Sequence record: MK931441.1
Direction: 5' to 3' (one strand)
Origin: Escherichia phage Snoke
Length of the DNA: 44,454 nucleotides
Shown: piece by piece, positions 1-44,454 of the stretch
Position numbering within the stretch: position 1 is the first letter of the stretch
How the letters are laid out: each line of letters begins with the position of its first letter
Notes under the pieces: model-generated
What the model was told of the DNA's origin: nothing
Databases searched by the model: none
Seen by the model: only the letters and a program-made list of their open reading frames with translations
Translations under genes and position numbers: made by a program

Positions 1-12
1 AGGGCGCGTCTG

Positions 13-597
13 ATGCGCTCCGATGGTCAGACGCATATGTCAGGGGGTTATATGAAACTTACACTTAAGCAACCATCACCTGAGGTGGTGCAAGCTGCAC
101 ATGAAGAGGCTGTTAGCGCCAACCGTCGCCGTAAACGACCACGCGGCAAACAGAGCCTTTACCAGTCGTCCCGTAATTCCGCGGCATTGTGGAACCCGGA
201 CTATTGCGACGAGTTAATCCGGTTCTTCGACCGCAACTCGTGGGAACTCGTACCTACGTCCAAGGGTGACGAACGCCCGCTGATTCAGGATAAACCCCCG
301 TCACTGGCCCGCTTCGCCTTACACATCGGCGTCACTATCCCTATTATTAAGCTGTGGCTGCGTGAGATTCCGGCTTTCGCAGAAGCCTATGAAACCGCTC
401 AGGCGCTGGAAGAGGCGTATTTCACTGAGACCGGGGCCGCGGGTATCTCCGCTACGTTTGCTGCCGCGAAGTTAGGGTTAAGCAAAGAGAAACCGGTTGA
501 ATCCACCGAAGAGACCGCACCAACTGAGATTGTATTCACGGTAGCAGAGCCGGTAGGTAAAATCGTTACCACGAACATGGGTGAGGTAGAGGAATGA
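13..597 (+). CDS. putative terminase small subunit
   Basis: 194-aa ORF directly upstream of and overlapping (ATGA at 594-597) the large terminase gene; basic patch RRRKRPRGK; assigned by position only; start is 12 nt from window edge. Confidence 0.45.
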   Translation: MRSDGQTHMSGGYMKLTLKQPSPEVVQAAHEEAVSANRRRKRPRGKQSLYQSSRNSAALWNPDYCDELIRFFDRNSWELVPTSKGDERPLIQDKPPSLARFALHIGVTIPIIKLWLREIPAFAEAYETAQALEEAYFTETGAAGISATFAAAKLGLSKEKPVESTEETAPTEIVFTVAEPVGKIVTTNMGEVEE

Positions 598-1844
598 GTA
601 TTCAGCTATCAGCCCCTCAGGCGCTGTTCCTGAACTGCGATAACAAATACAAGGCCTATGTCGGTGGCTTCGGCAGCGGCAAGACGTTTGTCGGCTGCCT
701 CGACCTGCTTACGTTCATGCTTAAGCACCCTGGTACGCGCCTTGGCTACTTCGGACCGACCTACCCAGCTATCCGCGACATCTTCTACCCCACGTTCGAG
801 GAAGCGGCTAACCTCCTTGGCCTCGATGTTCTGGTTAAATCCGGCGACAAAGAGGTCGTCGTTACGCGCGGTAAGACTGTAATTGGTACAGTAATCTGCC
901 GCTCGATGGATAACCCCGGCTCGATAGTCGGCTTCAAAATCGCTGCTGCGGTAGTCGATGAATTAGACGTACTGAGCCGTGAGAAAGCGGAGCTAGCGTG
1001 GAACAAAATCGTGGCCCGTATGCGTCTGGTTATCCCTGGCGTAATTAACCACATCTCCGTCACTACGACGCCGGAGGGGTTCAAGTTCGTCTACGCCAAG
1101 TTCAAAGAGAACCCGACACCTAGCTACTCTATGGTGCAGGCGTCAACTCATGAGAACGCCAGGTTCCTGCCGCCGGATTACATCAGCTCGCTGACCGAGA
1201 CCTACCCGGCGCAGTTGATTAACGCCTACCTTAATGGTGAGTTCGTTAACCTTACTTCTGGCAGTGTCTACTACGCCTACGACCGACGAAAGCACCGCAG
1301 TAAAGAGACAATCAAACCTGGTGACACCCTGTACATCGGGCAGGACTTCAACGTTACGAAAAACGCCAGCGCCGTGTATGTGCAACGCCCTAACGGGTGG
1401 CACGCGGTAGCAGAACTGAAAGGGCTGTTCGACACTCCTGACACCGTGCGCGTTATTACCGAGAAGTGGAAGTCGCAAGGCCACCGCATCGTCGTGTATC
1501 CGGATGCCAGCGGAAAGAACCGCAAGACCAACTCGGCGTCAATCTCTGACATAGCCTTACTCCAGCAGGCCGGGTTCGATGTGCGGGCTAAATCTGCCAA
1601 TCCGCCGGTTAAGGACCGTGTTTTAGCCGTGAATACCGCGCTGGAAAAAGGTAAGCTGTGGGTTAATGACCACTTATGCCCTGAGATAGCGAAGACGCTG
1701 GAGCAGCAGGCATACGACGATAAAGGAGAGCCAGCTAAAGACGGCGTAATCGACCATATGGCGGATGCCCTCGGCTATCCTGTAGTTTACGAGATGCCGG
1801 TGGTTAAACCCGTAATCAACATCCCGGTGACTTTCGCACTTTAA
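594..1844 (+). CDS. terminase large subunit
   Basis: Walker A GGFGSGKT and Walker B-like VVDELD in N-terminal ATPase region; conserved position before portal gene. Confidence 0.85.
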   Translation: MSIQLSAPQALFLNCDNKYKAYVGGFGSGKTFVGCLDLLTFMLKHPGTRLGYFGPTYPAIRDIFYPTFEEAANLLGLDVLVKSGDKEVVVTRGKTVIGTVICRSMDNPGSIVGFKIAAAVVDELDVLSREKAELAWNKIVARMRLVIPGVINHISVTTTPEGFKFVYAKFKENPTPSYSMVQASTHENARFLPPDYISSLTETYPAQLINAYLNGEFVNLTSGSVYYAYDRRKHRSKETIKPGDTLYIGQDFNVTKNASAVYVQRPNGWHAVAELKGLFDTPDTVRVITEKWKSQGHRIVVYPDASGKNRKTNSASISDIALLQQAGFDVRAKSANPPVKDRVLAVNTALEKGKLWVNDHLCPEIAKTLEQQAYDDKGEPAKDGVIDHMADALGYPVVYEMPVVKPVINIPVTFAL

Positions 1845-1856
1845 GAGGATTATTCA

Positions 1857-3338
1857 ATGTTAACTATGAACGGTCAGAATCAGGGTGTTAAGACAAAACA
1901 CCGGGAATGGCTGCATCACTTCGATAAATGGCAGAAGGTACGCCACGCACTGGAAGGCGACCTTATCCGTTACCTGCGTAACGTCGGGAAGAACGAGCCG
2001 GACCCGACCTACGCGGCACAGCGGCAGGAAGAATACGAGAACGGCGCTATCTGCTACAACTTCACTAAACGTACCCTGGCGGGGATGGTCGGCAGTGTCA
2101 TGCGCAAAGACCCTGAGCAGATTATTCCGCCTGAACTGGAGTACCTGCTACGTAATGCCGACGGTTCCGGTGTCGGGCTGTGGCAGCACGCGCAGGACAC
2201 GCTGATGGAAATTGACTCAGTAGGCCGTGGCGGGTTGCTGGTGGACGCGCCGGAGACAGCAGCGGCAACGGCAGCAGAGCAGAACGCAGGATTATTAAAC
2301 CCGGTCATCGCGTTCTACACTGCGGAGAACATCATCAACTGGCGACTGACCCGCATCGGTTCGGTTAACCGTGTGACAATGGTCGTGCTGCGTGAGGTGT
2401 GGGAATACTCAGAACCTGGCGCAGAGTTTGAAACAAAGTTCGGTGAACAATACCGCGTTCTCGATTTGATTGACGGGCGCTACCGCCAGCGCATTTACCG
2501 CTTCGATGCCGAAGGTGGTGCGCAGGATGAAGTAATCGAAATATTCCCGGAACTCGGCGAACAGTTACGCGGTAAAATCCCGTTTACGTTCATTGGGGCA
2601 AGCAACAACGACGCCACTATAGACGATGCGCCTTTGCTGCCGTTGGCTGAACTCAATATCGGGCATTTCCGCAACAGCGCAGACAATGAGGAGTCCAGCT
2701 TCGTTGTAGGCCAGCCCACTCTGTTCATCGCCCCGGGCGGGAATATGAGCATGGAGCAGTGGAAAGAAGCCAACCCACACGGGGTACGCATGGGGTCGCG
2801 TTCAGGCCATAACATCGGTGAGGGCGGCAATGCGTTTCTGGTTCAGGCGGGGGAGAACAACCTCGCCAAGCAGAACATGCTGGATAAAGAGAATCAGGCC
2901 CTCCAGATTGGCGCACAGCTTATTACCCCGACGCAGCAAATCACCGCTGAATCGGCCCGTCTGCAACGTGGCGCTGATACGTCTGTTATGTCGACAATCG
3001 CACGTAACGTAAGCATGGCGTACACCGATGCGTTGCGCTGGGTAGCTGCGATGCTCGGGCTTAGTGACGGTACTGAGATTGAGTTCAAGCTGAATATGGA
3101 GTTCTTCCTGCAACCGATGACCGCTCAGGACCGCGCTCAGTGGATGGCGGACATTAATGCCGGTCTGCTGCCAGCGACCGCATACTACGCCGCGTTGCGT
3201 AAAGCAGGGGTGACTGACTGGACCGACGAGGATATTCAGAACGCTATTGAGGACGCACCTCTGCCGTTAGGTGCTGTTACTCAGGTGGCAGGAGAGATTC
3301 CGCAGTCGGTGCAGCAACAAGATGTCACTCAGCAGTAA
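1857..3338 (+). CDS. portal protein (putative)
   Basis: 493-aa ORF between large terminase and head morphogenesis gene; size and position typical of portal; no motif check possible by eye. Confidence 0.65.
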   Translation: MLTMNGQNQGVKTKHREWLHHFDKWQKVRHALEGDLIRYLRNVGKNEPDPTYAAQRQEEYENGAICYNFTKRTLAGMVGSVMRKDPEQIIPPELEYLLRNADGSGVGLWQHAQDTLMEIDSVGRGGLLVDAPETAAATAAEQNAGLLNPVIAFYTAENIINWRLTRIGSVNRVTMVVLREVWEYSEPGAEFETKFGEQYRVLDLIDGRYRQRIYRFDAEGGAQDEVIEIFPELGEQLRGKIPFTFIGASNNDATIDDAPLLPLAELNIGHFRNSADNEESSFVVGQPTLFIAPGGNMSMEQWKEANPHGVRMGSRSGHNIGEGGNAFLVQAGENNLAKQNMLDKENQALQIGAQLITPTQQITAESARLQRGADTSVMSTIARNVSMAYTDALRWVAAMLGLSDGTEIEFKLNMEFFLQPMTAQDRAQWMADINAGLLPATAYYAALRKAGVTDWTDEDIQNAIEDAPLPLGAVTQVAGEIPQSVQQQDVTQQ

Positions 3339-3348
3339 GTTCACATAT

Positions 3349-3370
3349 AGCCCCGAAAGGGGCTTTCTTA
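3349..3370 (+). terminator. stem-loop / weak intrinsic terminator after portal gene
   Basis: AGCCCC-GAAA-GGGGCT hairpin followed by TTCTTA. Confidence 0.4.
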
Positions 3371-3374
3371 TAGT

Positions 3375-5267
3375 ATGCTATTAACTTTAGCGCCACAGGG
3401 TTTATCTATGAGCTTACTTACATCTCTAATCAGCCACCAGATATGGCTGCAACGCACTGCATCCGGTGAGGTGAAAGACCTCGCGCCGTTCATTAAGGAG
3501 ATGCGGGACGAAATAAAACGGCAGGTGCTGTTATTCGGTGACGACGGGCGGAGCACTGCGCGACTGAATAAACTGTTACTCGACCTTGAAGAAGCGCTAA
3601 CCGGACTTACCGGCGATTGGCAAACAAAGCTGACAGAAGACCTTATGGAACTGGCGGCGTATGAGGCCGAGTGGAATGTAAAGACACTGACCACCAACGT
3701 AGATGCGGAATTTGTTACGCCTACTGCCGAACAGGTGTGGTCCGCTGCCGAGTTTCAACCCTTATCATTAAGCGACAAGCCTGTTGATTTCACTAAGCTG
3801 ATGTCGGGATGGGGTGAAACCGAAGTAGCACGTCTCGTAACCGGCGTTAAGATGGGCTTTGTTCAGGGTAAGACAACACGGCAGATTGTTAAGAATGTTG
3901 TTGGTGCTGGTGGTTTGGCGGACATTTCAGAACGTAACGCGGCTACTGTAATCCGCACCGCGCTGTCTCATGTATCCAACGAGGCCCGTAACGAGACGTA
4001 CCGCCAGAACGACGACATCATCGAGAAGTACGAGTGGGTGTCGACGCTGGACAGCCGTACCAGTACGATTTGTAGGGCCAGAGACGGAATGACGTGGGAA
4101 ATCGGTAAGGGGCCGATGCCCCCGGCCCATCCGAATTGTTTACTTGGGGACACTGTAGTATCTACCGGTAGTCCTGTTTCTAACATTTTTAAACGGGCGT
4201 ACAAAGGCACTGTAGTCTATGTCTCTACAAAGTCCGGTCGCACCTTGTCTATCACCCCAAACCACCAGGTATTGACTACCAGTGGTTGGGTTGCTTCCGG
4301 CCTTCTCAATGTAGGTGACAAGCTCGTGTGCGCTAAGGACTCTACTCTCTCTCTCAAGCATAAGGAACACAACGTTGTAGCCAAGTTCTCCGATTTGTTT
4401 AGTGCGGCTAATGTAGCGGTCAATCCTGCGGCGGTCCGTACAAGCCCAACCTCCACCGAAGACTTCCACGGCGACGGAACCGACGGCGAAGTCGAGATTG
4501 TACTTGTCGACCGCCTTTCCTGGGATAAAGTCAAGTCCGGACTGAATAAGCAAATCATTGACAAGGAACTCCCAGTGACTGCCGGCGTTGATGACTCCCT
4601 CCCTGGCTTTGGCTCTGCGAAGCAGTTCGGCATGGTCGGCCTTTCTCCCTCGGACAGCTTCGTGCGCGGCGGCAGAGAGAGCGAGGCGCTCCTCGGGAGT
4701 AGCTTTAGCCATTCTGATAAACATAGCGTCGCTACCTCCGCGAATGGTAACGCCGTTCTCTCTGAGAACGCGTATGACTGGACTACACGAAACGCCGATA
4801 ATCTTTCCGATTTCAACTGGTCCGATGCCGTTGGCGTAGAGCTTGATGATGTTGTCAATTTGGTCTTTAGTGAAGCTGATTTTTGCGGGCATGTTTATAA
4901 CCTCGAAAATGAACAGAACTGGTATCTTGCGAATGGAATTATAGCACATAACTGTCGCTCAACAACCGCGCCTGTAATCAGTTCGGAGTTCGACTTCCTC
5001 GATAAAGGCGCAAAACGCGCGGCTAAGGGCGCGGACGGCGGTATGCAGGTAAGCGCGGACACCACCTATTACGAGTTCCTGAAACAACAACCGGCATGGT
5101 TTCAGGACCAGGCGCTTGGTTCTGTTCGCGGTAAGATTTTCCGCAACAGCGGTATATCACCAGAGGAGTTTCGCGTAATATCTGTAGATGGTTTCGGGAA
5201 TCCGCTCACGCTTAAGCAGATGGCGGAACTCGATAAACGTGTTGCTGATTATCTGAAAGGGGATTAA
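3375..5267 (+). CDS. head morphogenesis protein precursor (Mu F / SPP1 gp7-like) containing an intein
   Basis: Extein carries the minor-head-protein signature DSRTSTICRARDG...PPAHPN-C-R; 630-aa precursor = about 358-aa extein plus 272-aa intein. Confidence 0.8.
   Translation: MLLTLAPQGLSMSLLTSLISHQIWLQRTASGEVKDLAPFIKEMRDEIKRQVLLFGDDGRSTARLNKLLLDLEEALTGLTGDWQTKLTEDLMELAAYEAEWNVKTLTTNVDAEFVTPTAEQVWSAAEFQPLSLSDKPVDFTKLMSGWGETEVARLVTGVKMGFVQGKTTRQIVKNVVGAGGLADISERNAATVIRTALSHVSNEARNETYRQNDDIIEKYEWVSTLDSRTSTICRARDGMTWEIGKGPMPPAHPNCLLGDTVVSTGSPVSNIFKRAYKGTVVYVSTKSGRTLSITPNHQVLTTSGWVASGLLNVGDKLVCAKDSTLSLKHKEHNVVAKFSDLFSAANVAVNPAAVRTSPTSTEDFHGDGTDGEVEIVLVDRLSWDKVKSGLNKQIIDKELPVTAGVDDSLPGFGSAKQFGMVGLSPSDSFVRGGRESEALLGSSFSHSDKHSVATSANGNAVLSENAYDWTTRNADNLSDFNWSDAVGVELDDVVNLVFSEADFCGHVYNLENEQNWYLANGIIAHNCRSTTAPVISSEFDFLDKGAKRAAKGADGGMQVSADTTYYEFLKQQPAWFQDQALGSVRGKIFRNSGISPEEFRVISVDGFGNPLTLKQMAELDKRVADYLKGD
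4137..4952 (+). mobile_element. intein (Hint domain), 272 aa
   Basis: Begins Cys1 CLLGDTVV (block A), SITPNHQVLT (block B, TxxH), ends VYNLENEQNWYLANGIIAHN (blocks F/G, terminal HN) followed by Cys+1 at 4953; splits conserved extein motif HPN|CR. Confidence 0.8.
4140..4892 (-). CDS. HTH + Vsr/DUF559-like PD-(D/E)XK endonuclease, candidate homing endonuclease encoded antisense to the intein
   Basis: Minus-strand ORF coextensive with the intein; ATG at 4892 preceded by GAGG with 8-nt spacer; N-terminal HTH (ISFTKDQIDNIIKLYANGIGPVEIGKIIGVSCSPVIRVLRENG) and nuclease signature SHWEFLVNDLL...YNLDFAVGSVAVEVFGGGW...RRRIDRYISRTKQIGELGYNVVF; ORF track gives upstream ATG at 4949 without SD. Confidence 0.6.
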   Translation of the reverse strand: MPAKISFTKDQIDNIIKLYANGIGPVEIGKIIGVSCSPVIRVLRENGVTIRGGSDAMFIRMAKATPEERLALSAAAHEAVRGRKADHAELLRRAKAREGVINAGSHWEFLVNDLLIQSGLDFIPGKAVDKYNLDFAVGSVAVEVFGGGWACTDRRRIDRYISRTKQIGELGYNVVFLMLERESRVLSAHELVTYIEKAGSNPTTGSQYLVVWGDRQGATGLCRDIDYSAFVRPFKNVRNRTTGRYYSVPK

Positions 5268-5728
5268 TGATGGGCTTTTTTAAAGTAACTGATGTGCCGT
5301 CGCGTCGCGTAGTCCAGTACGCCCGTGTATCCGGTTCTGGTGAGAACGTGGTGTCTATTGGGGACGAAAGTGTACTAGGTACACCGGTAGACGAGATGCC
5401 GTATGCGGACAAGACCGGTATCGCACTCTCTGCTGCTGGTATGCTTTATGAGATTCCGTATCGGGCAGATGCTGGTGATGTGTATTTCTCTGTGCAACCG
5501 AAAGACACCGAGCTGGTCGACGGTAGCGCCACCATCACCGTCGAAGTTAAGGCGGGTAAAGCGCCGTATGTACTGACCTGGTACAAAGACGGGAAGGAAG
5601 TGGTGAACGTCCCGGAAGAGGCTCTGTCTCTGACTGTTAATGCGGCTGGTGAATACTTCGTTAAAGTTACTGATGCCGATGGTGCGGAGGCCGTAAGCAA
5701 AGCGGCGAAGGTCTCTAAACCAGGATGA
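5267..5728 (+). CDS. Ig-like domain protein (virion-associated, function unknown)
   Basis: C-terminal beta-rich repeat with YVLTWYKDGKEV motif typical of bacterial Ig-like domains; start overlaps stop of morphogenesis gene. Confidence 0.5.
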   Translation: MMGFFKVTDVPSRRVVQYARVSGSGENVVSIGDESVLGTPVDEMPYADKTGIALSAAGMLYEIPYRADAGDVYFSVQPKDTELVDGSATITVEVKAGKAPYVLTWYKDGKEVVNVPEEALSLTVNAAGEYFVKVTDADGAEAVSKAAKVSKPG

Positions 5729-5730
5729 TA

Positions 5731-5760
5731 AAAGGCCCCATAATGGGGCCTTAGTTTTAT
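5731..5760. terminator. bidirectional intrinsic terminator
   Basis: AGGCCCCA-TAA-TGGGGCCT hairpin flanked by A-run upstream and T-run downstream, between convergent genes. Confidence 0.7.
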
Positions 5761-6278
5761 TTAAATCGCGCGGGCATTAACACCATAAAGGCCGTGTTTG
5801 AAAATTGTATTTTGCATCCTCTGGTTTGGTCCTGGAAATCGAAACGAGCAATTTCATTTTTGTATGCCTTAGAAATCTTGTACGCGTCTGCCAAATAGCG
5901 CAGAGTGAACCCTATACTACCGACAACACCCGGTGTGATGTGCGCCACGCGTCTCCAGTCAGGAAAGTTTCCTTCTACAACATCTACCGGAAGTGTACAT
6001 ATAAGCGCACGATTATCGTCATAGAAAGATACACTGCCGTTGTCGTGGTCTACCTCTGCGTAGTTAAATTTAGAAGGCTCTCTCCCTTTAATGTCGACGA
6101 GAACCCCTTTCTCAACGTTCGTCTTCACATTGTCGCAGAACAATCTATGACCGTCCGTAGACACTATCAATCCTTCAGGGTCTATGTAAAAAGCGTTCAA
6201 ATAGTAGCGAACATCATTTTTAGCCCTGCATATTTTCGCCCCTACATACGCAGGGAAAGTAATTACTGTAGTAACCAT
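5757..6278 (-). CDS. truncated DnaN-like protein (beta sliding clamp homolog, domain II plus partial domain III)
   Basis: 173 aa; DVRYYLNAF...STDGHRLFC, EGNFPDWRRV, IGFTLRYLADA and C-terminal FMVLMPARFK match, in order and spacing, E. coli DnaN motifs DVRYYLNG...ATDGHRLAVC, DGRFPDYRRV, IGFNVSYVLDVLNA and YVVMPMRL; strong SD AGGAGG 6 nt before ATG. Confidence 0.6.
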   Translation of the reverse strand: MVTTVITFPAYVGAKICRAKNDVRYYLNAFYIDPEGLIVSTDGHRLFCDNVKTNVEKGVLVDIKGREPSKFNYAEVDHDNGSVSFYDDNRALICTLPVDVVEGNFPDWRRVAHITPGVVGSIGFTLRYLADAYKISKAYKNEIARFDFQDQTRGCKIQFSNTAFMVLMPARFK

Positions 6279-6305
6279 TTTATGCCTCCTGTTTAAGTTA
6301 ACTGA

Positions 6306-6334
6306 ATAGTACCCTATTATATTGGTGCGCGCAA
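6306..6334 (-). promoter_or_regulatory. sigma70-type promoter (class II: TTGCGC-17-TACTAT) for DnaN-like gene
   Basis: Minus-strand TTGCGC, 17-bp spacer gcaccaatataataggg, TACTAT; spacer conserved with promoters at 15400, 37978, 38911. Confidence 0.55.
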
Positions 6335-6400
6335 ACTATTTGTTTACGTATTCCAGATATTCCACTCAATTGTAAACGTTGGAATAAACTATTCGAATAG

Positions 6401-6429
6401 TTGACTTTTCACTGAAAATATGCTAAGCT
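6401..6429 (+). promoter_or_regulatory. sigma70-type extended -10 promoter (class III: TTGACT-17-TGnTAAGCT), copy A
   Basis: TTGACT, 17-bp spacer ending TGC, TAAGCT; promoter plus about 45 nt of downstream leader nearly identical to 37681-37757. Confidence 0.55.
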
Positions 6430-6609
6430 CCACCTGAGCTTGTGAAGTATGAACAAGCGACCGCGGCGCGGGCAGGTAACGGAGCTGGACGTAAGTCCTG
6501 AGTGTAGTTACGCTGACGCGTTCGGAAGGGCCATACTCTATTGCTTGTGCAAAAAGTAACTGGTTTACTGAGATTACGCCGTTTCTATGTTTAAATGATA
6601 AGGACTAGC

Positions 6610-6637
6610 GCCCCGCTTTAAGGCGGGGCTTTACTTA
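6610..6637 (+). terminator. hairpin plus T-tract (attenuator/terminator-like) just upstream of spanin genes
   Basis: GCCCCGC-TTTAAG-GCGGGGC followed by TTTACTTA. Confidence 0.4.
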
Positions 6638-6653
6638 TCGAGAAAGGGGAAAC

Positions 6654-7046
6654 ATGAATCTTAAAGCAACTGTCGTAGCCAGAGCATGTTTCGTCGTCCT
6701 AGCCCTAGCCTACGCACACGGCATCTATCAATACCGCAGCGGCTGGGGTGAAGGCCGTGCTAATCTCGTTTCGCAGCAACAGCAGAAAGCACAGGCTGAG
6801 CTGACGAAGAAAACACAACGGCAGCAGCAGGATGAATCAAAGGCCGCCGCCGCTGACAACGAAGGCAAGACGAAATCAGAGGTGCTTACCCGTGAAGTCG
6901 TTAAGTACATTAAAACGCCTGGCCGCAGCGTGTGCACTTTCGACGATGCTCGCGTCCTGCTCAAGTCCCACGCCGTTGCCAACGCCAATTCCATCCCCGG
7001 ATACGACGATGATGCAGCCGCCGTGCAAACTGGCACCGCCAAGTAG
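6654..7046 (+). CDS. Rz-like i-spanin (putative)
   Basis: N-terminal transmembrane segment (VVARACFVVLALAYAHGIY), Q/K/E-rich helical region, C-terminal Cys; overlapped in +1 frame by lipoprotein ORF. Confidence 0.5.
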   Translation: MNLKATVVARACFVVLALAYAHGIYQYRSGWGEGRANLVSQQQQKAQAELTKKTQRQQQDESKAAAADNEGKTKSEVLTREVVKYIKTPGRSVCTFDDARVLLKSHAVANANSIPGYDDDAAAVQTGTAK

Positions 7047-7155
7047 CGACGCTGACGAGGATTTAGCTATCGACGTTCAGAACGCCGAATGTGTACGGCA
7101 ACTGAGACTGAAAGTGTTCATGTTGCAGGATTACGTGAGGAATATTCTGGAATAG
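6832..7155 (+). CDS. Rz1-like o-spanin lipoprotein (putative; start uncertain)
   Basis: +1 frame overlapping C-terminal part of Rz-like ORF; lipobox LASC after hydrophobic stretch LAAACALSTM; proline-rich mature part with Cys. Confidence 0.5.
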   Translation: MNQRPPPLTTKARRNQRCLPVKSLSTLKRLAAACALSTMLASCSSPTPLPTPIPSPDTTMMQPPCKLAPPSSDADEDLAIDVQNAECVRQLRLKVFMLQDYVRNILE

Positions 7156-7237
7156 TTGCCTTGTATGTTGGAATAATTTATTCTTGACATGTAAATCCGG
7201 GAGGCCCGGATTCCAACGTCCAGGGGACATACTGACT

Positions 7238-7939
7238 ATGAATCGTTTTTTACACTATCCGTTCCAGGAAGAAGCTGGGGCAGAAGATAAATCCGGCGGT
7301 GGCGACGCTCCAAAAATGTTCACCGCTGAAGAAGTTCAGGCGATGATTGAGAAAGAAGTTGCCGGACTTAAGGCCAATCAGGAAGCATTGCTGGCGGAGA
7401 AGAAAGAAGCCGCCCGTAAAGCAAAAGAGGCCGAAGAGGAACGTCAGCGCGCGCACCAGGAGGCGCTAAAAGCCGCCGGTAAGATGGACGAGTTCGAAAA
7501 GACGATTCGTAGCCAGTATGACCCGGTGTTAGCCGAGAAAGATGGTCGCATCACCAAAATGGCTGAGCGCATCCTCGGCAGCGAACGTAAAGCGGTGTTA
7601 GGCTCTTTCGCAGGTGATTTCATCACACCGGAAGCAGTAGACATTCTTGCTCCGTTCGTTAAGACTGAGTTTGAAGGCGATGACGTGGTTACTAAGTTTG
7701 TTGGTGCAGACGGCAACGTAATCACAACTGACCCGGAACAGTTCCGCAAATACCTGCGTGAACACAAAGCGTTTTCGCATTTGATTAAAGCAAATGCAGC
7801 TTCCGGCGGCGGGGCTTCCGGCGGCAAAGGCGGCGGGGCCGCACCAGCGTTTAAAGACATGAACGAAGCGGAGCGTTTAGCTCTGTACAAATCGAACCCT
7901 GCCGAATTTGAACGGCAACTTAAAGCCCTGAGGAAATAA
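7238..7939 (+). CDS. scaffolding protein (putative)
   Basis: Charged, helix-prone, A/E/K-rich protein immediately upstream of major capsid gene; start taken at first ATG (ORF track extends to 7184). Confidence 0.5.
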   Translation: MNRFLHYPFQEEAGAEDKSGGGDAPKMFTAEEVQAMIEKEVAGLKANQEALLAEKKEAARKAKEAEEERQRAHQEALKAAGKMDEFEKTIRSQYDPVLAEKDGRITKMAERILGSERKAVLGSFAGDFITPEAVDILAPFVKTEFEGDDVVTKFVGADGNVITTDPEQFRKYLREHKAFSHLIKANAASGGGASGGKGGGAAPAFKDMNEAERLALYKSNPAEFERQLKALRK

Positions 7940-7941
7940 TA

Positions 7942-8991
7942 ATGGCAATTACCACTATCGGCGATATCGTAACTGGCAACGTACCCGTCCTTCTGTCCTA
8001 TATGACTGAGGACCCGGTAGAGAAAACTGCGTTCTTCCAGTCCGGCATCCTGGCCCCGACCCCGTACGCTGCTGAGATTGCTCGCGGTCCGTCCAACGTC
8101 GCTAATATTCCTTTCTGGAAAGCGATTGATACCTCTATCGAGCCGAACTACTCGAACGATGTATATCAGGACATCGCCACTCCACGCAACGTACAAACCG
8201 GTGAGATGATGGCACGCGTCGCTTATCTGAACGAAGGCTTCGGACAGGCAGACCTGACTGTTGAACTGACCAGCCAGAACCCGCTGCAATCTGTTGCCGC
8301 TCGTCTGGATAACTTCTGGCAGCGTCAGGCACAGCGCCGTCTGATTGCTACCGCTCTCGGCCTGTATAACGACAACGTAACGGCAACCGATGCTTACCAC
8401 GAGCAGAACGACATGGTTATCGACGTGTCTGCGACTCTGGGCTTCGATTCTGGCGCGTTCATTGACGCTACCCAAACCATGGGTGACGCGCTGATGGGTA
8501 ATGGTGGTGAAGTGCTGGGGGCAATCGCGATGCATAGCTTCGTGTATGCGCAGGCGCGTAAGCAACAGCTTATCGACTTCATCCGCGATGCCGACAACAA
8601 CACCATGTTCGCCACCTACCAGGGCTACCGCGTGATTGTTGACGACAGCATGACCGTAGTTGGTACTGACTCTAGCCGTAAGTTCATCTCCATCATCTTC
8701 GGCAACGGTGCTATCGGTTATGGTGAAGGCAACCCGTCCAACCCGCTGGAATATGAACGCGAAGCGTCTCGCGGTAACGGTGGTGGCGTAGAAACCCTGT
8801 GGACTCGTAAGACCTGGCTGCTGCACCCACTGGGCTACAGCTTCACCAGCGCGGTAATCACCGGCAACGGCACCGAGACTACCCCACGCTCCGCTTCCTG
8901 GCAGGACCTGGCAAACGCCTCCAACTGGAACCGTGTTGTTGACCGCAAGCATGTACCGATTGCCTTCCTGGTAACTGGTGTCGGGGCTTAA
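7942..8991 (+). CDS. major capsid protein
   Basis: 349-aa ORF after scaffold, good SD GAGGA, followed by strong hairpin; position and size typical of major capsid protein. Confidence 0.7.
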   Translation: MAITTIGDIVTGNVPVLLSYMTEDPVEKTAFFQSGILAPTPYAAEIARGPSNVANIPFWKAIDTSIEPNYSNDVYQDIATPRNVQTGEMMARVAYLNEGFGQADLTVELTSQNPLQSVAARLDNFWQRQAQRRLIATALGLYNDNVTATDAYHEQNDMVIDVSATLGFDSGAFIDATQTMGDALMGNGGEVLGAIAMHSFVYAQARKQQLIDFIRDADNNTMFATYQGYRVIVDDSMTVVGTDSSRKFISIIFGNGAIGYGEGNPSNPLEYEREASRGNGGGVETLWTRKTWLLHPLGYSFTSAVITGNGTETTPRSASWQDLANASNWNRVVDRKHVPIAFLVTGVGA

Positions 8992-9006
8992 GGTTAAGAT
9001 ATAATC

Positions 9007-9033
9007 GAGAGGGACTTCGGTCCCTCTTTTCAT
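9007..9033 (+). terminator. intrinsic terminator/attenuator after capsid gene
   Basis: GAGGGAC-TTCG-GTCCCTC hairpin followed by TTTTCAT. Confidence 0.6.
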
Positions 9034-9050
9034 TTACTAAGAGGTGATTT

Positions 9051-9359
9051 ATGGCTAAGACCGGAAAAGGCTTGCCGCGCAGCCTTCAGAATGTCGACTT
9101 CGGCGACTTTGATATCCCCGTCACGCCCGCCACTACCAGCGTAGTTGGTGGCGTTAAAAAGTCAGCCACTGTAGCTGCACCCGCGGTCATTACCGCTGCC
9201 GCCGGGGCGCAGTCCGCTGCGGATCCGACTAAAGCCGAGTTCGATGCTCTTGTAGCGGAGTACAACAAACTTCGAACCGATGTTACCGCGCTGCGCACTA
9301 CCGTAGCAAATCTGTTGACTGCGCTTAAAAACGCAGGAACCGTAAGTAAAGGAGCTTAA
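9051..9359 (+). CDS. hypothetical virion protein
   Basis: ORF in head gene cluster, A/T/V-rich; no recognisable motif. Confidence 0.35.
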   Translation: MAKTGKGLPRSLQNVDFGDFDIPVTPATTSVVGGVKKSATVAAPAVITAAAGAQSAADPTKAEFDALVAEYNKLRTDVTALRTTVANLLTALKNAGTVSKGA

Positions 9360-9361
9360 AA

Positions 9362-9703
9362 ATGGTTGATGTAATTAAACGTCGTATTACTGGTGTGTCC
9401 GCCGATACCGTGGGTGCTAAAATCGATATGGCAAATATCTCGCCAGCGTCTTTCTCTTCCGCGCTGGCGGCTACTACCTCCGTTACCGCAGGTGAAACCA
9501 TGACACTGACCGTAACCGTAACGGGCGGTCTGGAGCCGTATTCCTACCAGTGGTACAAGAACAACAACGCTATCCCCGGCGCTAACGCTGCCACCTACGA
9601 GAAAACTTCGCTCGCTACTACCGATTCGGGTACGTATAAAGTGGTTGTTCACGATGTGTATGGTAATATTATCTCCAGCAGCACTGTAGCAACTGTGTCT
9701 TAA
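9362..9703 (+). CDS. Ig-like domain protein (possible capsid decoration)
   Basis: YSYQWYKNNNAIPGANAATYEKTSLATTDSGTYKVVVHDVYGN resembles Ig-like I-set domain. Confidence 0.5.
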   Translation: MVDVIKRRITGVSADTVGAKIDMANISPASFSSALAATTSVTAGETMTLTVTVTGGLEPYSYQWYKNNNAIPGANAATYEKTSLATTDSGTYKVVVHDVYGNIISSSTVATVS

Positions 9704-9739
9704 TACGACGGCCCTTCGGGGCCGTAATAAGGAAAGGTC

Positions 9740-9919
9740 ATGGCAGATAATTATGTAATCCGCGAAAAGTACACCCACGTTGATGTTGTTGACGGTCAGG
9801 TAATGCCAGTTCGCGGTGCTGTAGAGGCGGATGAACTGGTTGCAACCCAACCGGACAACGAAGAAGCGCGCAACAACGGCGGTGGTACTAAGCGTCGTCG
9901 CCGTAAGTCGGAGGAATAA
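9740..9919 (+). CDS. small basic protein (hypothetical)
   Basis: 59-aa ORF not in track (below 60 aa), SD AGGAAAGG upstream, C-terminal KRRRRK. Confidence 0.3.
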   Translation: MADNYVIREKYTHVDVVDGQVMPVRGAVEADELVATQPDNEEARNNGGGTKRRRRKSEE

Positions 9920-9922
9920 TTC

Positions 9923-10435
9923 ATGCCGCTAATCGTGGAGACAGGGGCAATCGTCCCGAATGCCGACAGTTACATTAGTCTGGCTGACGCCCGCGCGTTA
10001 GCGGCTAATTATGGCCTTGAGCTACCAGAAGACGATACCGCAGCAGAGGTGGCCTTACGCAACGGTGCTACTTATGTAGGGCTTGCAGAACCGCAGATGT
10101 GCGGTCGTCGAGTATCCGCCGAACAGTCTCTTGCATACCCCCGCACCGGCGTTACGTTAAACGGGTTCCCGGTGGTCAACAACGCCATTCCGAAACAGGT
10201 GATTCTTGCGCAGGTAATCGCTGCCGCTACATATGGCGCTGGTACTGAGGTGCGTGCTAACTCAGACGGGCGTTCAGTACAGACCGAACGCGTAGAGGGC
10301 GCGGTAACCGTCACCTACTTCAATAACGGCAGCTCTGGCGCTACTACATCAATCACCGCAGCCGATGACGCCTTACGTCCGTTACTGTGCGGTGGTCTTA
10401 ACAATGGTTTCTCGTTTAACGTGTACCGGGGTTAA
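9923..10435 (+). CDS. virion structural protein (possible head-tail adaptor)
   Basis: Position between capsid and tail genes; assigned by synteny only. Confidence 0.35.
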   Translation: MPLIVETGAIVPNADSYISLADARALAANYGLELPEDDTAAEVALRNGATYVGLAEPQMCGRRVSAEQSLAYPRTGVTLNGFPVVNNAIPKQVILAQVIAAATYGAGTEVRANSDGRSVQTERVEGAVTVTYFNNGSSGATTSITAADDALRPLLCGGLNNGFSFNVYRG

Positions 10436-10437
10436 AA

Positions 10438-11052
10438 ATGGCGAAGACTAAATCAGAGATATTCACGCTAATCGGTTCCGAGCTACCGGACAACACGACC
10501 GGACTTATTACGCCTGCGAAGTTGCGCGGGGTATTAACCCAGATGGCTGACTCACCTATTTACGCCACTCCGGGTGTTAAAGAGGTTGAAGTTCTCCGCG
10601 CTGCGTTGACAGTAGCGCAAGCGCCTACCGCAGTAGATACGGCGTTGCAGTTAACTTTCGGCTCTGCCCAGGGTAGTGCATCTGACCCGGTAATGATTAA
10701 TGCTGCGGGTCTTGTTACGTTCAACACCGCGGGTAACTACGCTGTTCGCATCAAGTTACAGGCCGGTCGTACAGGGGCCAGCGGTACATCTATCCTGTTA
10801 TCGCGCATTCTTCTGAACGGTGCTCAGTACGGCTCTCCAGCTGCCACGAAACTGGTAAGCGCGGACACCACAATCCCGATTGAATCCCGCGTCGTTATTA
10901 ACGCAACAGCAGGCCAGACGTTTGTCGTTCAGATTATGCGGGATAGCGCCGGGAGTAACTTCGGTGGCGTATACCCTCAAGCGGCTACCGTAACCGCATG
11001 GGGTGCAGCCCCCTCAGCGCTACTGGTTATTTCGAGACTGGAGGCCGCCTGA
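10438..11052 (+). CDS. virion structural protein (hypothetical)
   Basis: Synteny in neck region. Confidence 0.35.
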   Translation: MAKTKSEIFTLIGSELPDNTTGLITPAKLRGVLTQMADSPIYATPGVKEVEVLRAALTVAQAPTAVDTALQLTFGSAQGSASDPVMINAAGLVTFNTAGNYAVRIKLQAGRTGASGTSILLSRILLNGAQYGSPAATKLVSADTTIPIESRVVINATAGQTFVVQIMRDSAGSNFGGVYPQAATVTAWGAAPSALLVISRLEAA

Positions 11053-11411
11053 TGAGCACCGCTTTCAGTAAACGTATGCAAGGCGTTGGCACGCGCCTGC
11101 TAACCAAATTCGGTAGCACGGTATCTCTGGTTCGCGCTGGCTCGAAAGTGTGGGATGAGGTTCTCGGAGAGTACATCTGGTCTGCGGATGAAGTGCTGCC
11201 GCTGAAAGCCGTACCTGTTCCGGTTAACGCGGGCTTGGTTAACGGCACAACCATTCAGGCGGGAGACATGATTGTTAAAGCCGATTACAGCGTCGTCCCG
11301 AAGATGGAAGACAAGGTGCAATTCGGCGGTGAGCAGTGGTCGGTAGTAGCCATCGAGAAGAAGATGGTTAACGATGACGTTGTGGTATATTTTATTCAGG
11401 TGAGAAAATGA
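11052..11411 (+). CDS. virion structural protein (hypothetical)
   Basis: ATGA-coupled to upstream gene; ORF track start at 10998 overlaps upstream gene, internal ATG at 11052 preferred. Confidence 0.35.
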   Translation: MSTAFSKRMQGVGTRLLTKFGSTVSLVRAGSKVWDEVLGEYIWSADEVLPLKAVPVPVNAGLVNGTTIQAGDMIVKADYSVVPKMEDKVQFGGEQWSVVAIEKKMVNDDVVVYFIQVRK

Positions 11412-11803
11412 GTTTCGCGCTTGATGTCTCTAAGTTCGTTGAGAAGGCGAAGAAGAACCCTGAAACGGTTATGCGTCAGGTGTCTATCAAGCTGTTTTCC
11501 GCTATTATAAAGGCGAGTCCGGTAGACAAAGGGCGTTTTCGTATGAACTGGATGGCGTCGGGAGGAACCCCCGCTTCCGGAACTACAGACGCTACCGACA
11601 AGTCTGGTAACATCGCAATAGGAAACGCCACTAGTTTTGTGCTGAAAGCCGCAGACTGGCACGAGTTCACGCTGACTAATAACCTGCCGTACGCCCAACC
11701 TCTTGAGTACGGTTGGTCGCAACAGGCCCCGCAAGGCATGGTCAGGACTAATGTGTCACGCTTCCAGCAACTAATTAATGAAGAAGCCAATAAGGTAAAA
11801 TGA
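11408..11803 (+). CDS. tail completion protein (HK97 gp10-like, putative)
   Basis: Motif PVDKGRFRMNW resembles gp10-family signature; position before major tail gene. Confidence 0.5.
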   Translation: MSFALDVSKFVEKAKKNPETVMRQVSIKLFSAIIKASPVDKGRFRMNWMASGGTPASGTTDATDKSGNIAIGNATSFVLKAADWHEFTLTNNLPYAQPLEYGWSQQAPQGMVRTNVSRFQQLINEEANKVK

Positions 11804-12216
11804 TGGGCTACTTTGAAGACTTAACCAAAGCGTTCGACGTGCCGCTGGTAGCCTTCGGGGCCACCAACGGCATCAGGGTAGCGCTTGAGAACATCGACGC
11901 TCCGACGTCAACCGATACGCCATACCTTGCGAGTTACATGCTACTGGCGGATACCGAGCAGGCCGACTTATTTTTCACAGAGCAACGCGCCGGTGTTTAT
12001 CAGGTGGACATTAACTACGCATCGGTGAAAGGTAGCGCGCCAATCAATAAAATGGCAGACTTACTTAACACGGCGTTTAAAGCAGGTAAGTCTTTTTCAC
12101 GTAACGACATCTGCGCCGAAGTGCAATCGGTTAGCCTGGGGCCGCTGATTGTAGAAAATGGATGGGCTAAAAGACCATTGTCGATTAACTTTATTGCATT
12201 CACCAAGAGGCTGTGA
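11800..12216 (+). CDS. tail terminator-like protein (putative)
   Basis: Synteny immediately upstream of major tail protein. Confidence 0.35.
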   Translation: MMGYFEDLTKAFDVPLVAFGATNGIRVALENIDAPTSTDTPYLASYMLLADTEQADLFFTEQRAGVYQVDINYASVKGSAPINKMADLLNTAFKAGKSFSRNDICAEVQSVSLGPLIVENGWAKRPLSINFIAFTKRL

Positions 12217-13385
12217 ATATGGCTACAACTCCTTTTAAGGGCGCGAATACCGCGCAATTCTATGTGGCGGAAACTACCCCGGGCGTGACACCGACTTCCC
12301 CGGTATGGTCGCCGTTGCGTAATACTGGCGGCGTTCCCGCGATTACCCGCGACACTTTGACCTCCAACGAACTGGACGGCAGCCGCGAAACTACGTCAAT
12401 TCGCACTGGTAACAAACAGGTTAGCGGTGAATACGCCATCGAGCTTAGCTCTAAAAGTCAGGATGACTGGCTGGCAGGTGCTTTAGGCTCTACGTGGCAA
12501 TCAGGTGTATCCTTAACTGACCTGTCAATTACCGTCGCACCGGCAGGCAAGACGTTCACCCGTGCTGATGGTAGCTTTATTACCGACGGCGTTGAAGTAG
12601 GCGACCTGATTGCGTTTACCGACTTAACGGGAGATAACGCAAAACCGTTCATCGTCACTGCGGTAGAGGCACTGGTAGTGACCGGTGCGGGCATCCAGCA
12701 CACTCTCACCACAGAGACCGCTACTACTGCTGCTAAGACAGGCGACAAACTGGAAACCGGTAGCCAGTGTAAGACGTTCTCTATTCTCACATGGTACAAA
12801 GGCCAGTGCGGCGGGACTGACGCGTACACGCTTACCAAAGGTGTAGAAGTTTCTGGTTTCACTGTTGAGCAGGCCGTTAACGCGATGGTAACGGGCAGCT
12901 TCCCGTTCATCGGGCGCAGCCAGGAGATTCTCACCGAGCCGCCGTCTGGTTCTGATTTCTCCTCTGTTACGTTTGGTGATGAGCCGTTCTCCTCAGTTGA
13001 CGTTTCTGTGTTCGATGGCTCTACGCCGTTGCGTTGTGATAGCCTTACCATCACCAACGACAACAGCGCGTCCGCGCAGTTCGAACTCGGCAACACTAAC
13101 GTTGCGTTTGTGGAACGTAGCCGCGCGGCCAACACCTTCTCCATCTCCGGTAAGCTGTACGACATGGCGATGATTCAGAAGTTTATCAACGAACAGCAGG
13201 TAGAGATTAACTCTATTCTGGCGGGGGTAAACGGGGCTATGTCTTTCAGTCTGAAACGTGCAGAACTCACGGCGGTTACGCCAGAGATTGGTGGTCCTGA
13301 GTCAATCACTCAGAGCATAGAAGGACAGTCCACAGGCAATCAATATCAATCTTCTATTGTAATACAGCGCATTAGCTACGCGTAA
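12213..13385 (+). CDS. major tail protein (putative)
   Basis: 390-aa ORF upstream of chaperone/tape-measure genes, followed by strong terminator. Confidence 0.55.
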   Translation: MNMATTPFKGANTAQFYVAETTPGVTPTSPVWSPLRNTGGVPAITRDTLTSNELDGSRETTSIRTGNKQVSGEYAIELSSKSQDDWLAGALGSTWQSGVSLTDLSITVAPAGKTFTRADGSFITDGVEVGDLIAFTDLTGDNAKPFIVTAVEALVVTGAGIQHTLTTETATTAAKTGDKLETGSQCKTFSILTWYKGQCGGTDAYTLTKGVEVSGFTVEQAVNAMVTGSFPFIGRSQEILTEPPSGSDFSSVTFGDEPFSSVDVSVFDGSTPLRCDSLTITNDNSASAQFELGNTNVAFVERSRAANTFSISGKLYDMAMIQKFINEQQVEINSILAGVNGAMSFSLKRAELTAVTPEIGGPESITQSIEGQSTGNQYQSSIVIQRISYA

Positions 13386-13387
13386 GG

Positions 13388-13413
13388 AAAAGGCCCCTTT
13401 CGGGGCCTTTTCC
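13388..13413. terminator. bidirectional intrinsic terminator
   Basis: AAAA-AGGCCCC-TTTC-GGGGCCT-TTTT between convergent genes. Confidence 0.7.
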
Positions 13414-13587
13414 TTATTCCTTCAATTGCATTGGGTAGAAGTTAACGAGTTCTCCTTTATCCCGAAGCCGTGAATATTCATCTAACGCATCTTCCCGGCT
13501 ACTTACAGCATAGATATCATTCCACTCGTCCCATTCTTTGTCGTATACGCGGATTATGTATATTGTTTTCATTACATTCTTACTCAT
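13414..13587 (-). CDS. hypothetical protein (accessory island)
   Basis: Minus-strand ORF; internal ATG at 13587 has SD AGGAG 8 nt upstream; AT-rich. Confidence 0.35.
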   Translation of the reverse strand: MSKNVMKTIYIIRVYDKEWDEWNDIYAVSSREDALDEYSRLRDKGELVNFYPMQLKE

Positions 13588-13810
13588 CAATATTACTCCT
13601 GTACTCTCGTAACTTCTCCAGACTTTCAATTGCTTCCGCTAAGTCGGTTCCGGTGTCTTTGTGCCCGCGAAGGCCCATACACAATAGCTTCTTCAATGCG
13701 TGCTGTAGCGCCGGGTCGCGAATGTCGAAGGCACGCAGCACATCATAAACGTCTACTGTCATAGTGCTGCCGTGAGTGTTTGTCATTGTGCGGTTGTATT
13801 TATTTGTCAC
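13580..13810 (-). CDS. hypothetical protein (accessory island)
   Basis: Minus-strand ORF from track (GTG start); no motif recognised. Confidence 0.3.
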   Translation of the reverse strand: MTNKYNRTMTNTHGSTMTVDVYDVLRAFDIRDPALQHALKKLLCMGLRGHKDTGTDLAEAIESLEKLREYRSNIDE

Positions 13811-14000
13811 TGTTAACTCTCTTAAATCTGGCTATGCCTGACTCGTTAATGTTGCCTATTTCAAAGAAGCTGCGATATTTAGGCGAATACATTCTTACAT
13901 CGCCATTCTCTAGGGTGACCCCTTCATATACAGCACCTACTTCGAATCCATTTTTCTCCGCGTACGGACTCACATCGGTGCATTCATACATGTCTTTCAT
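13800..14000 (-). CDS. hypothetical protein (accessory island)
   Basis: Minus-strand ORF, coupled to upstream phosphoesterase gene. Confidence 0.3.
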   Translation of the reverse strand: MKDMYECTDVSPYAEKNGFEVGAVYEGVTLENGDVRMYSPKYRSFFEIGNINESGIARFKRVNSDK

Positions 14001-15127
14001 CCAAGCATCTCCGGTGAAATAGTTAAACGTGCGACCTCGCCATATTCGGCGCTATAAGTAATTACATTTGCACTACGACCTGACATCCATCCGCCGCGAG
14101 AGGCGTAGGCGTCTTTAGCCGCCAGGGTGCGGTGTTGCTCAACAACCATGTTACGGCTTTCTACAATCTTCTGATGGTGCAGGTGGCCTACATGGGCGTA
14201 GCTGTAAACACTCTCGCCGAACGCTTTGCGGAACTTGGCAATCATAACCGGTTCGATAGCGTCGAATCGTGCCTTATGCCCGTGGTGAAAGAACAGCGTC
14301 GTTTTGCCGTGTTGCACCATCTTGTAAACATCTGGCGACGTGTCGACGAACACCCGCGGCTCGTTGTCGTACAGCGTACTAAACATCTCAGCTAACCAAA
14401 TCATTCCGCTTTCGTCGTGGTTTCCTTGCACGATAAGCAAGCGAACATTTTTATGCTTAACCAGCGCCATACCGACAACACGGCGTACCATACGAATCAT
14501 GTAGCGGACCAGTTTCTGATAACGAGTGTCCGCATCAAGAACATGACCACTCGCTGGCGTAACCGCATCCAGACTATCGAAGTGCGCGAAGTCACCCAGC
14601 AGGTTAATAACCCCAGTTCCTGCATCTGGTGCTTTCTGAAACGCCGCATCGAACCATCGGGAGAACAGGTCTTCTGCAATCTTCATGTCCCAGTCGTCGC
14701 CGCTCTCGTCGGCCCAGGCCAGCATACCGAGATGGAAATCAGATACAGTGTAAAGATTAAGTAGTTTATCGTCACGTTTGGCGCGAACGGCTTTAACAGG
14801 CGCAACCGGCGTAATCTCTGACTTCATGCCCTCGATTACAGCTTTCATCAACTCGACCTGACGTTCAGCGTCAGTGTCTGTCTTAACCCATTGCAACTTA
14901 GTGTTGCCGAACTCGTCCACAAGCGACGACGTTCCTTTAATCTTGTAGCCGTCCGGGACAAGATGGCTAACGTCACGACCGTGACCTACGCCTTTCTTCG
15001 CCAGCTTCGCTTTACGGATACGAATAACTCGGTCTGAGATGCCGTATTTACGGGATATGTCGATAATCTTTGTTCCGGCGTTCAATTCTTCCTGTAACTG
15101 TTCGTCGGTTATTTTAATCCGGGCCAT
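13997..15127 (-). CDS. HTH domain + calcineurin-like metallophosphoesterase
   Basis: Phosphoesterase motifs in order: SDFHLG, GDFAHFD, GNHDE, HHGH, GHLHH; N-terminal HTH (ITDEQLQEELNAGTKIIDISRKYGISDRVIRIRKAK); SD GAGGAAG upstream. Confidence 0.7.
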   Translation of the reverse strand: MARIKITDEQLQEELNAGTKIIDISRKYGISDRVIRIRKAKLAKKGVGHGRDVSHLVPDGYKIKGTSSLVDEFGNTKLQWVKTDTDAERQVELMKAVIEGMKSEITPVAPVKAVRAKRDDKLLNLYTVSDFHLGMLAWADESGDDWDMKIAEDLFSRWFDAAFQKAPDAGTGVINLLGDFAHFDSLDAVTPASGHVLDADTRYQKLVRYMIRMVRRVVGMALVKHKNVRLLIVQGNHDESGMIWLAEMFSTLYDNEPRVFVDTSPDVYKMVQHGKTTLFFHHGHKARFDAIEPVMIAKFRKAFGESVYSYAHVGHLHHQKIVESRNMVVEQHRTLAAKDAYASRGGWMSGRSANVITYSAEYGEVARLTISPEMLG

Positions 15128-15166
15128 GCTTTACTTCCTCGTGTTTAGGATTTGTCCTATACTAGC

Positions 15167-15358
15167 TCACTTCTCTTTGACATTCGAGTTGCAAGCCCAG
15201 ATTAAAATAAATACCCACGGCAGCAGAACCCAGCCAAGAAACAGATTGGCCATGAATATCGCTAATTTCGCTTTATGACCCCGCATATGGGCCACTAAAA
15301 ACGGGATAAAATAAACTAAAACGATAATGATTAAGAAGAACATAGTAATACCTGTCAT
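15167..15358 (-). CDS. small membrane protein, superinfection-immunity-like
   Basis: 63 aa from internal ATG with SD AGGAG; two hydrophobic segments and motif AHMRGHKAKLAIFMANLFLGWVLLPWVFILIWA; ORF track start at 15496 would include the promoter. Confidence 0.5.
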   Translation of the reverse strand: MTGITMFFLIIIVLVYFIPFLVAHMRGHKAKLAIFMANLFLGWVLLPWVFILIWACNSNVKEK

Positions 15359-15399
15359 GGTGTAGCTCCTGTTCGAGTTAACATTGTTGGTGTAAGTGA

Positions 15400-15428
15400 A
15401 TAGTATCCTATTATGTTGGGGTGCGCAA
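15400..15428 (-). promoter_or_regulatory. sigma70-type promoter (class II) for minus-strand accessory island
   Basis: Minus-strand TTGCGC-17-TACTAT with spacer accccaacataatagga, identical to spacer at 37984-38000. Confidence 0.55.
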
Positions 15429-15536
15429 GTAATGTGATAGAATAATTTTGCGCCTAGTGTCGCACACGAAAAGCGGGTGGTTCCCGTCTGGCGCATTTAC
15501 CATTAACCTGTAACCTCTTAACCAAAGGATTAAAGA

Positions 15537-15953
15537 ATGAAACTTTCTGATTTTTATTACGAAGCTGAGGCAGAAAAAGGCGCCCGTATGCCGATACCAC
15601 TGAAAGACGGCACCGATTCAGGGGAGTGGCTGAACGTTGTTTCACCGGAGGCAGACGTTGCTGTTAAAGCTATGAGGGCGTTTACACTTGCGTACCGCGC
15701 GGCATTAGGTAAATTGAAACCGCTTCGCGATAAATGCGAGGAACTGAAAGATTTCTCGGAATACAACATCAAGATGGAAGACGCCGCAACGGACCTTAAC
15801 CGCCAGTTAGCGCTTGAACTGGTTAACGGTTGGAGTCTCGACGATGAATTTAATAAAGAGAACCTGAATACTCTTTTCTCACAATATAAACGACTCGCTG
15901 AACACGTTGTTGTTTTCCACAATGAACAGCTTCACCAATTGCAGGAAAAGTAG
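15537..15953 (+). CDS. tail assembly chaperone (G-like)
   Basis: 138-aa acidic protein immediately upstream of tape measure gene; followed by overlapping -1 frame ORF. Confidence 0.65.
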   Translation: MKLSDFYYEAEAEKGARMPIPLKDGTDSGEWLNVVSPEADVAVKAMRAFTLAYRAALGKLKPLRDKCEELKDFSEYNIKMEDAATDLNRQLALELVNGWSLDDEFNKENLNTLFSQYKRLAEHVVVFHNEQLHQLQEK

Positions 15954-16318
15954 ACGCGTTGCTCCAGTTTGCCCGTTGGAACTTCATAACCCGCCACAAA
16001 CGGCGGGAGTTTGACAGTATCGCCGACGGGCATAAAGCCGCGCTAATTGCTATGGGGGTTATGCAAGACGCGCCGGAAGCAACGCAGGACACAGGGCCGG
16101 AATGCCCCCCTGAGCTATTAACCACCTTCGAGAAGTACAGGGAAATCAAATTCACCCGCCGAGTGGACGATGATGGCATCAAGATGTACCCGCGCGAACA
16201 GTTAAGATGGTCGGATTTAGTGGCATACAGCACCGTTTCAGGCCAGAATATAGGCATGTTCGAATCTGACATCATCATGAGCTTAGACGCTATTTTCGAG
16301 GGTAGAAACGATGGCTGA
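15926..16318 (+). CDS. tail assembly chaperone extension reached by -1 frameshift (GT-like product)
   Basis: -1 frame open from 15926; candidate slip site GGAAAAG (15944-15950) immediately before the G stop codon TAG. Confidence 0.4.
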   Translation, partial: TASPIAGKVDALLQFARWNFITRHKRREFDSIADGHKAALIAMGVMQDAPEATQDTGPECPPELLTTFEKYREIKFTRRVDDDGIKMYPREQLRWSDLVAYSTVSGQNIGMFESDIIMSLDAIFEGRNDG

Positions 16319-18647
16319 TGTAGCTAGTTTAGTTGTAAAGGTATCAGAGCAAGGCGCGAAAGCTACATCGGACCGTCTTGATAATCTCTCCAAGTCGGCA
16401 AAAGTAGCGGGGGCAGCCGTAGCCGGACTCGCTTCAATCGTCGCCGCGACAGCGTACAAGGCCGCACAGGAACTGGTAGACTCCCAACGGCAACTGGACA
16501 AGATGTCCGCCAGCCTGAAAACGCTAACCGGAAGCACGCAGGGGGCAAGACAGGCGTTAAGCATCCTGCAAGACTTCGCGCGCGACACTCCGTATGGCCT
16601 TGAACAGGCGGTAGAGGGATTCCGTAAACTGGTGGCTCTCGGCCTTACCCCCTCAGAAGAAGCGTTGCGCTCCTATGGCAACACTGCCGCTGCTATGGGT
16701 AAAGACCTTAATCAGATGATTGAGGCCGTTGCGGACGCCAGTACATTTGAATTTGAGCGCCTTAAAGAATTCGGCATCAAGGCCAAGCAGAACAAAAACG
16801 ATGTTGAATTTACATTCCAGGGCACCACTACGGTAGTTAAGAAGAGCGCTGCCGACATCGAGCAATACCTGCTCAACATTGGTAACGTAAACTTCGCGGG
16901 GGCTATGGCGGACCAGGCCAACACACTTAACGGCGCCATCGCCAGTGCCAGCGACTCATGGTCGCAGTTAAAAATGACACTGGCTACCAGCCTTGATGTT
17001 GGTGCTCTTGCGGAGCCTATCCGGTACATCGATGATTTAATCCAGGAACTTAACGCACAGGTAGCATCCGGCGAACTCGCTGCTGAGATGCGTATGTGGG
17101 GCGACATCGCGTCAGAAGTGGGAAGCGCGATAGCGATGTCGTTCGACGCGGCATTTGGTTTCGTAGGCGACGCAATAAACGGGCTGAATGAACTTTGGGA
17201 CTTTAGCAGTAAAAGTATCACCGATAGCGGTGAACAAACGGCGACAACCATCGCGGAATCAGCCGCCGATGCGCTCGATTTCATTGCGGAAGAATTTACC
17301 GCGATGGAGCGATTCTTTGAAGATATGGTTAAAGGGGCACAGGACGCTGGCCGGTTGGTGAAAGCTGCCTTCACACCAGGGGAATCTGTAGACGTAGCAA
17401 AAAACATTAACTTCCAGTTAGGGATGGCACTGGATACTCAGCGCGATGTTGCGGACCTGACCCGTAAAAGTTTCCGCGAACAGGTGGAGGCTCAGCAAAA
17501 TATTGTCGCGCTTAAACGCGCGGCATATGACATCGACAAAGAAGCCGCTAAGGGAGAAGGTCTTAGTAAATTTAAGGTAACTGGTACTGGTGGCGGATCC
17601 GAAGATGATAGCGCAGGTGCAAAAGCCGCTAAGAAAGCCGCAGATGCGTTCGAGCGCCAGAAGAAAGCCGCTGAGGATTTCTACTACCAGTCGATTCATC
17701 TCAATGATGACGTATTCCAGAAAATAGAAGCCAACCAGGAACAGCAGCTAACCAAGCTACAGGAGTTTTACGGCAATCAGCTTCTTAGCGACCAGCAATA
17801 CGAGAACGCTAAAACTCAGATTATGCTGGAGGCGGACACTGCACGTCAGGAAGAACTCGCCAAGCGAGAGAAAGAACGGCAGGAAAAGAACCAGAAAGGC
17901 GAGGACTTCATGGCTCAGATTATGGGTCAGAATGCCGCAGAGCTTGAGCTTTTGGAGATTCAGGAACAACAAAAACTTGACGTTGCAGACCGATATCGCG
18001 AACAGAACCTTATTAACGAGGAGCAGTACCAGGCTGCGGTTAATGCTATAAACGACCAGTATGCTTTGAAACGTGCCAACGCTACCGGTAACGCTTTCGG
18101 AATGATGGCGGATAACATGAAGGCCTCACTAGGGGAGGCGTCTGCCGCATACAAAGCGTTTGCCATTGCGCAGGCCACCATCGCCACATACACATCCGCC
18201 ATCGAGGCTTATAAATCTGCATCGGCTATCCCTATTGTTGGATGGGTGCTCGGGCCTGTAGCAGCAGCTACAGCGGTAGCGGCAGGTCTCGCTAACATCA
18301 GCAAGATTCGTTCGGCCCGTGAGCAGGGCGGTAACTTAGCCGCAGGTCAGTTATCTACTATCGCGGAACGTAACAAGCCAGAAGTTATTATGCCTGCAGG
18401 GGCGTCACGCGTACGTACCGCGGAACAGATGCGCCAGATTATGGGCGAGAACGGCAACAAGTCAGGCGGTGACAGCGTGACAATCGTCAACAACACCACC
18501 GGACGAGTTGATTCCGCCGTTACAGAGCGTGACGACGAAGGGCGGTTACGTGTTATCATCAGTGAAACAGTATCGGCGGCGTTACAAGACAGCAACAGTG
18601 CAATCTCCAAGTCCCGCCGGGCTACACGAAACCAGCCGGGGTATTAA
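16311..18647 (+). CDS. tail tape measure protein
   Basis: 778 aa, long helical A/E/K/Q-rich protein after chaperone pair. Confidence 0.85.
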   Translation: MADVASLVVKVSEQGAKATSDRLDNLSKSAKVAGAAVAGLASIVAATAYKAAQELVDSQRQLDKMSASLKTLTGSTQGARQALSILQDFARDTPYGLEQAVEGFRKLVALGLTPSEEALRSYGNTAAAMGKDLNQMIEAVADASTFEFERLKEFGIKAKQNKNDVEFTFQGTTTVVKKSAADIEQYLLNIGNVNFAGAMADQANTLNGAIASASDSWSQLKMTLATSLDVGALAEPIRYIDDLIQELNAQVASGELAAEMRMWGDIASEVGSAIAMSFDAAFGFVGDAINGLNELWDFSSKSITDSGEQTATTIAESAADALDFIAEEFTAMERFFEDMVKGAQDAGRLVKAAFTPGESVDVAKNINFQLGMALDTQRDVADLTRKSFREQVEAQQNIVALKRAAYDIDKEAAKGEGLSKFKVTGTGGGSEDDSAGAKAAKKAADAFERQKKAAEDFYYQSIHLNDDVFQKIEANQEQQLTKLQEFYGNQLLSDQQYENAKTQIMLEADTARQEELAKREKERQEKNQKGEDFMAQIMGQNAAELELLEIQEQQKLDVADRYREQNLINEEQYQAAVNAINDQYALKRANATGNAFGMMADNMKASLGEASAAYKAFAIAQATIATYTSAIEAYKSASAIPIVGWVLGPVAAATAVAAGLANISKIRSAREQGGNLAAGQLSTIAERNKPEVIMPAGASRVRTAEQMRQIMGENGNKSGGDSVTIVNNTTGRVDSAVTERDDEGRLRVIISETVSAALQDSNSAISKSRRATRNQPGY

Positions 18648-18650
18648 CCA

Positions 18651-20051
18651 ATGAGTGATTTGAGATTCCCTATGTCCCTTCGACCAATAGTGTCGAAGGG
18701 GTACTCCCAAACGCGAGGGAGTAATATCTGGCGTACAGAAGTGCAAGGTGGCGTACCGCGACAGGGGCGTGATACATACTTTGAGCCAGTGCCGATTAGC
18801 GTTACGCTCGTCGTATCGTCGCTCGGGCGACAGGCGTTCTATAGCTTCCTGAACAACATAGACGGCGGTGCGTCTTCATTTATCATGCCGCACGATACGG
18901 GTTTAGGTCTCGAAGACCACCAGGTACTTATTACGTCGGACATTAGCGACAGCACCGACGATGGTAAAAACTGGGTAATTACTTTCACAGCAACCGCGGA
19001 GCGGACTGCGATTCAGGAAGATACCTGCCTTACGAAGAATCTGCCAGATTTGTATGGTTGCTACGGGGATTGTCTGGGTAGTTTCCTGAAAATATACGCG
19101 AACTATGAGACTACGTTCCCGCGCATCTGGAGCGATGAAGGGCCTGCAGGATACCCGCCGATTAACCTTCTGGCGTCCGCCCTGGATAGCCGCATTGTGT
19201 ACGACGGGCCGCAGGTTTATTACATCAACCGCAACGGCAATCTTGTGCAATCAGCCACTAATGAATGGCCTCTAACATTTATTGATGGTGTTGCCGTTGG
19301 GCGTGTGCCGCCGGAGGTTGGTGGTCTAAACCTACTAAAAATGTCAGAGGACTTATCGGATCCCGTATGGGCGAAAACAAGGACTACTGTTACCTACGGT
19401 GGAACGCAAGACCCTACCGGCGGAACGGGCGCATCCAAACTAGTCCCAACAACAACCACTGGTACTCATAACGTTTTACAATTGATAACCCCGGAAGCAT
19501 CTACGGCATACACCTATTCTGTTTTTGTGAAAGCAAATGGGTACAATAATGCTCTTGTTCAGATCGGAGTATTTGCTAGTCAGGTGGCAAGTAATCCTGT
19601 TTATGTAGACCTATCTACGGGGGTGATAACATCAGCTAATGACTATTCAAGATGCGGTATAATAGCAGTAGGTGATGGCTGGTTTAGAGTATGGGTGCGA
19701 GTTATTACTAATTCCTCCCCGACAAGTATAAACGCGTCTGTGTGGGCCTCTGACGCTGCTAACAACACGTCTTTCCCAAGTGATGGTGTTAGTGCTATAT
19801 CAGTTTTTGGTGCCCAAATGGAGAAATCTACTAATTCATCGTCGTATATTAAAACCGAAGAAAATTTAATTACACGCCCTACAGCCTCGGCAAAAGTAGT
19901 AATGAGCGGAGCAACAAGCATCGACATTACATATTCCGACGACTCTGTGGTAAACGTTCCGTCTGTTGACGGTTATGCCTCCATACCCCAAGCGGATTCG
20001 GCGTGGGGTAGTAAATACATCACTCGTATCGACTTTAATGTGGACGGTTAA
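18651..20051 (+). CDS. distal tail / minor tail protein (putative)
   Basis: First gene after tape measure; 466 aa. Confidence 0.45.
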   Translation: MSDLRFPMSLRPIVSKGYSQTRGSNIWRTEVQGGVPRQGRDTYFEPVPISVTLVVSSLGRQAFYSFLNNIDGGASSFIMPHDTGLGLEDHQVLITSDISDSTDDGKNWVITFTATAERTAIQEDTCLTKNLPDLYGCYGDCLGSFLKIYANYETTFPRIWSDEGPAGYPPINLLASALDSRIVYDGPQVYYINRNGNLVQSATNEWPLTFIDGVAVGRVPPEVGGLNLLKMSEDLSDPVWAKTRTTVTYGGTQDPTGGTGASKLVPTTTTGTHNVLQLITPEASTAYTYSVFVKANGYNNALVQIGVFASQVASNPVYVDLSTGVITSANDYSRCGIIAVGDGWFRVWVRVITNSSPTSINASVWASDAANNTSFPSDGVSAISVFGAQMEKSTNSSSYIKTEENLITRPTASAKVVMSGATSIDITYSDDSVVNVPSVDGYASIPQADSAWGSKYITRIDFNVDG

Positions 20052-20054
20052 TTT

Positions 20055-20570
20055 ATGAGCCAGGAATCAGTAGAAGCTGCCTATCGCCGTAAGCTGGCCT
20101 CAAATCCCGACGGCGAAATTGACTACACGACGCTGGAGATAGTACACCCGCTTCTTTCAAAGCGGTATTTGCTTGTGCGCGGAACTTCCGACCTGACGGC
20201 GACGTTAGAGACCGGAGAAGTCGTAACGTTTGAGGCTACCCCTATGGAGGCTAAAGGGGCCGCCAACAATAACGACATGGACCAGCGGGCGTCGTTCGCA
20301 TTACCTGATATTGGTAACCAGTTAGATGATGAGATGGACAGGATACCGCCTGATAATACCGTGCTACCTAAATTCATATTCCGCCGTTTTGTTGGTACTG
20401 ATTTGTCTTACCCGGCTGACGGGCCTGTTGTGTACGAGTTGCAGTCGATAAACCAGGAAAAGGGGCTATTTACCGCCGACGTTGGCGTTCCTATGTTGAA
20501 CCAAAGGGCCACTGGTGAACTAATGACCCCTTCAGTAATCCCATTGTTACGGGGCGTTTTGTCCACATGA
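20055..20570 (+). CDS. minor tail protein (putative)
   Basis: Synteny in tail tip cluster. Confidence 0.4.
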   Translation: MSQESVEAAYRRKLASNPDGEIDYTTLEIVHPLLSKRYLLVRGTSDLTATLETGEVVTFEATPMEAKGAANNNDMDQRASFALPDIGNQLDDEMDRIPPDNTVLPKFIFRRFVGTDLSYPADGPVVYELQSINQEKGLFTADVGVPMLNQRATGELMTPSVIPLLRGVLST

Positions 20571-20932
20571 ATATTAATTCTTATACAGGGTTGCCGTACG
20601 ACTTTCGCCGTCGTAATTGCTGGCACCATGTCCGTAACGTTCGTGCGGATGTAGGCCTCTTTACGCCTGAGTTTAACGTCGCTTCGCCAACACAGATTAA
20701 CGACGCCTTCGAAGAAGGCCATAAAGATACTAAAGGCCTTGTACGCGTAGAAACTCCGCAAAACTTCGATGCCGTGCTGATGGCAACACGGCACAGAAAC
20801 CGTGTAATCTGGCACGCCGGAGTATACTATGACGGTATGGTTAGTCATTGCGAGCTGGCGAGTCGCCAGGTACGGTTAGACCGTCTGGAAGACTTGCGCG
20901 AAACTTATGCGGAGATAGAATTTTGGCGCTGA
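20567..20932 (+). CDS. tail assembly protein, NlpC/P60-like (K-like, putative)
   Basis: Cys-His pair in NCWHHVRNV and later H residues; position between minor tail and tip genes. Confidence 0.4.
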   Translation: MNINSYTGLPYDFRRRNCWHHVRNVRADVGLFTPEFNVASPTQINDAFEEGHKDTKGLVRVETPQNFDAVLMATRHRNRVIWHAGVYYDGMVSHCELASRQVRLDRLEDLRETYAEIEFWR

Positions 20933-23478
20933 CATTACATTACACCCGTAACGAAGACGGTACTTTCGACCGCGAACGGCACAACGTACCGCCGATGGAA
21001 TACGTCGTCGCTAACATCCCCGACGGGGTGCCTGTACGTATTTACCGTGGCGAGATCGGCGAGGACACGGAAGTAACTGAAGATTTCGAAGCGCTGAAAG
21101 AAGACGATGTTTTCCATATTATCGAAGGCGCTGGTGGCGGTGGCGGTTTTCTGGGTAAACTCCTGGACCCTTTGGGTGTGCTTAAATTTGTTACCAAGTT
21201 GATTTCTCCGTCGCAGAAAACGCCTAAAACGAGTTTAGCGAACCAGCAGGCTGAGTCCCCCAACAACAGCCTGACGGACCGAAACAATAAACCCCGTCCA
21301 TATGAACGGTCGTATGATATTTGCGGCAGAGTCCAGACTATCCCTAATGACCTCATGACTACCTATAAAATATTCGATGAATCTGGTCGCATTATTGAAT
21401 ACGGATACTACGATGCCGGTCGTGGGTATCTGGACATCAAGGCCGAAGATATTACCGACGGCGATACTAAGGTACAGGAGATTACGGGGGCCTCTGTCGC
21501 GGTGTACGCGCCGTTTACATCCCCCAACAATACAAATACCCCGCAGCTTCTGGTGGGGGAACCTATCAATCATAATCTTTATATAACTATCGCGTCTAAT
21601 GAAGTAAATGGAGCCGTTCTTAAAGCCCAGAACGATATTCGGGTCAACCCAAGCGACACGGGCCGCGTGAGATATGACTCTGCTACAAAAATTGGATACC
21701 TGTATGACGACACGGGGGATTCTGGCTTCGCGGAAATATTATCTGTTGGTGACACCGCGTCGTTCAATAACTTTGACGTTCCGGACGTAACAAATACCAA
21801 CGGCAACTTTCGTGTTCTTTATGTCGATAACTTCGAGCTGCGGGTCGACACCGGCGGCGCGTCTAATTGGGCTGCTTTAGGCCCAACCACCTATTCACTT
21901 TCCCAGAGAAGTGACACGTGGGTAGGCCCCGTGGATACGTATGAAAGAACATTAACCGACTGGACCACCTTAAACCGCCTGGAAGTTGAACGCGTAGTAG
22001 CCAACATCGCTGCCGCTAACGGTATGTATAAAGACAACGGCAGTAAATTGCGTACGTCGGTAACTATTGAACTCCAATACCAACTACTCGATGAAACCGG
22101 TGCCCCATACGGGAGTATCTATTCAAAACAGGCCGTTATATCTGGTCGGTCCGCCGACTACACCGGAGTTACTATTTACGCCGACTTGCCCATGAGGTCG
22201 AAAGTTAGGGTACGTGCCCGTCGTGTTACCAACCTGGACCTTGATTTCGAGGGCACCGTGGTAGACGAGGTTTCCTATATCAACCTTTACGGTCAGGTCC
22301 GTGACACTACGCCACATTACGGCAATCGTACTACCGTACACTCGGCACGTAAGCAGACGCCGCGGGCCGCAGAGATTAAGCAACCACAGTTACGTATGGT
22401 CGCCACAGAGATGGTGTACAAATACCTCGGTAATGGTGTATTCGACACCGTAATGACACCGAATACTCAGGCCATTCAATCATTAATACGTCTCGCCCGT
22501 GACCCAGTAGTAGGTAATCTCAACCTAACAACATCCAATATGGACAAGTTGTTAGCGACTCAGACCGAGATTGAGAATTATTTCGGTAACGTGGAGGCGG
22601 GTCAATTCTGCTACACTTTTGACGACTATAAAATGACCATGCAGGATATCATCAGCACAATAGCCGATGCTATTTTCTGCACTCCATATCGTAAAGGGCA
22701 AGACATATTACTGGATTTCGAGCGCCCGCGTATGGGGCCGGAAATGGTATTCACACATCGAAGTAAGACAACAGCTTCGGAAAAGTGGACGCGCACATTC
22801 AACGACGCTCAGGTATACGATAGTCTTAAGTTCTCCTACATCGACCCAGATACTAACGTAAAAGAGACCATCAGCATTCCCGCCGAGGGCGGTGTTAACA
22901 CAGAAACGTATGACTCTAAAGGTATACGTAATTATCGTCAGGCGTACTGGGCGGCGTACCGTCGGTACCAGAAGAACCTGTTGAAGAAGGTGACGGTATC
23001 ATTCACGGCGACAGAAGAAGGGGTTTTTGTGCTTCCAGGACGGGCAATAAGCGTAGTTAAAGGCTCGCGAGTAGCACCTCAAGATGGTTATGTCGTTGCC
23101 GTTAATGGGCTTACCCTTACTCTTTCTCAGCCGGTTACGTTTACTCCGGGTGATGACCACTCACTGATTCTTAAGAAGAGAGACGGCGGAGTTCAAAGTG
23201 TTGCTGTTGTGCCTGGAAGCCACGACCGTGAAGTGGTTATGCTCTCTGCGCCTCAAGAGGCGATATACACAGGGAATAGCGCACTAAAAACTGAGTTTTC
23301 ATTCGGTAACGAAGCAAGGCATAATGCTCAGATGATTCTTGTTTCTACAGTTGACCCCGGAGACGACAGAACGGTTAAGATTACCGGGATTAACTATGAA
23401 GCAGATTTCTATAAATACGACGGCGTCGCGCCATACGGCAGCGGTTTCTCCGACGGATTCAGCGATGGTTTTAATTAA
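20848..23478 (+). CDS. tail tip / host specificity protein (J-like; start uncertain)
   Basis: 876-aa ORF; Gly-run GGGGGFLGKLL near N-terminus; overlaps upstream gene by 85 nt so true start is probably internal. Confidence 0.55.
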   Translation: MRAGESPGTVRPSGRLARNLCGDRILALTLHYTRNEDGTFDRERHNVPPMEYVVANIPDGVPVRIYRGEIGEDTEVTEDFEALKEDDVFHIIEGAGGGGGFLGKLLDPLGVLKFVTKLISPSQKTPKTSLANQQAESPNNSLTDRNNKPRPYERSYDICGRVQTIPNDLMTTYKIFDESGRIIEYGYYDAGRGYLDIKAEDITDGDTKVQEITGASVAVYAPFTSPNNTNTPQLLVGEPINHNLYITIASNEVNGAVLKAQNDIRVNPSDTGRVRYDSATKIGYLYDDTGDSGFAEILSVGDTASFNNFDVPDVTNTNGNFRVLYVDNFELRVDTGGASNWAALGPTTYSLSQRSDTWVGPVDTYERTLTDWTTLNRLEVERVVANIAAANGMYKDNGSKLRTSVTIELQYQLLDETGAPYGSIYSKQAVISGRSADYTGVTIYADLPMRSKVRVRARRVTNLDLDFEGTVVDEVSYINLYGQVRDTTPHYGNRTTVHSARKQTPRAAEIKQPQLRMVATEMVYKYLGNGVFDTVMTPNTQAIQSLIRLARDPVVGNLNLTTSNMDKLLATQTEIENYFGNVEAGQFCYTFDDYKMTMQDIISTIADAIFCTPYRKGQDILLDFERPRMGPEMVFTHRSKTTASEKWTRTFNDAQVYDSLKFSYIDPDTNVKETISIPAEGGVNTETYDSKGIRNYRQAYWAAYRRYQKNLLKKVTVSFTATEEGVFVLPGRAISVVKGSRVAPQDGYVVAVNGLTLTLSQPVTFTPGDDHSLILKKRDGGVQSVAVVPGSHDREVVMLSAPQEAIYTGNSALKTEFSFGNEARHNAQMILVSTVDPGDDRTVKITGINYEADFYKYDGVAPYGSGFSDGFSDGFN

Positions 23479-23490
23479 AGAGGACTCTAT

Positions 23491-25863
23491 ATGTCAAGCG
23501 GATGCGGTGACGTTTTAAGCCTGGCGGATTTACAAACCGCCAAGAAGCACCAGATTTTCGAAGCCGAGGTTATTACCGGTAAATCCGGCGGCGTAACCGG
23601 TGGTGCGGATATCGATTATGCGACCAACGCGGTTACTGGTCAGATGCAGAAGACTCTCCCTGCCGTGTTGCGAGATGCGGGGTTCTTCCCGGCATCTTTT
23701 GATTTCACTACCGGCGGGACATTATCGGCTACAGACCGCAATAAGGTCGTTTATGACCCAGTAAGCATGGCCTGGTATTCATGGGGCGGTTCTTTACCAA
23801 AGGTTGTCCCCGCGGAAACTAACCCGTTACTGGACACAAATTGGAAACCGCAAACAGACCCGAATCTACGCAATGACCTTGAAAATGGCATGTACAGAAC
23901 GGACGCAACCGCCGTTAAATATGTTCCTGGGGTGGTTATAAACAGCACAACAGATAACCGGGCCGCATTGTATGCATTCCCTGGCAAAGTTTATATCCCA
24001 AAAGACGTCCAGCTACGCTGTAATTTCCTGCCAGATGATGATGTAACAAAATTTACTGGTGAAGGAAAAATTCTCACGCGCGACCCATGGGGTAACGAGC
24101 ACATTTTCGACGTTTCACTGGCAACTCATGGGAGCAAATACACTGCATTCAACGTAATAAACCAGTTCGCTCGCCGCAATACGCGATGTCGTGTTGGTAT
24201 CATTGGTGACTCAATCACAGACGGCGCATACGGAACCGACTGGGTAGCCAACCCAACTGATTCAAACGGGGACCTTTCTTCGACTAATTACGACCACAAT
24301 GGCAATGGTGGCGCAGGTTCCTGGTTCCGTACCTTCACGGACTGGCTTAACCAATTTACAAAAAATGGTGCTTTCATCTTTAAAGCAGAAAACTGCGCAT
24401 CTTCTGGAAAGCGACTTATTGACGGGTGGGCTAATCGTAATTTCGACCATGGCTTTTTCAAAAACACTGCATACGGGAATGTTCCACCGGATGTCTGCTT
24501 TATGTCTATGGGCGTTAACGATAACGGCCAACTGGATACGTTAGGGTTCGATCAGTACTTATTCCGTTTTGAGCAGTTTATCCGTAAAGCATGGGGCTAT
24601 GGATGTGCTGTCTGCGTTGTTTCAATGAACCAGAATGGCTCACAATGGGCGGCTCTCGAGGCATCAATCAAGAAGCATATTGAACGCCTGTTCCCCGCGG
24701 TAGAGTTCCTCGATCTCTCTCAGGCAGTAACTGAGATGTACAGAGATGTCGGTAGCTACACCTTAGAAGAAATTTGCCGTCGTCCTACCGATGGCTCTTT
24801 CGACTACACGCACTTTGCGCCCCTTGGTCACCAATATATTGGCGCTTATGCCGCGACCAAGGTTATGCCTTATCGCGTCCATAAGGCCGCAAAAGGGAAT
24901 AATTTCCTGCCTGTGTCGCCTAACGATATCCAACCATTCGGGTACCCTTCCGGCAGTACATATGACGTTTCTATGGAGCGACTTAGCGGAAATTCATACC
25001 TGAATGGGCTTACCGGATGGGGCGTGGTTAAGCCCGCTACTGAAAATTTAACCATACGATATTTTGTCTGGTGTGATACTTCTGATATATCAATGGTTAT
25101 TTTTGAGCCATATAACCCTACTTACATTGGTTCCGGGCGCGCAAATACTGTATCAATACGCCAACAAGATACCCGTAATACAGCATATATCTCCGGTAAT
25201 ATCGCGAGTAATGGCGTCTCATCGTTTACGAACAAACTCACCACACGAACTGGGATCCTTAGAAAAGGACTGAATAAGATTGAGATTGTTTACGATGGTA
25301 CGCCGTCGAAAGTATACCCTCCCGCTCTGTTATTCAGAGGAGAGCTGAACGAATCATGTTCTCAAAACACCTCTGTATACTTGGCTGCAAATGCGATAAA
25401 GGGTGTTTACGGTCAATTAAGGGATAAAGCTGATTTGTTATTGTCATATGCGGCTGAAACCGCAAATGATGAAGCGCCGGATATGTACGGCGCTACTAAG
25501 TCATCAAATGTTCAAAATGTTGTCCTGTCAGCTTTGCCCGTTGATTGTGGTGTTGTTTTTTACTACAAACCCACGTCACAAAGTGGAGTTGTCGCCAAGC
25601 GAGTGGCGACTGGCATCGAGATCTCGACGATGCTTTTTGGCGCACTTACTGTTATCGGCACCTTGACTTGCGATGTGACCGGCGAAGTCATGCTCACAGC
25701 CGGCCTGGCACCTTCAGTACCTACAATAACAGTTAAACCCACTACCGGCGGCACTGTTCAACAAACTGTTACTGGTCACTCTGGCGGCAAGATAGCCCTG
25801 ATTAACAAGGGGGCTTCCGGTAACACAATAACGGTTAAATCTTCATCTCAATTCGTCATTTAA
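23491..25863 (+). CDS. tailspike / tail fiber with SGNH (GDSL) esterase domain
   Basis: SGNH blocks GIIGDSITDG (catalytic Ser), GVNDN, DYTHFAPLGH (Asp-His) at about 24180-24840; last gene of virion module. Confidence 0.7.
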   Translation: MSSGCGDVLSLADLQTAKKHQIFEAEVITGKSGGVTGGADIDYATNAVTGQMQKTLPAVLRDAGFFPASFDFTTGGTLSATDRNKVVYDPVSMAWYSWGGSLPKVVPAETNPLLDTNWKPQTDPNLRNDLENGMYRTDATAVKYVPGVVINSTTDNRAALYAFPGKVYIPKDVQLRCNFLPDDDVTKFTGEGKILTRDPWGNEHIFDVSLATHGSKYTAFNVINQFARRNTRCRVGIIGDSITDGAYGTDWVANPTDSNGDLSSTNYDHNGNGGAGSWFRTFTDWLNQFTKNGAFIFKAENCASSGKRLIDGWANRNFDHGFFKNTAYGNVPPDVCFMSMGVNDNGQLDTLGFDQYLFRFEQFIRKAWGYGCAVCVVSMNQNGSQWAALEASIKKHIERLFPAVEFLDLSQAVTEMYRDVGSYTLEEICRRPTDGSFDYTHFAPLGHQYIGAYAATKVMPYRVHKAAKGNNFLPVSPNDIQPFGYPSGSTYDVSMERLSGNSYLNGLTGWGVVKPATENLTIRYFVWCDTSDISMVIFEPYNPTYIGSGRANTVSIRQQDTRNTAYISGNIASNGVSSFTNKLTTRTGILRKGLNKIEIVYDGTPSKVYPPALLFRGELNESCSQNTSVYLAANAIKGVYGQLRDKADLLLSYAAETANDEAPDMYGATKSSNVQNVVLSALPVDCGVVFYYKPTSQSGVVAKRVATGIEISTMLFGALTVIGTLTCDVTGEVMLTAGLAPSVPTITVKPTTGGTVQQTVTGHSGGKIALINKGASGNTITVKSSSQFVI

Positions 25864-25867
25864 ATAC

Positions 25868-25893
25868 AAAAGGCCCCGAAAGGGGCCTTTTCT
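25868..25893. terminator. bidirectional intrinsic terminator between convergent modules
   Basis: AAA-AGGCCCC-GAAA-GGGGCCT-TTTCTC. Confidence 0.75.
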
Positions 25894-26027
25894 CTACTTT
25901 TCTAATAACTTCTCCAGTACAAACGCCAGTTGCGCATTGGCGGCGTCTCTCTGCTGCCGTAGTCGTAGAACCTCCTCTTCGAGTCCCTTGATACGTTTTT
26001 GCAATGCTGGAATCGGGGCTGTGATGT

Positions 26028-26213
26028 TCATTTCTTACCTTCGCTTTTCTTGAAACTGCGCTTTATGTCCGGCAGCGTGTAGCATCGTGACTTTTCGTAT
26101 TTACCGTCCGAGCTTACCAAAACAAAGCTGTTGCCGTCTTTCGATATGTACTCGATGGTGAAAGTATTGAATGAGTGTATGCTGTATATTTCATCGTCAA
26201 CATTAAGTTTCAT
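26028..26213 (-). CDS. hypothetical protein
   Basis: ORF from track at end of minus-strand operon. Confidence 0.3.
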   Translation of the reverse strand: MKLNVDDEIYSIHSFNTFTIEYISKDGNSFVLVSSDGKYEKSRCYTLPDIKRSFKKSEGKK

Positions 26214-27634
26214 TTCTTACCTCGTCTCTTCATGTAATTAAGCAACTCTTCCTGGACCGATTTCTTCTCGTCTGTACGCGCGGCAACAACCTCATCCAGC
26301 GTGTCTTTAGCAACGATGTGGTAGAGAAATACCGGTCGTTCGTGGCCCGCCTGTTTTTGTCGGACTGGACCTATACGCTCAACAACCTGCAAATAGTGCT
26401 CAAGGTTCCACCCTTGCGAAATAAACGCCAGATGATGGCCACCGTCCTGTAAATTGAGACCATGCCCGGCTGACGCAGGGTGCACGCATAGGATTTCGAT
26501 TTCACCACGGTTCCACGCTTCCATCTGCTTATTGCCATTCGCGCCTTTGGCGAACGCCTGTGCTTGCGGGAATCGCTTAAGGATGCGCTCCAGTTCGTGC
26601 TTGAACTGATAGGCTACCAGTAGCGTCGCACCCTGTAACTCCTCAACAATGGACTCAAGCGCATCCAGTTTCGTGTCGTGCACTTTCTCCCAGTCTTTGG
26701 TTGCTTCGCCGTCTGGACCAGACACATACACGGCACCGGAGGCGATCTGCAAACACTTTGACGTCTTTGCCGCGGCGTTAGCCGCTTCAACTTCTCCGCT
26801 CTCCAGTTCCGCGAATAGCTTCTCCTCCATATCTATGTACGCCTGACGCGCTTTCTTCGGCAGGTCAATTTCCACCGGCACGATAATCGGCGCTTCACAA
26901 CCGAACCACTCGGCGGCGTCAATCGTCAGGCTAATGTCTTTCATCTTCTGGTGAATTTCATTATCCGCACCAGGGCGTGCATGATACTCACGCGCCATAG
27001 CCGATTTGCCTTTCTGTACCGAGTTAAACCATCGGTCGGTGAATGCCGTGTATGAAGAACCGAGGCGCTCGCCCGCGTCGATAAACCAGTTCTGACCCCA
27101 CAAGTCTTTGAGGCCGTTCGGTGACGGCGTTCCCGTCAGGTTTATAAAACGCTTGACCTTACCGAACGCAACCTTGCTAAGCGCCTTTGCCCGCTTGCTG
27201 CCACCTGAACGACTGCGGAATGATTTCAGTTTCGTGCTCTCATCGGCAACGATAACCGTAAAAGGCCAGTCGTCTTTGCCGTAATAGTCAATAAGCCACT
27301 CGATAACTTCGTAGTTTGTACAGACCACATTAGCGTCTGACTCCAGTGCCGCGATGCGGCGCTTCTCTGAACCTGTCGCATCTACGACGCGCAGACACGG
27401 GAATCGCCATTTCTCTTGTTCTGATGGCCATGTGCCGGACGCAACACGCAGCGGGGCGAGGATTAACACGCGGTCGTCGTCCGTAAGCTGCCCGTTGCGG
27501 AACAGTCGGTTAAGCACCCACATCGTTGCGGAACTTTTGCCGGCGCCCATCGAAGCCCAAATATTACAGCGAGGATGCTGTAGCATGAACGAAGTCATGA
27601 GCTTCTGGTACTCGCGCCTTTGAAACTTACTCAT
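26210..27634 (-). CDS. superfamily 2 helicase (SNF2-like)
   Basis: Walker A GAGKSS, motif II VIVADEST, helicase C-terminal region with QGWNL...GPVRQKQ. Confidence 0.8.
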   Translation of the reverse strand: MSKFQRREYQKLMTSFMLQHPRCNIWASMGAGKSSATMWVLNRLFRNGQLTDDDRVLILAPLRVASGTWPSEQEKWRFPCLRVVDATGSEKRRIAALESDANVVCTNYEVIEWLIDYYGKDDWPFTVIVADESTKLKSFRSRSGGSKRAKALSKVAFGKVKRFINLTGTPSPNGLKDLWGQNWFIDAGERLGSSYTAFTDRWFNSVQKGKSAMAREYHARPGADNEIHQKMKDISLTIDAAEWFGCEAPIIVPVEIDLPKKARQAYIDMEEKLFAELESGEVEAANAAAKTSKCLQIASGAVYVSGPDGEATKDWEKVHDTKLDALESIVEELQGATLLVAYQFKHELERILKRFPQAQAFAKGANGNKQMEAWNRGEIEILCVHPASAGHGLNLQDGGHHLAFISQGWNLEHYLQVVERIGPVRQKQAGHERPVFLYHIVAKDTLDEVVAARTDEKKSVQEELLNYMKRRGKK

Positions 27635-27822
27635 TTTGCCACCAGCACCAGCTCTTTACGCCCGAACGCCGTAACGTTACCGGTTACATCTTCGATAACC
27701 AGTTTACCGTTAGACTCGACGAACACCGTATCAACGGCAACAGGGCGACGGGTCTTAACGTTGAAAATCATATCGCCTGGTACGATGTCACGTGCTGGTT
27801 TGCGGTCATATTCGTGTTTCAT
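27631..27822 (-). CDS. hypothetical protein
   Basis: ORF from track, ATGA-coupled to helicase. Confidence 0.3.
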   Translation of the reverse strand: MKHEYDRKPARDIVPGDMIFNVKTRRPVAVDTVFVESNGKLVIEDVTGNVTAFGRKELVLVAK

Positions 27823-27852
27823 TTCTCAATTCCTTATATTGTTGGTGTAGGG

Positions 27853-28152
27853 CTAACTATAATAGTTCGCTATTAGGTCGTCAACCTGTTTAAACGAACC
27901 AACGACAAAAACATTTGCACCACGTTTACGCATCCGCTCGTGCTCTCGTAGCTGGTGGGGGTCCGGCTTCGTGTTTTCATCTTTCTTAACCTCGACGAAC
28001 CAGATGACGCTGCCGGGGAGGATTACCAGCAGGTCAGGCGCTCCGTTTCTACCCTCATACACTATCTTACGAACGAGGCCGCCAAGGGCCTCGAATTGCT
28101 CTTTTGCGTATTTCTGAATCTTGCCTTCCGGAGTCATGAGCGCAAAACCCAT
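27853..28152 (-). CDS. VRR-NUC domain nuclease
   Basis: GAPDLLVILPGSVIWFVEVKK...Q motif pattern of VRR-NUC PD-(D/E)XK nucleases. Confidence 0.7.
   Translation of the reverse strand: MGFALMTPEGKIQKYAKEQFEALGGLVRKIVYEGRNGAPDLLVILPGSVIWFVEVKKDENTKPDPHQLREHERMRKRGANVFVVGSFKQVDDLIANYYS
27856..27884 (-). promoter_or_regulatory. sigma70 promoter (class I: TTGACG-17-TATAGT)
   Basis: Minus-strand TTGACG, 17-bp spacer acctaatagcgaactat, TATAGT; contains AATAG-N4-CTATT inverted repeat. Confidence 0.55.
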
Positions 28153-28286
28153 GCAAGGAAAGCCCCACCAACAACGGCAGCACCAACAAACTTAAAGAAC
28201 AGGTCATAATAGAACATCGAAGCTATTCCCGCACTGAGTAACAGTGCGAGCATGGTTACTATCGTCCAAAATACAAACATTGTCAT
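28134..28286 (-). CDS. small hydrophobic protein (hypothetical)
   Basis: 50-aa ORF below track threshold, predicted transmembrane. Confidence 0.25.
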   Translation of the reverse strand: MTMFVFWTIVTMLALLLSAGIASMFYYDLFFKFVGAAVVGGAFLAWVLRS

Positions 28287-28368
28287 AATACACACCCCTC
28301 ACGTTTCGTATGCTCAATTCCGCAGCGCGGACAGATTCGACAATCTTCTTCATATAACCGGTATATTT

Positions 28369-28500
28369 TCATTCCGGCACCCACAGATAAATTGCGATTA
28401 ACATACCCAATACGGCAACCATCATGCCGTACTGTCCCTCGTGACAGTAACCACCGGCGGCGAATCCAGCCAGTACCGCGATAATCAGTTTACTTAGCAT
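28369..28500 (-). CDS. small hydrophobic protein (hypothetical)
   Basis: 43-aa ORF below track threshold, predicted transmembrane, downstream of polymerase gene. Confidence 0.25.
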   Translation of the reverse strand: MLSKLIIAVLAGFAAGGYCHEGQYGMMVAVLGMLIAIYLWVPE

Positions 28501-30661
28501 AGCGCTTCATCTCCGCACCTTCTGCAACCAAAGGGAATCCCTCCGCCCAGTCAGGCAATTCACACATCAACCTCTCAAGCTCTGCAACATTGTATTCAGG
28601 CGAATCTGGCGTCTCGCAGATAATCTCATCGTGTACATGAAGCACAATCGGGTAGCCGTTTGCTTCAACTTTAAGTAGCGCGTTAGCCAGCAAATCACGG
28701 CACAACGCCTGCGTACAGTTTTCCACCAGTTTGCCTGAGTACGTGTACTGGAATCCCCACTGACGCGTTAACTGGTTCTCCCCCTGGTACTTGATGCGCA
28801 CGTTAGTAGAAACTTTTCCGTCTTCGTCTGTCTCTTTCGACACGCTTAAACCGACGCCAGGGTAGGACATAACACGTCCCGACGGCAACGTCATGCGCAA
28901 CCACCAACCCGCTACCTTGTTGCCGTTGTTGTCTGTTTCTACGTTGCGGGAAAACTTAACTCCGCGCGGGCCAGCGGAGAACTCTTTCCCCGGATTACGT
29001 ATAGCTGCCATAGCTGCGTCTTCAATATCGCGCCAGAATTGTACTATCGCCGGGTTGGCTTCCCGGTACATTCGTTTCAGAGCGTCACATGTACGCCAGA
29101 CTTTCTTATCAAGGATATATGATGGTCGGTCATCCTTTTCACCCGGACGCGGAGGACGTTTAGCTTCCTGAATACGTGCCCACTCGTAACCACGTGCCGT
29201 AGCGGCCCATATATGGTCAGGGAAAGTTCCAGCTAAAATGTTAGTCATGTCGTTCAAATCAAGCCCTAAGTTTTTAGCAAACGTGACGAAAGCGCCCACA
29301 CCCCCCGCGTAGCCCAGTCCGAGAACCATTGCTTTGGCTATTTGTCTTTGGTCTTTTGTTACGTCGTCATAACTAACATTGAACACGGTTGATGCGAGTT
29401 TCTTGTACACATCAACTCCGTTTACAAATACTTCTATTAAATCGTCTTCACCCGCCAGCCAGGCCAGCCCACGACCTTCAACGTTAGAGTAATCGGCAAC
29501 AACAAACTTGTGTCCGGCTTCCGGGATGATGCAGCTACGCACCGTCGATGCCGTCAGCTTGGCGACATCAAAGCGGCGATGTGCACGTCCTTTCAGTAGC
29601 GCAGAAATACCTTTATCCAGTTCATCGTCATGATAGTACCCGCGGGCCAGGTTCTGTGGCTGGAAGCCTTTGCCAGCGAATCGTAGCGTACGCTTAGCCC
29701 CGCCGTACTGGATACAACCACGGCGGCGGTCGTCTGACGAGCGGCCTAGCAACAGCGGGTTATATTTCGTTGACGCAGTTGACGCGGCCCCGAGGCGCAT
29801 TTCGATAATCATGCGTGCATCGTCGGGTAAATCCTCGTCAGCCAGCAGGTCGTTAAGAGTAGACTTCTGTGCGTTATGGATGCGATGCGCAGGGGCCAGT
29901 TCACGCAGAATCGGCAGGAAGTCTTTACCGGTAAGCGAGCCGCCGTATTTGCGCTGGGCTTCTTCCTGCAACTGCGCCTTGTGCTTCTCTACGGCTTCAA
30001 TCGCTGCTTCCGCCAGCGCAACATCAACCTTGAACCCACGGTCATTGATTAACTGGTCCAGTTCCAGTACACGGTCTTCGAACTCAGAGTTACCCCACCG
30101 CGGCAGCTTATGGAAGACTTCACGCATCGCGGTGATGTCGCTCACGGCGTACTTGATGAACAGCGCCCACTCGTCCAGGTGCGTTTCGGCGGTGTAGCGG
30201 CGGATTTTGTAGTTCTTCGGCGTAGGTTTAGAGAAACGCTGAATCAGCGCCTTGCCGCGTTTATCTTTCGCGTTGTCTGCCGATACACCCAGCACTTCGC
30301 ACAACGCATCAAGTGAACCCGGCAGCGCGTGGCGAAACGCCCAAATCATCGTATCAATGGTGTTGCTTACAGGAATATCAAAACCCCAGCAGTGTTTCAT
30401 GATGAGCCTGTCGAACATTGAGCCGTTGTGCCACACCATCTTGATACGGCTGTTCGGCTTAACCAGGCGGCGTAAGGCGCGGTGCAAATCCCCCGGCATG
30501 TCGCTGCCGTCGGTGCAATCCCATACCTGCACAGGCTCGTCATCAAAAGCATAGGTACAGATTAGCACTTCGGTAGTTGGATGTTCGGCGTAAGAGTAAG
30601 AACCGACTTTCTTTAAATCGGCCTCGGAGAATGTTTCAAAGTCCAGGTATAAGTAGCTCAT
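28490..30661 (-). CDS. DNA polymerase, family A (Pol I-like) with 3'-5' exonuclease domain
   Basis: Exo motif LDFETFS; polymerase motif A DYSNVEGR, motif B RQIAKAMVLGLGYAGG, motif C HVHDEI; start taken at ATG with SD AAGGA (track start 30715). Confidence 0.9.
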   Translation of the reverse strand: MSYLYLDFETFSEADLKKVGSYSYAEHPTTEVLICTYAFDDEPVQVWDCTDGSDMPGDLHRALRRLVKPNSRIKMVWHNGSMFDRLIMKHCWGFDIPVSNTIDTMIWAFRHALPGSLDALCEVLGVSADNAKDKRGKALIQRFSKPTPKNYKIRRYTAETHLDEWALFIKYAVSDITAMREVFHKLPRWGNSEFEDRVLELDQLINDRGFKVDVALAEAAIEAVEKHKAQLQEEAQRKYGGSLTGKDFLPILRELAPAHRIHNAQKSTLNDLLADEDLPDDARMIIEMRLGAASTASTKYNPLLLGRSSDDRRRGCIQYGGAKRTLRFAGKGFQPQNLARGYYHDDELDKGISALLKGRAHRRFDVAKLTASTVRSCIIPEAGHKFVVADYSNVEGRGLAWLAGEDDLIEVFVNGVDVYKKLASTVFNVSYDDVTKDQRQIAKAMVLGLGYAGGVGAFVTFAKNLGLDLNDMTNILAGTFPDHIWAATARGYEWARIQEAKRPPRPGEKDDRPSYILDKKVWRTCDALKRMYREANPAIVQFWRDIEDAAMAAIRNPGKEFSAGPRGVKFSRNVETDNNGNKVAGWWLRMTLPSGRVMSYPGVGLSVSKETDEDGKVSTNVRIKYQGENQLTRQWGFQYTYSGKLVENCTQALCRDLLANALLKVEANGYPIVLHVHDEIICETPDSPEYNVAELERLMCELPDWAEGFPLVAEGAEMKRYAK

Positions 30662-30828
30662 TTCTTTTTCCTTAAATCCAGTGCCTTCGTTTCGCTTAAT
30701 CTTATTTTCATACAATCACAGCAAATCCACACATGCCTGTACCCGGCCCGGTACTCATCTGCATACCACGGAAGCGGTTTCATATAGCGATAAACGTGCT
30801 TACAGAAAAACATTATTTTCGACCCTTA

Positions 30829-30853
30829 GTAAAAAGGCCCAATGAAGGGCCTT
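30829..30853 (-). terminator. intrinsic terminator/attenuator on minus strand
   Basis: Hairpin AGGCCC-N6-GGGCCT followed by T-run on minus strand, between DUF2815-like gene and polymerase. Confidence 0.5.
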
Positions 30854-30872
30854 AGTTAAATTGATTCAGATA

Positions 30873-31499
30873 TTAGCGGCGACGACGTTCGCGGCGCGGT
30901 GCTTCATCTTCTTCGTCGTCTTCCAGGTCAGTAACACTTGCAGAGACTTTAGAACCGCCAAACGCTTTACCTTCGCCGGCGTATTTAATCGCCAGCAGGT
31001 TAACGCCGAGGACTTTATATTTCTGGCTGAACCAGATTTCAACGCTTACGTTAGCGACGCAGCCGCTGTAAACCTGTTCACCTTCAATCTGTTCGCCTTC
31101 GACGTTGAAGTCAGGCTCTACCTGAGTTTCACCTTTTTTAGAGGTTACAATCAGAGGTTGTTTCTGTGCCTTCGCTTTGAAGTAGAAGCCTTCCGGGAAG
31201 TCTTCAAAAGGATTATCACGCTCGGCGATGTCCTTAATAGCACATTTATCCATGTGCTTGCCTTCGCCGTAGTTTGACTTCATCCACTTCTCGGCAGCAG
31301 CGGCCCCCAGTGCTTCCTCTACAACCGCATAAACAGTGTCGTACATTTCGTCGATTTGCGCATGGTCAGACGGCAGAATGATAGTCGCGCTGTACTGACC
31401 TTTAGTGATAGAGCCATCGTCGTTTTCACGGTCTTTTTCGCGTTCGAATACGTTAACCCATGCAGTGTTTACTTTACGCAGATTTAATTTCAGTCCCAT
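30873..31499 (-). CDS. DUF2815-like protein, possible ssDNA-binding protein
   Basis: 208 aa with acidic C-terminal tail DLEDDEEDEA; paired with Cas4-like nuclease gene as in known phage replication modules. Confidence 0.45.
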   Translation of the reverse strand: MGLKLNLRKVNTAWVNVFEREKDRENDDGSITKGQYSATIILPSDHAQIDEMYDTVYAVVEEALGAAAAEKWMKSNYGEGKHMDKCAIKDIAERDNPFEDFPEGFYFKAKAQKQPLIVTSKKGETQVEPDFNVEGEQIEGEQVYSGCVANVSVEIWFSQKYKVLGVNLLAIKYAGEGKAFGGSKVSASVTDLEDDEEDEAPRRERRRR

Positions 31500-31557
31500 T
31501 TGATTTCTCGCTTTTAAGTTTCGTTTACTCCGGGAAGCTGCCCGGCCAGTGATTAGA

Positions 31558-31586
31558 ACTATAATAGCTAACTATTCAGGTGTCAA
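31558..31586 (-). promoter_or_regulatory. sigma70 promoter (class I: TTGACA-17-TATAGT)
   Basis: Minus-strand TTGACA, spacer cctgaatagttagctat, TATAGT; contains AATAG-N4-CTATT. Confidence 0.6.
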
Positions 31587-31590
31587 CACT

Positions 31591-32835
31591 TTATTCTAAA
31601 TCTTCTTCACTAACCTGATTCCACTCAGGCCGTTTGTCGTCTGCCGTTGCTACACATGGTGCACCTGGCTTACGTGTGATGAAGTCTTTCAGTTCTTCTT
31701 CCGGTATAACTTTAACCGCTTCGGTCGGCGTCATGAGAACGACTTTGTTCAGCATAGTGCCGTATTTCTCAGCCACCTTATCAGCGTCTTTCCACGCACG
31801 ATTACCCGGACGACCCTCGACCAGCTTGTAACCCGGCACTTTCTTGCCAGAATGCAACGCGGCAGCCATAGCTTTCTCAACCTTGTCGATGTGCTGGCGC
31901 AACAACGGCAGCTTCTCATACTCGGCGACGAGTTGCTCGGGTGTCAGTTCCAGCGCAAAGTCGTCCTCCAGTTCTTCCACCAGTACAGAATTAACAGTCT
32001 TCGTCCTGGCGACGCACTGTTCCGAGAACCGGCACCACTGGCAACCATCGACTGACGGCTTAAAGTCGGACGCTTTCAGGTTCTTCTTACCACGGAAGTA
32101 CGCATCGAGTGCTAACAGCGCGCGTTTATGTGCGAACTTAGCGAACAGTTCCAGGCCTTCAACCGAGATATCCCACTCCGACGCACCGCCAGCATACGGC
32201 TGGAAGATGACCAGACGAACAGTTGTTATGTTATATCGTCTCTTTAGTCGGCGATAAACACCGAGAGCGTAAAGCATAAGCTGCTTGTTTTCTTTCGCTT
32301 CGACACGATGCCGTCCGGTTTTCAGGTCACCAATAATGAGCATGTGCTCGTCGGTGTTCGCCAGTTCCTGCACGGCAACAAGGTCAGCGGTCCCGAACGT
32401 CTCAACGCCTTCATATCCCGGATGCAGCACCTCTGTAAGATTGACGCGCATTTCCAGCTTGGCGTAAGTCGCTACGTCGATAATCGGTTTGCAGTAGTCG
32501 GTGTACTTACGCACCTGCTCAATCATGTCCGCCGTAATAAGTACCGCACCTTTCATAGGGCTGATTAACGCCTTAATCTGGCCTTTGCCTTCATCCAGCA
32601 CGTAAGCCCCGACTTCACGCTCTAACGGCAACGCAGTGCCTTTGATGTACTGGTTAAGGTGAATCTCAGCTATGGTGTGCATGGCTGTGCCCAATACGGC
32701 GGCTTTACCTGACGTATTTGGAATGTCTTTTTCACATGCCAGTGATGCACTGCACGTCAGCCACTTCTTAGCGCCTGACGGCGACAACAGGGCGTGCACA
32801 TCGTTATTGCCGCCGCGTTCTTTTAGTTTCATCAT
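31591..32835 (-). CDS. PD-(D/E)XK exonuclease, Cas4/RecB-like (DUF2800-like)
   Basis: D-x-K motif IGDLKTG, Cys cluster CQWCRFSEQC at C-terminus plus N-terminal Cys. Confidence 0.75.
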   Translation of the reverse strand: MMKLKERGGNNDVHALLSPSGAKKWLTCSASLACEKDIPNTSGKAAVLGTAMHTIAEIHLNQYIKGTALPLEREVGAYVLDEGKGQIKALISPMKGAVLITADMIEQVRKYTDYCKPIIDVATYAKLEMRVNLTEVLHPGYEGVETFGTADLVAVQELANTDEHMLIIGDLKTGRHRVEAKENKQLMLYALGVYRRLKRRYNITTVRLVIFQPYAGGASEWDISVEGLELFAKFAHKRALLALDAYFRGKKNLKASDFKPSVDGCQWCRFSEQCVARTKTVNSVLVEELEDDFALELTPEQLVAEYEKLPLLRQHIDKVEKAMAAALHSGKKVPGYKLVEGRPGNRAWKDADKVAEKYGTMLNKVVLMTPTEAVKVIPEEELKDFITRKPGAPCVATADDKRPEWNQVSEEDLE

Positions 32836-33089
32836 TTGGACTCCACCGGTAACTCAGGTAAATACATCCAGTGTGTTATACCCATCTCTATATACCGTTT
32901 CGTGTATAACTGTTTTCCGTTTTCATCCAGACCGGCGGTGATATCGTCGAAGTAATCCTGGATGTGAACAAAATCAATTCCACCTTCAGGGAAGCCGTTG
33001 TCATCATATTTACTTCCGTCTACGGAGCAAACCAAAACAGCATCATCTTTTGATTCCGGTAACGCATCATTTACGCTAACCCAATTCAT
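32832..33089 (-). CDS. DUF551-like phage protein
   Basis: N-terminal WVSVNDALPE and C-terminal THWMYLPELP resemble DUF551 signature. Confidence 0.45.
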   Translation of the reverse strand: MNWVSVNDALPESKDDAVLVCSVDGSKYDDNGFPEGGIDFVHIQDYFDDITAGLDENGKQLYTKRYIEMGITHWMYLPELPVESK

Positions 33090-33358
33090 ACCCTAACCTC
33101 CCACTGGTCGATTAAATGTCGTGTCTTATGGTCGCAGTGCATAGCCCATCCATACATCGACTCGAAGACATAAAAGTCACTTTTAACAAAAGTCGTGCGC
33201 TTAATCTGCGACATGTGACAGCCTATATCTTTAGGCCGTGGTACTTTGCCTAAGTACGCCATCTCTTCCATCTTGTGTGCGCCGGACGGAGCGCGCAACA
33301 GCCATAGCGCCTCTGCGTTATCCCGCCGGTCAACGGCGCGGTAGAGTTGGTAAATCAT
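33086..33358 (-). CDS. hypothetical protein
   Basis: ORF from track. Confidence 0.3.
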   Translation of the reverse strand: MIYQLYRAVDRRDNAEALWLLRAPSGAHKMEEMAYLGKVPRPKDIGCHMSQIKRTTFVKSDFYVFESMYGWAMHCDHKTRHLIDQWEVRV

Positions 33359-33401
33359 AATTACGACCCTCAGTTAAAGCGGCCCGAAGGCCGCGAGATA
33401 G

Positions 33402-33899
33402 TTATTCTTCTTCGAAATACTTGTTCTTGATTGCCGTCAGGCGTTCCAGGTATTCGGCCAGGTCTTCGTCTTTAATCGCGGCAATCTTCATCTTCTTGCC
33501 GGTGAACTCTTCTAGCAGTTCATCCGAATCATCGCACGCGGCATCGCTCGGGCCTTCGTTAATTGCATCGTCGATAGCCTGAATCTGGTCGCGCAGAGAC
33601 TGGTAATCGACTTCTTCCTTCTCTTCCGTCTCTGGCGTCGATTCCTCTACTTTAGCTTTACGCGGCTTACGTTTCGGCTTCTCTTCTTCCGCCGGTTTAG
33701 TGTCAACCAGGTCTTCACCTTCGACCGGGATTTCTTTTGTTTCTTCTTTAATACTTTCAGAGAACTGCTCAATTTTATGCGCGGCTACTGCGGCGGCCTC
33801 TTTGGCAGTAGTTGGCGCGAACTGTTTTGCACTGTTCGCAGCAATCAGTTCATGGGCAACTACGAAACGCTCCAGTAATTTCAGAAATTGTTCTAACAT
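33402..33899 (-). CDS. hypothetical acidic protein
   Basis: E/K/D-rich 165-aa protein with SD AGGAGAG. Confidence 0.35.
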   Translation of the reverse strand: MLEQFLKLLERFVVAHELIAANSAKQFAPTTAKEAAAVAAHKIEQFSESIKEETKEIPVEGEDLVDTKPAEEEKPKRKPRKAKVEESTPETEEKEEVDYQSLRDQIQAIDDAINEGPSDAACDDSDELLEEFTGKKMKIAAIKDEDLAEYLERLTAIKNKYFEEE

Positions 33900-33914
33900 T
33901 TGTTTCTCTCCTGT

Positions 33915-34064
33915 TTATTTATACTTAACGGTTTTGACTAACTGGCCTGTTGCTTTGTCGAAGAAGCCAACACGATTGTTGCTTACGCTATATCGTGCGG
34001 TTTCTTTAGTTACAAATGCGATATCAAGGCCTAACAGAATCTTTGCTTTGCGGTTGTTAACCAT
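33915..34064 (-). CDS. small protein (hypothetical)
   Basis: 49-aa ORF below track threshold with strong SD GAGGAG, first gene after early promoter. Confidence 0.3.
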   Translation of the reverse strand: MVNNRKAKILLGLDIAFVTKETARYSVSNNRVGFFDKATGQLVKTVKYK

Positions 34065-34094
34065 TGTGTCTCTCCTCTCGTTTGGTATGGGCTA

Positions 34095-34123
34095 ACTATA
34101 ATAGCGAACTATTCACTTGTCAA
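34095..34123 (-). promoter_or_regulatory. sigma70 promoter (class I: TTGACA-17-TATAGT) with embedded inverted repeat
   Basis: Minus-strand TTGACA, spacer agtgaatagttcgctat, TATAGT; AATAG-CGAA-CTATT at 34100-34113. Confidence 0.6.
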
Positions 34124-34187
34124 TGGGCTTTTCTAAAATAATTAATATGGTACTATTCACGCATCAACTAACTAAGGAGTAACTGAC

Positions 34188-34403
34188 ATGCAACCATCTG
34201 AACTAGGCATCCGTGTAGAACAACGCCGTAAAGAACTCGGCATCTCCCAGCGCCGTCTGGCTGTCCTGACTGGCGTTTCCCAGGGCGCGATTAACCAACT
34301 GGCACTTGGGGTAACTCAGGACGTCCGCCCGGCGACGCTGTTTAAACTGGCGGAAGTGCTGGAGGTAGACGCCAAGTGGCTGGCGTTAGGTGAAGGGGCT
34401 TAA
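34188..34403 (+). CDS. XRE-family HTH transcriptional regulator (Cro/CI-like)
   Basis: QRRKELGISQRRLAVLTGVSQGAINQLALG helix-turn-helix; SD AAGGAG; divergent from early promoter. Confidence 0.8.
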   Translation: MQPSELGIRVEQRRKELGISQRRLAVLTGVSQGAINQLALGVTQDVRPATLFKLAEVLEVDAKWLALGEGA

Positions 34404-34434
34404 TGCCCCTTTCTTTTTATAGCAACTTATCGAG

Positions 34435-34731
34435 CTATTCCAAATTCTTAATCGTGTGTTGCACGTTCAGGTACTGAATCCACGCAAAAAGCCATACGCT
34501 TAACGGAAAACTAACCACAGCTGCCGTTCTGAAAACAATGTGGACGGTACACGCTACAATTTCCTTTACCGTCATATCCAGAACGTGGCGCAATTCTGCA
34601 ACTTCCTCTAACGCTAGCTTGCAAGCAGGCCACCATTGGTGTGCTACACAAGAAACACATGTCAGGTACGACGGGCGGTATCCAGCCCTCACTGCTTTAA
34701 ACGGGTTATCTATAAAATCGTAGATATTCAT
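34435..34731 (-). CDS. hypothetical protein
   Basis: ORF from track; Cys-rich N-terminus, hydrophobic C-terminus. Confidence 0.3.
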   Translation of the reverse strand: MNIYDFIDNPFKAVRAGYRPSYLTCVSCVAHQWWPACKLALEEVAELRHVLDMTVKEIVACTVHIVFRTAAVVSFPLSVWLFAWIQYLNVQHTIKNLE

Positions 34732-36989
34732 TCCAAATCCTCTTCTGTCACTATCAGCATCTCATTCGGCTCGTATATTGTCTTCGGAATCTTGTTATCG
34801 TTTATGCCCCACGGCAGCCGATATTGCTTAGGTATAGGCCTGTTGTTATTATCCAGCCCAGAGACGATAACCCCAGCCTCGTGCATCTCCTCCAGTTTCT
34901 TTCGAAGGTCGTTATTAGCGTTAATCGGTACACCATAACTATCTTCTTTCGCCGCTTTGACGATAGCGGACATAGAAAACCCTCGCTTGTCGTCGCCCTG
35001 CTCCTGCAATTTACCTAATGCGTAAATAACCGTAGCTTCTTTGGTACCCAGTTTCTCGAACTGGCCTACCTTTTCTTTAACGGCTTCCTTCTGTTCGTCG
35101 GTCATACCTTCTACTTTCTTCACGAAGACAGAGAAGGCGTTAAAGTTAACAAAGACATCGATGTGCGGATTTCCCGCGTCAAAATCTCGCACATCGTCAC
35201 TGCTATACCCTTCCGGAAGCACCATGAAGTTGTGAGTTGGTTCTTTCTTTTCCGGTGGCTCCGCTATCTGAATCTTCTGTATTACGAATCCTCTGGCTTT
35301 CTGCCGTTCTCCGTTTCGGTTCTTTATGTGATACAGGTTTATCTCTAAGTTATTGTCGTTGTCTGGTTTATGCAGGAACATCCCGTTATCGATGGAGTTG
35401 TGAAAGTCGCTCCCACCCTTCGGCATCATGCCGTTTTCAGACGGTACGGTTTCGTCGATGTTTTTAGTCGGGTGCACCATAGCGCCTACCGCAGCGTTAA
35501 GCGTCGACGCTATTTCGTTAAGCGCCTGCGCCGCTTCTTTCATCGACCTGTTGTCGTTCTCGTCGAAGCCTGGTATGCAAGTTTGTAGGGTATCAAACGT
35601 AACCTTTACAATTTTCTCTTCACCGGCGACACGGCGCATCATTCTTACCGCCTGGCGGCGCCATGCTTCATCAAGTAAATTACACCCATCGGCAACACAA
35701 TCGATAATGTGCAAGCGGTCCAGGCTATCCCCGAGGGCAATCTGCAAAGACTTTTTATGTCGCCCGAACGACTGTGCGCCTTCACCGGCGAAAATGAACG
35801 CATGTCCTTCTGCAACCTCTGCCCCACCGAACGCATATCTTTTTTCGGCGGCAATAGCGGCGTCAATCGCCATACTAAATGTCGACTTACCAGTGTGGGA
35901 CTTTGCGCAAATGTAAAACGATTCGTTAGTCTGCATAAGGCCGTCTACGACGGAGTAAGCAGGTTCTTTTTCAACTTCCGGCTCGTCTTCGAGGTCTTCC
36001 AGAGTGCAAGTTACAGGCTCTTCATTCTCTGTGCGGTGTAATTCCTCAATCTCTTCGTCCGGTAAATCAGGCAGAGCCGCACGAATGCTGTTAATACTGA
36101 TAGGTTGCTTGTCTACGTTAAGCTCGTCCGGAAGACCGCACATACGCAGAGCCAAATGTTGTCGGCGGTTAAGCTCGGTGCAAGCGCCGTTGTTTGTGTG
36201 CTGGCACACGAAGCGCACTTCTTTACCATCAAGCATAATGCTGGTAGAGCCTTTGCCGGTGTGCAGGTGTTCGTTAGGGCAAGGCACTTCGTACCCGCGA
36301 CCGGAAGATAAAGCGTCAAGGCCAAGCTCCGCTTCGCAGAAATGCGCTATATCCGCGTTAAGCCCATGCTCATCGGCAGCAAGGGTCTTAGCTTCACGTT
36401 TACGCAACCCCATTTCTTCGGCTTTCTTGATGTACCGCTCGGCACGGATAACACGCCCTTCTGTAACCGTTATCTTCGACTCTTTATGCGGCAGGTAGAT
36501 AAGGCGGTTGCCATCTTCTGTGCAGTGGTCACGCAGCGCTTCGTCTATCTCTAACTCTGCACAAATGGCGCGTTGTACCATCCACGCATCGTTAGAGTTA
36601 AACGGCGTGCGTGCAGGTACAAGAACGCGAAAGGCGTAATCCCCGTTTTTACACGCGTGCTGATGCGACGCCGTTGTGTGCAGAATGTTGAAGAACGGCG
36701 CGTTCTTGAATTTGCGCGTCAGGTCGCGGTACTGAGCGCGGTTGAGATGGTCAAAGTCGAACTTAACCACACTGTCTTCCAGAATCGCGTTCTTACGGCG
36801 ACCGCCAACCGGCGCAATAGCTTTCTGCTTAATCTTGGCCGCGTCGTACTCTTCCTTAGTCCATGACGGGTCTACGGACAGACGCTTCGATGTATCGCAG
36901 ACATACTCTACAAACTGCTCCAGTGGCATTTCACGGGCTACCGGGTTTTTATCGAATGTGTTACGCAGCGTTGCAAAAACAATATTCAT
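34728..36989 (-). CDS. DNA primase / helicase (putative)
   Basis: Central P-loop AKSHTGKST; N-terminal region with Cys/His cluster CPNEHLHTGKGSTS...CQHTNNGAC; position in replication module. Confidence 0.6.
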   Translation of the reverse strand: MNIVFATLRNTFDKNPVAREMPLEQFVEYVCDTSKRLSVDPSWTKEEYDAAKIKQKAIAPVGGRRKNAILEDSVVKFDFDHLNRAQYRDLTRKFKNAPFFNILHTTASHQHACKNGDYAFRVLVPARTPFNSNDAWMVQRAICAELEIDEALRDHCTEDGNRLIYLPHKESKITVTEGRVIRAERYIKKAEEMGLRKREAKTLAADEHGLNADIAHFCEAELGLDALSSGRGYEVPCPNEHLHTGKGSTSIMLDGKEVRFVCQHTNNGACTELNRRQHLALRMCGLPDELNVDKQPISINSIRAALPDLPDEEIEELHRTENEEPVTCTLEDLEDEPEVEKEPAYSVVDGLMQTNESFYICAKSHTGKSTFSMAIDAAIAAEKRYAFGGAEVAEGHAFIFAGEGAQSFGRHKKSLQIALGDSLDRLHIIDCVADGCNLLDEAWRRQAVRMMRRVAGEEKIVKVTFDTLQTCIPGFDENDNRSMKEAAQALNEIASTLNAAVGAMVHPTKNIDETVPSENGMMPKGGSDFHNSIDNGMFLHKPDNDNNLEINLYHIKNRNGERQKARGFVIQKIQIAEPPEKKEPTHNFMVLPEGYSSDDVRDFDAGNPHIDVFVNFNAFSVFVKKVEGMTDEQKEAVKEKVGQFEKLGTKEATVIYALGKLQEQGDDKRGFSMSAIVKAAKEDSYGVPINANNDLRKKLEEMHEAGVIVSGLDNNNRPIPKQYRLPWGINDNKIPKTIYEPNEMLIVTEEDLE

Positions 36990-37181
36990 TTCTTTTTCTC
37001 CGCACGTTCTAAGGCTTCCAGCATACGGCGCATTGCGCGTTCATCTTTACCGGTGCGAAGAAGTCTGCGCCGTGTTTCTGGCGGCGTAGCTGTGGAACTA
37101 TTAATTTCGCCATTGTATAATCCTTGTGCTTACTTTGATGATTTGTGCTTCGGCCCCGACGTCCTAGCGTTGGGGTTTCTT

Positions 37182-37394
37182 TTATTTATCGCCTGCAAAC
37201 CACGCGTGCGCAGAATCATAGAAACGACATTTACTTAATACCTCGATTGGCATCTTAATAATGCGCGTCGGTTCCGACAAATGATTAGGCTTACATATTT
37301 CTGCATAGAATCCGCTGTCAGTAATTTCTGACGCAAACTTAAACCAGTATTTAACTTTACCGTCTTCAAAGTAACAACCCATACGCCCAATCAT
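37182..37394 (-). CDS. hypothetical protein
   Basis: ORF from track. Confidence 0.3.
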   Translation of the reverse strand: MIGRMGCYFEDGKVKYWFKFASEITDSGFYAEICKPNHLSEPTRIIKMPIEVLSKCRFYDSAHAWFAGDK

Positions 37395-37573
37395 TTCACG
37401 TTCTCCTTAATCCATGCTTCAACTTTATTACGGTCAAATGTACCCGGTAAACGGCGGCCCATTACTTTAATACAGCAGTCAGGGAATTTACCACTGCGCA
37501 GCCAGTTATTAATTGTCTGACGTGTCACACCGATACGTTCTGCTACTTCATTCTGGGTCATGTAATGTTGCAT
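37391..37573 (-). CDS. HTH DNA-binding protein (AlpA/excisionase-like fold, putative regulator)
   Basis: MTQNEVAERIGVTRQTINNWLRSGKFP helix-turn-helix; internal ATG with SD AGGAG 8 nt upstream. Confidence 0.55.
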   Translation of the reverse strand: MQHYMTQNEVAERIGVTRQTINNWLRSGKFPDCCIKVMGRRLPGTFDRNKVEAWIKENVK

Positions 37574-37604
37574 TTTTATATCTCCTGTTTGTTTGGTGAA
37601 GCTG

Positions 37605-37633
37605 AGTATAGGATAGCGGGAATGTAAAAGCAA
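37605..37633 (-). promoter_or_regulatory. sigma70 promoter (TTGCTT-17-TATACT) for HTH regulator gene
   Basis: Minus-strand -35/-10 with 17-bp spacer. Confidence 0.45.
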
Positions 37634-37680
37634 CCAAAACGCCACACAAAGTTACTAAGATACAAAAGATGCTACAGGTA

Positions 37681-37709
37681 TTGACTTTTACTAAGAAATA
37701 TGGTAAGCT
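37681..37709 (+). promoter_or_regulatory. sigma70-type extended -10 promoter (class III), copy B
   Basis: TTGACT-17-TGgTAAGCT; promoter and following leader to about 37757 nearly identical to 6401-6476. Confidence 0.55.
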
Positions 37710-37977
37710 CAGCCTGAGCTTGTGAAGTATGAACAAGCGACCGCGGCGCGCGGCAGGCGAAACGAGCACGTGTAGCGTGTGGAGTGAGGCTCGCTAGCGC
37801 GTTTGGGAGGCCCCAAGTCTATTGTAATTCCAGCCTAAGTAGCTAAGTTACTGATTTGCCGTAGGTTAGAACCGCCAGCTCACTCACTCACTCTTGGTGC
37901 CTTCGGCACCACGTTCGTTTCGTTTCGCTCGCTACCCCCTTAAACGAAAGAATCACAACGGCAACGTAACTAATCTC

Positions 37978-38006
37978 TTGCACACCCCAACATAATAGGA
38001 TACTAT
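37978..38006 (+). promoter_or_regulatory. sigma70-type promoter (class II: TTGCAC-17-TACTAT)
   Basis: Spacer accccaacataatagga; AATAG-GATA-CTATT at 37994-38007. Confidence 0.55.
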
Positions 38007-38040
38007 TCACTTATCGAAACGAGACAGAGGAGTGAGGGCT

Positions 38041-38232
38041 ATGTTTAAGAAGGGTCAGTTGGTTAAATACTCCGACGATAAACACGGCATAATTGAATTA
38101 AAATCTGCTTTATTTCCAGGAAAGTACGTAGTTACCATGCAAAATGTGAGAGGAGTAAATTCACAAATATACGTAGCGGAGGAGAACTTAAAACTAATCG
38201 GCAACAATTTTAAATTCAAAGAGGCGAAGTGA
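38041..38232 (+). CDS. hypothetical small protein
   Basis: ATG with SD GAGGAG upstream. Confidence 0.35.
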   Translation: MFKKGQLVKYSDDKHGIIELKSALFPGKYVVTMQNVRGVNSQIYVAEENLKLIGNNFKFKEAK

Positions 38233-38420
38233 TGGAAGAATTAATTTACGACGTATACGTCGACGGGGTTATCTCAGAAACGACAAGTAATAAAGATTAC
38301 GCAATAAAGCTGTATATGTATTACGCGGCCATTGTAGGAAAGATGGTAGAAGTGCGGGAGCGAACGGCATCGAATCATGGTGCCAGTGCCGACGACTCTG
38401 AGGGAGGTTGCCGTAAATGA
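38232..38420 (+). CDS. hypothetical small protein
   Basis: ORF from track, coupled. Confidence 0.3.
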   Translation: MEELIYDVYVDGVISETTSNKDYAIKLYMYYAAIVGKMVEVRERTASNHGASADDSEGGCRK

Positions 38421-38608
38421 GAATTCGTATAACTGATGTTGAACAAACATGCCCTGAGGAATACCAGGACGTTAGCCTTGCGTACTTTGGCGTCTCTGTT
38501 GGTGATGAGTTCGACGTAGGGATTAGTTGCGAATATGGGTTTGTTGTAAATCATCGCGGCGAGAATTTGTTCGTCCGTAATTCTGAATGCGAAGTTCTGG
38601 AGGACTAA
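38417..38608 (+). CDS. hypothetical small protein
   Basis: ORF from track, coupled. Confidence 0.3.
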   Translation: MRIRITDVEQTCPEEYQDVSLAYFGVSVGDEFDVGISCEYGFVVNHRGENLFVRNSECEVLED

Positions 38609-38611
38609 GTT

Positions 38612-38773
38612 ATGAGAGAAGCGTTCGAACGGTGGGCCGTCGTCGAGGGTCTGCCGGTTAACAAGGGTTCGAAGAAAGAGTACCTGAACGTTAAGACGCG
38701 TCTCGCGTGGCGGGCGTGGAAAGCTGGTGCGCAATATCGTGCCGGTATGACAGGTGGTGTAACAGGTCAATAG
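38612..38773 (+). CDS. hypothetical small protein
   Basis: 53-aa ORF below track threshold, SD GGAGG. Confidence 0.25.
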   Translation: MREAFERWAVVEGLPVNKGSKKEYLNVKTRLAWRAWKAGAQYRAGMTGGVTGQ

Positions 38774-38796
38774 TTTAGGATTTTACTGAGTGACTT

Positions 38797-38830
38797 ACGC
38801 TGCTACACAGCAGCGTATCATTTTTCTCAT
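38797..38830 (+). terminator. intrinsic terminator
   Basis: ACGCTGCT-ACAC-AGCAGCGT hairpin followed by ATCATTTTT. Confidence 0.65.
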
Positions 38831-38910
38831 TTTTGTCCTATTTCACCAAACGCAACAATCGAATCGACTATTGCAGGAGATGCAATAATACAAACACCAA
38901 TAAAATTTAC

Positions 38911-38939
38911 TTGCACGCTGGGGAAGAATAGGATACTAT
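38911..38939 (+). promoter_or_regulatory. sigma70-type promoter (class II: TTGCAC-17-TACTAT)
   Basis: Spacer gctggggaagaatagga; AATAG-GATA-CTATT at 38927-38940. Confidence 0.55.
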
Positions 38940-38970
38940 TCATTTACACAAACGAGAGGAGAGGCAGAAT

Positions 38971-39120
38971 ATGGTTACTTTGATGATTATGGAGTTCGAA
39001 AACAGCGCTGCAACTTACCGCGAGATGACTATGGCGCAGGCGTACCACCTGGCTAAACACAGCAACTTCTACAAGGCTCAAATCATTAATGAGTTTGGGG
39101 TAATTGACTATGAATTTTAA
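38971..39120 (+). CDS. hypothetical small protein
   Basis: 49-aa ORF below track threshold, SD GAGAGGAG. Confidence 0.25.
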   Translation: MVTLMIMEFENSAATYREMTMAQAYHLAKHSNFYKAQIINEFGVIDYEF

Positions 39121-39382
39121 CAGCTACACCGTGACCGTTGATTTTGAGGGGCTGGAGTTGCCCCTCCCTAACAACTACCGGTACATAACGCGCGATAGTA
39201 ATGGGTTTATTCAGGGGTGGAGGAACAAACCGACGGACACTGAGTTCGGGATGTCAGGAGGGGAAGAGCTGCCGATCACTTTCGGGCACCAAAGTAGTAA
39301 TGAAGAACTTAAAACGGTGATTCGTAAGTATCGTCGCCGCGGTAACACCGGGCTTATCGCAATAACAGGCGCTGTTGAATAA
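39110..39382 (+). CDS. hypothetical protein
   Basis: ORF from track, ATG at 39110. Confidence 0.3.
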   Translation: MNFNSYTVTVDFEGLELPLPNNYRYITRDSNGFIQGWRNKPTDTEFGMSGGEELPITFGHQSSNEELKTVIRKYRRRGNTGLIAITGAVE

Positions 39383-39513
39383 GTGAGAGGAGAGACAGAA
39401 GATGTATAAGTATTTGACGGTGGAGAAACTGGAGCAGCTTTATGCTGAGTTGCGAGTTTGCAGCGTATGCAACGGCGACAACGAGCATGTTTACGGAGAA
39501 CTGGAGGTAGCTG

Positions 39514-39990
39514 ATGAGTAACAAAAACGAAGTATTCGAGTACCTGATTGACCAGTTACGGCAGCAGGTAAATAGTAACCAGTGCGAAGACCTGGCGCAC
39601 GAGGTGCTGTCACTCAAGAATCAGTTACGTGATGTGTCAGAACATATTAAGGAGTTGCATAAGGCGTTGGCTACAGCTACAGGTGACGTAGGCGCTTATA
39701 TAGCAGCAGAGCAATCTGGTTGCCGTAAGGAAGATACTCAGTACAACGCCTGGAGGCCGCATTATGGTGCACGACAACCTGTGCCAGATGGGACTATGGT
39801 ATTTATCCGGTATCGCAACGGGGAGGAGCTGAAACACAGTGTAGCAGCAGAAAAGAGGTTGTGGATTTGGGATGGAACATACGCAGACATAGTGGAATAC
39901 AAGATTGACACACAGGAATGCGAGCACAATTGGTTATATAGTAAACACAAAAGTGGCTTCGTTTGCTTTAATTGTGGGGCGCGTAAGTAA
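39514..39990 (+). CDS. hypothetical protein
   Basis: 158-aa ORF; C-terminal Cys pairs (CEHNW...CFNCG). Confidence 0.35.
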   Translation: MSNKNEVFEYLIDQLRQQVNSNQCEDLAHEVLSLKNQLRDVSEHIKELHKALATATGDVGAYIAAEQSGCRKEDTQYNAWRPHYGARQPVPDGTMVFIRYRNGEELKHSVAAEKRLWIWDGTYADIVEYKIDTQECEHNWLYSKHKSGFVCFNCGARK

Positions 39991-40193
39991 TGACCAGCAT
40001 CTTATTTATCTGGACACTTACCGCAGGCCAGATGCAACTGGCGGCATCAGAAACGTTTTACTCGATGGAGGCGTGCCAGTCAGCGGCACGCGCCGCAGAG
40101 AACGCGCACTTCCTGTTTCAGGGTGACAAGCCCAACGATTCAGAGGTACGCGCTATCTGCTCACCTAAGCGACTTGGTAAACAGGAGAAGTGA
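39990..40193 (+). CDS. hypothetical protein
   Basis: ORF from track. Confidence 0.3.
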   Translation: MTSILFIWTLTAGQMQLAASETFYSMEACQSAARAAENAHFLFQGDKPNDSEVRAICSPKRLGKQEK

Positions 40194-40195
40194 TT

Positions 40196-40480
40196 ATGGT
40201 ACAGAGATATGATTTAGTAGGGGATATGGATGGCAACTGTAACCTGAATGAAGCGAGAATGGAGAAATCTGACGACGGGATATATGTTTACTATCGCGAC
40301 TACAAGGAACTGGATGACAGTTTCCAGGACTACATAATAACCACTGACATGGAAATAGAAGGGCTTGTGGCAAGACTGGCAGAAGTAAACGCTGAGTTAC
40401 AGAAATACAAAGACCAGTTCCCTGATTACGTCGAGTGCGCGAACTGTGGGTCAATTACACATGTGGAAGGGGTGGAGTGA
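40196..40480 (+). CDS. hypothetical protein
   Basis: ORF from track; start region ATGGTACAGAGATATGA repeated at 40480. Confidence 0.3.
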   Translation: MVQRYDLVGDMDGNCNLNEARMEKSDDGIYVYYRDYKELDDSFQDYIITTDMEIEGLVARLAEVNAELQKYKDQFPDYVECANCGSITHVEGVE

Positions 40481-40674
40481 TGGTGCAGAGATATGAGGTA
40501 AAAGCGTGGGGCCTGCCAGAGCCTGAGATGGCTGAGTACGCATACGGCGATTATGTAGAGTATGACGCTTATCTGAAACTTGAAGCAAAGTTACGTGAAT
40601 TCGCCGAACAGGTAATGTACGCACCTTGTTCGAAAGTTACAGAAGAAATGGCCCGCGAGATTCTCGGAATATGA
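40480..40674 (+). CDS. hypothetical protein
   Basis: ORF from track; N-terminus MVQRY as in upstream gene. Confidence 0.3.
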   Translation: MVQRYEVKAWGLPEPEMAEYAYGDYVEYDAYLKLEAKLREFAEQVMYAPCSKVTEEMAREILGI

Positions 40675-40964
40675 GCCTCGCAACTGACATCCTGAAACGA
40701 AGCGGCCTTGCGCCGCTGTCGCCGAGAGCAAACACTCAGATATACAAGCGCCGCCGTAATACGCTGTACCCAGAGATACAAGAACGGCGTAAAGCTATCC
40801 GCGCCTGTGGATTCCAGAACGGGAAAGCCGTGAATCTCGGTGAGTTTAAAACACAAGAACGCGCCGCAATCGCTAATCGACTATTTAATTACTGGAAATC
40901 GCTGGGGTACGATGATATTCCGACGAAACCCCAGAGACGACAATACATCTGGAGGCACAAATGA
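40671..40964 (+). CDS. hypothetical basic protein
   Basis: ORF from track, coupled. Confidence 0.3.
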   Translation: MSLATDILKRSGLAPLSPRANTQIYKRRRNTLYPEIQERRKAIRACGFQNGKAVNLGEFKTQERAAIANRLFNYWKSLGYDDIPTKPQRRQYIWRHK

Positions 40965-41398
40965 CTACTATCGCGTTTGACGGAAAGACGATGGCCTGTG
41001 ACACCCGAGTAACCGGAGACCACATCTACAACACAGATACCAAGATATATGAGAACGAGTTTGTTGTTATCGGTGTAGCAGGCAATGCTGAGGCTGGTAT
41101 CCTTTTAGTGAAGGACGATAGTATTTTAGTACCTAAGCACTACGATTTTGATTTCTCTGCTTTGGTGTGGGTTAAAGACATCGAAACGTTGTGCAAAGTA
41201 GAGTTCTACAAATCCTGGGATTGTGCACTAAGTTCGGTTATCCCTGTTGCAGATGGTTTTGCCGCCGTTGGTTCCGGTGCACCTTATGCACTGGCGGCTA
41301 TGTATTTAGGTAATACGGCAACACGTGCAATTACTATAGCAGAGCAATTCGACCCTAACACCGGAGGCAATATTATTACCAAACAACTATTAGGATAA
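40961..41398 (+). CDS. HslV-like Ntn-hydrolase peptidase (proteasome beta-type)
   Basis: N-terminal MTTIAF (Thr nucleophile after Met removal), VVIGVAGNAEAG and AAVGSGAPYALAAM match HslV blocks TTIVSV, VIAGFAGGTADAF and IAIGSGGPYAQAAA; SD GGAGG. Confidence 0.65.
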   Translation: MTTIAFDGKTMACDTRVTGDHIYNTDTKIYENEFVVIGVAGNAEAGILLVKDDSILVPKHYDFDFSALVWVKDIETLCKVEFYKSWDCALSSVIPVADGFAAVGSGAPYALAAMYLGNTATRAITIAEQFDPNTGGNIITKQLLG

Positions 41399-41457
41399 TT
41401 CCTAACCGTGCTATCCTCCAGTTACTGCATACTTAATACGCACCTGGAGGATTCATC

Positions 41458-41766
41458 TTGGATAAATTTACTGAAACAGTGCCGGGGTGGCTTCTCGCCG
41501 CCGCACTGGTTGGTGGATTGGTCGGACTAAGACAACATAAAAAGTCTATATCCGGTCCAGTCGACGGACTGGTATTTCTTCTCACCGGCTTCGCGTGTGC
41601 CATTTTCGGTGCACCTCTTGCCGCTCAATGGTTCGGTATTACCGGTGAGCGCGAGATAGCTGGCCTCGGATTCATCATTGCCATTCTCTGGATGCCTATC
41701 TATTCCCGCCTTTCTGACATCGTATCGGGTGGCGATATTTCCCGCCCGGGAGGACCTCATGACTGA
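41458..41766 (+). CDS. holin (putative)
   Basis: 102-aa protein with hydrophobic segments, TTG start with SD GGAGG, immediately upstream of endolysin. Confidence 0.55.
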   Translation: MDKFTETVPGWLLAAALVGGLVGLRQHKKSISGPVDGLVFLLTGFACAIFGAPLAAQWFGITGEREIAGLGFIIAILWMPIYSRLSDIVSGGDISRPGGPHD

Positions 41767-42040
41767 GCTATTCTGGTTTGTCGTAATGCTGGCAATGGGC
41801 GCTTCGTCCCTGTTCAACGTGTATAATGAGCACGTGGACGACGGGTTATTCGGGCGTGTGCTCTATATCCTGACTGCGATTGTCTGCGCCGCCGGATGTA
41901 TCCACCTGTTACAGGGCAGCGTGTCACCAACGTTGCCGGAAACACTAATCACCCTGGTAGCGCTGCGACAGATTCGTCAATCGTGGCTGCATTACCAGTC
42001 GAAAGGAGGACATAAGCGTGTCTCGAAACATTTCAGATAA
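41759..42040 (+). CDS. second holin-like membrane protein (holin/antiholin)
   Basis: 94 aa from internal ATG with SD GGAGG; two hydrophobic segments. Confidence 0.45.
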   Translation: MTELFWFVVMLAMGASSLFNVYNEHVDDGLFGRVLYILTAIVCAAGCIHLLQGSVSPTLPETLITLVALRQIRQSWLHYQSKGGHKRVSKHFR

Positions 42041-42521
42041 TGGATTGCAGTTCAAGAAAGCGTGGGAGAAGTTTCGTGGAACTGCGTACAAAGCCACAAA
42101 GAACGAGAAATACTGGACTATAGGCTGGGGCCATACCGGACCAGATGTGTACGAAGGGCAGAAGATTACCGAGGGTCAGGGGTTGCTGTTACTTAACCGT
42201 GATATGCAGTGGGCGGTGAAAGCAGTAGACGAGGTGGCGCATCCATCGCTTACCCAGGCCCAGTTTGATGCCGTTGTTGACCTGGTGTTTAACGCCGGAA
42301 CTGGTGTTATCGCAGCGACTACCGGAACCGGTAAGGCGCTACGGCAGGGGGACATCGCAGCCTTACGGCACAAGATGAGCCAGTTCATTAACCAGCGCAA
42401 CCCTAAGACCGGTAAACTTGAACCTGTTCTGGGCCTGCGCCGTCGTGTAGCGGGTCGCCTGGCGCTGTTCGACGGTAAACCGTGGCAGGAGGCGGAGGAT
42501 ATCGGGAGGGCTGTTAAGTGA
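42018..42521 (+). CDS. endolysin, GH24 lysozyme-like
   Basis: N-terminal E...YKATKNEKYWTIGWGHTG pattern resembling T4 lysozyme catalytic region; GTG start with SD GGAGG. Confidence 0.75.
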   Translation: MSRNISDNGLQFKKAWEKFRGTAYKATKNEKYWTIGWGHTGPDVYEGQKITEGQGLLLLNRDMQWAVKAVDEVAHPSLTQAQFDAVVDLVFNAGTGVIAATTGTGKALRQGDIAALRHKMSQFINQRNPKTGKLEPVLGLRRRVAGRLALFDGKPWQEAEDIGRAVK

Positions 42522-42653
42522 TGGACGAATACGAAGGTGTTTAGTATTATGGTTAAGCCAAGTTTTTCGTATTTGCATACTAAGCCTTGGTAAACCTGAA
42601 GCAGCAGCCCAAGCGGTGGAGACTGCGTAGGGTTCAGAGGCTTATGACCGAAA

Positions 42654-42681
42654 CCCGGACCGCGAATCCGGGTTTTATTTT
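42654..42681 (+). terminator. intrinsic terminator after lysis genes
   Basis: CCCGGA-CCGCGAA-TCCGGG followed by TTTTATTTT. Confidence 0.7.
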
Positions 42682-42754
42682 ACCAATTGACACCTGAGAC
42701 TAATCCGACAATACTTAAATCACCTCCTGCTCCATCCCTCTGCTCTCCAGTTTT

Positions 42755-42790
42755 ATCCCGGCCCTGAACCCAGCCGGGATTTTTTTTATC
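42755..42790 (+). terminator. intrinsic terminator
   Basis: ATCCCGGC-N10-GCCGGGAT followed by T9. Confidence 0.7.
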
Positions 42791-42809
42791 TATTTTCTGT
42801 AATGACTAG

Positions 42810-42838
42810 TTGACTATTATTCTGACACCAATTATATT
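42810..42838 (+). promoter_or_regulatory. sigma70 promoter (TTGACT-17-TATATT)
   Basis: -35, 17-bp spacer and -10 directly after terminator. Confidence 0.5.
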
Positions 42839-42930
42839 TACTCCATCGACGAATCAGCTAATGTTAATATGAGCCTGGATGATTTTATGACTATTGTTGA
42901 GCAGGTTCTGGCGTTTTATGGAGATGTAAA

Positions 42931-43080
42931 ATGAAAATCACAGATATCGAAGCATTCAAAGATGCACAACTGATGGCACGTATCGCTGTCAGTAACCTGA
43001 GCACTACTGTACCAGCGGACGCGTTCTGGTTCACCGCGATGCAGACACTGAAAGCAGCTTATGCAGGAGAGAAGAAATGA
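42931..43080 (+). CDS. hypothetical small protein
   Basis: 49-aa ORF below track threshold with SD. Confidence 0.25.
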   Translation: MKITDIEAFKDAQLMARIAVSNLSTTVPADAFWFTAMQTLKAAYAGEKK

Positions 43081-43217
43081 GCGAACAAGGTCAAGTAAGC
43101 CAACCATTACGCGTAGGCCGTAAAGTCAGTCACACCCCGTTCCCGACACGCGAGGAACTGATGAAACGTAACAGTTTCCCGGGGCCGGACAAGAACAAGT
43201 ATCTAAATCGCATGTAG
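43077..43217 (+). CDS. hypothetical small protein
   Basis: 46-aa ORF below track threshold, coupled. Confidence 0.25.
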   Translation: MSEQGQVSQPLRVGRKVSHTPFPTREELMKRNSFPGPDKNKYLNRM

Positions 43218-43230
43218 GGAGAGCGTAAAA

Positions 43231-43419
43231 ATGACTGACCGTGAATACGAAAAGATGATGGTAGAGGCCGCGCACGGCAAAACGCAGAACGCTAAAGCCG
43301 AAATAGGGATACTTGATAAGTGGATAGAAGAACAGGCTCGATACCTTGACCGCCTGATGGAACGCCGCCGTGAACTGATTAACCGGTTCAACCTGAACAA
43401 AGGTGACACCAATGCCTAA
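43231..43419 (+). CDS. hypothetical protein
   Basis: ORF from track. Confidence 0.3.
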   Translation: MTDREYEKMMVEAAHGKTQNAKAEIGILDKWIEEQARYLDRLMERRRELINRFNLNKGDTNA

Positions 43420-43651
43420 AATCACAATTGCATCGCTCGAGCGTCGTATCCTGGTGCTCGAGTCGGAGAAACAGACGTTAGGCGGGCAACTGTCTATCAA
43501 TGGTGAGTTTCAACTGGAGGCGTTTAAGTTGCTTCTTGATAAGTTGAGGGAGGACGAAAAGCCTCACGAGCACGATTACTACCTACATGTGGTTGATGGG
43601 ATACACCAGGCAACGTGCATTAAATGTGGTAAAGCGTATGGAGTCGCCTAA
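43403..43651 (+). CDS. hypothetical protein
   Basis: ORF from track; C-terminal Cys pair. Confidence 0.3.
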   Translation: MTPMPKITIASLERRILVLESEKQTLGGQLSINGEFQLEAFKLLLDKLREDEKPHEHDYYLHVVDGIHQATCIKCGKAYGVA

Positions 43652-43820
43652 ACCAGTAGTCATTGATGGTGTCCTGTGGAAACCATACGCGGTTAACCAC
43701 ATCGACGCCGACGGGAAGAAGTTCAGCTTCTACATTTTTGCGATTAGCCGTGAGCACGCCGCTTGTGTGGTAGATGATATACGAGAAACGGCGTGGCTTG
43801 GTGATGAGATAGTGGGGTGA
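43638..43820 (+). CDS. hypothetical protein (start uncertain)
   Basis: Internal ATG of track ORF 43587-43820. Confidence 0.3.
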   Translation: MESPKPVVIDGVLWKPYAVNHIDADGKKFSFYIFAISREHAACVVDDIRETAWLGDEIVG

Positions 43821-43822
43821 GT

Positions 43823-43993
43823 ATGTTCGATAATATTGACGCAGCAATCGAAGAAGCAATCTGGCGTCGCTACAACGGTGAGCAACAACGGCACTTCTGC
43901 CTGGTGCAGCGCGGTAACATGATTGCCGTAGTGCAGGACCGCGATAATAAATACCCAAATGCAATGTGGACGACGAGGAATTTCTTAGGATGA
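43823..43993 (+). CDS. hypothetical small protein
   Basis: 56-aa ORF below track threshold. Confidence 0.25.
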   Translation: MFDNIDAAIEEAIWRRYNGEQQRHFCLVQRGNMIAVVQDRDNKYPNAMWTTRNFLG

Positions 43994-44226
43994 TTACCAG
44001 CATTCCGAACCTGATTAAAGAATACGGCACGATGGCGGAGACATGCCGACAAACCGGCATCAATGAAATGACGATTCGCAAGTACAGCAAAGACGTAGAC
44101 TGCGAGCGCCATGTAATTTATAACAACCGCCTGATGACGCACGTCAGGACAAGCCCGGTGTTATTCACACGCCGTGGTATCACGAAGACTGAGCAACGTA
44201 TCGCACGAGAGGAGGGTGATGTATGA
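43990..44226 (+). CDS. HTH-containing protein (hypothetical)
   Basis: IKEYGTMAETCRQTGINEMTIRKYSKD helix-turn-helix-like segment; ATGA-coupled. Confidence 0.35.
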   Translation: MITSIPNLIKEYGTMAETCRQTGINEMTIRKYSKDVDCERHVIYNNRLMTHVRTSPVLFTRRGITKTEQRIAREEGDV

Positions 44227-44378
44227 AAAAGTTAACGGTGTACTGGAAGACAGGCGCTACATCAGAACTTGATGTTTTCAGCGTAACGCAATGTGAGAAG
44301 TTCTGGTACGCCGAAACATTCAACGGTGAAGTGAGAATCCCGTTAGCACTGGTAGACGGCGGGGATATCACCGGGTAA
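44223..44378 (+). CDS. hypothetical small protein
   Basis: 51-aa ORF below track threshold, followed by terminator. Confidence 0.25.
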   Translation: MKKLTVYWKTGATSELDVFSVTQCEKFWYAETFNGEVRIPLALVDGGDITG

Positions 44379-44387
44379 CCAACCATC

Positions 44388-44412
44388 AAGCCCTCTACGG
44401 AGGGCTTTTCTG
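44388..44412 (+). terminator. intrinsic terminator
   Basis: GCCCTC-TACG-GAGGGC followed by TTTTC. Confidence 0.65.
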
Positions 44413-44454
44413 TACATCCAGCCCAATCCCCTTATATAATCCCTTTAGACGCGT

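Follow-up and report, generated by a model that had tools for sequence, protein, structure and literature searches.

The window, that is, the whole stretch of DNA analysed, comprises 44,454 nucleotides of Escherichia phage Snoke (sequence record MK931441.1) and represents a complete, genome-length Kagunavirus (Guernseyvirinae). Collinearity with the nearly identical Escherichia phage Schulenburg extends over 42,070 of the 44,454 bases at 89-99% identity, with 99.5% around the gene considered here, imm. This gene heads a leftward cluster, containing imm, a 376-aa metallophosphoesterase gene, and three small ORFs, which interrupts the rightward tail module: the tail tube gene lies on one side of it and the tail assembly chaperone and tape measure genes on the other. 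The features of the locus, with the basis of each assignment in brackets, are as follows:

13414..14000, minus strand: three small ORFs ending the leftward cluster, at 13800-14000, 13580-13810, and 13414-13587 (ORF list, Schulenburg annotation)
13997..15127, minus strand: 376-aa metallophosphoesterase ('DNA repair exonuclease'), 39 nt after imm (PHROG 704, E 3.8e-164; weak Pfam Metallophos matches)
15167..15358, minus strand: imm homologue of the PF14373 / T4 Imm family, encoding a predicted 63-aa small inner-membrane protein (ORF, Pfam, PHROG, T4 Imm alignment, AF2, dN/dS)
15359..15536, no strand assigned: divergent intergenic region, from which imm reads leftward and the tail assembly chaperone and tape measure genes rightward (five-genome alignment)
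15366..15369, minus strand: Shine-Dalgarno site GGAG, 7 nt 5' of the ATG at 15358 (read from the sequence)
15378-15406, plus strand: promoter-like site, overlapping the minus-strand one (consensus scan)
15410..15438, minus strand: candidate sigma-70-like promoter of the leftward imm cluster, with ATCACA, a 17-nt spacing, and CATAAT (consensus scan)
16311..18647, plus strand: tape measure protein, 778 aa (ORF; annotation in relatives)

The pair formed by imm and the phosphoesterase gene occupies the same locus in K1G, Golestan, RP180, and the Jerseyvirus SETP3, and imm is present there in all five Kagunavirus/Jerseyvirus genomes compared. The three small ORFs are replaced by variable cargo, namely a polynucleotide kinase and an ATPase in K1G and Golestan and an Ant-like gene in SETP3. 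A Cro-like regulator and no integrase were found in the Schulenburg annotation, in keeping with reports that phages of this group are lytic. A BLASTN search of 5,426 complete E. coli genomes returned no imm match, and imm is therefore neither a chromosomal gene of E. coli nor part of a resident prophage. An Imm protein 98.4% identical to that of Snoke is encoded at 23686-23874 of PLSDB entry CP088689.1, a 44,086-bp 'non-mobilizable plasmid' of an E. coli isolate from human blood; judging from its size, this entry is probably a Kagunavirus genome that was assembled as a plasmid, through either a carrier state or contamination.

Two other regions of the window were recorded in the comparison with Schulenburg. 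The head-morphogenesis (Mu F-like) gene at 3375-5267 on the plus strand is a 630-aa ORF with an intein, and the intein insertion (approximately 4131-5253) is the principal region without an alignment to Schulenburg, a phage reported without inteins (PMC6763661). The Pfam model Intein_splicing matched residues 263-526 of the 630-aa ORF with 39.3 bits (cut-off 35.8), and the junctions, read by eye, are ...PAHPNC|LLGDT... and ...IIAHN|CRSTT. Within the intein-coding insertion lies an antisense ORF of 269 aa (4140-4949, minus strand), so that two long ORFs face each other on opposite strands over 810 nt, an odd arrangement. A helix-turn-helix is weakly indicated in the antisense ORF (Pfam HTH_7, E 0.004; PHROG 'DNA binding protein', E 3e-4), which may be either a free-standing gene of the homing-endonuclease type or a chance ORF. 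Another stretch not aligning to Schulenburg holds a 145-aa ORF (40961-41398, plus strand) that matched PHROG 1040, 'peptidase HslV family', with an E-value of 1.2e-35, and had no Pfam match.

The ORF at 15167-15358 has 63 codons beginning with ATG and ends in a TGA stop, which is included in the coordinates; its translation is MTGITMFFLIIIVLVYFIPFLVAHMRGHKAKLAIFMANLFLGWVLLPWVFILIWACNSNVKEK. Kyte-Doolittle analysis placed hydrophobic stretches at approximately residues 4-23 and 32-56, with a basic loop from H24 to K31 between them. An earlier sequence-only reading had described a 63-aa protein with two hydrophobic segments, and this description was confirmed by the ORF, the GGAG site, and the hydropathy profile; the motif quoted in that reading is an exact match to residues 23-55. 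Coding constraint was evident from the comparison of related genomes. The dN/dS ratio of imm was 0.01-0.19, and that of the core codons 28-63 only 0.01-0.05 with dS up to 1.38; the comparison of Snoke with Golestan gave 14 synonymous changes against 1 non-synonymous change in these codons (dS 1.38, dN/dS 0.01). Variable sites in Kagunavirus imm numbered 20, 6, and 37 at codon positions 1, 2, and 3, respectively. The ORF is clearly a real gene under strong purifying selection. Codons 1-27 (15278-15358) occur in Kagunavirus as two sequence types of the N-terminal helix, MTGITMFFLIII... and MSSLPVSLILFALL..., and between Snoke and K1G the synonymous divergence is saturated in codons 1-27 and just 0.26 in codons 28-63. 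This difference suggests, from the sequence comparison, a recombination breakpoint inside the gene between Kagunavirus alleles.

The reading frame of imm is open further 5' to an ATG at 15496, and the ORF delimited mechanically would encode 109 aa. The true product could accordingly be a protein starting at 15496 with an extra 46-residue N-terminal cytoplasmic extension, and this start, with an RBS, is the one annotated in GenBank record MK931438 (Schulenburg). The open frame 5' of the conserved ATG is 46, 28, 32, and 15 codons long in Snoke, K1G, Golestan, and SETP3, respectively, and in SETP3 it is without a start codon; the annotated lengths of Imm are 63 aa in K1G, 63 aa in Golestan, and 59 aa in SETP3. 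The ATG at the 63-aa start and its purine-rich Shine-Dalgarno site are conserved in K1G, Golestan, and RP180, and SETP3 has GAGG and an ATG. Indels of 12 and 17 nt lie a little 5' of this ATG, beside the imm RBS, in the five-genome alignment. The coverage of the Pfam PF14373 profile is the same with or without the 46 residues, and the extension overlaps a conserved promoter-like block. A transcript from the candidate promoter at 15438-15410 would be expected to begin near 15393-15403, which is inside the 109-aa ORF and 3' of the ATG at 15496. The 63-aa start is preferred because the extension is not conserved and overlaps the conserved promoter-like region, and the 109-aa reading, considered very improbable, was rejected on the five-genome comparison. 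The call of 63 aa made in the sequence-only reading is thus favoured by the comparative evidence, and its use instead of the 109 aa of Schulenburg is a small annotation improvement. The internal codon M6 was also considered as a start and was rejected, as no Shine-Dalgarno site precedes it and the K1G-type alleles have a codon other than Met at position 6.

The intergenic block at 15359-15536 contains long invariant runs, being almost invariant across Kagunavirus and largely conserved in SETP3, and is better conserved than the first 27 codons of imm. In K1G, Golestan, and RP180, the -10 hexamer of the leftward promoter candidate matches TATAAT perfectly, and a BPROM promoter is annotated at a roughly aligned position in SETP3. 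Promoter-like sites in the region numbered 3, compared with 3.5 expected from shuffled sequences, and since this count is not above chance the imm promoter is treated as a candidate only. Where sigma-70-like hexamers overlap on the two strands, leftward and rightward transcription could be mutually exclusive. No Rfam match was obtained for the whole Snoke genome, and the RNA fold z-score of the block was 0.21, showing no unusual stability, with two compensatory pairs in a 4-bp hairpin. The imm homologue of Kagunavirus K1B4 is transcribed during infection; RNA-seq, the only transcriptome of a relative, assigned it to the latest-peaking class, although the time course was coarse (MOI 100, 120 min, 30-min latent period) (PMC12645636).

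The 63-aa protein matched Pfam PF14373 (Imm_superinfect) with 51.6 bits and an E-value of 8.7e-14, profile positions 1-42 of 42 being aligned to residues 15-56, and the gathering cut-off of this family is 27.9 bits. The sequence-only reading had pointed to a resemblance to Imm_superinfect and named an HMM search as the check, and the full-length match upholds it. PF14373 was the sole Pfam match above threshold, all other matches falling below theirs, and PHROG 1039, 'immunity to superinfection', was matched with an E-value of 1.4e-23. T4 Imm (imm from NC_000866) scored 58.2 bits on the PF14373 model, and its BLASTP alignment with the 63-aa protein spanned 54 ungapped residues, with 30% identity and 57% positives (E 2e-12). 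In an alignment of 12 siphovirus, myovirus, and podovirus homologues, Y16, P19, I34, W43, W48, and W54 were invariant and R26, H28, F35, N38, G42, and L52 nearly so. An alignment of 40 sequences agreed with this picture, with W43 conserved at 90% or more; R26 was conserved at 90% or more in both alignments. An AF2 model built on the homologue alignment (pLDDT 94, pTM 0.73) had helices at residues 3-16, 18-26, 31-41, and 45-55, with W43 located in the turn joining the last two. Its structural neighbours among viral models, identified with Foldseek, were annotated Imm proteins only, with TM-scores up to 0.78-0.85. A profile search of PDB sequences yielded only a chance match to ABCB4 (E 0.36) and no solved relative, an NCBIfam scan gave no match, and a PADLOC-DB scan gave no defence-system match at E<=0.01. 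The protein almost certainly belongs to the PF14373 / T4 Imm family, and its membership is established as far as sequence matches and a predicted fold allow. An inner-membrane location with a periplasmic N-terminus is predicted from hydropathy and from the positive-inside distribution of R26, K29, and K31 and of K61 and K63. A lipoprotein reading was rejected: Cys56, located 8 residues before the C-terminus and missing in T4 Imm and in most homologues, does not represent a lipobox cysteine.

The gene had been annotated before, along with its family and presumed role. The Schulenburg record carries the description 'superinfection immunity protein, BLASTp similarity to T4 immunity protein P08986' (GenBank MK931438), and the Schulenburg genome announcement likewise names a T4-Imm-like superinfection immunity protein (PMC6763661). 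The homologue in SeF1 has been discussed in the same terms (PMC9409062), and all Jerseyvirus are reported to carry imm and to stay lytic (PMC8425127). The protein was found by tblastn in 380 phage records, including 263 of Salmonella phages and 72 of Escherichia phages, most of which already name it so. The imm gene is a routine annotated core gene of Jersey-like and Kaguna-like phages, for which the present analysis adds comparative evidence in favour of the 63-aa start and the finding that two residues lately shown to be important in T4 are conserved. The suggestion that such a gene is unusual in a phage without lysogeny genes, made in the sequence-only reading, proved wrong. T4 is itself strictly virulent, and the action of T4 Imm is exclusion rather than lysogenic immunity (PMC6832632); carriers in the phage collection searched belong overwhelmingly to virulent groups, namely Guernseyvirinae, Straboviridae (PSTCR6), Schitoviridae (Moo19), and Obolenskvirus.

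The PF14373 family as a whole is very large, with 17,245 cluster representatives at E<=0.001 and 1,682 in an indexed search, and its members include many N4-like podoviruses. No tape measure protein is known in N4-like podoviruses. The domain also occurs in bacterial chromosomes among housekeeping genes, one copy being fused to an RDD domain. Given the N4-like and chromosomal copies, the PF14373 domain is not bound to a single target and may not be linked to exclusion at all. The fused copy was seen in two bacterial assemblies (contigs L012 and L013, 7139-7897), in which a 252-aa Imm_superinfect and RDD protein is encoded directly upstream of a stand-alone 75-aa Imm_superinfect gene, with housekeeping and restriction-modification genes rather than phage genes as neighbours.

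The comparison with T4 Imm (P08986), the only characterised member of PF14373, shows both shared and divergent characters. The two proteins match PF14373 over the full profile and share a layout in which a membrane helix at the N-terminus precedes a conserved hydrophobic core of 42 residues, R26 and W43 of the Snoke protein align with R33 and W50 of T4 Imm, and both phages are strictly virulent. The Snoke protein is, however, 20 residues shorter, with a shorter N-terminus and without the polar C-terminal tail, and has P47-W48 in contrast to the G-W of most PF14373 members. T4 imm is expressed early, whereas the K1B4 homologue is in the latest-peaking class. T4 imm lies among early DNA-metabolism genes near gene 42/43, whereas Snoke imm lies in the tail module beside the tape measure gene. 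Snoke is, moreover, a siphovirus, the tape measure protein of which is unrelated in sequence to T4 gp29. The Imm proteins of the other Guernseyvirinae (Schulenburg QEG06814, K1G gp23, Golestan gp22, and SETP3 gp23) are orthologues at the same locus, with identities to Snoke Imm of 94-100% in Schulenburg-type phages, 73% in K1G, and 68% in SETP3, and are already named 'superinfection immunity protein' or 'immunity to superinfection'. HK97 gp15 is likewise a small inner-membrane protein proposed to block DNA entry via the tape measure protein; it is expressed from a prophage, whereas Snoke imm belongs to a lytic phage. No sequence relationship between HK97 gp15 and Snoke Imm is known. A preprint on T4 Imm cites HK97 gp15 as a parallel and draws a further functional analogy, from another family facing another attacker, with a small protein of the inner membrane by which an incoming helical domain that forms pores is neutralised within the membrane (bioRxiv 10.64898/2026.03.06.709160).

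Superinfection exclusion during the lytic cycle appears, on the sequence evidence, to be the most likely role of Snoke Imm, and is the expected reading for a virulent phage; that it would act at the DNA-entry step is considered moderately probable. The protein would consist of an N-terminal membrane helix (predicted at approximately residues 3-26 and kinked near P19), a short basic cytoplasmic loop containing R26, K29, and K31, and the conserved pair of short helices at 31-41 and 45-55 with the G42-W43 turn between them. Once made, Imm would stop the DNA of later-adsorbing phages from crossing the inner membrane; its target would be the portion of the incoming siphovirus tape measure protein that inserts into the membrane, the opening of the conduit would be prevented, and the phages excluded would chiefly be identical or closely related ones. 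The analogy is with T4 Imm, a small inner-membrane protein that blocks translocation of the genome: it co-purifies with part of the T4 tape measure protein, gp29, and binds the helical-bundle domain of gp29, and the substitutions R33A and W50A lower exclusion (bioRxiv 10.64898/2026.03.06.709160). A literature search found no published functional tests of Guernseyvirinae Imm homologues, and the membrane location, topology, expression timing, exclusion phenotype, and target of Snoke Imm are all inferred.

The tape measure protein as the direct target of Snoke Imm is put forward tentatively, by analogy with T4. In the Snoke tape measure protein, residues 637-664 (nt 18219-18302) form a hydrophobic segment, and residues 600-720 are the best conserved part across five Guernseyvirinae, with 68-75% of positions invariant against 28% overall. 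A hydrophobic segment within a conserved region is compatible with the target idea, and ordinary functional constraint explains it equally well. No similarity was detectable between the Snoke tape measure protein and T4 gp29 (best E 0.54), and with 30% identity to T4 Imm and a tape measure protein unrelated to gp29 the target is not transferable by homology. Co-variation of Imm and the tape measure protein was considered over five genomes, which are too few to separate it from shared descent. The tape measure gene lies approximately 950 bp from imm, across the shared divergent control region.

Three other functions were weighed against exclusion. Imm might chiefly shield the envelope of the infected cell from secondary adsorption damage, so that lysis from without is resisted and lysis timing is stabilised, instead of excluding competitors. 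The late peak of the K1B4 homologue, at a time when free progeny are abundant, would suit such a function, but phenotypes of this type are secondary to the genome translocation block in T4 (bioRxiv 10.64898/2026.03.06.709160), and no rI/rIII-type lysis-inhibition genes were seen in the Schulenburg annotation. Envelope protection as the chief function is thought unlikely, and it and exclusion are not mutually exclusive. A holin- or antiholin-like lysis function would fit the small size, the pair of hydrophobic segments, and the charged C-terminus; T4 Imm has been described as holin-like (PMC6832632), and the K1B4 study loosely ties its homologue to lysis (PMC12645636). Against this, no holin family was among the Pfam matches, only Imm_superinfect being above threshold, the holin/antiholin/endolysin cassette and the spanins of Schulenburg are located elsewhere, and imm sits with DNA-metabolism genes. 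The holin reading, considered highly improbable, was rejected on the lack of a holin family match and the location of the lysis genes elsewhere.

PF14373 might, finally, be a generic small-membrane-protein module, of which the Snoke copy is unrelated to superinfection and, for example, modulates a component of the host membrane in aid of the phage's own DNA entry, its replication, or its escape from defences. The great size of the family (17,245 cluster representatives), the chromosomal copies among housekeeping genes and the RDD fusion, the single characterised member, and the lack of a PADLOC or NCBIfam match would all be in keeping with such a module. Both residues important for T4 exclusion are, however, conserved in Snoke, and the domain recurs in virulent phages of different morphotypes, each time as a small stand-alone gene, and a generic function of the Snoke copy is accordingly judged improbable.

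A broader proposal, regarded as rather doubtful, is that proteins of the Imm fold are general blockers of tape-measure membrane channels in both myoviruses and siphoviruses. Snoke Imm would then bind the conserved C-terminal membrane-inserting segment of its own tape measure protein, which is unrelated to that of T4, with the conserved core as the blocking surface and the variable N-terminal helix tuning specificity. A siphovirus Imm that is paired with an unrelated tape measure protein constitutes a natural test of the generality of the T4 mechanism, and if the proposal is true, this 44-kb phage would be a small and tractable system for mapping the specificity of exclusion. For phage cocktails, an exclusion gene of this kind can cause interference between related therapeutic phages in co-infected cells.

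Follow-up and report, generated by a model that had tools for sequence, protein, structure and literature searches.

The nearest characterised relative of the tailspike considered here is gp63.1 of phage G7C (Gamaleyavirus, an N4-like podovirus), a crystallised O-antigen acetyl esterase (PDB 4QNL; Prokhorov et al. 2017, as cited in PMC10743462 and PMC13123978). According to the G7C reports, gp63.1 deacetylates the O-polysaccharide of Escherichia coli 4s without cleaving it; the phage needs this activity to infect, and mutation of wclK makes the host resistant (PMC10743462; bioRxiv 10.1101/542787). The 4s O-polysaccharide is described as O22-like, with a glucose side chain and a WclK-dependent O-acetylation (PMC4728585). 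Kagunaviruses require surface glycans and display narrow host ranges tied to the O-type of the host; their tailspikes are located directly downstream of the J-like gene, as found in the BASEL work (PMC11990801).

The window, i.e. the whole stretch of 44,454 nucleotides that was analysed, comes from a virulent siphovirus of the genus Kagunavirus, close to Schulenberg, and encodes its only receptor-binding tailspike. The reading proposed for this protein, with a probability of about 0.8, is that of a gp63.1-type O-antigen acetyl-esterase tailspike with an O22-type acetylated substrate, by whose deacetylation the host would be recognised.

Gene position, anchor and exchanged body

Escherichia phage Schulenburg (or Schulenberg; Kagunavirus) is closely related to the window, with 97.7% identity across 95% of a 24.5-kb query (window positions 20000-44454); the two are not identical. 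The tailspike is 99.8% identical at the nucleotide level and 99.7% at the aminoacid level to the Schulenburg 'tail spike protein', while those of Shashou and Sciku are 97% identical to it; it also matches PHROG 21878 (tail fiber, E 1.7e-150). The isolation host of Schulenberg, Shashou and Sciku is E. coli 4s (PMC6763661, PMC6776780, PMC6753286). The genome announcements of these three phages and of Penshu1 contain no discussion of the tailspike; the GenBank record of Schulenburg already carries an SGNH hydrolase domain on the 99.7%-identical protein, thus the idea of an SGNH tailspike is not new.

The initial annotation had described the last virion gene as coding for a 790-aa protein with three SGNH motifs, and both the open reading frame list and the sequence agree with this description (Table 1). 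The gene follows that of the J-like tip protein and closes the + strand morphogenesis block, converging on the - strand replication genes; this position, right after the J-like gene and last in the tail module, is the one found in Kagunavirus. The start of the J-like gene was obtained by moving the Schulenburg annotation (20813..23368) by +110. The GC-rich terminator lies just past the stop codon of the tailspike gene and has a stem of 10 bp, 6 of which are GC pairs. A terminator scan identified a + strand hairpin only; bidirectional function may be proposed by analogy with Schulenburg and Shashou, in which terminators are annotated on both strands at the corresponding site.

Table 1. Coordinates of the tailspike gene, its modules, its catalytic blocks and the flanking elements in the window
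Feature	Position	Strand	Basis or remark
J-like central tail fibre / tip attachment protein	20923..23478	+	End from ORF list; directly upstream of the tailspike gene
RBS, AAGAGGA	23478..23484	+	6 nt before the ATG; read from the sequence; RBS annotated at the Schulenburg equivalent
Tailspike gene	23491..25863	+	ATG start; 790 aa plus stop codon; ORF list
N-terminal virion-anchor module, aa 1-132	23491..23886	+	Typical of Kagunavirus and Jerseyvirus; Pfam, aa identity
Exchanged receptor-enzyme cassette (apparent), ~aa 141-790	23911..25863	+	Sliding DNA identity, BLASTP; common to prophage tailspikes
gp63.1 'domain 3', neck/connector, aa 145-208	23923..24114	+	Pfam PF21562 Gp63_3rd_G7C, E 9.6e-30, full profile length
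SGNH/GDSL esterase domain, ~aa 209-470	24115..24900	+	Alignment to the 4QNL esterase domain; PF13472 below cutoff, aa 238-448
SGNH block I, GIIGDSITDG, aa 236-245	24196..24225	+	Nucleophile Ser241, codon 24211-24213
SGNH block II, Gly306 (oxyanion hole)	24406..24408	+	NCASSGKRL aligned to gp63.1 NCSVSGKKL
SGNH block III, GVNDN, aa 341-345, Asn343 (oxyanion hole)	24511..24525	+	Aligned to gp63.1 GWNDS
SGNH block V, DYTHFAPLGH, aa 438-447	24802..24831	+	Contains the triad residues Asp438 and His441
Galactose-binding-domain-like beta-sandwich, aa 483-615	24937..25335	+	Pfam PF21988 G7C_GBD, E 7.9e-09
C-terminal concanavalin-A-like (lectin/CBM-like) beta-sandwich, aa 617-790	25339..25860	+	
Hairpin terminator, AAAAGGCCCC-GAAA-GGGGCCTTTT	25868..25891	.	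Lies where the virion and replication modules converge; read directly from the sequence

The N-terminal module is typical of the genus. Residues 71-112 match Pfam Tail_spike_N (PF18668), and aa 1-130 share 66-82% aminoacid identity with other Kagunavirus (Guernseyvirinae) tailspikes whose bodies are unrelated; at the DNA level the 5' part of the gene is common to 109 phage records. In the AF2 model the pLDDT is low for aa 1-60. A homologous anchor (~65% aminoacid identity over aa 1-131) is found in the endosialidase tailspikes of K1G, K1H and K1ind, which belong to the same genus and occupy the same gene position, but whose body is unrelated to that of the window tailspike. The public label 'tailspike endosialidase' of the Shashou protein derives solely from anchor similarity to K1ind1 and is misleading: neither sialidase nor intramolecular-chaperone Pfam domains were found in the window tailspike, whose predicted structure consists of SGNH and beta-sandwich domains, and the annotation can now be corrected.

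Beyond the anchor, the relationships of the gene change. In a sliding DNA comparison with the Kagunavirus fEg-Eco19, identity is 77-97% over roughly the first 180 nt of the gene; it then falls to the random level by about nt 420 and is back at 90-93% directly past the tailspike stop codon. Conversely, similarity to an Enterobacter hormaechei prophage gene starts at about gene nt 420, with 75-97% identity, and aa 143-790 are 82% identical to the tailspike of an E. coli P22-like prophage (BLASTP). The terminator marks the right-hand edge of the swapped segment, since it is there that DNA identity to other Kagunaviruses resumes. Judging from these sequence profiles, the tailspike body (~aa 140-790) was exchanged horizontally, as one cassette.

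Domain architecture and catalytic residues

A phmmer search against the PDB retrieved 4QNL with E 3.3e-98 over aa 72-616, and the fold predicted for the monomer matches the same structure across the whole body (Foldseek E 1e-66, TMq 0.74). The domain order is that of gp63.1: Tail_spike_N, gp63 domain 3, SGNH, galactose-binding-like domain and C-terminal beta-sandwich, with similarity to 4QNL in both sequence and fold over the full length. The connector, located before the esterase, is 62% identical to its G7C counterpart. The galactose-binding-like domain is all-beta, with pLDDT >89 (AF2), and the C-terminal sandwich corresponds in structure to the C-terminal domain of gp63.1, but cannot be recognised as such from its sequence. 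A beta-helix (pectate-lyase-like) depolymerase was also considered and rejected: the model contains no long beta-helix, and the TM values with CBA120 TSP4 and K2-2 TSP are ≤0.14.

The SGNH/GDSL domain proposed by the initial annotation is borne out by profile search, by alignment to 4QNL and by the predicted fold. Strands and helices alternate over aa 233-458 with pLDDT >85 (above 90 across the SGNH domain; AF2), giving the three-layer alpha/beta/alpha fold in the model and in Foldseek, which matches the 4QNL esterase domain and also the PAF acetylhydrolases 3DT6, 1BWR and 1ES9 with probability 1.00. The alignment of the catalytic Ser, Asp and His was the point on which the call could be checked by profile search, and it holds, also against the crystallised esterase gp63.1. 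SGNH blocks I, II/III and V are all present; GDS, GxND and DxxH align residue for residue with 4QNL in phmmer, block I falling on G7C GIIGDS (Ser276) and block V, the sole DxxH of the window tailspike, on gp63.1 DTTH (Asp470/His473). In an alignment of 37 sequences reaching down to ~30% identity, G239, D240, S241, G341, N343, D344 and H441 are kept in all homologues, D438 in 36 and G306 in 35. The three SGNH motifs are, on the evidence of the 4QNL match and of this alignment, not chance matches.

The Pfam GDSL_2 model (PF13472) scores 23.5 bits, below its gathering cutoff of 32.9. However, G7C gp63.1 itself reaches just 15.6 bits with the same model, also below the cutoff, and barely exceeds the threshold of PF00657 (26.7 vs 23.6); thus generic GDSL models are weak for the gp63.1-type subfamily. 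The sub-cutoff score, together with the presence of two carbohydrate-binding-module-like domains after the esterase, could be taken to mean that the SGNH domain is mainly a binding scaffold, with catalysis absent or dispensable, and that the two C-terminal lectin-like sandwiches recognise the receptor. Such a role is highly improbable. Invariant Ser, His and oxyanion Asn, with Asp and Gly kept in at least 35 of the 37 homologues, point to selection for catalysis, and within the cassette conservation is highest in the SGNH domain, which shares 95% identity with the E. hormaechei prophage homologue (the sandwiches share 87-89%) and 38% with G7C; in addition, phage G7C needs the activity for infection (PMC10743462).

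Prophage homologues, O22 clusters and the receptor

Homologues of the cassette are found in P22-like E. coli prophages (XYEH3934, STEC711, G3 and STK78-E; 80-82% identity) and in siphoviral E. hormaechei prophages (85%). In the E. hormaechei prophages and in the P22-like E. coli prophages located at argW, gtrC, gtrB and gtrA come immediately after the tailspike gene; overall, gtrABC adjoins the tailspike in three of the four prophage contexts examined, the exception being STK78-E. Seroconversion genes beside an O-antigen tailspike are a classical arrangement. Between the E. coli and the Enterobacter prophages, GtrC shares only 24% identity, suggesting that the two host O-antigens are modified differently.

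Among 5426 complete E. coli genomes, a close homologue of the tailspike is present in four and an O22-family wzy in ten, and all four tailspike carriers are among these ten (hypergeometric P 5.8e-12, to be read bearing in mind that these four may be partly related by descent). The carriers have at least two integration sites and three alleles, therefore they are not one clone. The association was computed on the prophage homologues, which are 80-82% identical to the window allele, and for XYEH3934 the O-antigen type was taken from the cluster in the genome itself, the serotype being absent from its source paper. In the O22 cluster, wzy and a glycosyltransferase gene flank an acyltransferase. 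A collinear O22-like cluster is found in E. hormaechei, with 48-67% aminoacid identity per gene and 67% for the acetyltransferase.

Three lines of evidence, i.e. the gtrABC neighbours, the restriction of E. coli homologues to O22 genomes and the 4s isolation host of the near-identical phages, thus point to an O-antigen of O22 type. The initial annotation had left the choice between O-antigen and capsule; the former is upheld by these data, whereas capsule is not, and the most likely receptor is an O-acetylated O22-type O-antigen. A target outside the O-antigen, be it capsule or a different exopolysaccharide (K antigen, colanic acid, ECA), has precedents, since the Kagunaviruses K1G and K1H carry capsule-specific tailspikes on the same anchor (PMC11990801; PMC10408124) and Klebsiella prophage SGNH receptor-binding proteins, which are active esterases, are linked to capsule loci (PMC13123978). 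It is nevertheless quite improbable for the window tailspike: close homologues adjoin O-antigen-modifying gtrABC cassettes, those of E. coli are confined to O22-cluster genomes among the 5426 complete ones, and the nearest characterised relative targets the O-antigen of 4s, the host from which the near-identical phages were obtained (PMC6763661, PMC10743462).

It can also be asked whether an O-antigen esterase is O22-specific, or whether the O22 link reflects the host range of one prophage lineage, the window enzyme acting on another acetylated O-type or acyl position. The distance of the window allele from the O22-associated ones, the stronger divergence of the C-terminal domain and of the galactose-binding-like one, both likely to bear on specificity, and an association resting on four E. 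coli genomes would fit with this. The possibility is rather improbable, since Schulenberg (99.7%), Shashou and Sciku (97%) were isolated on the O22-like 4s (PMC6763661, PMC6776780, PMC6753286), the prophage association is highly non-random and independent of these isolations, and E. hormaechei, the other homologue-rich host, has a collinear O22-like cluster.

With an O22-type O-antigen as receptor, infection can be pictured as follows. The genus-typical anchor (aa 1-132) would hold the tailspike at the tail tip beside the J-like protein, and the tailspike, presumably a trimer, would bind the LPS O-polysaccharide. Ser241, Asp438 and His441, with Gly306 and Asn343 forming the oxyanion hole, are predicted to hydrolyse an O-acetyl ester of the O-unit, leaving the backbone uncut; cycles of binding and deacetylation would then, in the manner proposed for G7C, move the tail tip down through the O-antigen until it reaches the outer membrane. 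The acetyl group of the substrate would be added by the acyltransferase that the O22 cluster encodes, which in E. coli 4s is WclK, and host range would be set by the presence of an O22-type O-antigen and by its acetylation. For the window tailspike, esterase activity, the position attacked on the substrate, processivity and trimer formation are putative, and substrate position and specificity could differ from those of gp63.1, given an identity of only 35-38%.

Significance and comparison with known systems

The finding is correct but ordinary, since the gp63.1 esterase type is already known. It leaves current understanding unchanged: the mechanism class is established, and receptor-binding proteins of the SGNH type are by now known to be frequent. 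A broader proposal, tentative and somewhat doubtful, is that the window tailspike belongs to a second, deeply diverged lineage of O22-specific deacetylases (~35% identity to G7C and Penshu1), in which one cassette is found across virulent and temperate siphoviruses, P22-like podoviruses, E. coli and E. hormaechei, and tracks the O22-type acetylated cluster rather than host taxonomy. If this is true, the phage or its cassette could extend host range across genera to E. hormaechei with an O22-like cluster, and the deacetylation-driven infection described as a 'molecular motor without cutting' would reach long-tailed siphoviruses. Esterase tailspikes, first known from one N4-like phage, emerge from the analysis as a portable cassette of siphoviruses and podoviruses, virulent and temperate, in at least two enterobacterial genera. 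The analysis also provides a testable receptor prediction, an O22-type O-antigen with a cluster-encoded O-acetyl group, for coliphages that have been sequenced and are uncharacterised. For phage therapy and typing, loss of O-acetylation alone could confer resistance, as for the wclK mutants and G7C.

The same strategy of deacetylation in place of depolymerisation is found in the O-polysaccharide deacetylases of the Pectobacterium phages PP99 and Possum and in Klebsiella prophage SGNH fibres (PMC10743462, PMC13123978), and the tailspikes of the N4-like Pectobacterium phages CB1, CB4 and Nepra are 33-35% identical to that of the window; these Pectobacterium and Klebsiella proteins differ in hosts, in substrates (capsule in Klebsiella) and in accessory domains. 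A gp63.1-type esterase body with the GDS motif is also present in gp46 of Penshu1 and Pisces, T7-like Kayfunavirus phages whose host is E. coli 4s (PMC6753287, PMC6763662). These proteins belong to the G7C lineage, with 50% identity to gp63.1 and ~35% to the window tailspike, and have a T7-type N-terminus.

The prophage tailspikes of P22-like E. coli elements and of E. hormaechei have the same length as the window protein, intact catalytic motifs and 80-85% identity over aa 143-790. Their anchors differ: in the E. coli prophages a P22 Head_binding domain (PF09008) is found, in Enterobacter a divergent domain of the Tail_spike_N type. Moreover, the prophage hosts of the cassette are temperate, whereas the window phage is of the virulent type and lacks gtr genes.

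With gp63.1 the window tailspike shares the full domain architecture, with ~36% identity overall, 38% in the SGNH domain and 17% in the C-terminal domain, which, unlike that of gp63.1, gives no match to PF22245. Esterase activity is demonstrated for gp63.1, to which the window tailspike is likened by sequence and fold. The two proteins also differ in their placement on the virion: gp63.1 is part of a branched complex in a podovirus and is attached via a second tailspike, gp66, whereas the window tailspike is the single one of a siphovirus, carried by a Kagunavirus anchor beside the J-like tip protein.

Gene context, catalytic residues and fold of the tailspike

The initial annotation had predicted a tailspike with an SGNH/GDSL esterase domain as the last virion gene; the ORF and all three SGNH motifs quoted for it were found in the translated sequence (see table). 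The position is also correct, because the tailspike terminates the plus-strand morphogenesis block, in which the tape-measure gene is followed by distal tail genes, a J-like tip protein and the tailspike itself, converging on replication genes encoded on the minus strand. Elsewhere in the window, an inverted gene island (13997-15496, minus strand) breaks the plus-strand tail module; three small ORFs, annotated in the Kagunavirus Schulenburg (also spelled Schulenberg), lie 3' of its phosphoesterase, and the genome announcement mentions an Imm-like protein for the same phage. The putative sliding clamp is on the opposite strand within the head gene block, and its size and position are unusual for a clamp.

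Features of the tailspike gene, its product and other loci (nucleotide positions refer to the window unless a locus is named)
Feature	Position	Strand	Remarks
173-aa protein	5757-6278	-	labelled 'DNA polymerase III sliding clamp' in Schulenburg
Calcineurin-like phosphoesterase	13997-15127	-	inverted island
T4 Imm-like superinfection immunity protein	15167-15496	-	inverted island
Shine-Dalgarno AAGAGGA	6 nt 5' of tailspike ATG	+	directly after stop codon of preceding gene
Tailspike gene	23491-25863	+	790 aa, ATG start
Tail_spike_N, PF18668	aa 71-112		Pfam
G7C gp63 domain 3, PF21562	aa 145-208		Pfam, E 1e-29
GIIGDSITDG	aa 236-245		SGNH motif
GDSL_2	aa 238-448		Pfam, sub-threshold (23.5 vs 32.9 bits)
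GVNDN	aa 341-345		SGNH motif
DYTHFAPLGH	aa 438-447		SGNH motif
G7C galactose-binding-like domain, PF21988	aa 483-615		Pfam
Receptor-enzyme cassette	~23911-25863		anchor to terminator
Strong hairpin terminator	25868-25891		3' of tailspike
61-aa ORF	26028-26213	-	within 25894-26213, in place of the Schulenburg HNH gene
gtrC-gtrB-gtrA cassettes	L002 12413-15131; L005 10935-13641; L013 7935-10641		directly 3' of prophage esterase tailspikes

Among solved structures, the best relative is gp63.1 of the N4-like coliphage G7C (PDB 4QNL; E 3.3e-98 across aa 72-616), which matches the GDS, GxND and DxxH motifs at every residue. In an alignment of 37 homologues, with identities as low as ~30%, the Gly-Asp-Ser of block I, the Gly, Asn and Asp of block III and the His of block V are kept by all, the Asp of block V by 36 and the Gly of block II by 35. 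The predicted catalytic set is Ser241, Asp438 and His441 (Ser276, Asp470 and His473 in gp63.1), with Gly306 and Asn343 as putative oxyanion hole. An AlphaFold2 model built from the same alignment (mean pLDDT 84.6, with most of the body above 90 and low values for aa 1-60 of the anchor) has 4QNL as its top PDB match (Foldseek E 1e-66, TM 0.74, 815 aligned columns), and other SGNH enzymes, such as PAF acetylhydrolase, are also retrieved. Thus, the profile search, residue alignment and structure prediction called for by the initial annotation uphold the esterase domain, and the full gp63.1 architecture is conserved despite ~36% overall identity. The next Foldseek ranks for the full-length model, PDB 9D84 and 9D81 (TM 0.32-0.38), are recently solved tail proteins, Gp48/Gp49 of Shigella flexneri phage B2 and Gp82 of Moo19, which may share anchor or sandwich domains with the modelled tailspike.

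Borders and distribution of the receptor-enzyme cassette

DNA identity with the Kagunavirus fEg-Eco19 is 77-97% 5' of the tailspike gene and over its first ~180 nt, falls to the random level by about nt 420, roughly where similarity to the Enterobacter prophage gene sets in, and recovers to 90-93% right past the stop codon, at the terminator. These changes delimit an exchanged cassette, running from a genus-conserved anchor to the terminator, a layout in keeping with published work in which receptor-binding domains are swapped while their flanks are conserved (PMC10408124). At the protein level, the Enterobacter homologue is 15% identical over aa 1-70, 37% over aa 71-132, 84% in the connector, 95% in the SGNH domain, 87% in the GBD-like domain and 89% in the C-terminal domain; for gp63.1, the values from connector to C-terminus are 62, 38, 28 and 17%. 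A role of the SGNH domain in binding only is disfavoured, since the catalytic residues are invariant and no other part of the cassette is as well conserved as the esterase domain.

Relatives of the body are detectable in only 18 of 50,697 phage records: the Kagunaviruses Schulenberg, Shashou and Sciku, Aeromonas phage ST4 (43%; tail spike, L015 2060-4459; host Aeromonas hydrophila), which is the closest outside Kagunavirus, G7C (38%), Pectobacterium N4-like phages (33-35%), the T7-like Penshu1 and Pisces (34-35%), one Kuttervirus-size phage (34%) and two records of Aeromonas phage ZPAH34 with a weak partial match (26% across one third of the query). In a large protein database, Enterobacter hormaechei chromosomes abound in the closest relatives (also 790 aa; 88-90% over the body); there the gene is the last of the tail genes in a siphovirus-type prophage, with gtrC-gtrB-gtrA directly behind it. 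The E. coli versions bear a P22 head-binding N-terminus; in strains XYEH3934 and STEC711 the P22-like prophage lies at argW, with gtrCBA and the integrase after the tailspike, and STK78-E has a 95%-identical allele in a P22-like prophage at another integration site, without gtr. Another Guernseyvirinae-like contig joins the Kagunavirus anchor to a variant body (domains 68-81% identical, full length 76%). With only 24% identity between GtrC of the Enterobacter prophages and its E. coli prophage counterpart, the two probably glucosylate different positions.

Schulenburg is 97.7% identical over 95% of the 24.5 kb searched (20000-44454); the window phage is thus a close relative but a separate isolate. 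Against Schulenburg, the tailspike shows 99.8% identity in DNA and 99.7% in protein; against Shashou and Sciku, the gene shows 97.5-97.6% DNA identity, and the protein body 96.8-97.1%. Schulenburg carries, directly 3' of the tailspike, a free-standing HNH endonuclease that the window lacks, a homing endonuclease between a 45-aa ORF and an SNF2-type helicase (L001, the Schulenburg locus, 22404-23029); the helicase of Shashou contains an intein. The junction, beside the tailspike cassette, looks like a hotspot of selfish elements. The Shashou orthologue (MK931440.1, L007 1501-3873; 97% identical) was labelled 'tailspike endosialidase' from BLASTp similarity to K1ind1; the label is wrong, because that similarity is restricted to the shared N-terminal anchor and the body is an SGNH esterase.

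The O22-type O-antigen as probable receptor

A tailspike adjoining gtr genes is a hallmark of O-antigen-specific temperate phages, and the O-antigen locus of XYEH3934 was therefore inspected. The locus is a wzx/wzy cluster of the 'O22 family', in which an acyltransferase gene separates wzy from a glycosyltransferase gene. Among 5426 complete E. coli genomes, only ten have the O22 wzy, and the four with the prophage esterase tailspike all belong to these ten (hypergeometric P 5.8e-12); the tailspikes fall into three alleles and their prophages occupy at least two integration sites, which argues against a single clonal event. Outside E. coli, the nearest relative of the O22 Wzy (53% identity) is annotated 'O22 family O-antigen polymerase [Enterobacter hormaechei]', and its locus (L011 6248-14191, GCA_053833835.1) is collinear with the E. 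coli cluster (L010 3159-11078); amino acid identity is 48-67% across all eight serotype-specific genes, with 67% for the hexapeptide acetyltransferase, which suggests an acetylated O22-type O-antigen common to both species. The next-closest Wzy homologue is from Aeromonas veronii (P0123, 52%); considered with phage ST4, the esterase and polymerase families may be distributed in parallel.

Independent support comes from the literature, in which E. coli 4s is the isolation host of Schulenberg, Shashou and Sciku (PMC6763661, PMC6776780, PMC6753286) as well as of Penshu1 and Pisces (PMC6753287, PMC6763662); 4s is a horse isolate, on which G7C was also found. In PMC4728585 and bioRxiv 10.1101/542787, its O-polysaccharide is described as O22-like with an additional glucose side chain and O-acetylated by WclK; the glucosylation might derive from such a gtr-bearing prophage. 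PMC10743462 and PMC13123978 state that gp63.1 deacetylates this polysaccharide leaving the chain uncut, that its activity is essential for G7C infection and that wclK or rough mutants are resistant. The genomic association and the isolation host both point to an O-acetylated O22-type O-antigen as the most likely receptor. Of the O-antigen or capsule initially proposed, the former is favoured by gtr context, O22 association and 4s host; a capsule as esterase target is disfavoured by the first two. Recognition of another O-serogroup is likewise disfavoured, as phages with 97-99.7%-identical proteins were isolated on 4s.

Proposed mechanism and known esterase tailspikes

The observations made here cover homology, conserved residues, the borders of the cassette and genomic associations, and the reading proposed, with a probability of roughly 0.8, is that the tailspike is an O22-type O-antigen esterase driving traversal of the O-antigen layer by the tail tip. 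The tailspike, presumably a trimer, would be held by its anchor beside the J-like tip protein; its body would bind the O22-type O-polysaccharide and Ser241/His441/Asp438 would hydrolyse an O-acetyl ester, so that repeated cycles could carry the tail tip across the layer, in line with the model put forward for G7C (PMC10743462). Host range would be set by O-type plus its acetylation, which is consistent with the narrow, O-type-bound ranges of Kagunaviruses (PMC11990801).

Pairwise comparison separates two deep esterase lineages: G7C gp63.1 and Penshu1 gp46 (50% identical to each other) form one, and the window phage, Schulenberg, Shashou and Sciku the other, together with the prophages of O22 E. 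coli and E. hormaechei (80-85% identical to the window protein); identity between lineages is only ~35%. Therefore, three unrelated virion types from 4s, N4-like, T7-like and Kagunavirus, carry esterases of gp63.1 architecture.

The genome announcements of Schulenberg, Shashou, Sciku and Penshu1 do not discuss the tailspike domain; the domain-level observation was already public, since the GenBank note on the Schulenburg tailspike records 'tail spike and hydrolase InterPro domains SSF52266 and IPR040775' and an HHpred match. PMC13123978 now describes receptor-binding proteins of the SGNH type as widespread, and this kind of tailspike is known, gp63.1 having been crystallised and characterised and a near-identical protein carrying the domain annotation. 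To this the present analysis makes modest additions. It delimits the cassette, assigns a fold to the C-terminal domain, documents gtr genes beside prophage homologues and their association with the O22 cluster, describes a parallel O22-like cluster in E. hormaechei and recognises a second esterase lineage on 4s.

Follow-up and report, generated by a model that had tools for sequence, protein, structure and literature searches.

A 14-bp dyad in the non-structural promoters of Escherichia phage Snoke, most likely the operator of a Cro-like protein

The promoter at 34,095–34,123 in the genome of Escherichia phage Snoke (MK931441.1) holds in its spacer an inverted repeat, AATAG-N4-CTATT, that recurs in other promoters of the same phage. 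Its presence there raises the question of whether the repeat is part of the promoter or the site of a separate regulator, and if the latter, of which one. The window analysed here, 44,454 bp, is the whole genome of this virulent siphovirus (Kagunavirus, Guernseyvirinae). Exact matches to AATAGNNNNCTATT were found in the whole window at the seven positions where the first-pass annotation had placed them (Table 1), with 0.01 expected. None of 100 dinucleotide shuffles reached seven matches, and order-2 Markov simulations gave no copies. AATAG and CTATT are paired seven times at a spacing of 4, against 0–1 times at every other spacing from 0 to 12. Among inverted repeats with arms of 5 or 6 bp, AATAG-N4-CTATT is the commonest in the window, and in an unbiased self-comparison the dyad is the top repeated 18-mer, above the repeated terminators. 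A motif search of the genome and its relatives had been proposed with the original observation; it gives a frequency far above expectation, and the dyad is present in the relatives as well. An Rfam scan of the window gave no match. The sites exist, are non-random, and lie within promoter cores.

The gene map of the window was taken from the annotation of Escherichia phage Schulenburg, a near-identical genome (98% identity to the window over the 12 kb compared, 26000–38000); many other E. coli phages are 89–93% identical to the window over the same interval. Packaging, head, tail and lysis genes lie on the plus strand, replication and recombination operons on the minus strand between 26 and 37.6 kb, and small early genes on the plus strand from 38 kb. 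A gene for an XRE-type protein at 34188, labelled 'Cro' in the Schulenburg annotation, stands alone on the plus strand. No integrase, cI or second XRE gene was found in the Schulenburg annotation or in Pfam scans of small ORFs, and the lack of a cI partner, integrase or lysogeny module indicates that the phage is virulent. An RNA polymerase gene is likewise absent from the Schulenburg annotation, and the large ORFs of the window all match structural or replication genes by position.

All seven perfect dyads sit within sigma70-type promoters of non-structural genes. The genes served are small early genes, those for SSB and polymerase, helicase and a clamp-like protein, an exonuclease operon, and an immunity/phosphoesterase operon. 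A consensus scan and direct reading confirmed that there are two promoter classes, one with the dyad in the spacer and one with the dyad shifted by 6 bp over the −10 element, as first described. The three class I promoters (TTGACA/TTGACG-17-TATAGT, all on the minus strand) are the three best sigma70 consensus matches in the 26–44 kb region (11/12, 11/12 and 10/12 positions); here the dyad lies within the spacer, and its final T doubles as the opening base of the −10. In the four class II promoters (TTGC[AG]C-17-TACTAT, assigned by direct reading) the dyad is placed 6 bp further downstream than in class I, so that its right arm overlaps the −10. In both classes the hexamers and their spacing are of the sigma70 type, and an RBS and start codon follow 25–45 bp downstream. 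The dyad is the sole sequence that the two classes have in common. The four class II promoters, nearly identical along about 36 bp, are clearly paralogous, and their mutual similarity is therefore partly a matter of ancestry. In class I the extended motif TGAATAG..CTATTAT points in the direction of transcription, and in class II it points against it. Bidirectional transcription as a general property of the class II sites was considered and rejected: just one weak reverse match (9/12, 15378–15406) was found, and no −35 was seen by eye elsewhere.

Table 1. Dyads, promoter and candidate DNA-binding proteins in the window
Feature	Position	Strand	Remarks
Perfect dyad AATAGCGAACTATT	34100..34113	.	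In the spacer of P34100, class I; arms invariant in 36 Kagunavirus loci, N4 variable
Class I promoter TTGACA-17-TATAGT (34123-34095)	34095..34123	-	11/12 consensus; leftward replication/recombination operon (33915-34064, 33402-33899, exonuclease, others; Schulenburg genes)
Perfect dyad	31563..31576	.	Class I promoter 31586-31558(-), upstream of SSB and DNA polymerase genes
Perfect dyad	27861..27874	.	Class I promoter 27884-27856(-), TTGACG-17-TATAGT, upstream of helicase operon
Perfect dyad	37994..38007	.	Class II promoter 37978-38006(+), TTGCAC(37978-37983)-17-TACTAT(38001-38006); small early genes from 38032
Perfect dyad	38927..38940	.	Class II promoter 38911-38939(+), TTGCAC(38911-38916)-17-TACTAT(38934-38939); early genes from 38971
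Perfect dyad	6305..6318	.	Class II promoter 6334-6306(-), -35 rc 6329-6334, -10 rc 6306-6311; clamp-like gene 5757-6278
Perfect dyad	15399..15412	.	Class II promoter 15428-15400(-), -35 rc 15423-15428, -10 rc 15400-15405; superinfection-immunity and phosphoesterase operon
Imperfect dyad AATATGGTACTATT	34144..34157	.	One mismatch; over extended -10 promoter (TGgTACTAT, 34148-34156) of the XRE gene
Imperfect dyad ACTAGTTGACTATT	42805..42818	.	One mismatch; centred on -35 of TTGACT-17-TATATT (42810-42838,+)
Possible weak site AATAGTTGACTTTT	6396..6409	.	Over -35 of TTGACT(6401-6406)-17-TAAGCT(6424-6429)(+); membership uncertain
XRE/HTH_3 protein, 71 aa, 434-Cro-like	34188..34403	+	Own promoter, own terminator (34392-34412), stand-alone unit
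HTH_17 excisionase-like protein, 60 aa	37391..37573	-	First gene of primase operon; Pfam HTH_17; PHROG 66
NinH-like protein	43966-44226		Just under Pfam gathering cutoff

Two features of the transcripts from these promoters were also seen. The superinfection-immunity coding sequence of Schulenburg (15057–15386 in that genome, 15167–15496 on the minus strand of the window) is over-extended, with the promoter and dyad falling inside it; the annotations of EC3-1 and SE2, together with the promoter position, indicate a product of 63 aa starting from about 15358. Between dyad promoters and start codons there is a 5′-UTR box, AAACGAGA(N2-3)GAGGAG, which includes the Shine–Dalgarno sequence (34066–34082 on the minus strand, 38017–38032 and 38949–38963) and is common to SE2 and PSDA-2, that is, across genera.

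The first-pass annotation missed two conserved imperfect copies of the dyad, one in the XRE promoter at 34144 and one at 42805 on the −35 of the 42810 promoter. The single mismatch in AATATGGTACTATT creates the TG of the extended −10 of the XRE gene. The arms of this site are invariant in 36 loci, one of which differs at an N4 base. At 42805, where the adjoining spacer is hypervariable, ACTAG is invariant and 23 of 25 loci have CTATT intact; the analogous place is occupied in SE2 by AATAG-TTGA-CTAGT, in which the arms are swapped, and in PSDA-2 by AATAT-TTGA-CTAAT. A further one-mismatch dyad, TATAGTATGCTATT, lies at 3369–3382 directly after a terminator, with the ATG of a head-morphogenesis gene in its N4, and is also found in EC3-1 (34361). 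It may represent a weak site, or coding constraint alone may have preserved it.

Several other recurrent elements were noted in the window. Positions 6396–6500 and 37681–37790 of the window are twin elements of ~100 bp (72% identity over about 200 bp), each with a strong promoter, TTGACT-N14-TGn-TAAGCT, whose −10 is at 6424–6429 and 37704–37709 respectively. The near-identical leader CCTGAGCTTGTGAAGTATGAACAAGCGACCGCGGCGCGCGGCAGG that follows the promoter opens a tiny ORF (MNKRPRR...). The 37681 copy is kept in 19 related loci, and Rfam gave no match; the twin elements may encode a leader peptide or a non-coding RNA ahead of the capsid/spanin operon and the early operon. Extended −10 (TGn) promoters that lack a good −35 or a perfect dyad were found at 34148–34156, 6421–6429, 37701–37709 and 15435–15443. 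Besides the XRE gene and the twin elements they probably also serve the tail operon (TGaTAGAAT), and these promoters may be a temporal class of their own. Operon boundaries at 5730, 13390, 25868 and 30834 (and 9067) are marked by repeated bidirectional terminator hairpins of nearly the same sequence, AAAAGGCCCC-N4-GGGGCCTTTT, which have equivalents in SE2.

To follow the dyad among relatives, we collected loci around XRE homologues (34 Kagunavirus-like, 11 Jerseyvirus-like and 4 PSDA-2-like) together with four complete genomes. Per-column nucleotide diversity was calculated for six orthologous sites in about 30 Kagunavirus genomes. Diversity was 0.008 in the two arms, against 0.18 in the central N4, 0.19 in the remaining spacer and 0.115 in the flanks (Mann–Whitney p about 1e-9 for arms versus other regions). 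The arms are constrained to the same degree as the −35 and −10 hexamers. For the right arm, which adjoins or overlaps the −10, some of this constraint comes from the promoter itself; the left arm plays no part in sigma70 recognition and by itself gave 0.0096. The spacers had originally been described as far more conserved than sigma70 recognition would require, and this holds true of the arms. Individual promoters behave in the same way. Among relatives the gap between the −35 and the dyad of P34100 shifts by 1 bp, giving a spacer of 17 or 18 bp, with the arms fixed; at 38927 the upstream spacer is highly variable and the arms near-invariant, with the variant CCATT in 2 of 28 loci. Strong purifying selection thus acts on the arms, and does so independently of the −35 and −10. 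On these comparisons the dyad behaves like an element selected in its own right rather than like a part of sigma70 recognition.

The dyad is also present outside the genus. In Jerseyvirus (SE2 and relatives) AATAG/CTATT occurs at orthologous promoters and is the top repeated element in SE2. At the SE2 immunity-gene promoter, the orthologue of the 15399 site, it adopts a third register, TTGCAT-N7-dyad, in which it overlaps TATTAT. SE2 12336–12349 reads AGTAG-AGTA-CTACT, and 5 of 7 aligned Jerseyvirus loci have AATAG-AGTA-CTATT there, a symmetric change in both arms. The PSDA-2-like clade carries a relaxed 5-4-5 dyad at the same promoter positions, with 8 copies of AWTAB-N4-VTAWT, a pattern derived post hoc, against 1.2 expected; this dyad is degenerate and is not the top repeat of the genome. 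Among PSDA-2-like relatives (two to four alignable, at two sites) the arms are largely kept, and the N4 and adjacent spacer vary. The core common to all three clades is AWTA-N6-TAWT. Altogether four registers were seen, with the right arm ending at −12, −9 or −6, or with the dyad centred on the −35, and orthologous promoters switch register between genera with the dyad retained. A search of viral contigs for TGAATAGN4CTATTAT revealed no new family among the matches listed: there were single chance matches, and the multi-copy contigs were all Kagunavirus-sized.

As a sequence the motif is already published, a listing that the first-pass annotation overlooked. The fBC-Eco01 paper reports seven 'phage RNAP promoters' predicted by PHIRE, with the consensus tgAATAGTa-ccTATTat-T, and PP1–PP7 of its Supplementary Table S2 are the same sequences at orthologous positions; the Golestan paper gives the number alone of its PHIRE promoters, again seven. 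Neither paper mentions that the motif is a dyad, that sigma70 hexamers surround it, that it occurs in two registers, or that it might have a regulator, and our literature search found no functional study of the dyad-bearing promoters. The one RNA-seq study of a relative that was found, a temporal study of Kagunavirus K1B4, assigns time classes at the level of genes, without TSS resolution. As the genome has no phage RNA polymerase gene, the label 'phage RNAP promoter' is a misattribution.

If the dyad is the site of a protein, the phage itself offers a short list of candidates. A Pfam scan of 32 proteins (the two HTH candidates and 30 other, mostly small, ORFs) gave three recognisable DNA binders (Table 1). 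Both regulators proposed at the outset are among them, XRE as a 434-Cro-like HTH_3 protein and the second as HTH_17. Dimers of 434 Cro and 434 repressor bind 14-bp operators in which the outer bases are conserved and the centre is variable and uncontacted. The anatomy of the Snoke dyad, 5+4+5 = 14 bp with conserved arms and a variable N4, matches this type of operator. XRE scores 47.2 bits against HTH_3 (cutoff 23), and in phmmer searches of the PDB its residues 6–68 align full-length with 434 Cro (1zug, E=7.9e-6) and with 434 repressor (1.5e-5). Both the Gln with which the 434 proteins read A1 and the A at arm position 1 are conserved in all three clades. The XRE gene is flanked by the sites at 34100 and 34144 in a divergent promoter region, a layout repeated in all three clades, and XRE is present in every clade with the dyad. 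Among Kagunavirus loci, helix 3 of XRE differs in one alone, by a G-to-S variant, and across the genus the arms are almost unchanged too. Comparison between clades tells against XRE. The putative DNA-facing residues are Q,G,N,Q in Kagunavirus against Q,S,T,H in Jerseyvirus, and both genera use AATAG/CTATT; Jerseyvirus and PSDA-2 XRE have similar putative DNA-facing residues and differ in site stringency. The earlier proposal of a common operator for a dimeric phage regulator gains indirect support from the separate selection of the dyad and its retention in four registers across genera, but the comparative data do not cleanly single out the binder. On balance we favour XRE, with about an even chance of being the binder, and consider HTH_17 an unlikely one; the remaining probability falls to some other protein of phage or host, or to a function intrinsic to the promoter.

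The case for the 60-aa HTH_17 protein, an excisionase/MerR-like winged-helix protein, includes its distribution. In 442 phage records it was confined to Kagunavirus and Jerseyvirus, which are also the genera whose motif is strict; a tblastn search of the PSDA-2-like clade, with its degenerate motif, gave no match. It is also 82% identical between Kagunavirus and Jerseyvirus, against 48% for XRE. In the K1B4 RNA-seq the sole gene annotated as 'early' encodes an HTH domain, and gene order suggests that it corresponds to HTH_17. However, the recognition-helix alleles TRQTINNW, TRRTLNNW and STMTLNRW coexist in Kagunavirus with the motif unchanged (EC3-1 has 8 perfect sites), and the PSDA-2 clade has 5-4-5 dyads at the same promoter positions though it lacks HTH_17. 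No sites adjoin the HTH_17 gene, whose own promoter, TTGCTT-17-TATACT, is without a dyad. Matches of HTH_17 to the PDB are weak, and its fold class does not favour a dyad: excisionase-like HTH_17 proteins are typically monomers on direct or asymmetric repeats. Separately, we noted that at least three divergent alleles of the HTH_17 gene are shuffled among Kagunavirus genomes, one of them nearer to the Jerseyvirus version, which points to mosaic exchange of a small regulator.

A separate factor might not be needed if the dyad were the shared consensus of duplicated phage promoters, kept for the binding of host RNA polymerase or for spacer geometry. The motif is listed in this way in the genome papers, the class II promoters are near-identical, and their right arm overlaps the −10. 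But the four registers relative to the −35 and −10 leave no common RNA polymerase contact, and classes I and II share the dyad alone. The left arm is invariant without a known sigma70 contact, while neighbouring spacer bases and spacer length vary; the symmetry and the unique 4-bp spacing also go unexplained. Four registers, together with dyad symmetry at one fixed spacing, cannot be accounted for by contacts with one part of RNA polymerase, and are what would be expected of an independent DNA-binding dimer. We therefore regard a pure promoter consensus as improbable.

A conserved DNA-binding protein of the host, E. coli or Salmonella, whose site the phage exploits, would explain why E. coli Kagunavirus and Salmonella Jerseyvirus have an identical consensus though both HTH candidates differ in their recognition helices. 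The core TAG-N4-CTA recalls the half-site geometry of SlyA and TrpR. Nevertheless, we know of no enterobacterial regulator whose consensus convincingly fits AATAG-N4-CTATT (TrpR, SlyA, ArgR, Fur, OxyR and NrdR were considered), the PSDA-2-like phages relax the motif in the same host genus, Salmonella, and multi-copy occurrences, among the matches listed, are all on Kagunavirus-sized viral contigs. A host protein accordingly seems a rather remote prospect. Finally, a promoter for a phage-encoded RNA polymerase, as in the fBC-Eco01 label, or a DNA or RNA hairpin or cruciform, as the pairing of the arms might allow, has next to no probability, because no RNA polymerase gene exists in the near-identical genome and the motif occurs in both orientations relative to downstream genes, while the hairpins are weak (−1.5 to −3.7 kcal/mol), would form ahead of the predicted TSS, and lose their pairing in the Jerseyvirus variant AATGG..CGATT.

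The explanation that we prefer is that the dyad is the operator of a dimeric phage HTH protein, most likely XRE, which would repress the sigma70 promoters of non-structural genes; judged from sequence comparison, this reading as a whole is about as probable as all others together. Binding of protein at the dyad, XRE as the binder, and repression as the effect are the three steps that we infer. As XRE accumulated it would fill the perfect sites and block RNA polymerase, and the early and replication promoters would be turned down. At its own extended −10 promoter, where the site is weaker, XRE would act as a negative autoregulator, and the likewise weaker site over the −35 at 42810 would bring that promoter under milder control. 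A gradation of affinity, with perfect sites on the early and replication promoters and one-mismatch sites on the XRE and 42810 promoters, is plausible. Since the dyad in each register covers part of the −35, the spacer or the −10, a bound protein would be expected to occlude RNA polymerase and hence to repress both promoter classes. The first-pass annotation had suggested that different positioning gives different regulatory outcomes, and this is not supported, since each register overlaps the core promoter and repression is predicted in all of them. Activation from the spacer in the manner of MerR was also rejected, as it needs a spacer of 19–20 bp, whereas the length here is 17 bp, and in some relatives 18 bp. 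More tentatively, and with a good deal less confidence, the scheme may extend to the Guernseyvirinae as a whole: their temporal programme could consist of host RNA polymerase and a single orphan Cro-like protein reading one 14-bp dyad in four registers at ~10 promoters, with graded site quality, from perfect sites at early and replication promoters to single-mismatch sites at the XRE promoter and at a promoter of the late region, ordering the shut-off.

Kagunavirus and Jerseyvirus are among the commonest isolated therapeutic candidates for E. coli and Salmonella. If the dyad is indeed the operator of the Cro-like protein, it would provide a simple and testable model for the shut-off of early and replication genes in a virulent phage, the annotation of these genomes would be corrected, and a compact orthogonal repressor/operator pair with a set of graded promoters would become available for phage engineering. 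General concepts of gene regulation would be unchanged even then.

The closest published counterparts of the Snoke sites are the PHIRE promoters of fBC-Eco01, which are the same sequences at orthologous positions but were read as promoters for a phage RNA polymerase. Among characterised systems the nearest is 434 Cro/cI. XRE is a full-length homologue of 434 Cro and, like Cro, has 71 aa; the dyad, too, measures 14 bp and is conserved in its outer bases but variable in the middle; and the sites overlap the −35 or −10 of early promoters, with the regulator gene beside two of them between divergent promoters. Unlike 434, Snoke has no cI partner, integrase or lysogeny module, its sites are scattered over at least 8–10 promoters rather than gathered in two clustered tripartite operators, and the arm, to which binding is putative, is AATAG in place of the ACAA of 434 OR/OL (ACAA-N6-TTGT). 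The turn-down of early genes by Cro resembles the picture proposed for Snoke, except that Snoke is without cI. The controller (C) proteins of restriction-modification systems are small XRE-type dimers that act on short palindromes over the promoter core and exert dose-dependent control, including autoregulation. The candidate arrangement in Snoke likewise combines a small XRE-type dimer with a short palindrome over the promoter core; C-boxes, however, are paired, lie upstream of the C gene alone and are linked to restriction-modification, whereas Snoke has many dispersed single sites in a phage. The stoperators of cluster A mycobacteriophages are asymmetric 13–14-bp sites, mostly outside promoters, that block elongation in lysogens in an orientation-dependent manner. 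They share with the Snoke dyad the repetition of one short repressor site many times across a phage genome, but the Snoke sites are symmetric, confined to promoter cores, and belong to a virulent phage. The Snoke dyad is real, strongly selected and previously mislabelled, and the system is of a familiar kind: most likely a Cro-like repressor has the dyad as its operator and through it controls the promoters of the non-structural genes.

Follow-up and report, generated by a model that had tools for sequence, protein, structure and literature searches.

What does an RNA leader of several hundred nucleotides do between a phage promoter and the first small gene behind it, and why do that promoter and much of its leader recur at a second place in the same genome? 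The question is raised by Escherichia phage Snoke, a Kagunavirus (Guernseyvirinae) whose complete genome, a stretch of 44.5 kb (44,454 nucleotides), is the window analysed here. Phages of the Guernseyvirinae, including those of the genera Kagunavirus and Jerseyvirus, are among the E. coli and Salmonella phages most often isolated for therapy and biocontrol, and to our knowledge their gene regulation is essentially undescribed. We find that the leader opens with an RNA domain of about 95 nt that is a member of a new, previously undescribed family of structured RNAs, and that probably controls the expression of the downstream genes.

Genomic setting and a promoter present twice

The leader in question, copy B (Table 1), is intergenic, with one unit diverging from it on each side. 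Leftward runs an early cluster encoding an HTH protein and a helicase-primase; rightward run small ORFs, in a cluster that extends to an HslV-like protease, holins and an endolysin. From 37400 to 38300 the window is 99.8% identical to Escherichia phage Shashou, and the annotated gene order of Shashou agrees with this arrangement. The second leader, copy A, precedes genes for spanins, the scaffold and the major capsid protein. Strong terminators on the + strand are found within both downstream units, for example at 9007-9028 (after the capsid gene) and at 38796-38817. The 10 small ORFs scanned between 38041 and 40964 gave no matches other than PHROGs of unknown function and DUF7170, and no known antiterminator protein, Q and N homologues included, was found among them.

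Relative to sigma-70 sites, the class I promoter of copy B (P_B) matches at five of six positions in its −35 hexamer and at three of six in its −10 hexamer, with A2 and T6 present. It was missed by a simple sigma-70 scan, which needs at least four of six matches per hexamer, because of the second of these values. The spacer ends in TGG, which constitutes an extended −10, and a palindrome (AAGCTCAG/CTGAGCTT) covers the −10 element and the start site. P_B is presumably active, with transcription likely to begin near 37716; we infer the start sites, 3′ ends and abundance of the transcripts discussed throughout. The pattern TTGACTTTT-N6-AAATRTGNTAAGCT has exactly two matches in the window (37681-37709 and 6401-6429) where 0 are expected, and the promoter has been kept together with its leader in more than 180 genomes.

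An initial annotation of this DNA had proposed that the two copies have a promoter and a 45-nt leader element in common. The repeat itself is borne out by 87% identity over 70 nt (37681-37750 versus 6401-6470), although the similarity actually spans about 185 nt rather than 45. The same annotation's estimate of an untranslated leader of roughly 320 nt agrees well with the distance of about 325 nt from the putative start near 37716 to the first ATG.

Table 1. Coordinates of the promoters, RNA structures and pairing strands of the two leaders in the window
Feature	Position	Strand	Details
Class I promoter P_B	37681..37709	+	−35 TTGACT 37681-37686; 17-bp spacer; −10 TAAGCT 37704-37709
Conserved 5′ RNA domain, copy B	37716..37806	+	Covariance model R1, covariation, MFE
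P1 hairpin, copy B	37718-37723 : 37733-37738	+	Domain fold
Long irregular hairpin, copy B	37741-37806	+	P2a/P2, then P2b/P3, then apical P4 37767-37779
Internal-loop segments a and b	a GCGAAACGA 37757-37765; b GGAGTGAGG 37781-37789	+	Flank P4
Conserved, mostly unpaired 3′ tail of domain	37805..37870	+	Alignments
Tail motifs	GGGAGG 37805-37810; TCTATTG 37818-37824; TAAGTAGCTAAGTTACTGA 37836-37854; GCCGTAGG		
Strand b′, (CTCA)3.8	37879..37893	+	Complementary to b and to ORF1 SD region
GC-rich hairpin TGGTGCC-TTC-GGCACCA	37895..37911	+	Terminator-like, 7 bp, 3-nt loop
GTTCGTTTCGTTTCGC tract	37912..37928	+	Contains strand a′ TCGTTTCGC 37920-37928
Class II promoter TTGCAC-17-TACTAT	37978..38007	+	Overlaps near-palindromic ATAATAGGATACTATT 37992-38007
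ORF1 translation-initiation region	38015..38043	+	CGAAACGAG 38015-38023; SD GGAGTGAGG 38029-38037; ATG 38041-38043
Copy A	6401..6653	+	Promoter 6401-6429; domain 6436-6527; conserved tail; hairpin 6610-6629; SD; spanin ATG 6654

A conserved and covarying RNA domain

A pattern scan of IMG/VR and of GenBank hits provided dozens of leader copies in several sequence variants. When folded as single sequences, all variants adopt a common architecture immediately behind the class I promoter, in which a hairpin of 6-7 bp (P1), which in both Snoke copies begins 2-3 nt past the inferred start site, is followed by a two-base spacer and a long irregular hairpin. The latter is built, in order, from P2a/P2, P2b/P3, an asymmetric internal loop and the apical hairpin P4. 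The loops include conserved purine-rich sequences, and P2 carries two invariant G-U pairs, from which it follows that the fold belongs to the transcript of the + strand.

A covariance model (R1) was made from eight near-identical copy A sequences with their predicted structure, and a search of Guernseyvirinae loci with this model returned 61 copies. In the window it matches copy A at 6434-6573 with 180.7 bits and copy B at 37714-37856 with 63.6 bits (E 4e-14). In the R1 alignment of copies, 98.2% of cells are paired and seven pairs are changed on both sides. More divergent leaders, which we call type J and which many Jerseyviruses carry (fmb-p1 and SETP3, for example), score 28-41 bits, and their P1 is formed from wholly different sequence (ACGCT/AGCGT versus GCTTGT/ACAAGC). 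With type J included, 96.8% of cells are paired, 17 of 29 pairs show changes on both sides, and the covariation score was reached by none of 500 column shuffles, whereas sliding the structure by 1-3 columns as a control left only 31-38% paired. The alignment was fitted to the model and so favours the structure, but the margin is large, and compensatory changes in the domain are also visible in plain MAFFT alignments. MFE folding likewise reproduces the domain, with z = −3.4 for copy A and z = −2.1 for copy B. One Jersey isolate, UPWr_S1, carries a 47-nt deletion that removes the long hairpin.

The domain continues into a conserved tail whose motifs are common to copy A, to the A leaders of Jerseyviruses and to B leaders that lack the domain. 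A pseudoknot between the P1 loop (AGUAUG) and a downstream CAUACU was considered and rejected, since the downstream segment varies freely and without compensation. No tRNA-like element was found. Rfam 15 gave 0 matches over the whole window at the gathering threshold, and E-value searches around both leaders returned only chance-level matches (E 0.9-9). We found no description of the leader RNA in the literature, and the published Kagunavirus RNA-seq study (PMC12645636) is presented at gene level only, with nothing on leaders.

Existing annotations have treated this stretch as coding, but they disagree with one another. Shashou has a 36-aa ORF annotated across copy A and, for copy B, one of 35 aa on the opposite strand; CTH7 has a 40-aa ORF annotated across its leader. 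These ORFs, together with the palindrome over the −10 element and start site, could indicate a small protein gene or, at the level of DNA, an operator, an origin or a similar site. We regard this as highly improbable, because substitutions in the domain keep its pairs, including G-U pairs that are meaningful only in + strand RNA, and because neither the frame nor the strand of the ORFs, nor even their presence, is constant from one copy or subtype to another. A protein-coding gene was rejected for the same kind of reason: the ORF is 36 aa long at copy A but 22 aa at copy B, its ATG is absent in subtype V3, and there are indels of 1-2 nt. A leader peptide fared no better, given that the UUG about 11 nt after GGRAGG becomes CUG or AUC in type J variants; the length of this mini-ORF ranges from 1 to 10 codons across variants.

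Distribution of the domain and origin of copy B

The family is present in about 450 Kagunavirus and Jerseyvirus phage genomes. Copy A leaders of the type found in the window (type K) occur in 179 phage records at 95-99% identity, and type J leaders, homologous by R1, occur in 268. The neighbouring HTH gene marks 442 Guernseyvirinae records, and by comparison with this number the domain at position A is essentially universal in the subfamily. Outside the Guernseyvirinae, scanning IMG/VR and bacterial genomes with loose patterns revealed no members. The IMG/VR scan produced more than 120 stretches, mostly by chance, with only two among the new ones (L061-L115) proving real by R1, and the scan of bacterial genomes produced 120 chance matches in GC-rich bacteria, none of which is real by R1.

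A second copy at position B is far more restricted, with only about 40 records, the Snoke window included. The B leaders of SETP3, XY1 and EC3-1 begin with a different promoter-proximal module that has no R1 match, and share their downstream motifs and class II promoter with the window. Natural leaders of the XY1 or SETP3 type show that phages can do without the domain at position B. Copy B thus appears to be specific to a lineage, and on this sequence comparison it looks like a replacement of the 5′ module of the B leader by the copy A cassette.

The copy A leader and its route to the capsid genes

At position A, conservation extends beyond the domain to the whole leader, which is the most conserved stretch locally. 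Its mean pairwise identity is 0.93-0.98, compared with mostly 0.74-0.94 for the spanin coding sequence (one 50-nt window of which falls to 0.33), and the sequence upstream of the promoter is mosaic. RNAalifold applied to the 3′ half of A leaders found a single structure common to types K and J, a hairpin located 12-25 nt upstream of the SD. It has 7 bp with two compensatory pairs, and its outer helix, as read from the alignment, covaries, type K having GATAAG/CTTATC where type J has TATACG/CGTATA.

The U tract behind the copy A hairpin is weak (type K, TTTACTTAT; type J, TTAGCGTAT). Moreover, the hairpin lies 25 nt from the spanin start with no promoter in between, and read-through must therefore supply the spanin, scaffold and capsid genes. 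An antiterminator stem that overlaps the terminator was also considered and rejected, in that none is common to copies A and B, whose hairpins are unrelated in sequence.

Pairing strands downstream of copy B

The elements that had been noticed downstream of the copy B domain are all there. The short direct repeats consist of CTCA repeated 3.8 times and of GTTTCGTTTCG at 37917-37927; the class II promoter was recovered at 37978-38006; and the first ORF begins with an ATG at 38041 preceded by an SD. The perfect GGTGCC-UUCG-GGCACC hairpin needs correction, since the hairpin that exists at this place has a TTC loop, one base shorter than the UUCG described. Its stem of 7 bp, 5 of them GC, passes a terminator scan (tail CGTTCGTTTC), but the U tract on the 3′ side (CGUUCGUUUC) is weak. 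This 3′ tail doubles as pairing strand a′.

The short repeats are, by their complementarity, strands that pair with the conserved domain. On either side of the hairpin, (CTCA)n and GTTTCGTTTCGC show complementarity to the domain at two of its internal loops, within which segments a and b largely lie (the core of b is GAGTGAG, 37782-37788). Directly 5′ of the hairpin, (CTCA)n, whose copy number differs between phages, can pair with b over 5-8 nt. On the other side, a′ begins 9 nt 3′ of the hairpin and is complementary to a at nine of nine positions in subtype (i) (GCGAAACGA/TCGTTTCGC) and again at nine of nine in subtype (ii), where the letters are different and compensated (ACGCAACGC/GCGTTGCGT). 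By our rough estimate a 9-nt match between such windows has a chance of about 1e-3, so that two independent matches of this kind are very unlikely. Both a:a′ and b:b′ cross helix P2, and they must therefore represent an alternative fold or tertiary contacts between loops and strands. In the recombinant leaders L031, L048 and L056 no a:a′ was found, which implies that the long-range pairing is dispensable in some phages.

The same flanks, in RNA letters (CUCA)n and UCGUUUCGC, have a second complementary target in the ribosome-binding region of ORF1, which repeats the domain motifs a and b. The complementarity covers 8 + 7 nt, with TCGTTTCG in the 37912-37928 tract matching CGAAACGA upstream of the SD at eight of eight positions. 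The predicted duplex has an energy of −32.0 kcal/mol, versus −23.4 ± 3.3 for shuffled sequences, 7 of 500 of which were as low; the X1-Y duplex alone is marginal (25 of 500 shuffles). In L044 and L085, both of type (i), this complementarity falls to 5 nt without compensation, and it is absent where the first gene differs.

The ATAATAGNNNACTATT motif of the class II promoter occurs 12 times in the window compared with 0.75 expected, and transcription from this promoter would start near 38013. The two promoters would give rise to two mRNA isoforms, one that includes the strands with complementarity to the ribosome-binding region and one, from about 38013, that does not; the nested arrangement may also layer expression in time, as the initial annotation had suggested.

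These observations bear on whether the RNA acts in trans. According to this alternative, a strong constitutive promoter in each copy drives a small RNA or decoy of about 200 nt that ends at the hairpin (near 6635 in A and 37915 in B) and targets host or phage mRNAs or sequesters a host protein. Both copies do have the order of promoter, structured RNA and terminator-like hairpin that this would require, both units are about 200 nt long, the entire copy A leader is conserved, and (CUCA)n could be antisense to the ORF1 SD on transcripts from the class II promoter. However, the U tracts are weak, the genes behind copy A depend on read-through, and selection acts in copy B on a′, 9-17 nt past the hairpin, so transcripts that pass the hairpin matter. 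A trans-acting RNA is a live rival that we consider rather unlikely, and a discrete small RNA ending at the copy B hairpin in particular is argued against by the sequence. Where the initial annotation had left the choice between a small RNA and a regulated leader, the covarying domain and the compensated a:a′ pairing make the latter the better option.

Another live rival, likewise of low probability, is that the leader is a signal for RNA processing or stability. The long hairpin, with about 23 bp and an asymmetric loop, would be a site of the RNase III type, and the resulting RNAs would have their ends shielded by P1 and by the pre-SD hairpin. In all variants the helix measures about two turns with an internal loop beside the apical hairpin, P1 sits at the extreme 5′ end, and A leaders conserve the pre-SD hairpin with its covarying outer helix, all of which fits. 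Processing leaves unexplained, however, why GGAAGG and UCUAUUG are invariant and unpaired, why the tandem G-U pairs of P2 are invariant, and why a:a′ of copy B is compensated.

Predicted folding states and a possible switch

MFE predictions at growing transcript lengths, although fragile over 200-330 nt, suggest that the copy B leader does not keep one structure. Up to about +195 nt the domain fold is predicted. From about +205 to +315 nt it gives way to a four-way junction composed of a:a′, P4, b:b′ and the GC hairpin; for the 230-nt leader this junction has the lowest energy (−80.8 kcal/mol), compared with −69.5 kcal/mol when P2 is forced. From +325 nt the domain forms again, and the flanks pair with the ribosome-binding region, where the SD is matched with (CUCA)n.

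The reading that we tentatively prefer, with somewhat less than even confidence, is that the roughly 325 nt of non-coding + strand RNA serve as a cis-acting regulatory leader with multiple states. For the proposed function we draw only on anatomy, covariation and thermodynamics. The nascent leader would pass through successive folds, beginning with that of the domain. Once position 37928 or so is transcribed, the hairpin flanks would invade the domain to form the four-way junction, and transcription of the ribosome-binding region would then restore the domain and leave the flanks to mask the SD. Whatever stabilizes the domain would decide whether ORF1 is translated from P_B transcripts, and possibly also whether the hairpin is read through. 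Candidates for such a stabilizer are RNA polymerase itself (as with the put RNA of phage HK022), a phage factor or a host factor. Transcripts from the class II promoter, which lack the masking strands, would escape the control exerted by the P_B leader.

In copy A the domain would again be the platform, with a different 3′ hairpin before the SD. There the domain loops and the hairpin flanks show no complementarity of this kind, and the copy B switch thus leaves the core function of the domain unexplained.

Comparison with known systems

At present, a covarying RNA that heads the capsid operon in about 450 genomes is either unannotated or mis-annotated as a hypothetical protein. Its recognition corrects these annotations, offers an obvious handle on late-gene control, and provides a compact and portable regulatory cassette. 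The phages also constitute a ready natural experiment, with one or two copies of the domain, two platform subtypes, recombinant leaders and a natural deletion.

Riboswitch and attenuator leaders resemble the preferred cis-acting arrangement in that strands specific to a lineage come after a conserved, covarying 5′ domain and are able to pair with it or with the ribosome-binding region, and in that the predicted folds succeed each other during transcription. The likeness concerns the anatomy of copy B; copy A has no platform of the copy B type. In addition, no Rfam family is matched, and the masking strands flank a separate hairpin and cross P2 instead of forming a simple competing stem. If the domain senses a factor or ligand, it would represent a new class of regulatory RNA.

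The late leader of lambda (PR′-qut-6S RNA-tR′) is similar in having a constitutive-looking promoter and an untranslated leader of about 200 nt that ends in a hairpin, followed by lysis genes (spanins) and head genes. In both cases a −10-like hexamer recurs just downstream (TAAGCT..TGAGCT in the window and TACGCT..TACGCT in type J). However, Q recognises DNA, whereas the constraint in the Guernseyvirinae is on RNA structure, and neither Q nor N has a homologue among the 10 ORFs tested. A boxB-like hairpin as in nut sites is also missing from the leader, and we take UCUAUUG to resemble boxA only loosely. The RNase III sites in the early leaders of T7 (such as R0.3), compared by shape, likewise present, between promoters and first gene, a hairpin that spans about two helical turns and is interrupted by an asymmetric internal loop, but the Guernseyvirinae leader has an extra conserved hairpin and conserved single-stranded motifs.

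The put RNAs suppress pausing and termination independently of other factors, via the zinc-binding domain of the RNA polymerase β′ subunit. A comparable possibility for the Guernseyvirinae domain is that it folds on emerging from RNA polymerase, binds the elongation complex and renders it resistant to the leader hairpin and to downstream terminators, which would overlap with the preferred cis-acting leader as one possible input or output of it. As a full explanation we judge this processive antitermination unlikely, yet a put-like effect on RNA polymerase, to which we assign a similarly low probability, is, of the candidates for the domain's core function, the most interesting. HK022 putL and putR are cis-acting RNAs of two stem-loops each that occur as two similar copies behind two early promoters, with no dedicated protein known to be required (PMC9378689). 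In Snoke, too, the domain is made of two stem-loops that begin 2-3 nt from the inferred starts of the same sigma-70-type promoter, its two copies head two units with terminator-like sites behind them (6610 and 9007, and 37895 and 38796), and a known antiterminator protein is missing from the downstream ORFs.

The domain is nevertheless not a member of the put family, a reading that is ruled out by the lack of a match in either direction. R1 did not match putL or putR of phage O276/HK022, and a put covariance model (R2), built from only these two sequences, detected nothing at either leader with E values up to 10 and filters off. The Rfam result says nothing on this point, because Rfam holds no put family and the HK022 put region itself gives no relevant match. 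Apart from the absence of detectable homology in sequence or structure, the domain is longer (about 95 nt versus about 70 nt) and has another architecture. Antitermination is further disfavoured by the presence of copy A alone in most Guernseyvirinae genomes, by the viability of a natural deletion of the long hairpin, and by the weak U tracts, TTAGCGTAT in type J among them, which make the local hairpins weak terminators and perhaps leave little to antiterminate locally.

A bolder proposal, which we hold to be doubtful but worth stating, combines these elements. The domain could be a second, independently evolved nascent RNA that binds and reprograms the host RNA polymerase without protein in the manner of put, universal in a subfamily of virulent siphophages, and the copy B switch could read its occupancy and gate translation of the first gene. 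Should RNA polymerase indeed be its target, the domain would become just the second type of RNA-only antiterminator known in phages, beside put itself.

Exchange of leader modules

Domain and tail have been swapped as modules, as is evident from three recombinant loci in which an A-like variant of the domain is joined to a subtype (ii) B tail. Conservation breaks off immediately before the copy A promoter, at about 6330-6385 of the window, and this boundary is a recombination junction. Mean pairwise identity drops sharply there from 0.95 to below 0.3 because gene content differs between genomes, with a sliding clamp gene preceding the promoter in our window and a head-decoration gene in others.

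Some B leaders do without the domain altogether. Those of SETP3, XY1 and EC3-1 carry their own promoter-proximal hairpin and a long GC hairpin whose CCCAA loop is conserved. The GC hairpin, too, seems to covary (GTTCCGC/GCGGAAC versus GCG/CGC). These hairpins may constitute a module analogous to the domain.

Variation within the domain and leaders

In A leaders, the 5′ strand of P1 is repeated after CTATT, as GCTTGTG in type K (the variant of the window) and GCTTTCAG in type J (that of many Jerseyviruses). The two copies co-vary between the types, and the repeat can form a second, P1-like hairpin. The copy A domain of Jerseyvirus jersey UPWr_S1 has lost its entire long hairpin to a 47-nt deletion bounded by two ACCGCG repeats, and P1 and the 3′ tail are retained despite this loss. 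Unless the record contains an assembly error, the phage can do without the long hairpin in culture. Among B leaders, the copy number of the (CTCA)n tract differs between phages, with 3.8 units in the window and about 6 in phage Golestan. A (GTGA)n run takes its place in one leader of subtype (ii), L017.

The hypothetical proteins annotated over the domain in GenBank relatives (CPT_Shashou_056 and CPT_Shashou_007) are very likely spurious gene calls.

Repeated motifs at the promoters

The -10 hexamer is repeated after a further 3-5 nt on its downstream side (TAAGCT..TGAGCT in the window, TACGCT..TACGCT in type J), and in copy B the recurrence forms the palindrome AAGCTCAG/CTGAGCTT. It could serve as a sigma-70-dependent pause element or as an operator.

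Locations of features (L-numbers denote sequence stretches from other phages)
Feature	Window	Other phages	Strand
P1 5′-strand repeat	6543-6566	L142:474-492	
Long-hairpin deletion, UPWr_S1		L143:230-260	
-10 hexamer recurrence	37704-37721, 6424-6441	L142:368-392	
CPT_Shashou_056	37709-37816		minus
CPT_Shashou_007	6449-6559		plus
Domain-less B leaders (SETP3, XY1, EC3-1)		L057:520-1010, L059:480-1010, L058:1-640	minus
(CTCA)n tract	37879-37893	L011:4172 onward	
Recombinant leaders		L031:1608-1750, L048:11335-11477, L056:6741-6883	
ATAATAGNNNACTATT sites	3369-3384, 6305-6320, 15399-15414, 27859-27876, 31561-31576, 34098-34113, 34142-34157, 37992-38007, 38925-38940, 42805-42820		
TTGACA-17-TATAGT promoters overlapping ATAATAGNNNACTATT (examples)	34123, 31586, 27884		minus

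A second, near-palindromic motif, ATAATAGNNNACTATT, occurs 12 times in the window against 0.75 expected. On both strands it overlaps sigma-70-like promoters at their spacer and -10 element, and it probably serves a phage regulator as its operator. RNA polymerase is not encoded by these phages, contrary to the name 'phage RNA polymerase promoter' given to the motif of a relative in a published paper (PMC9825357).
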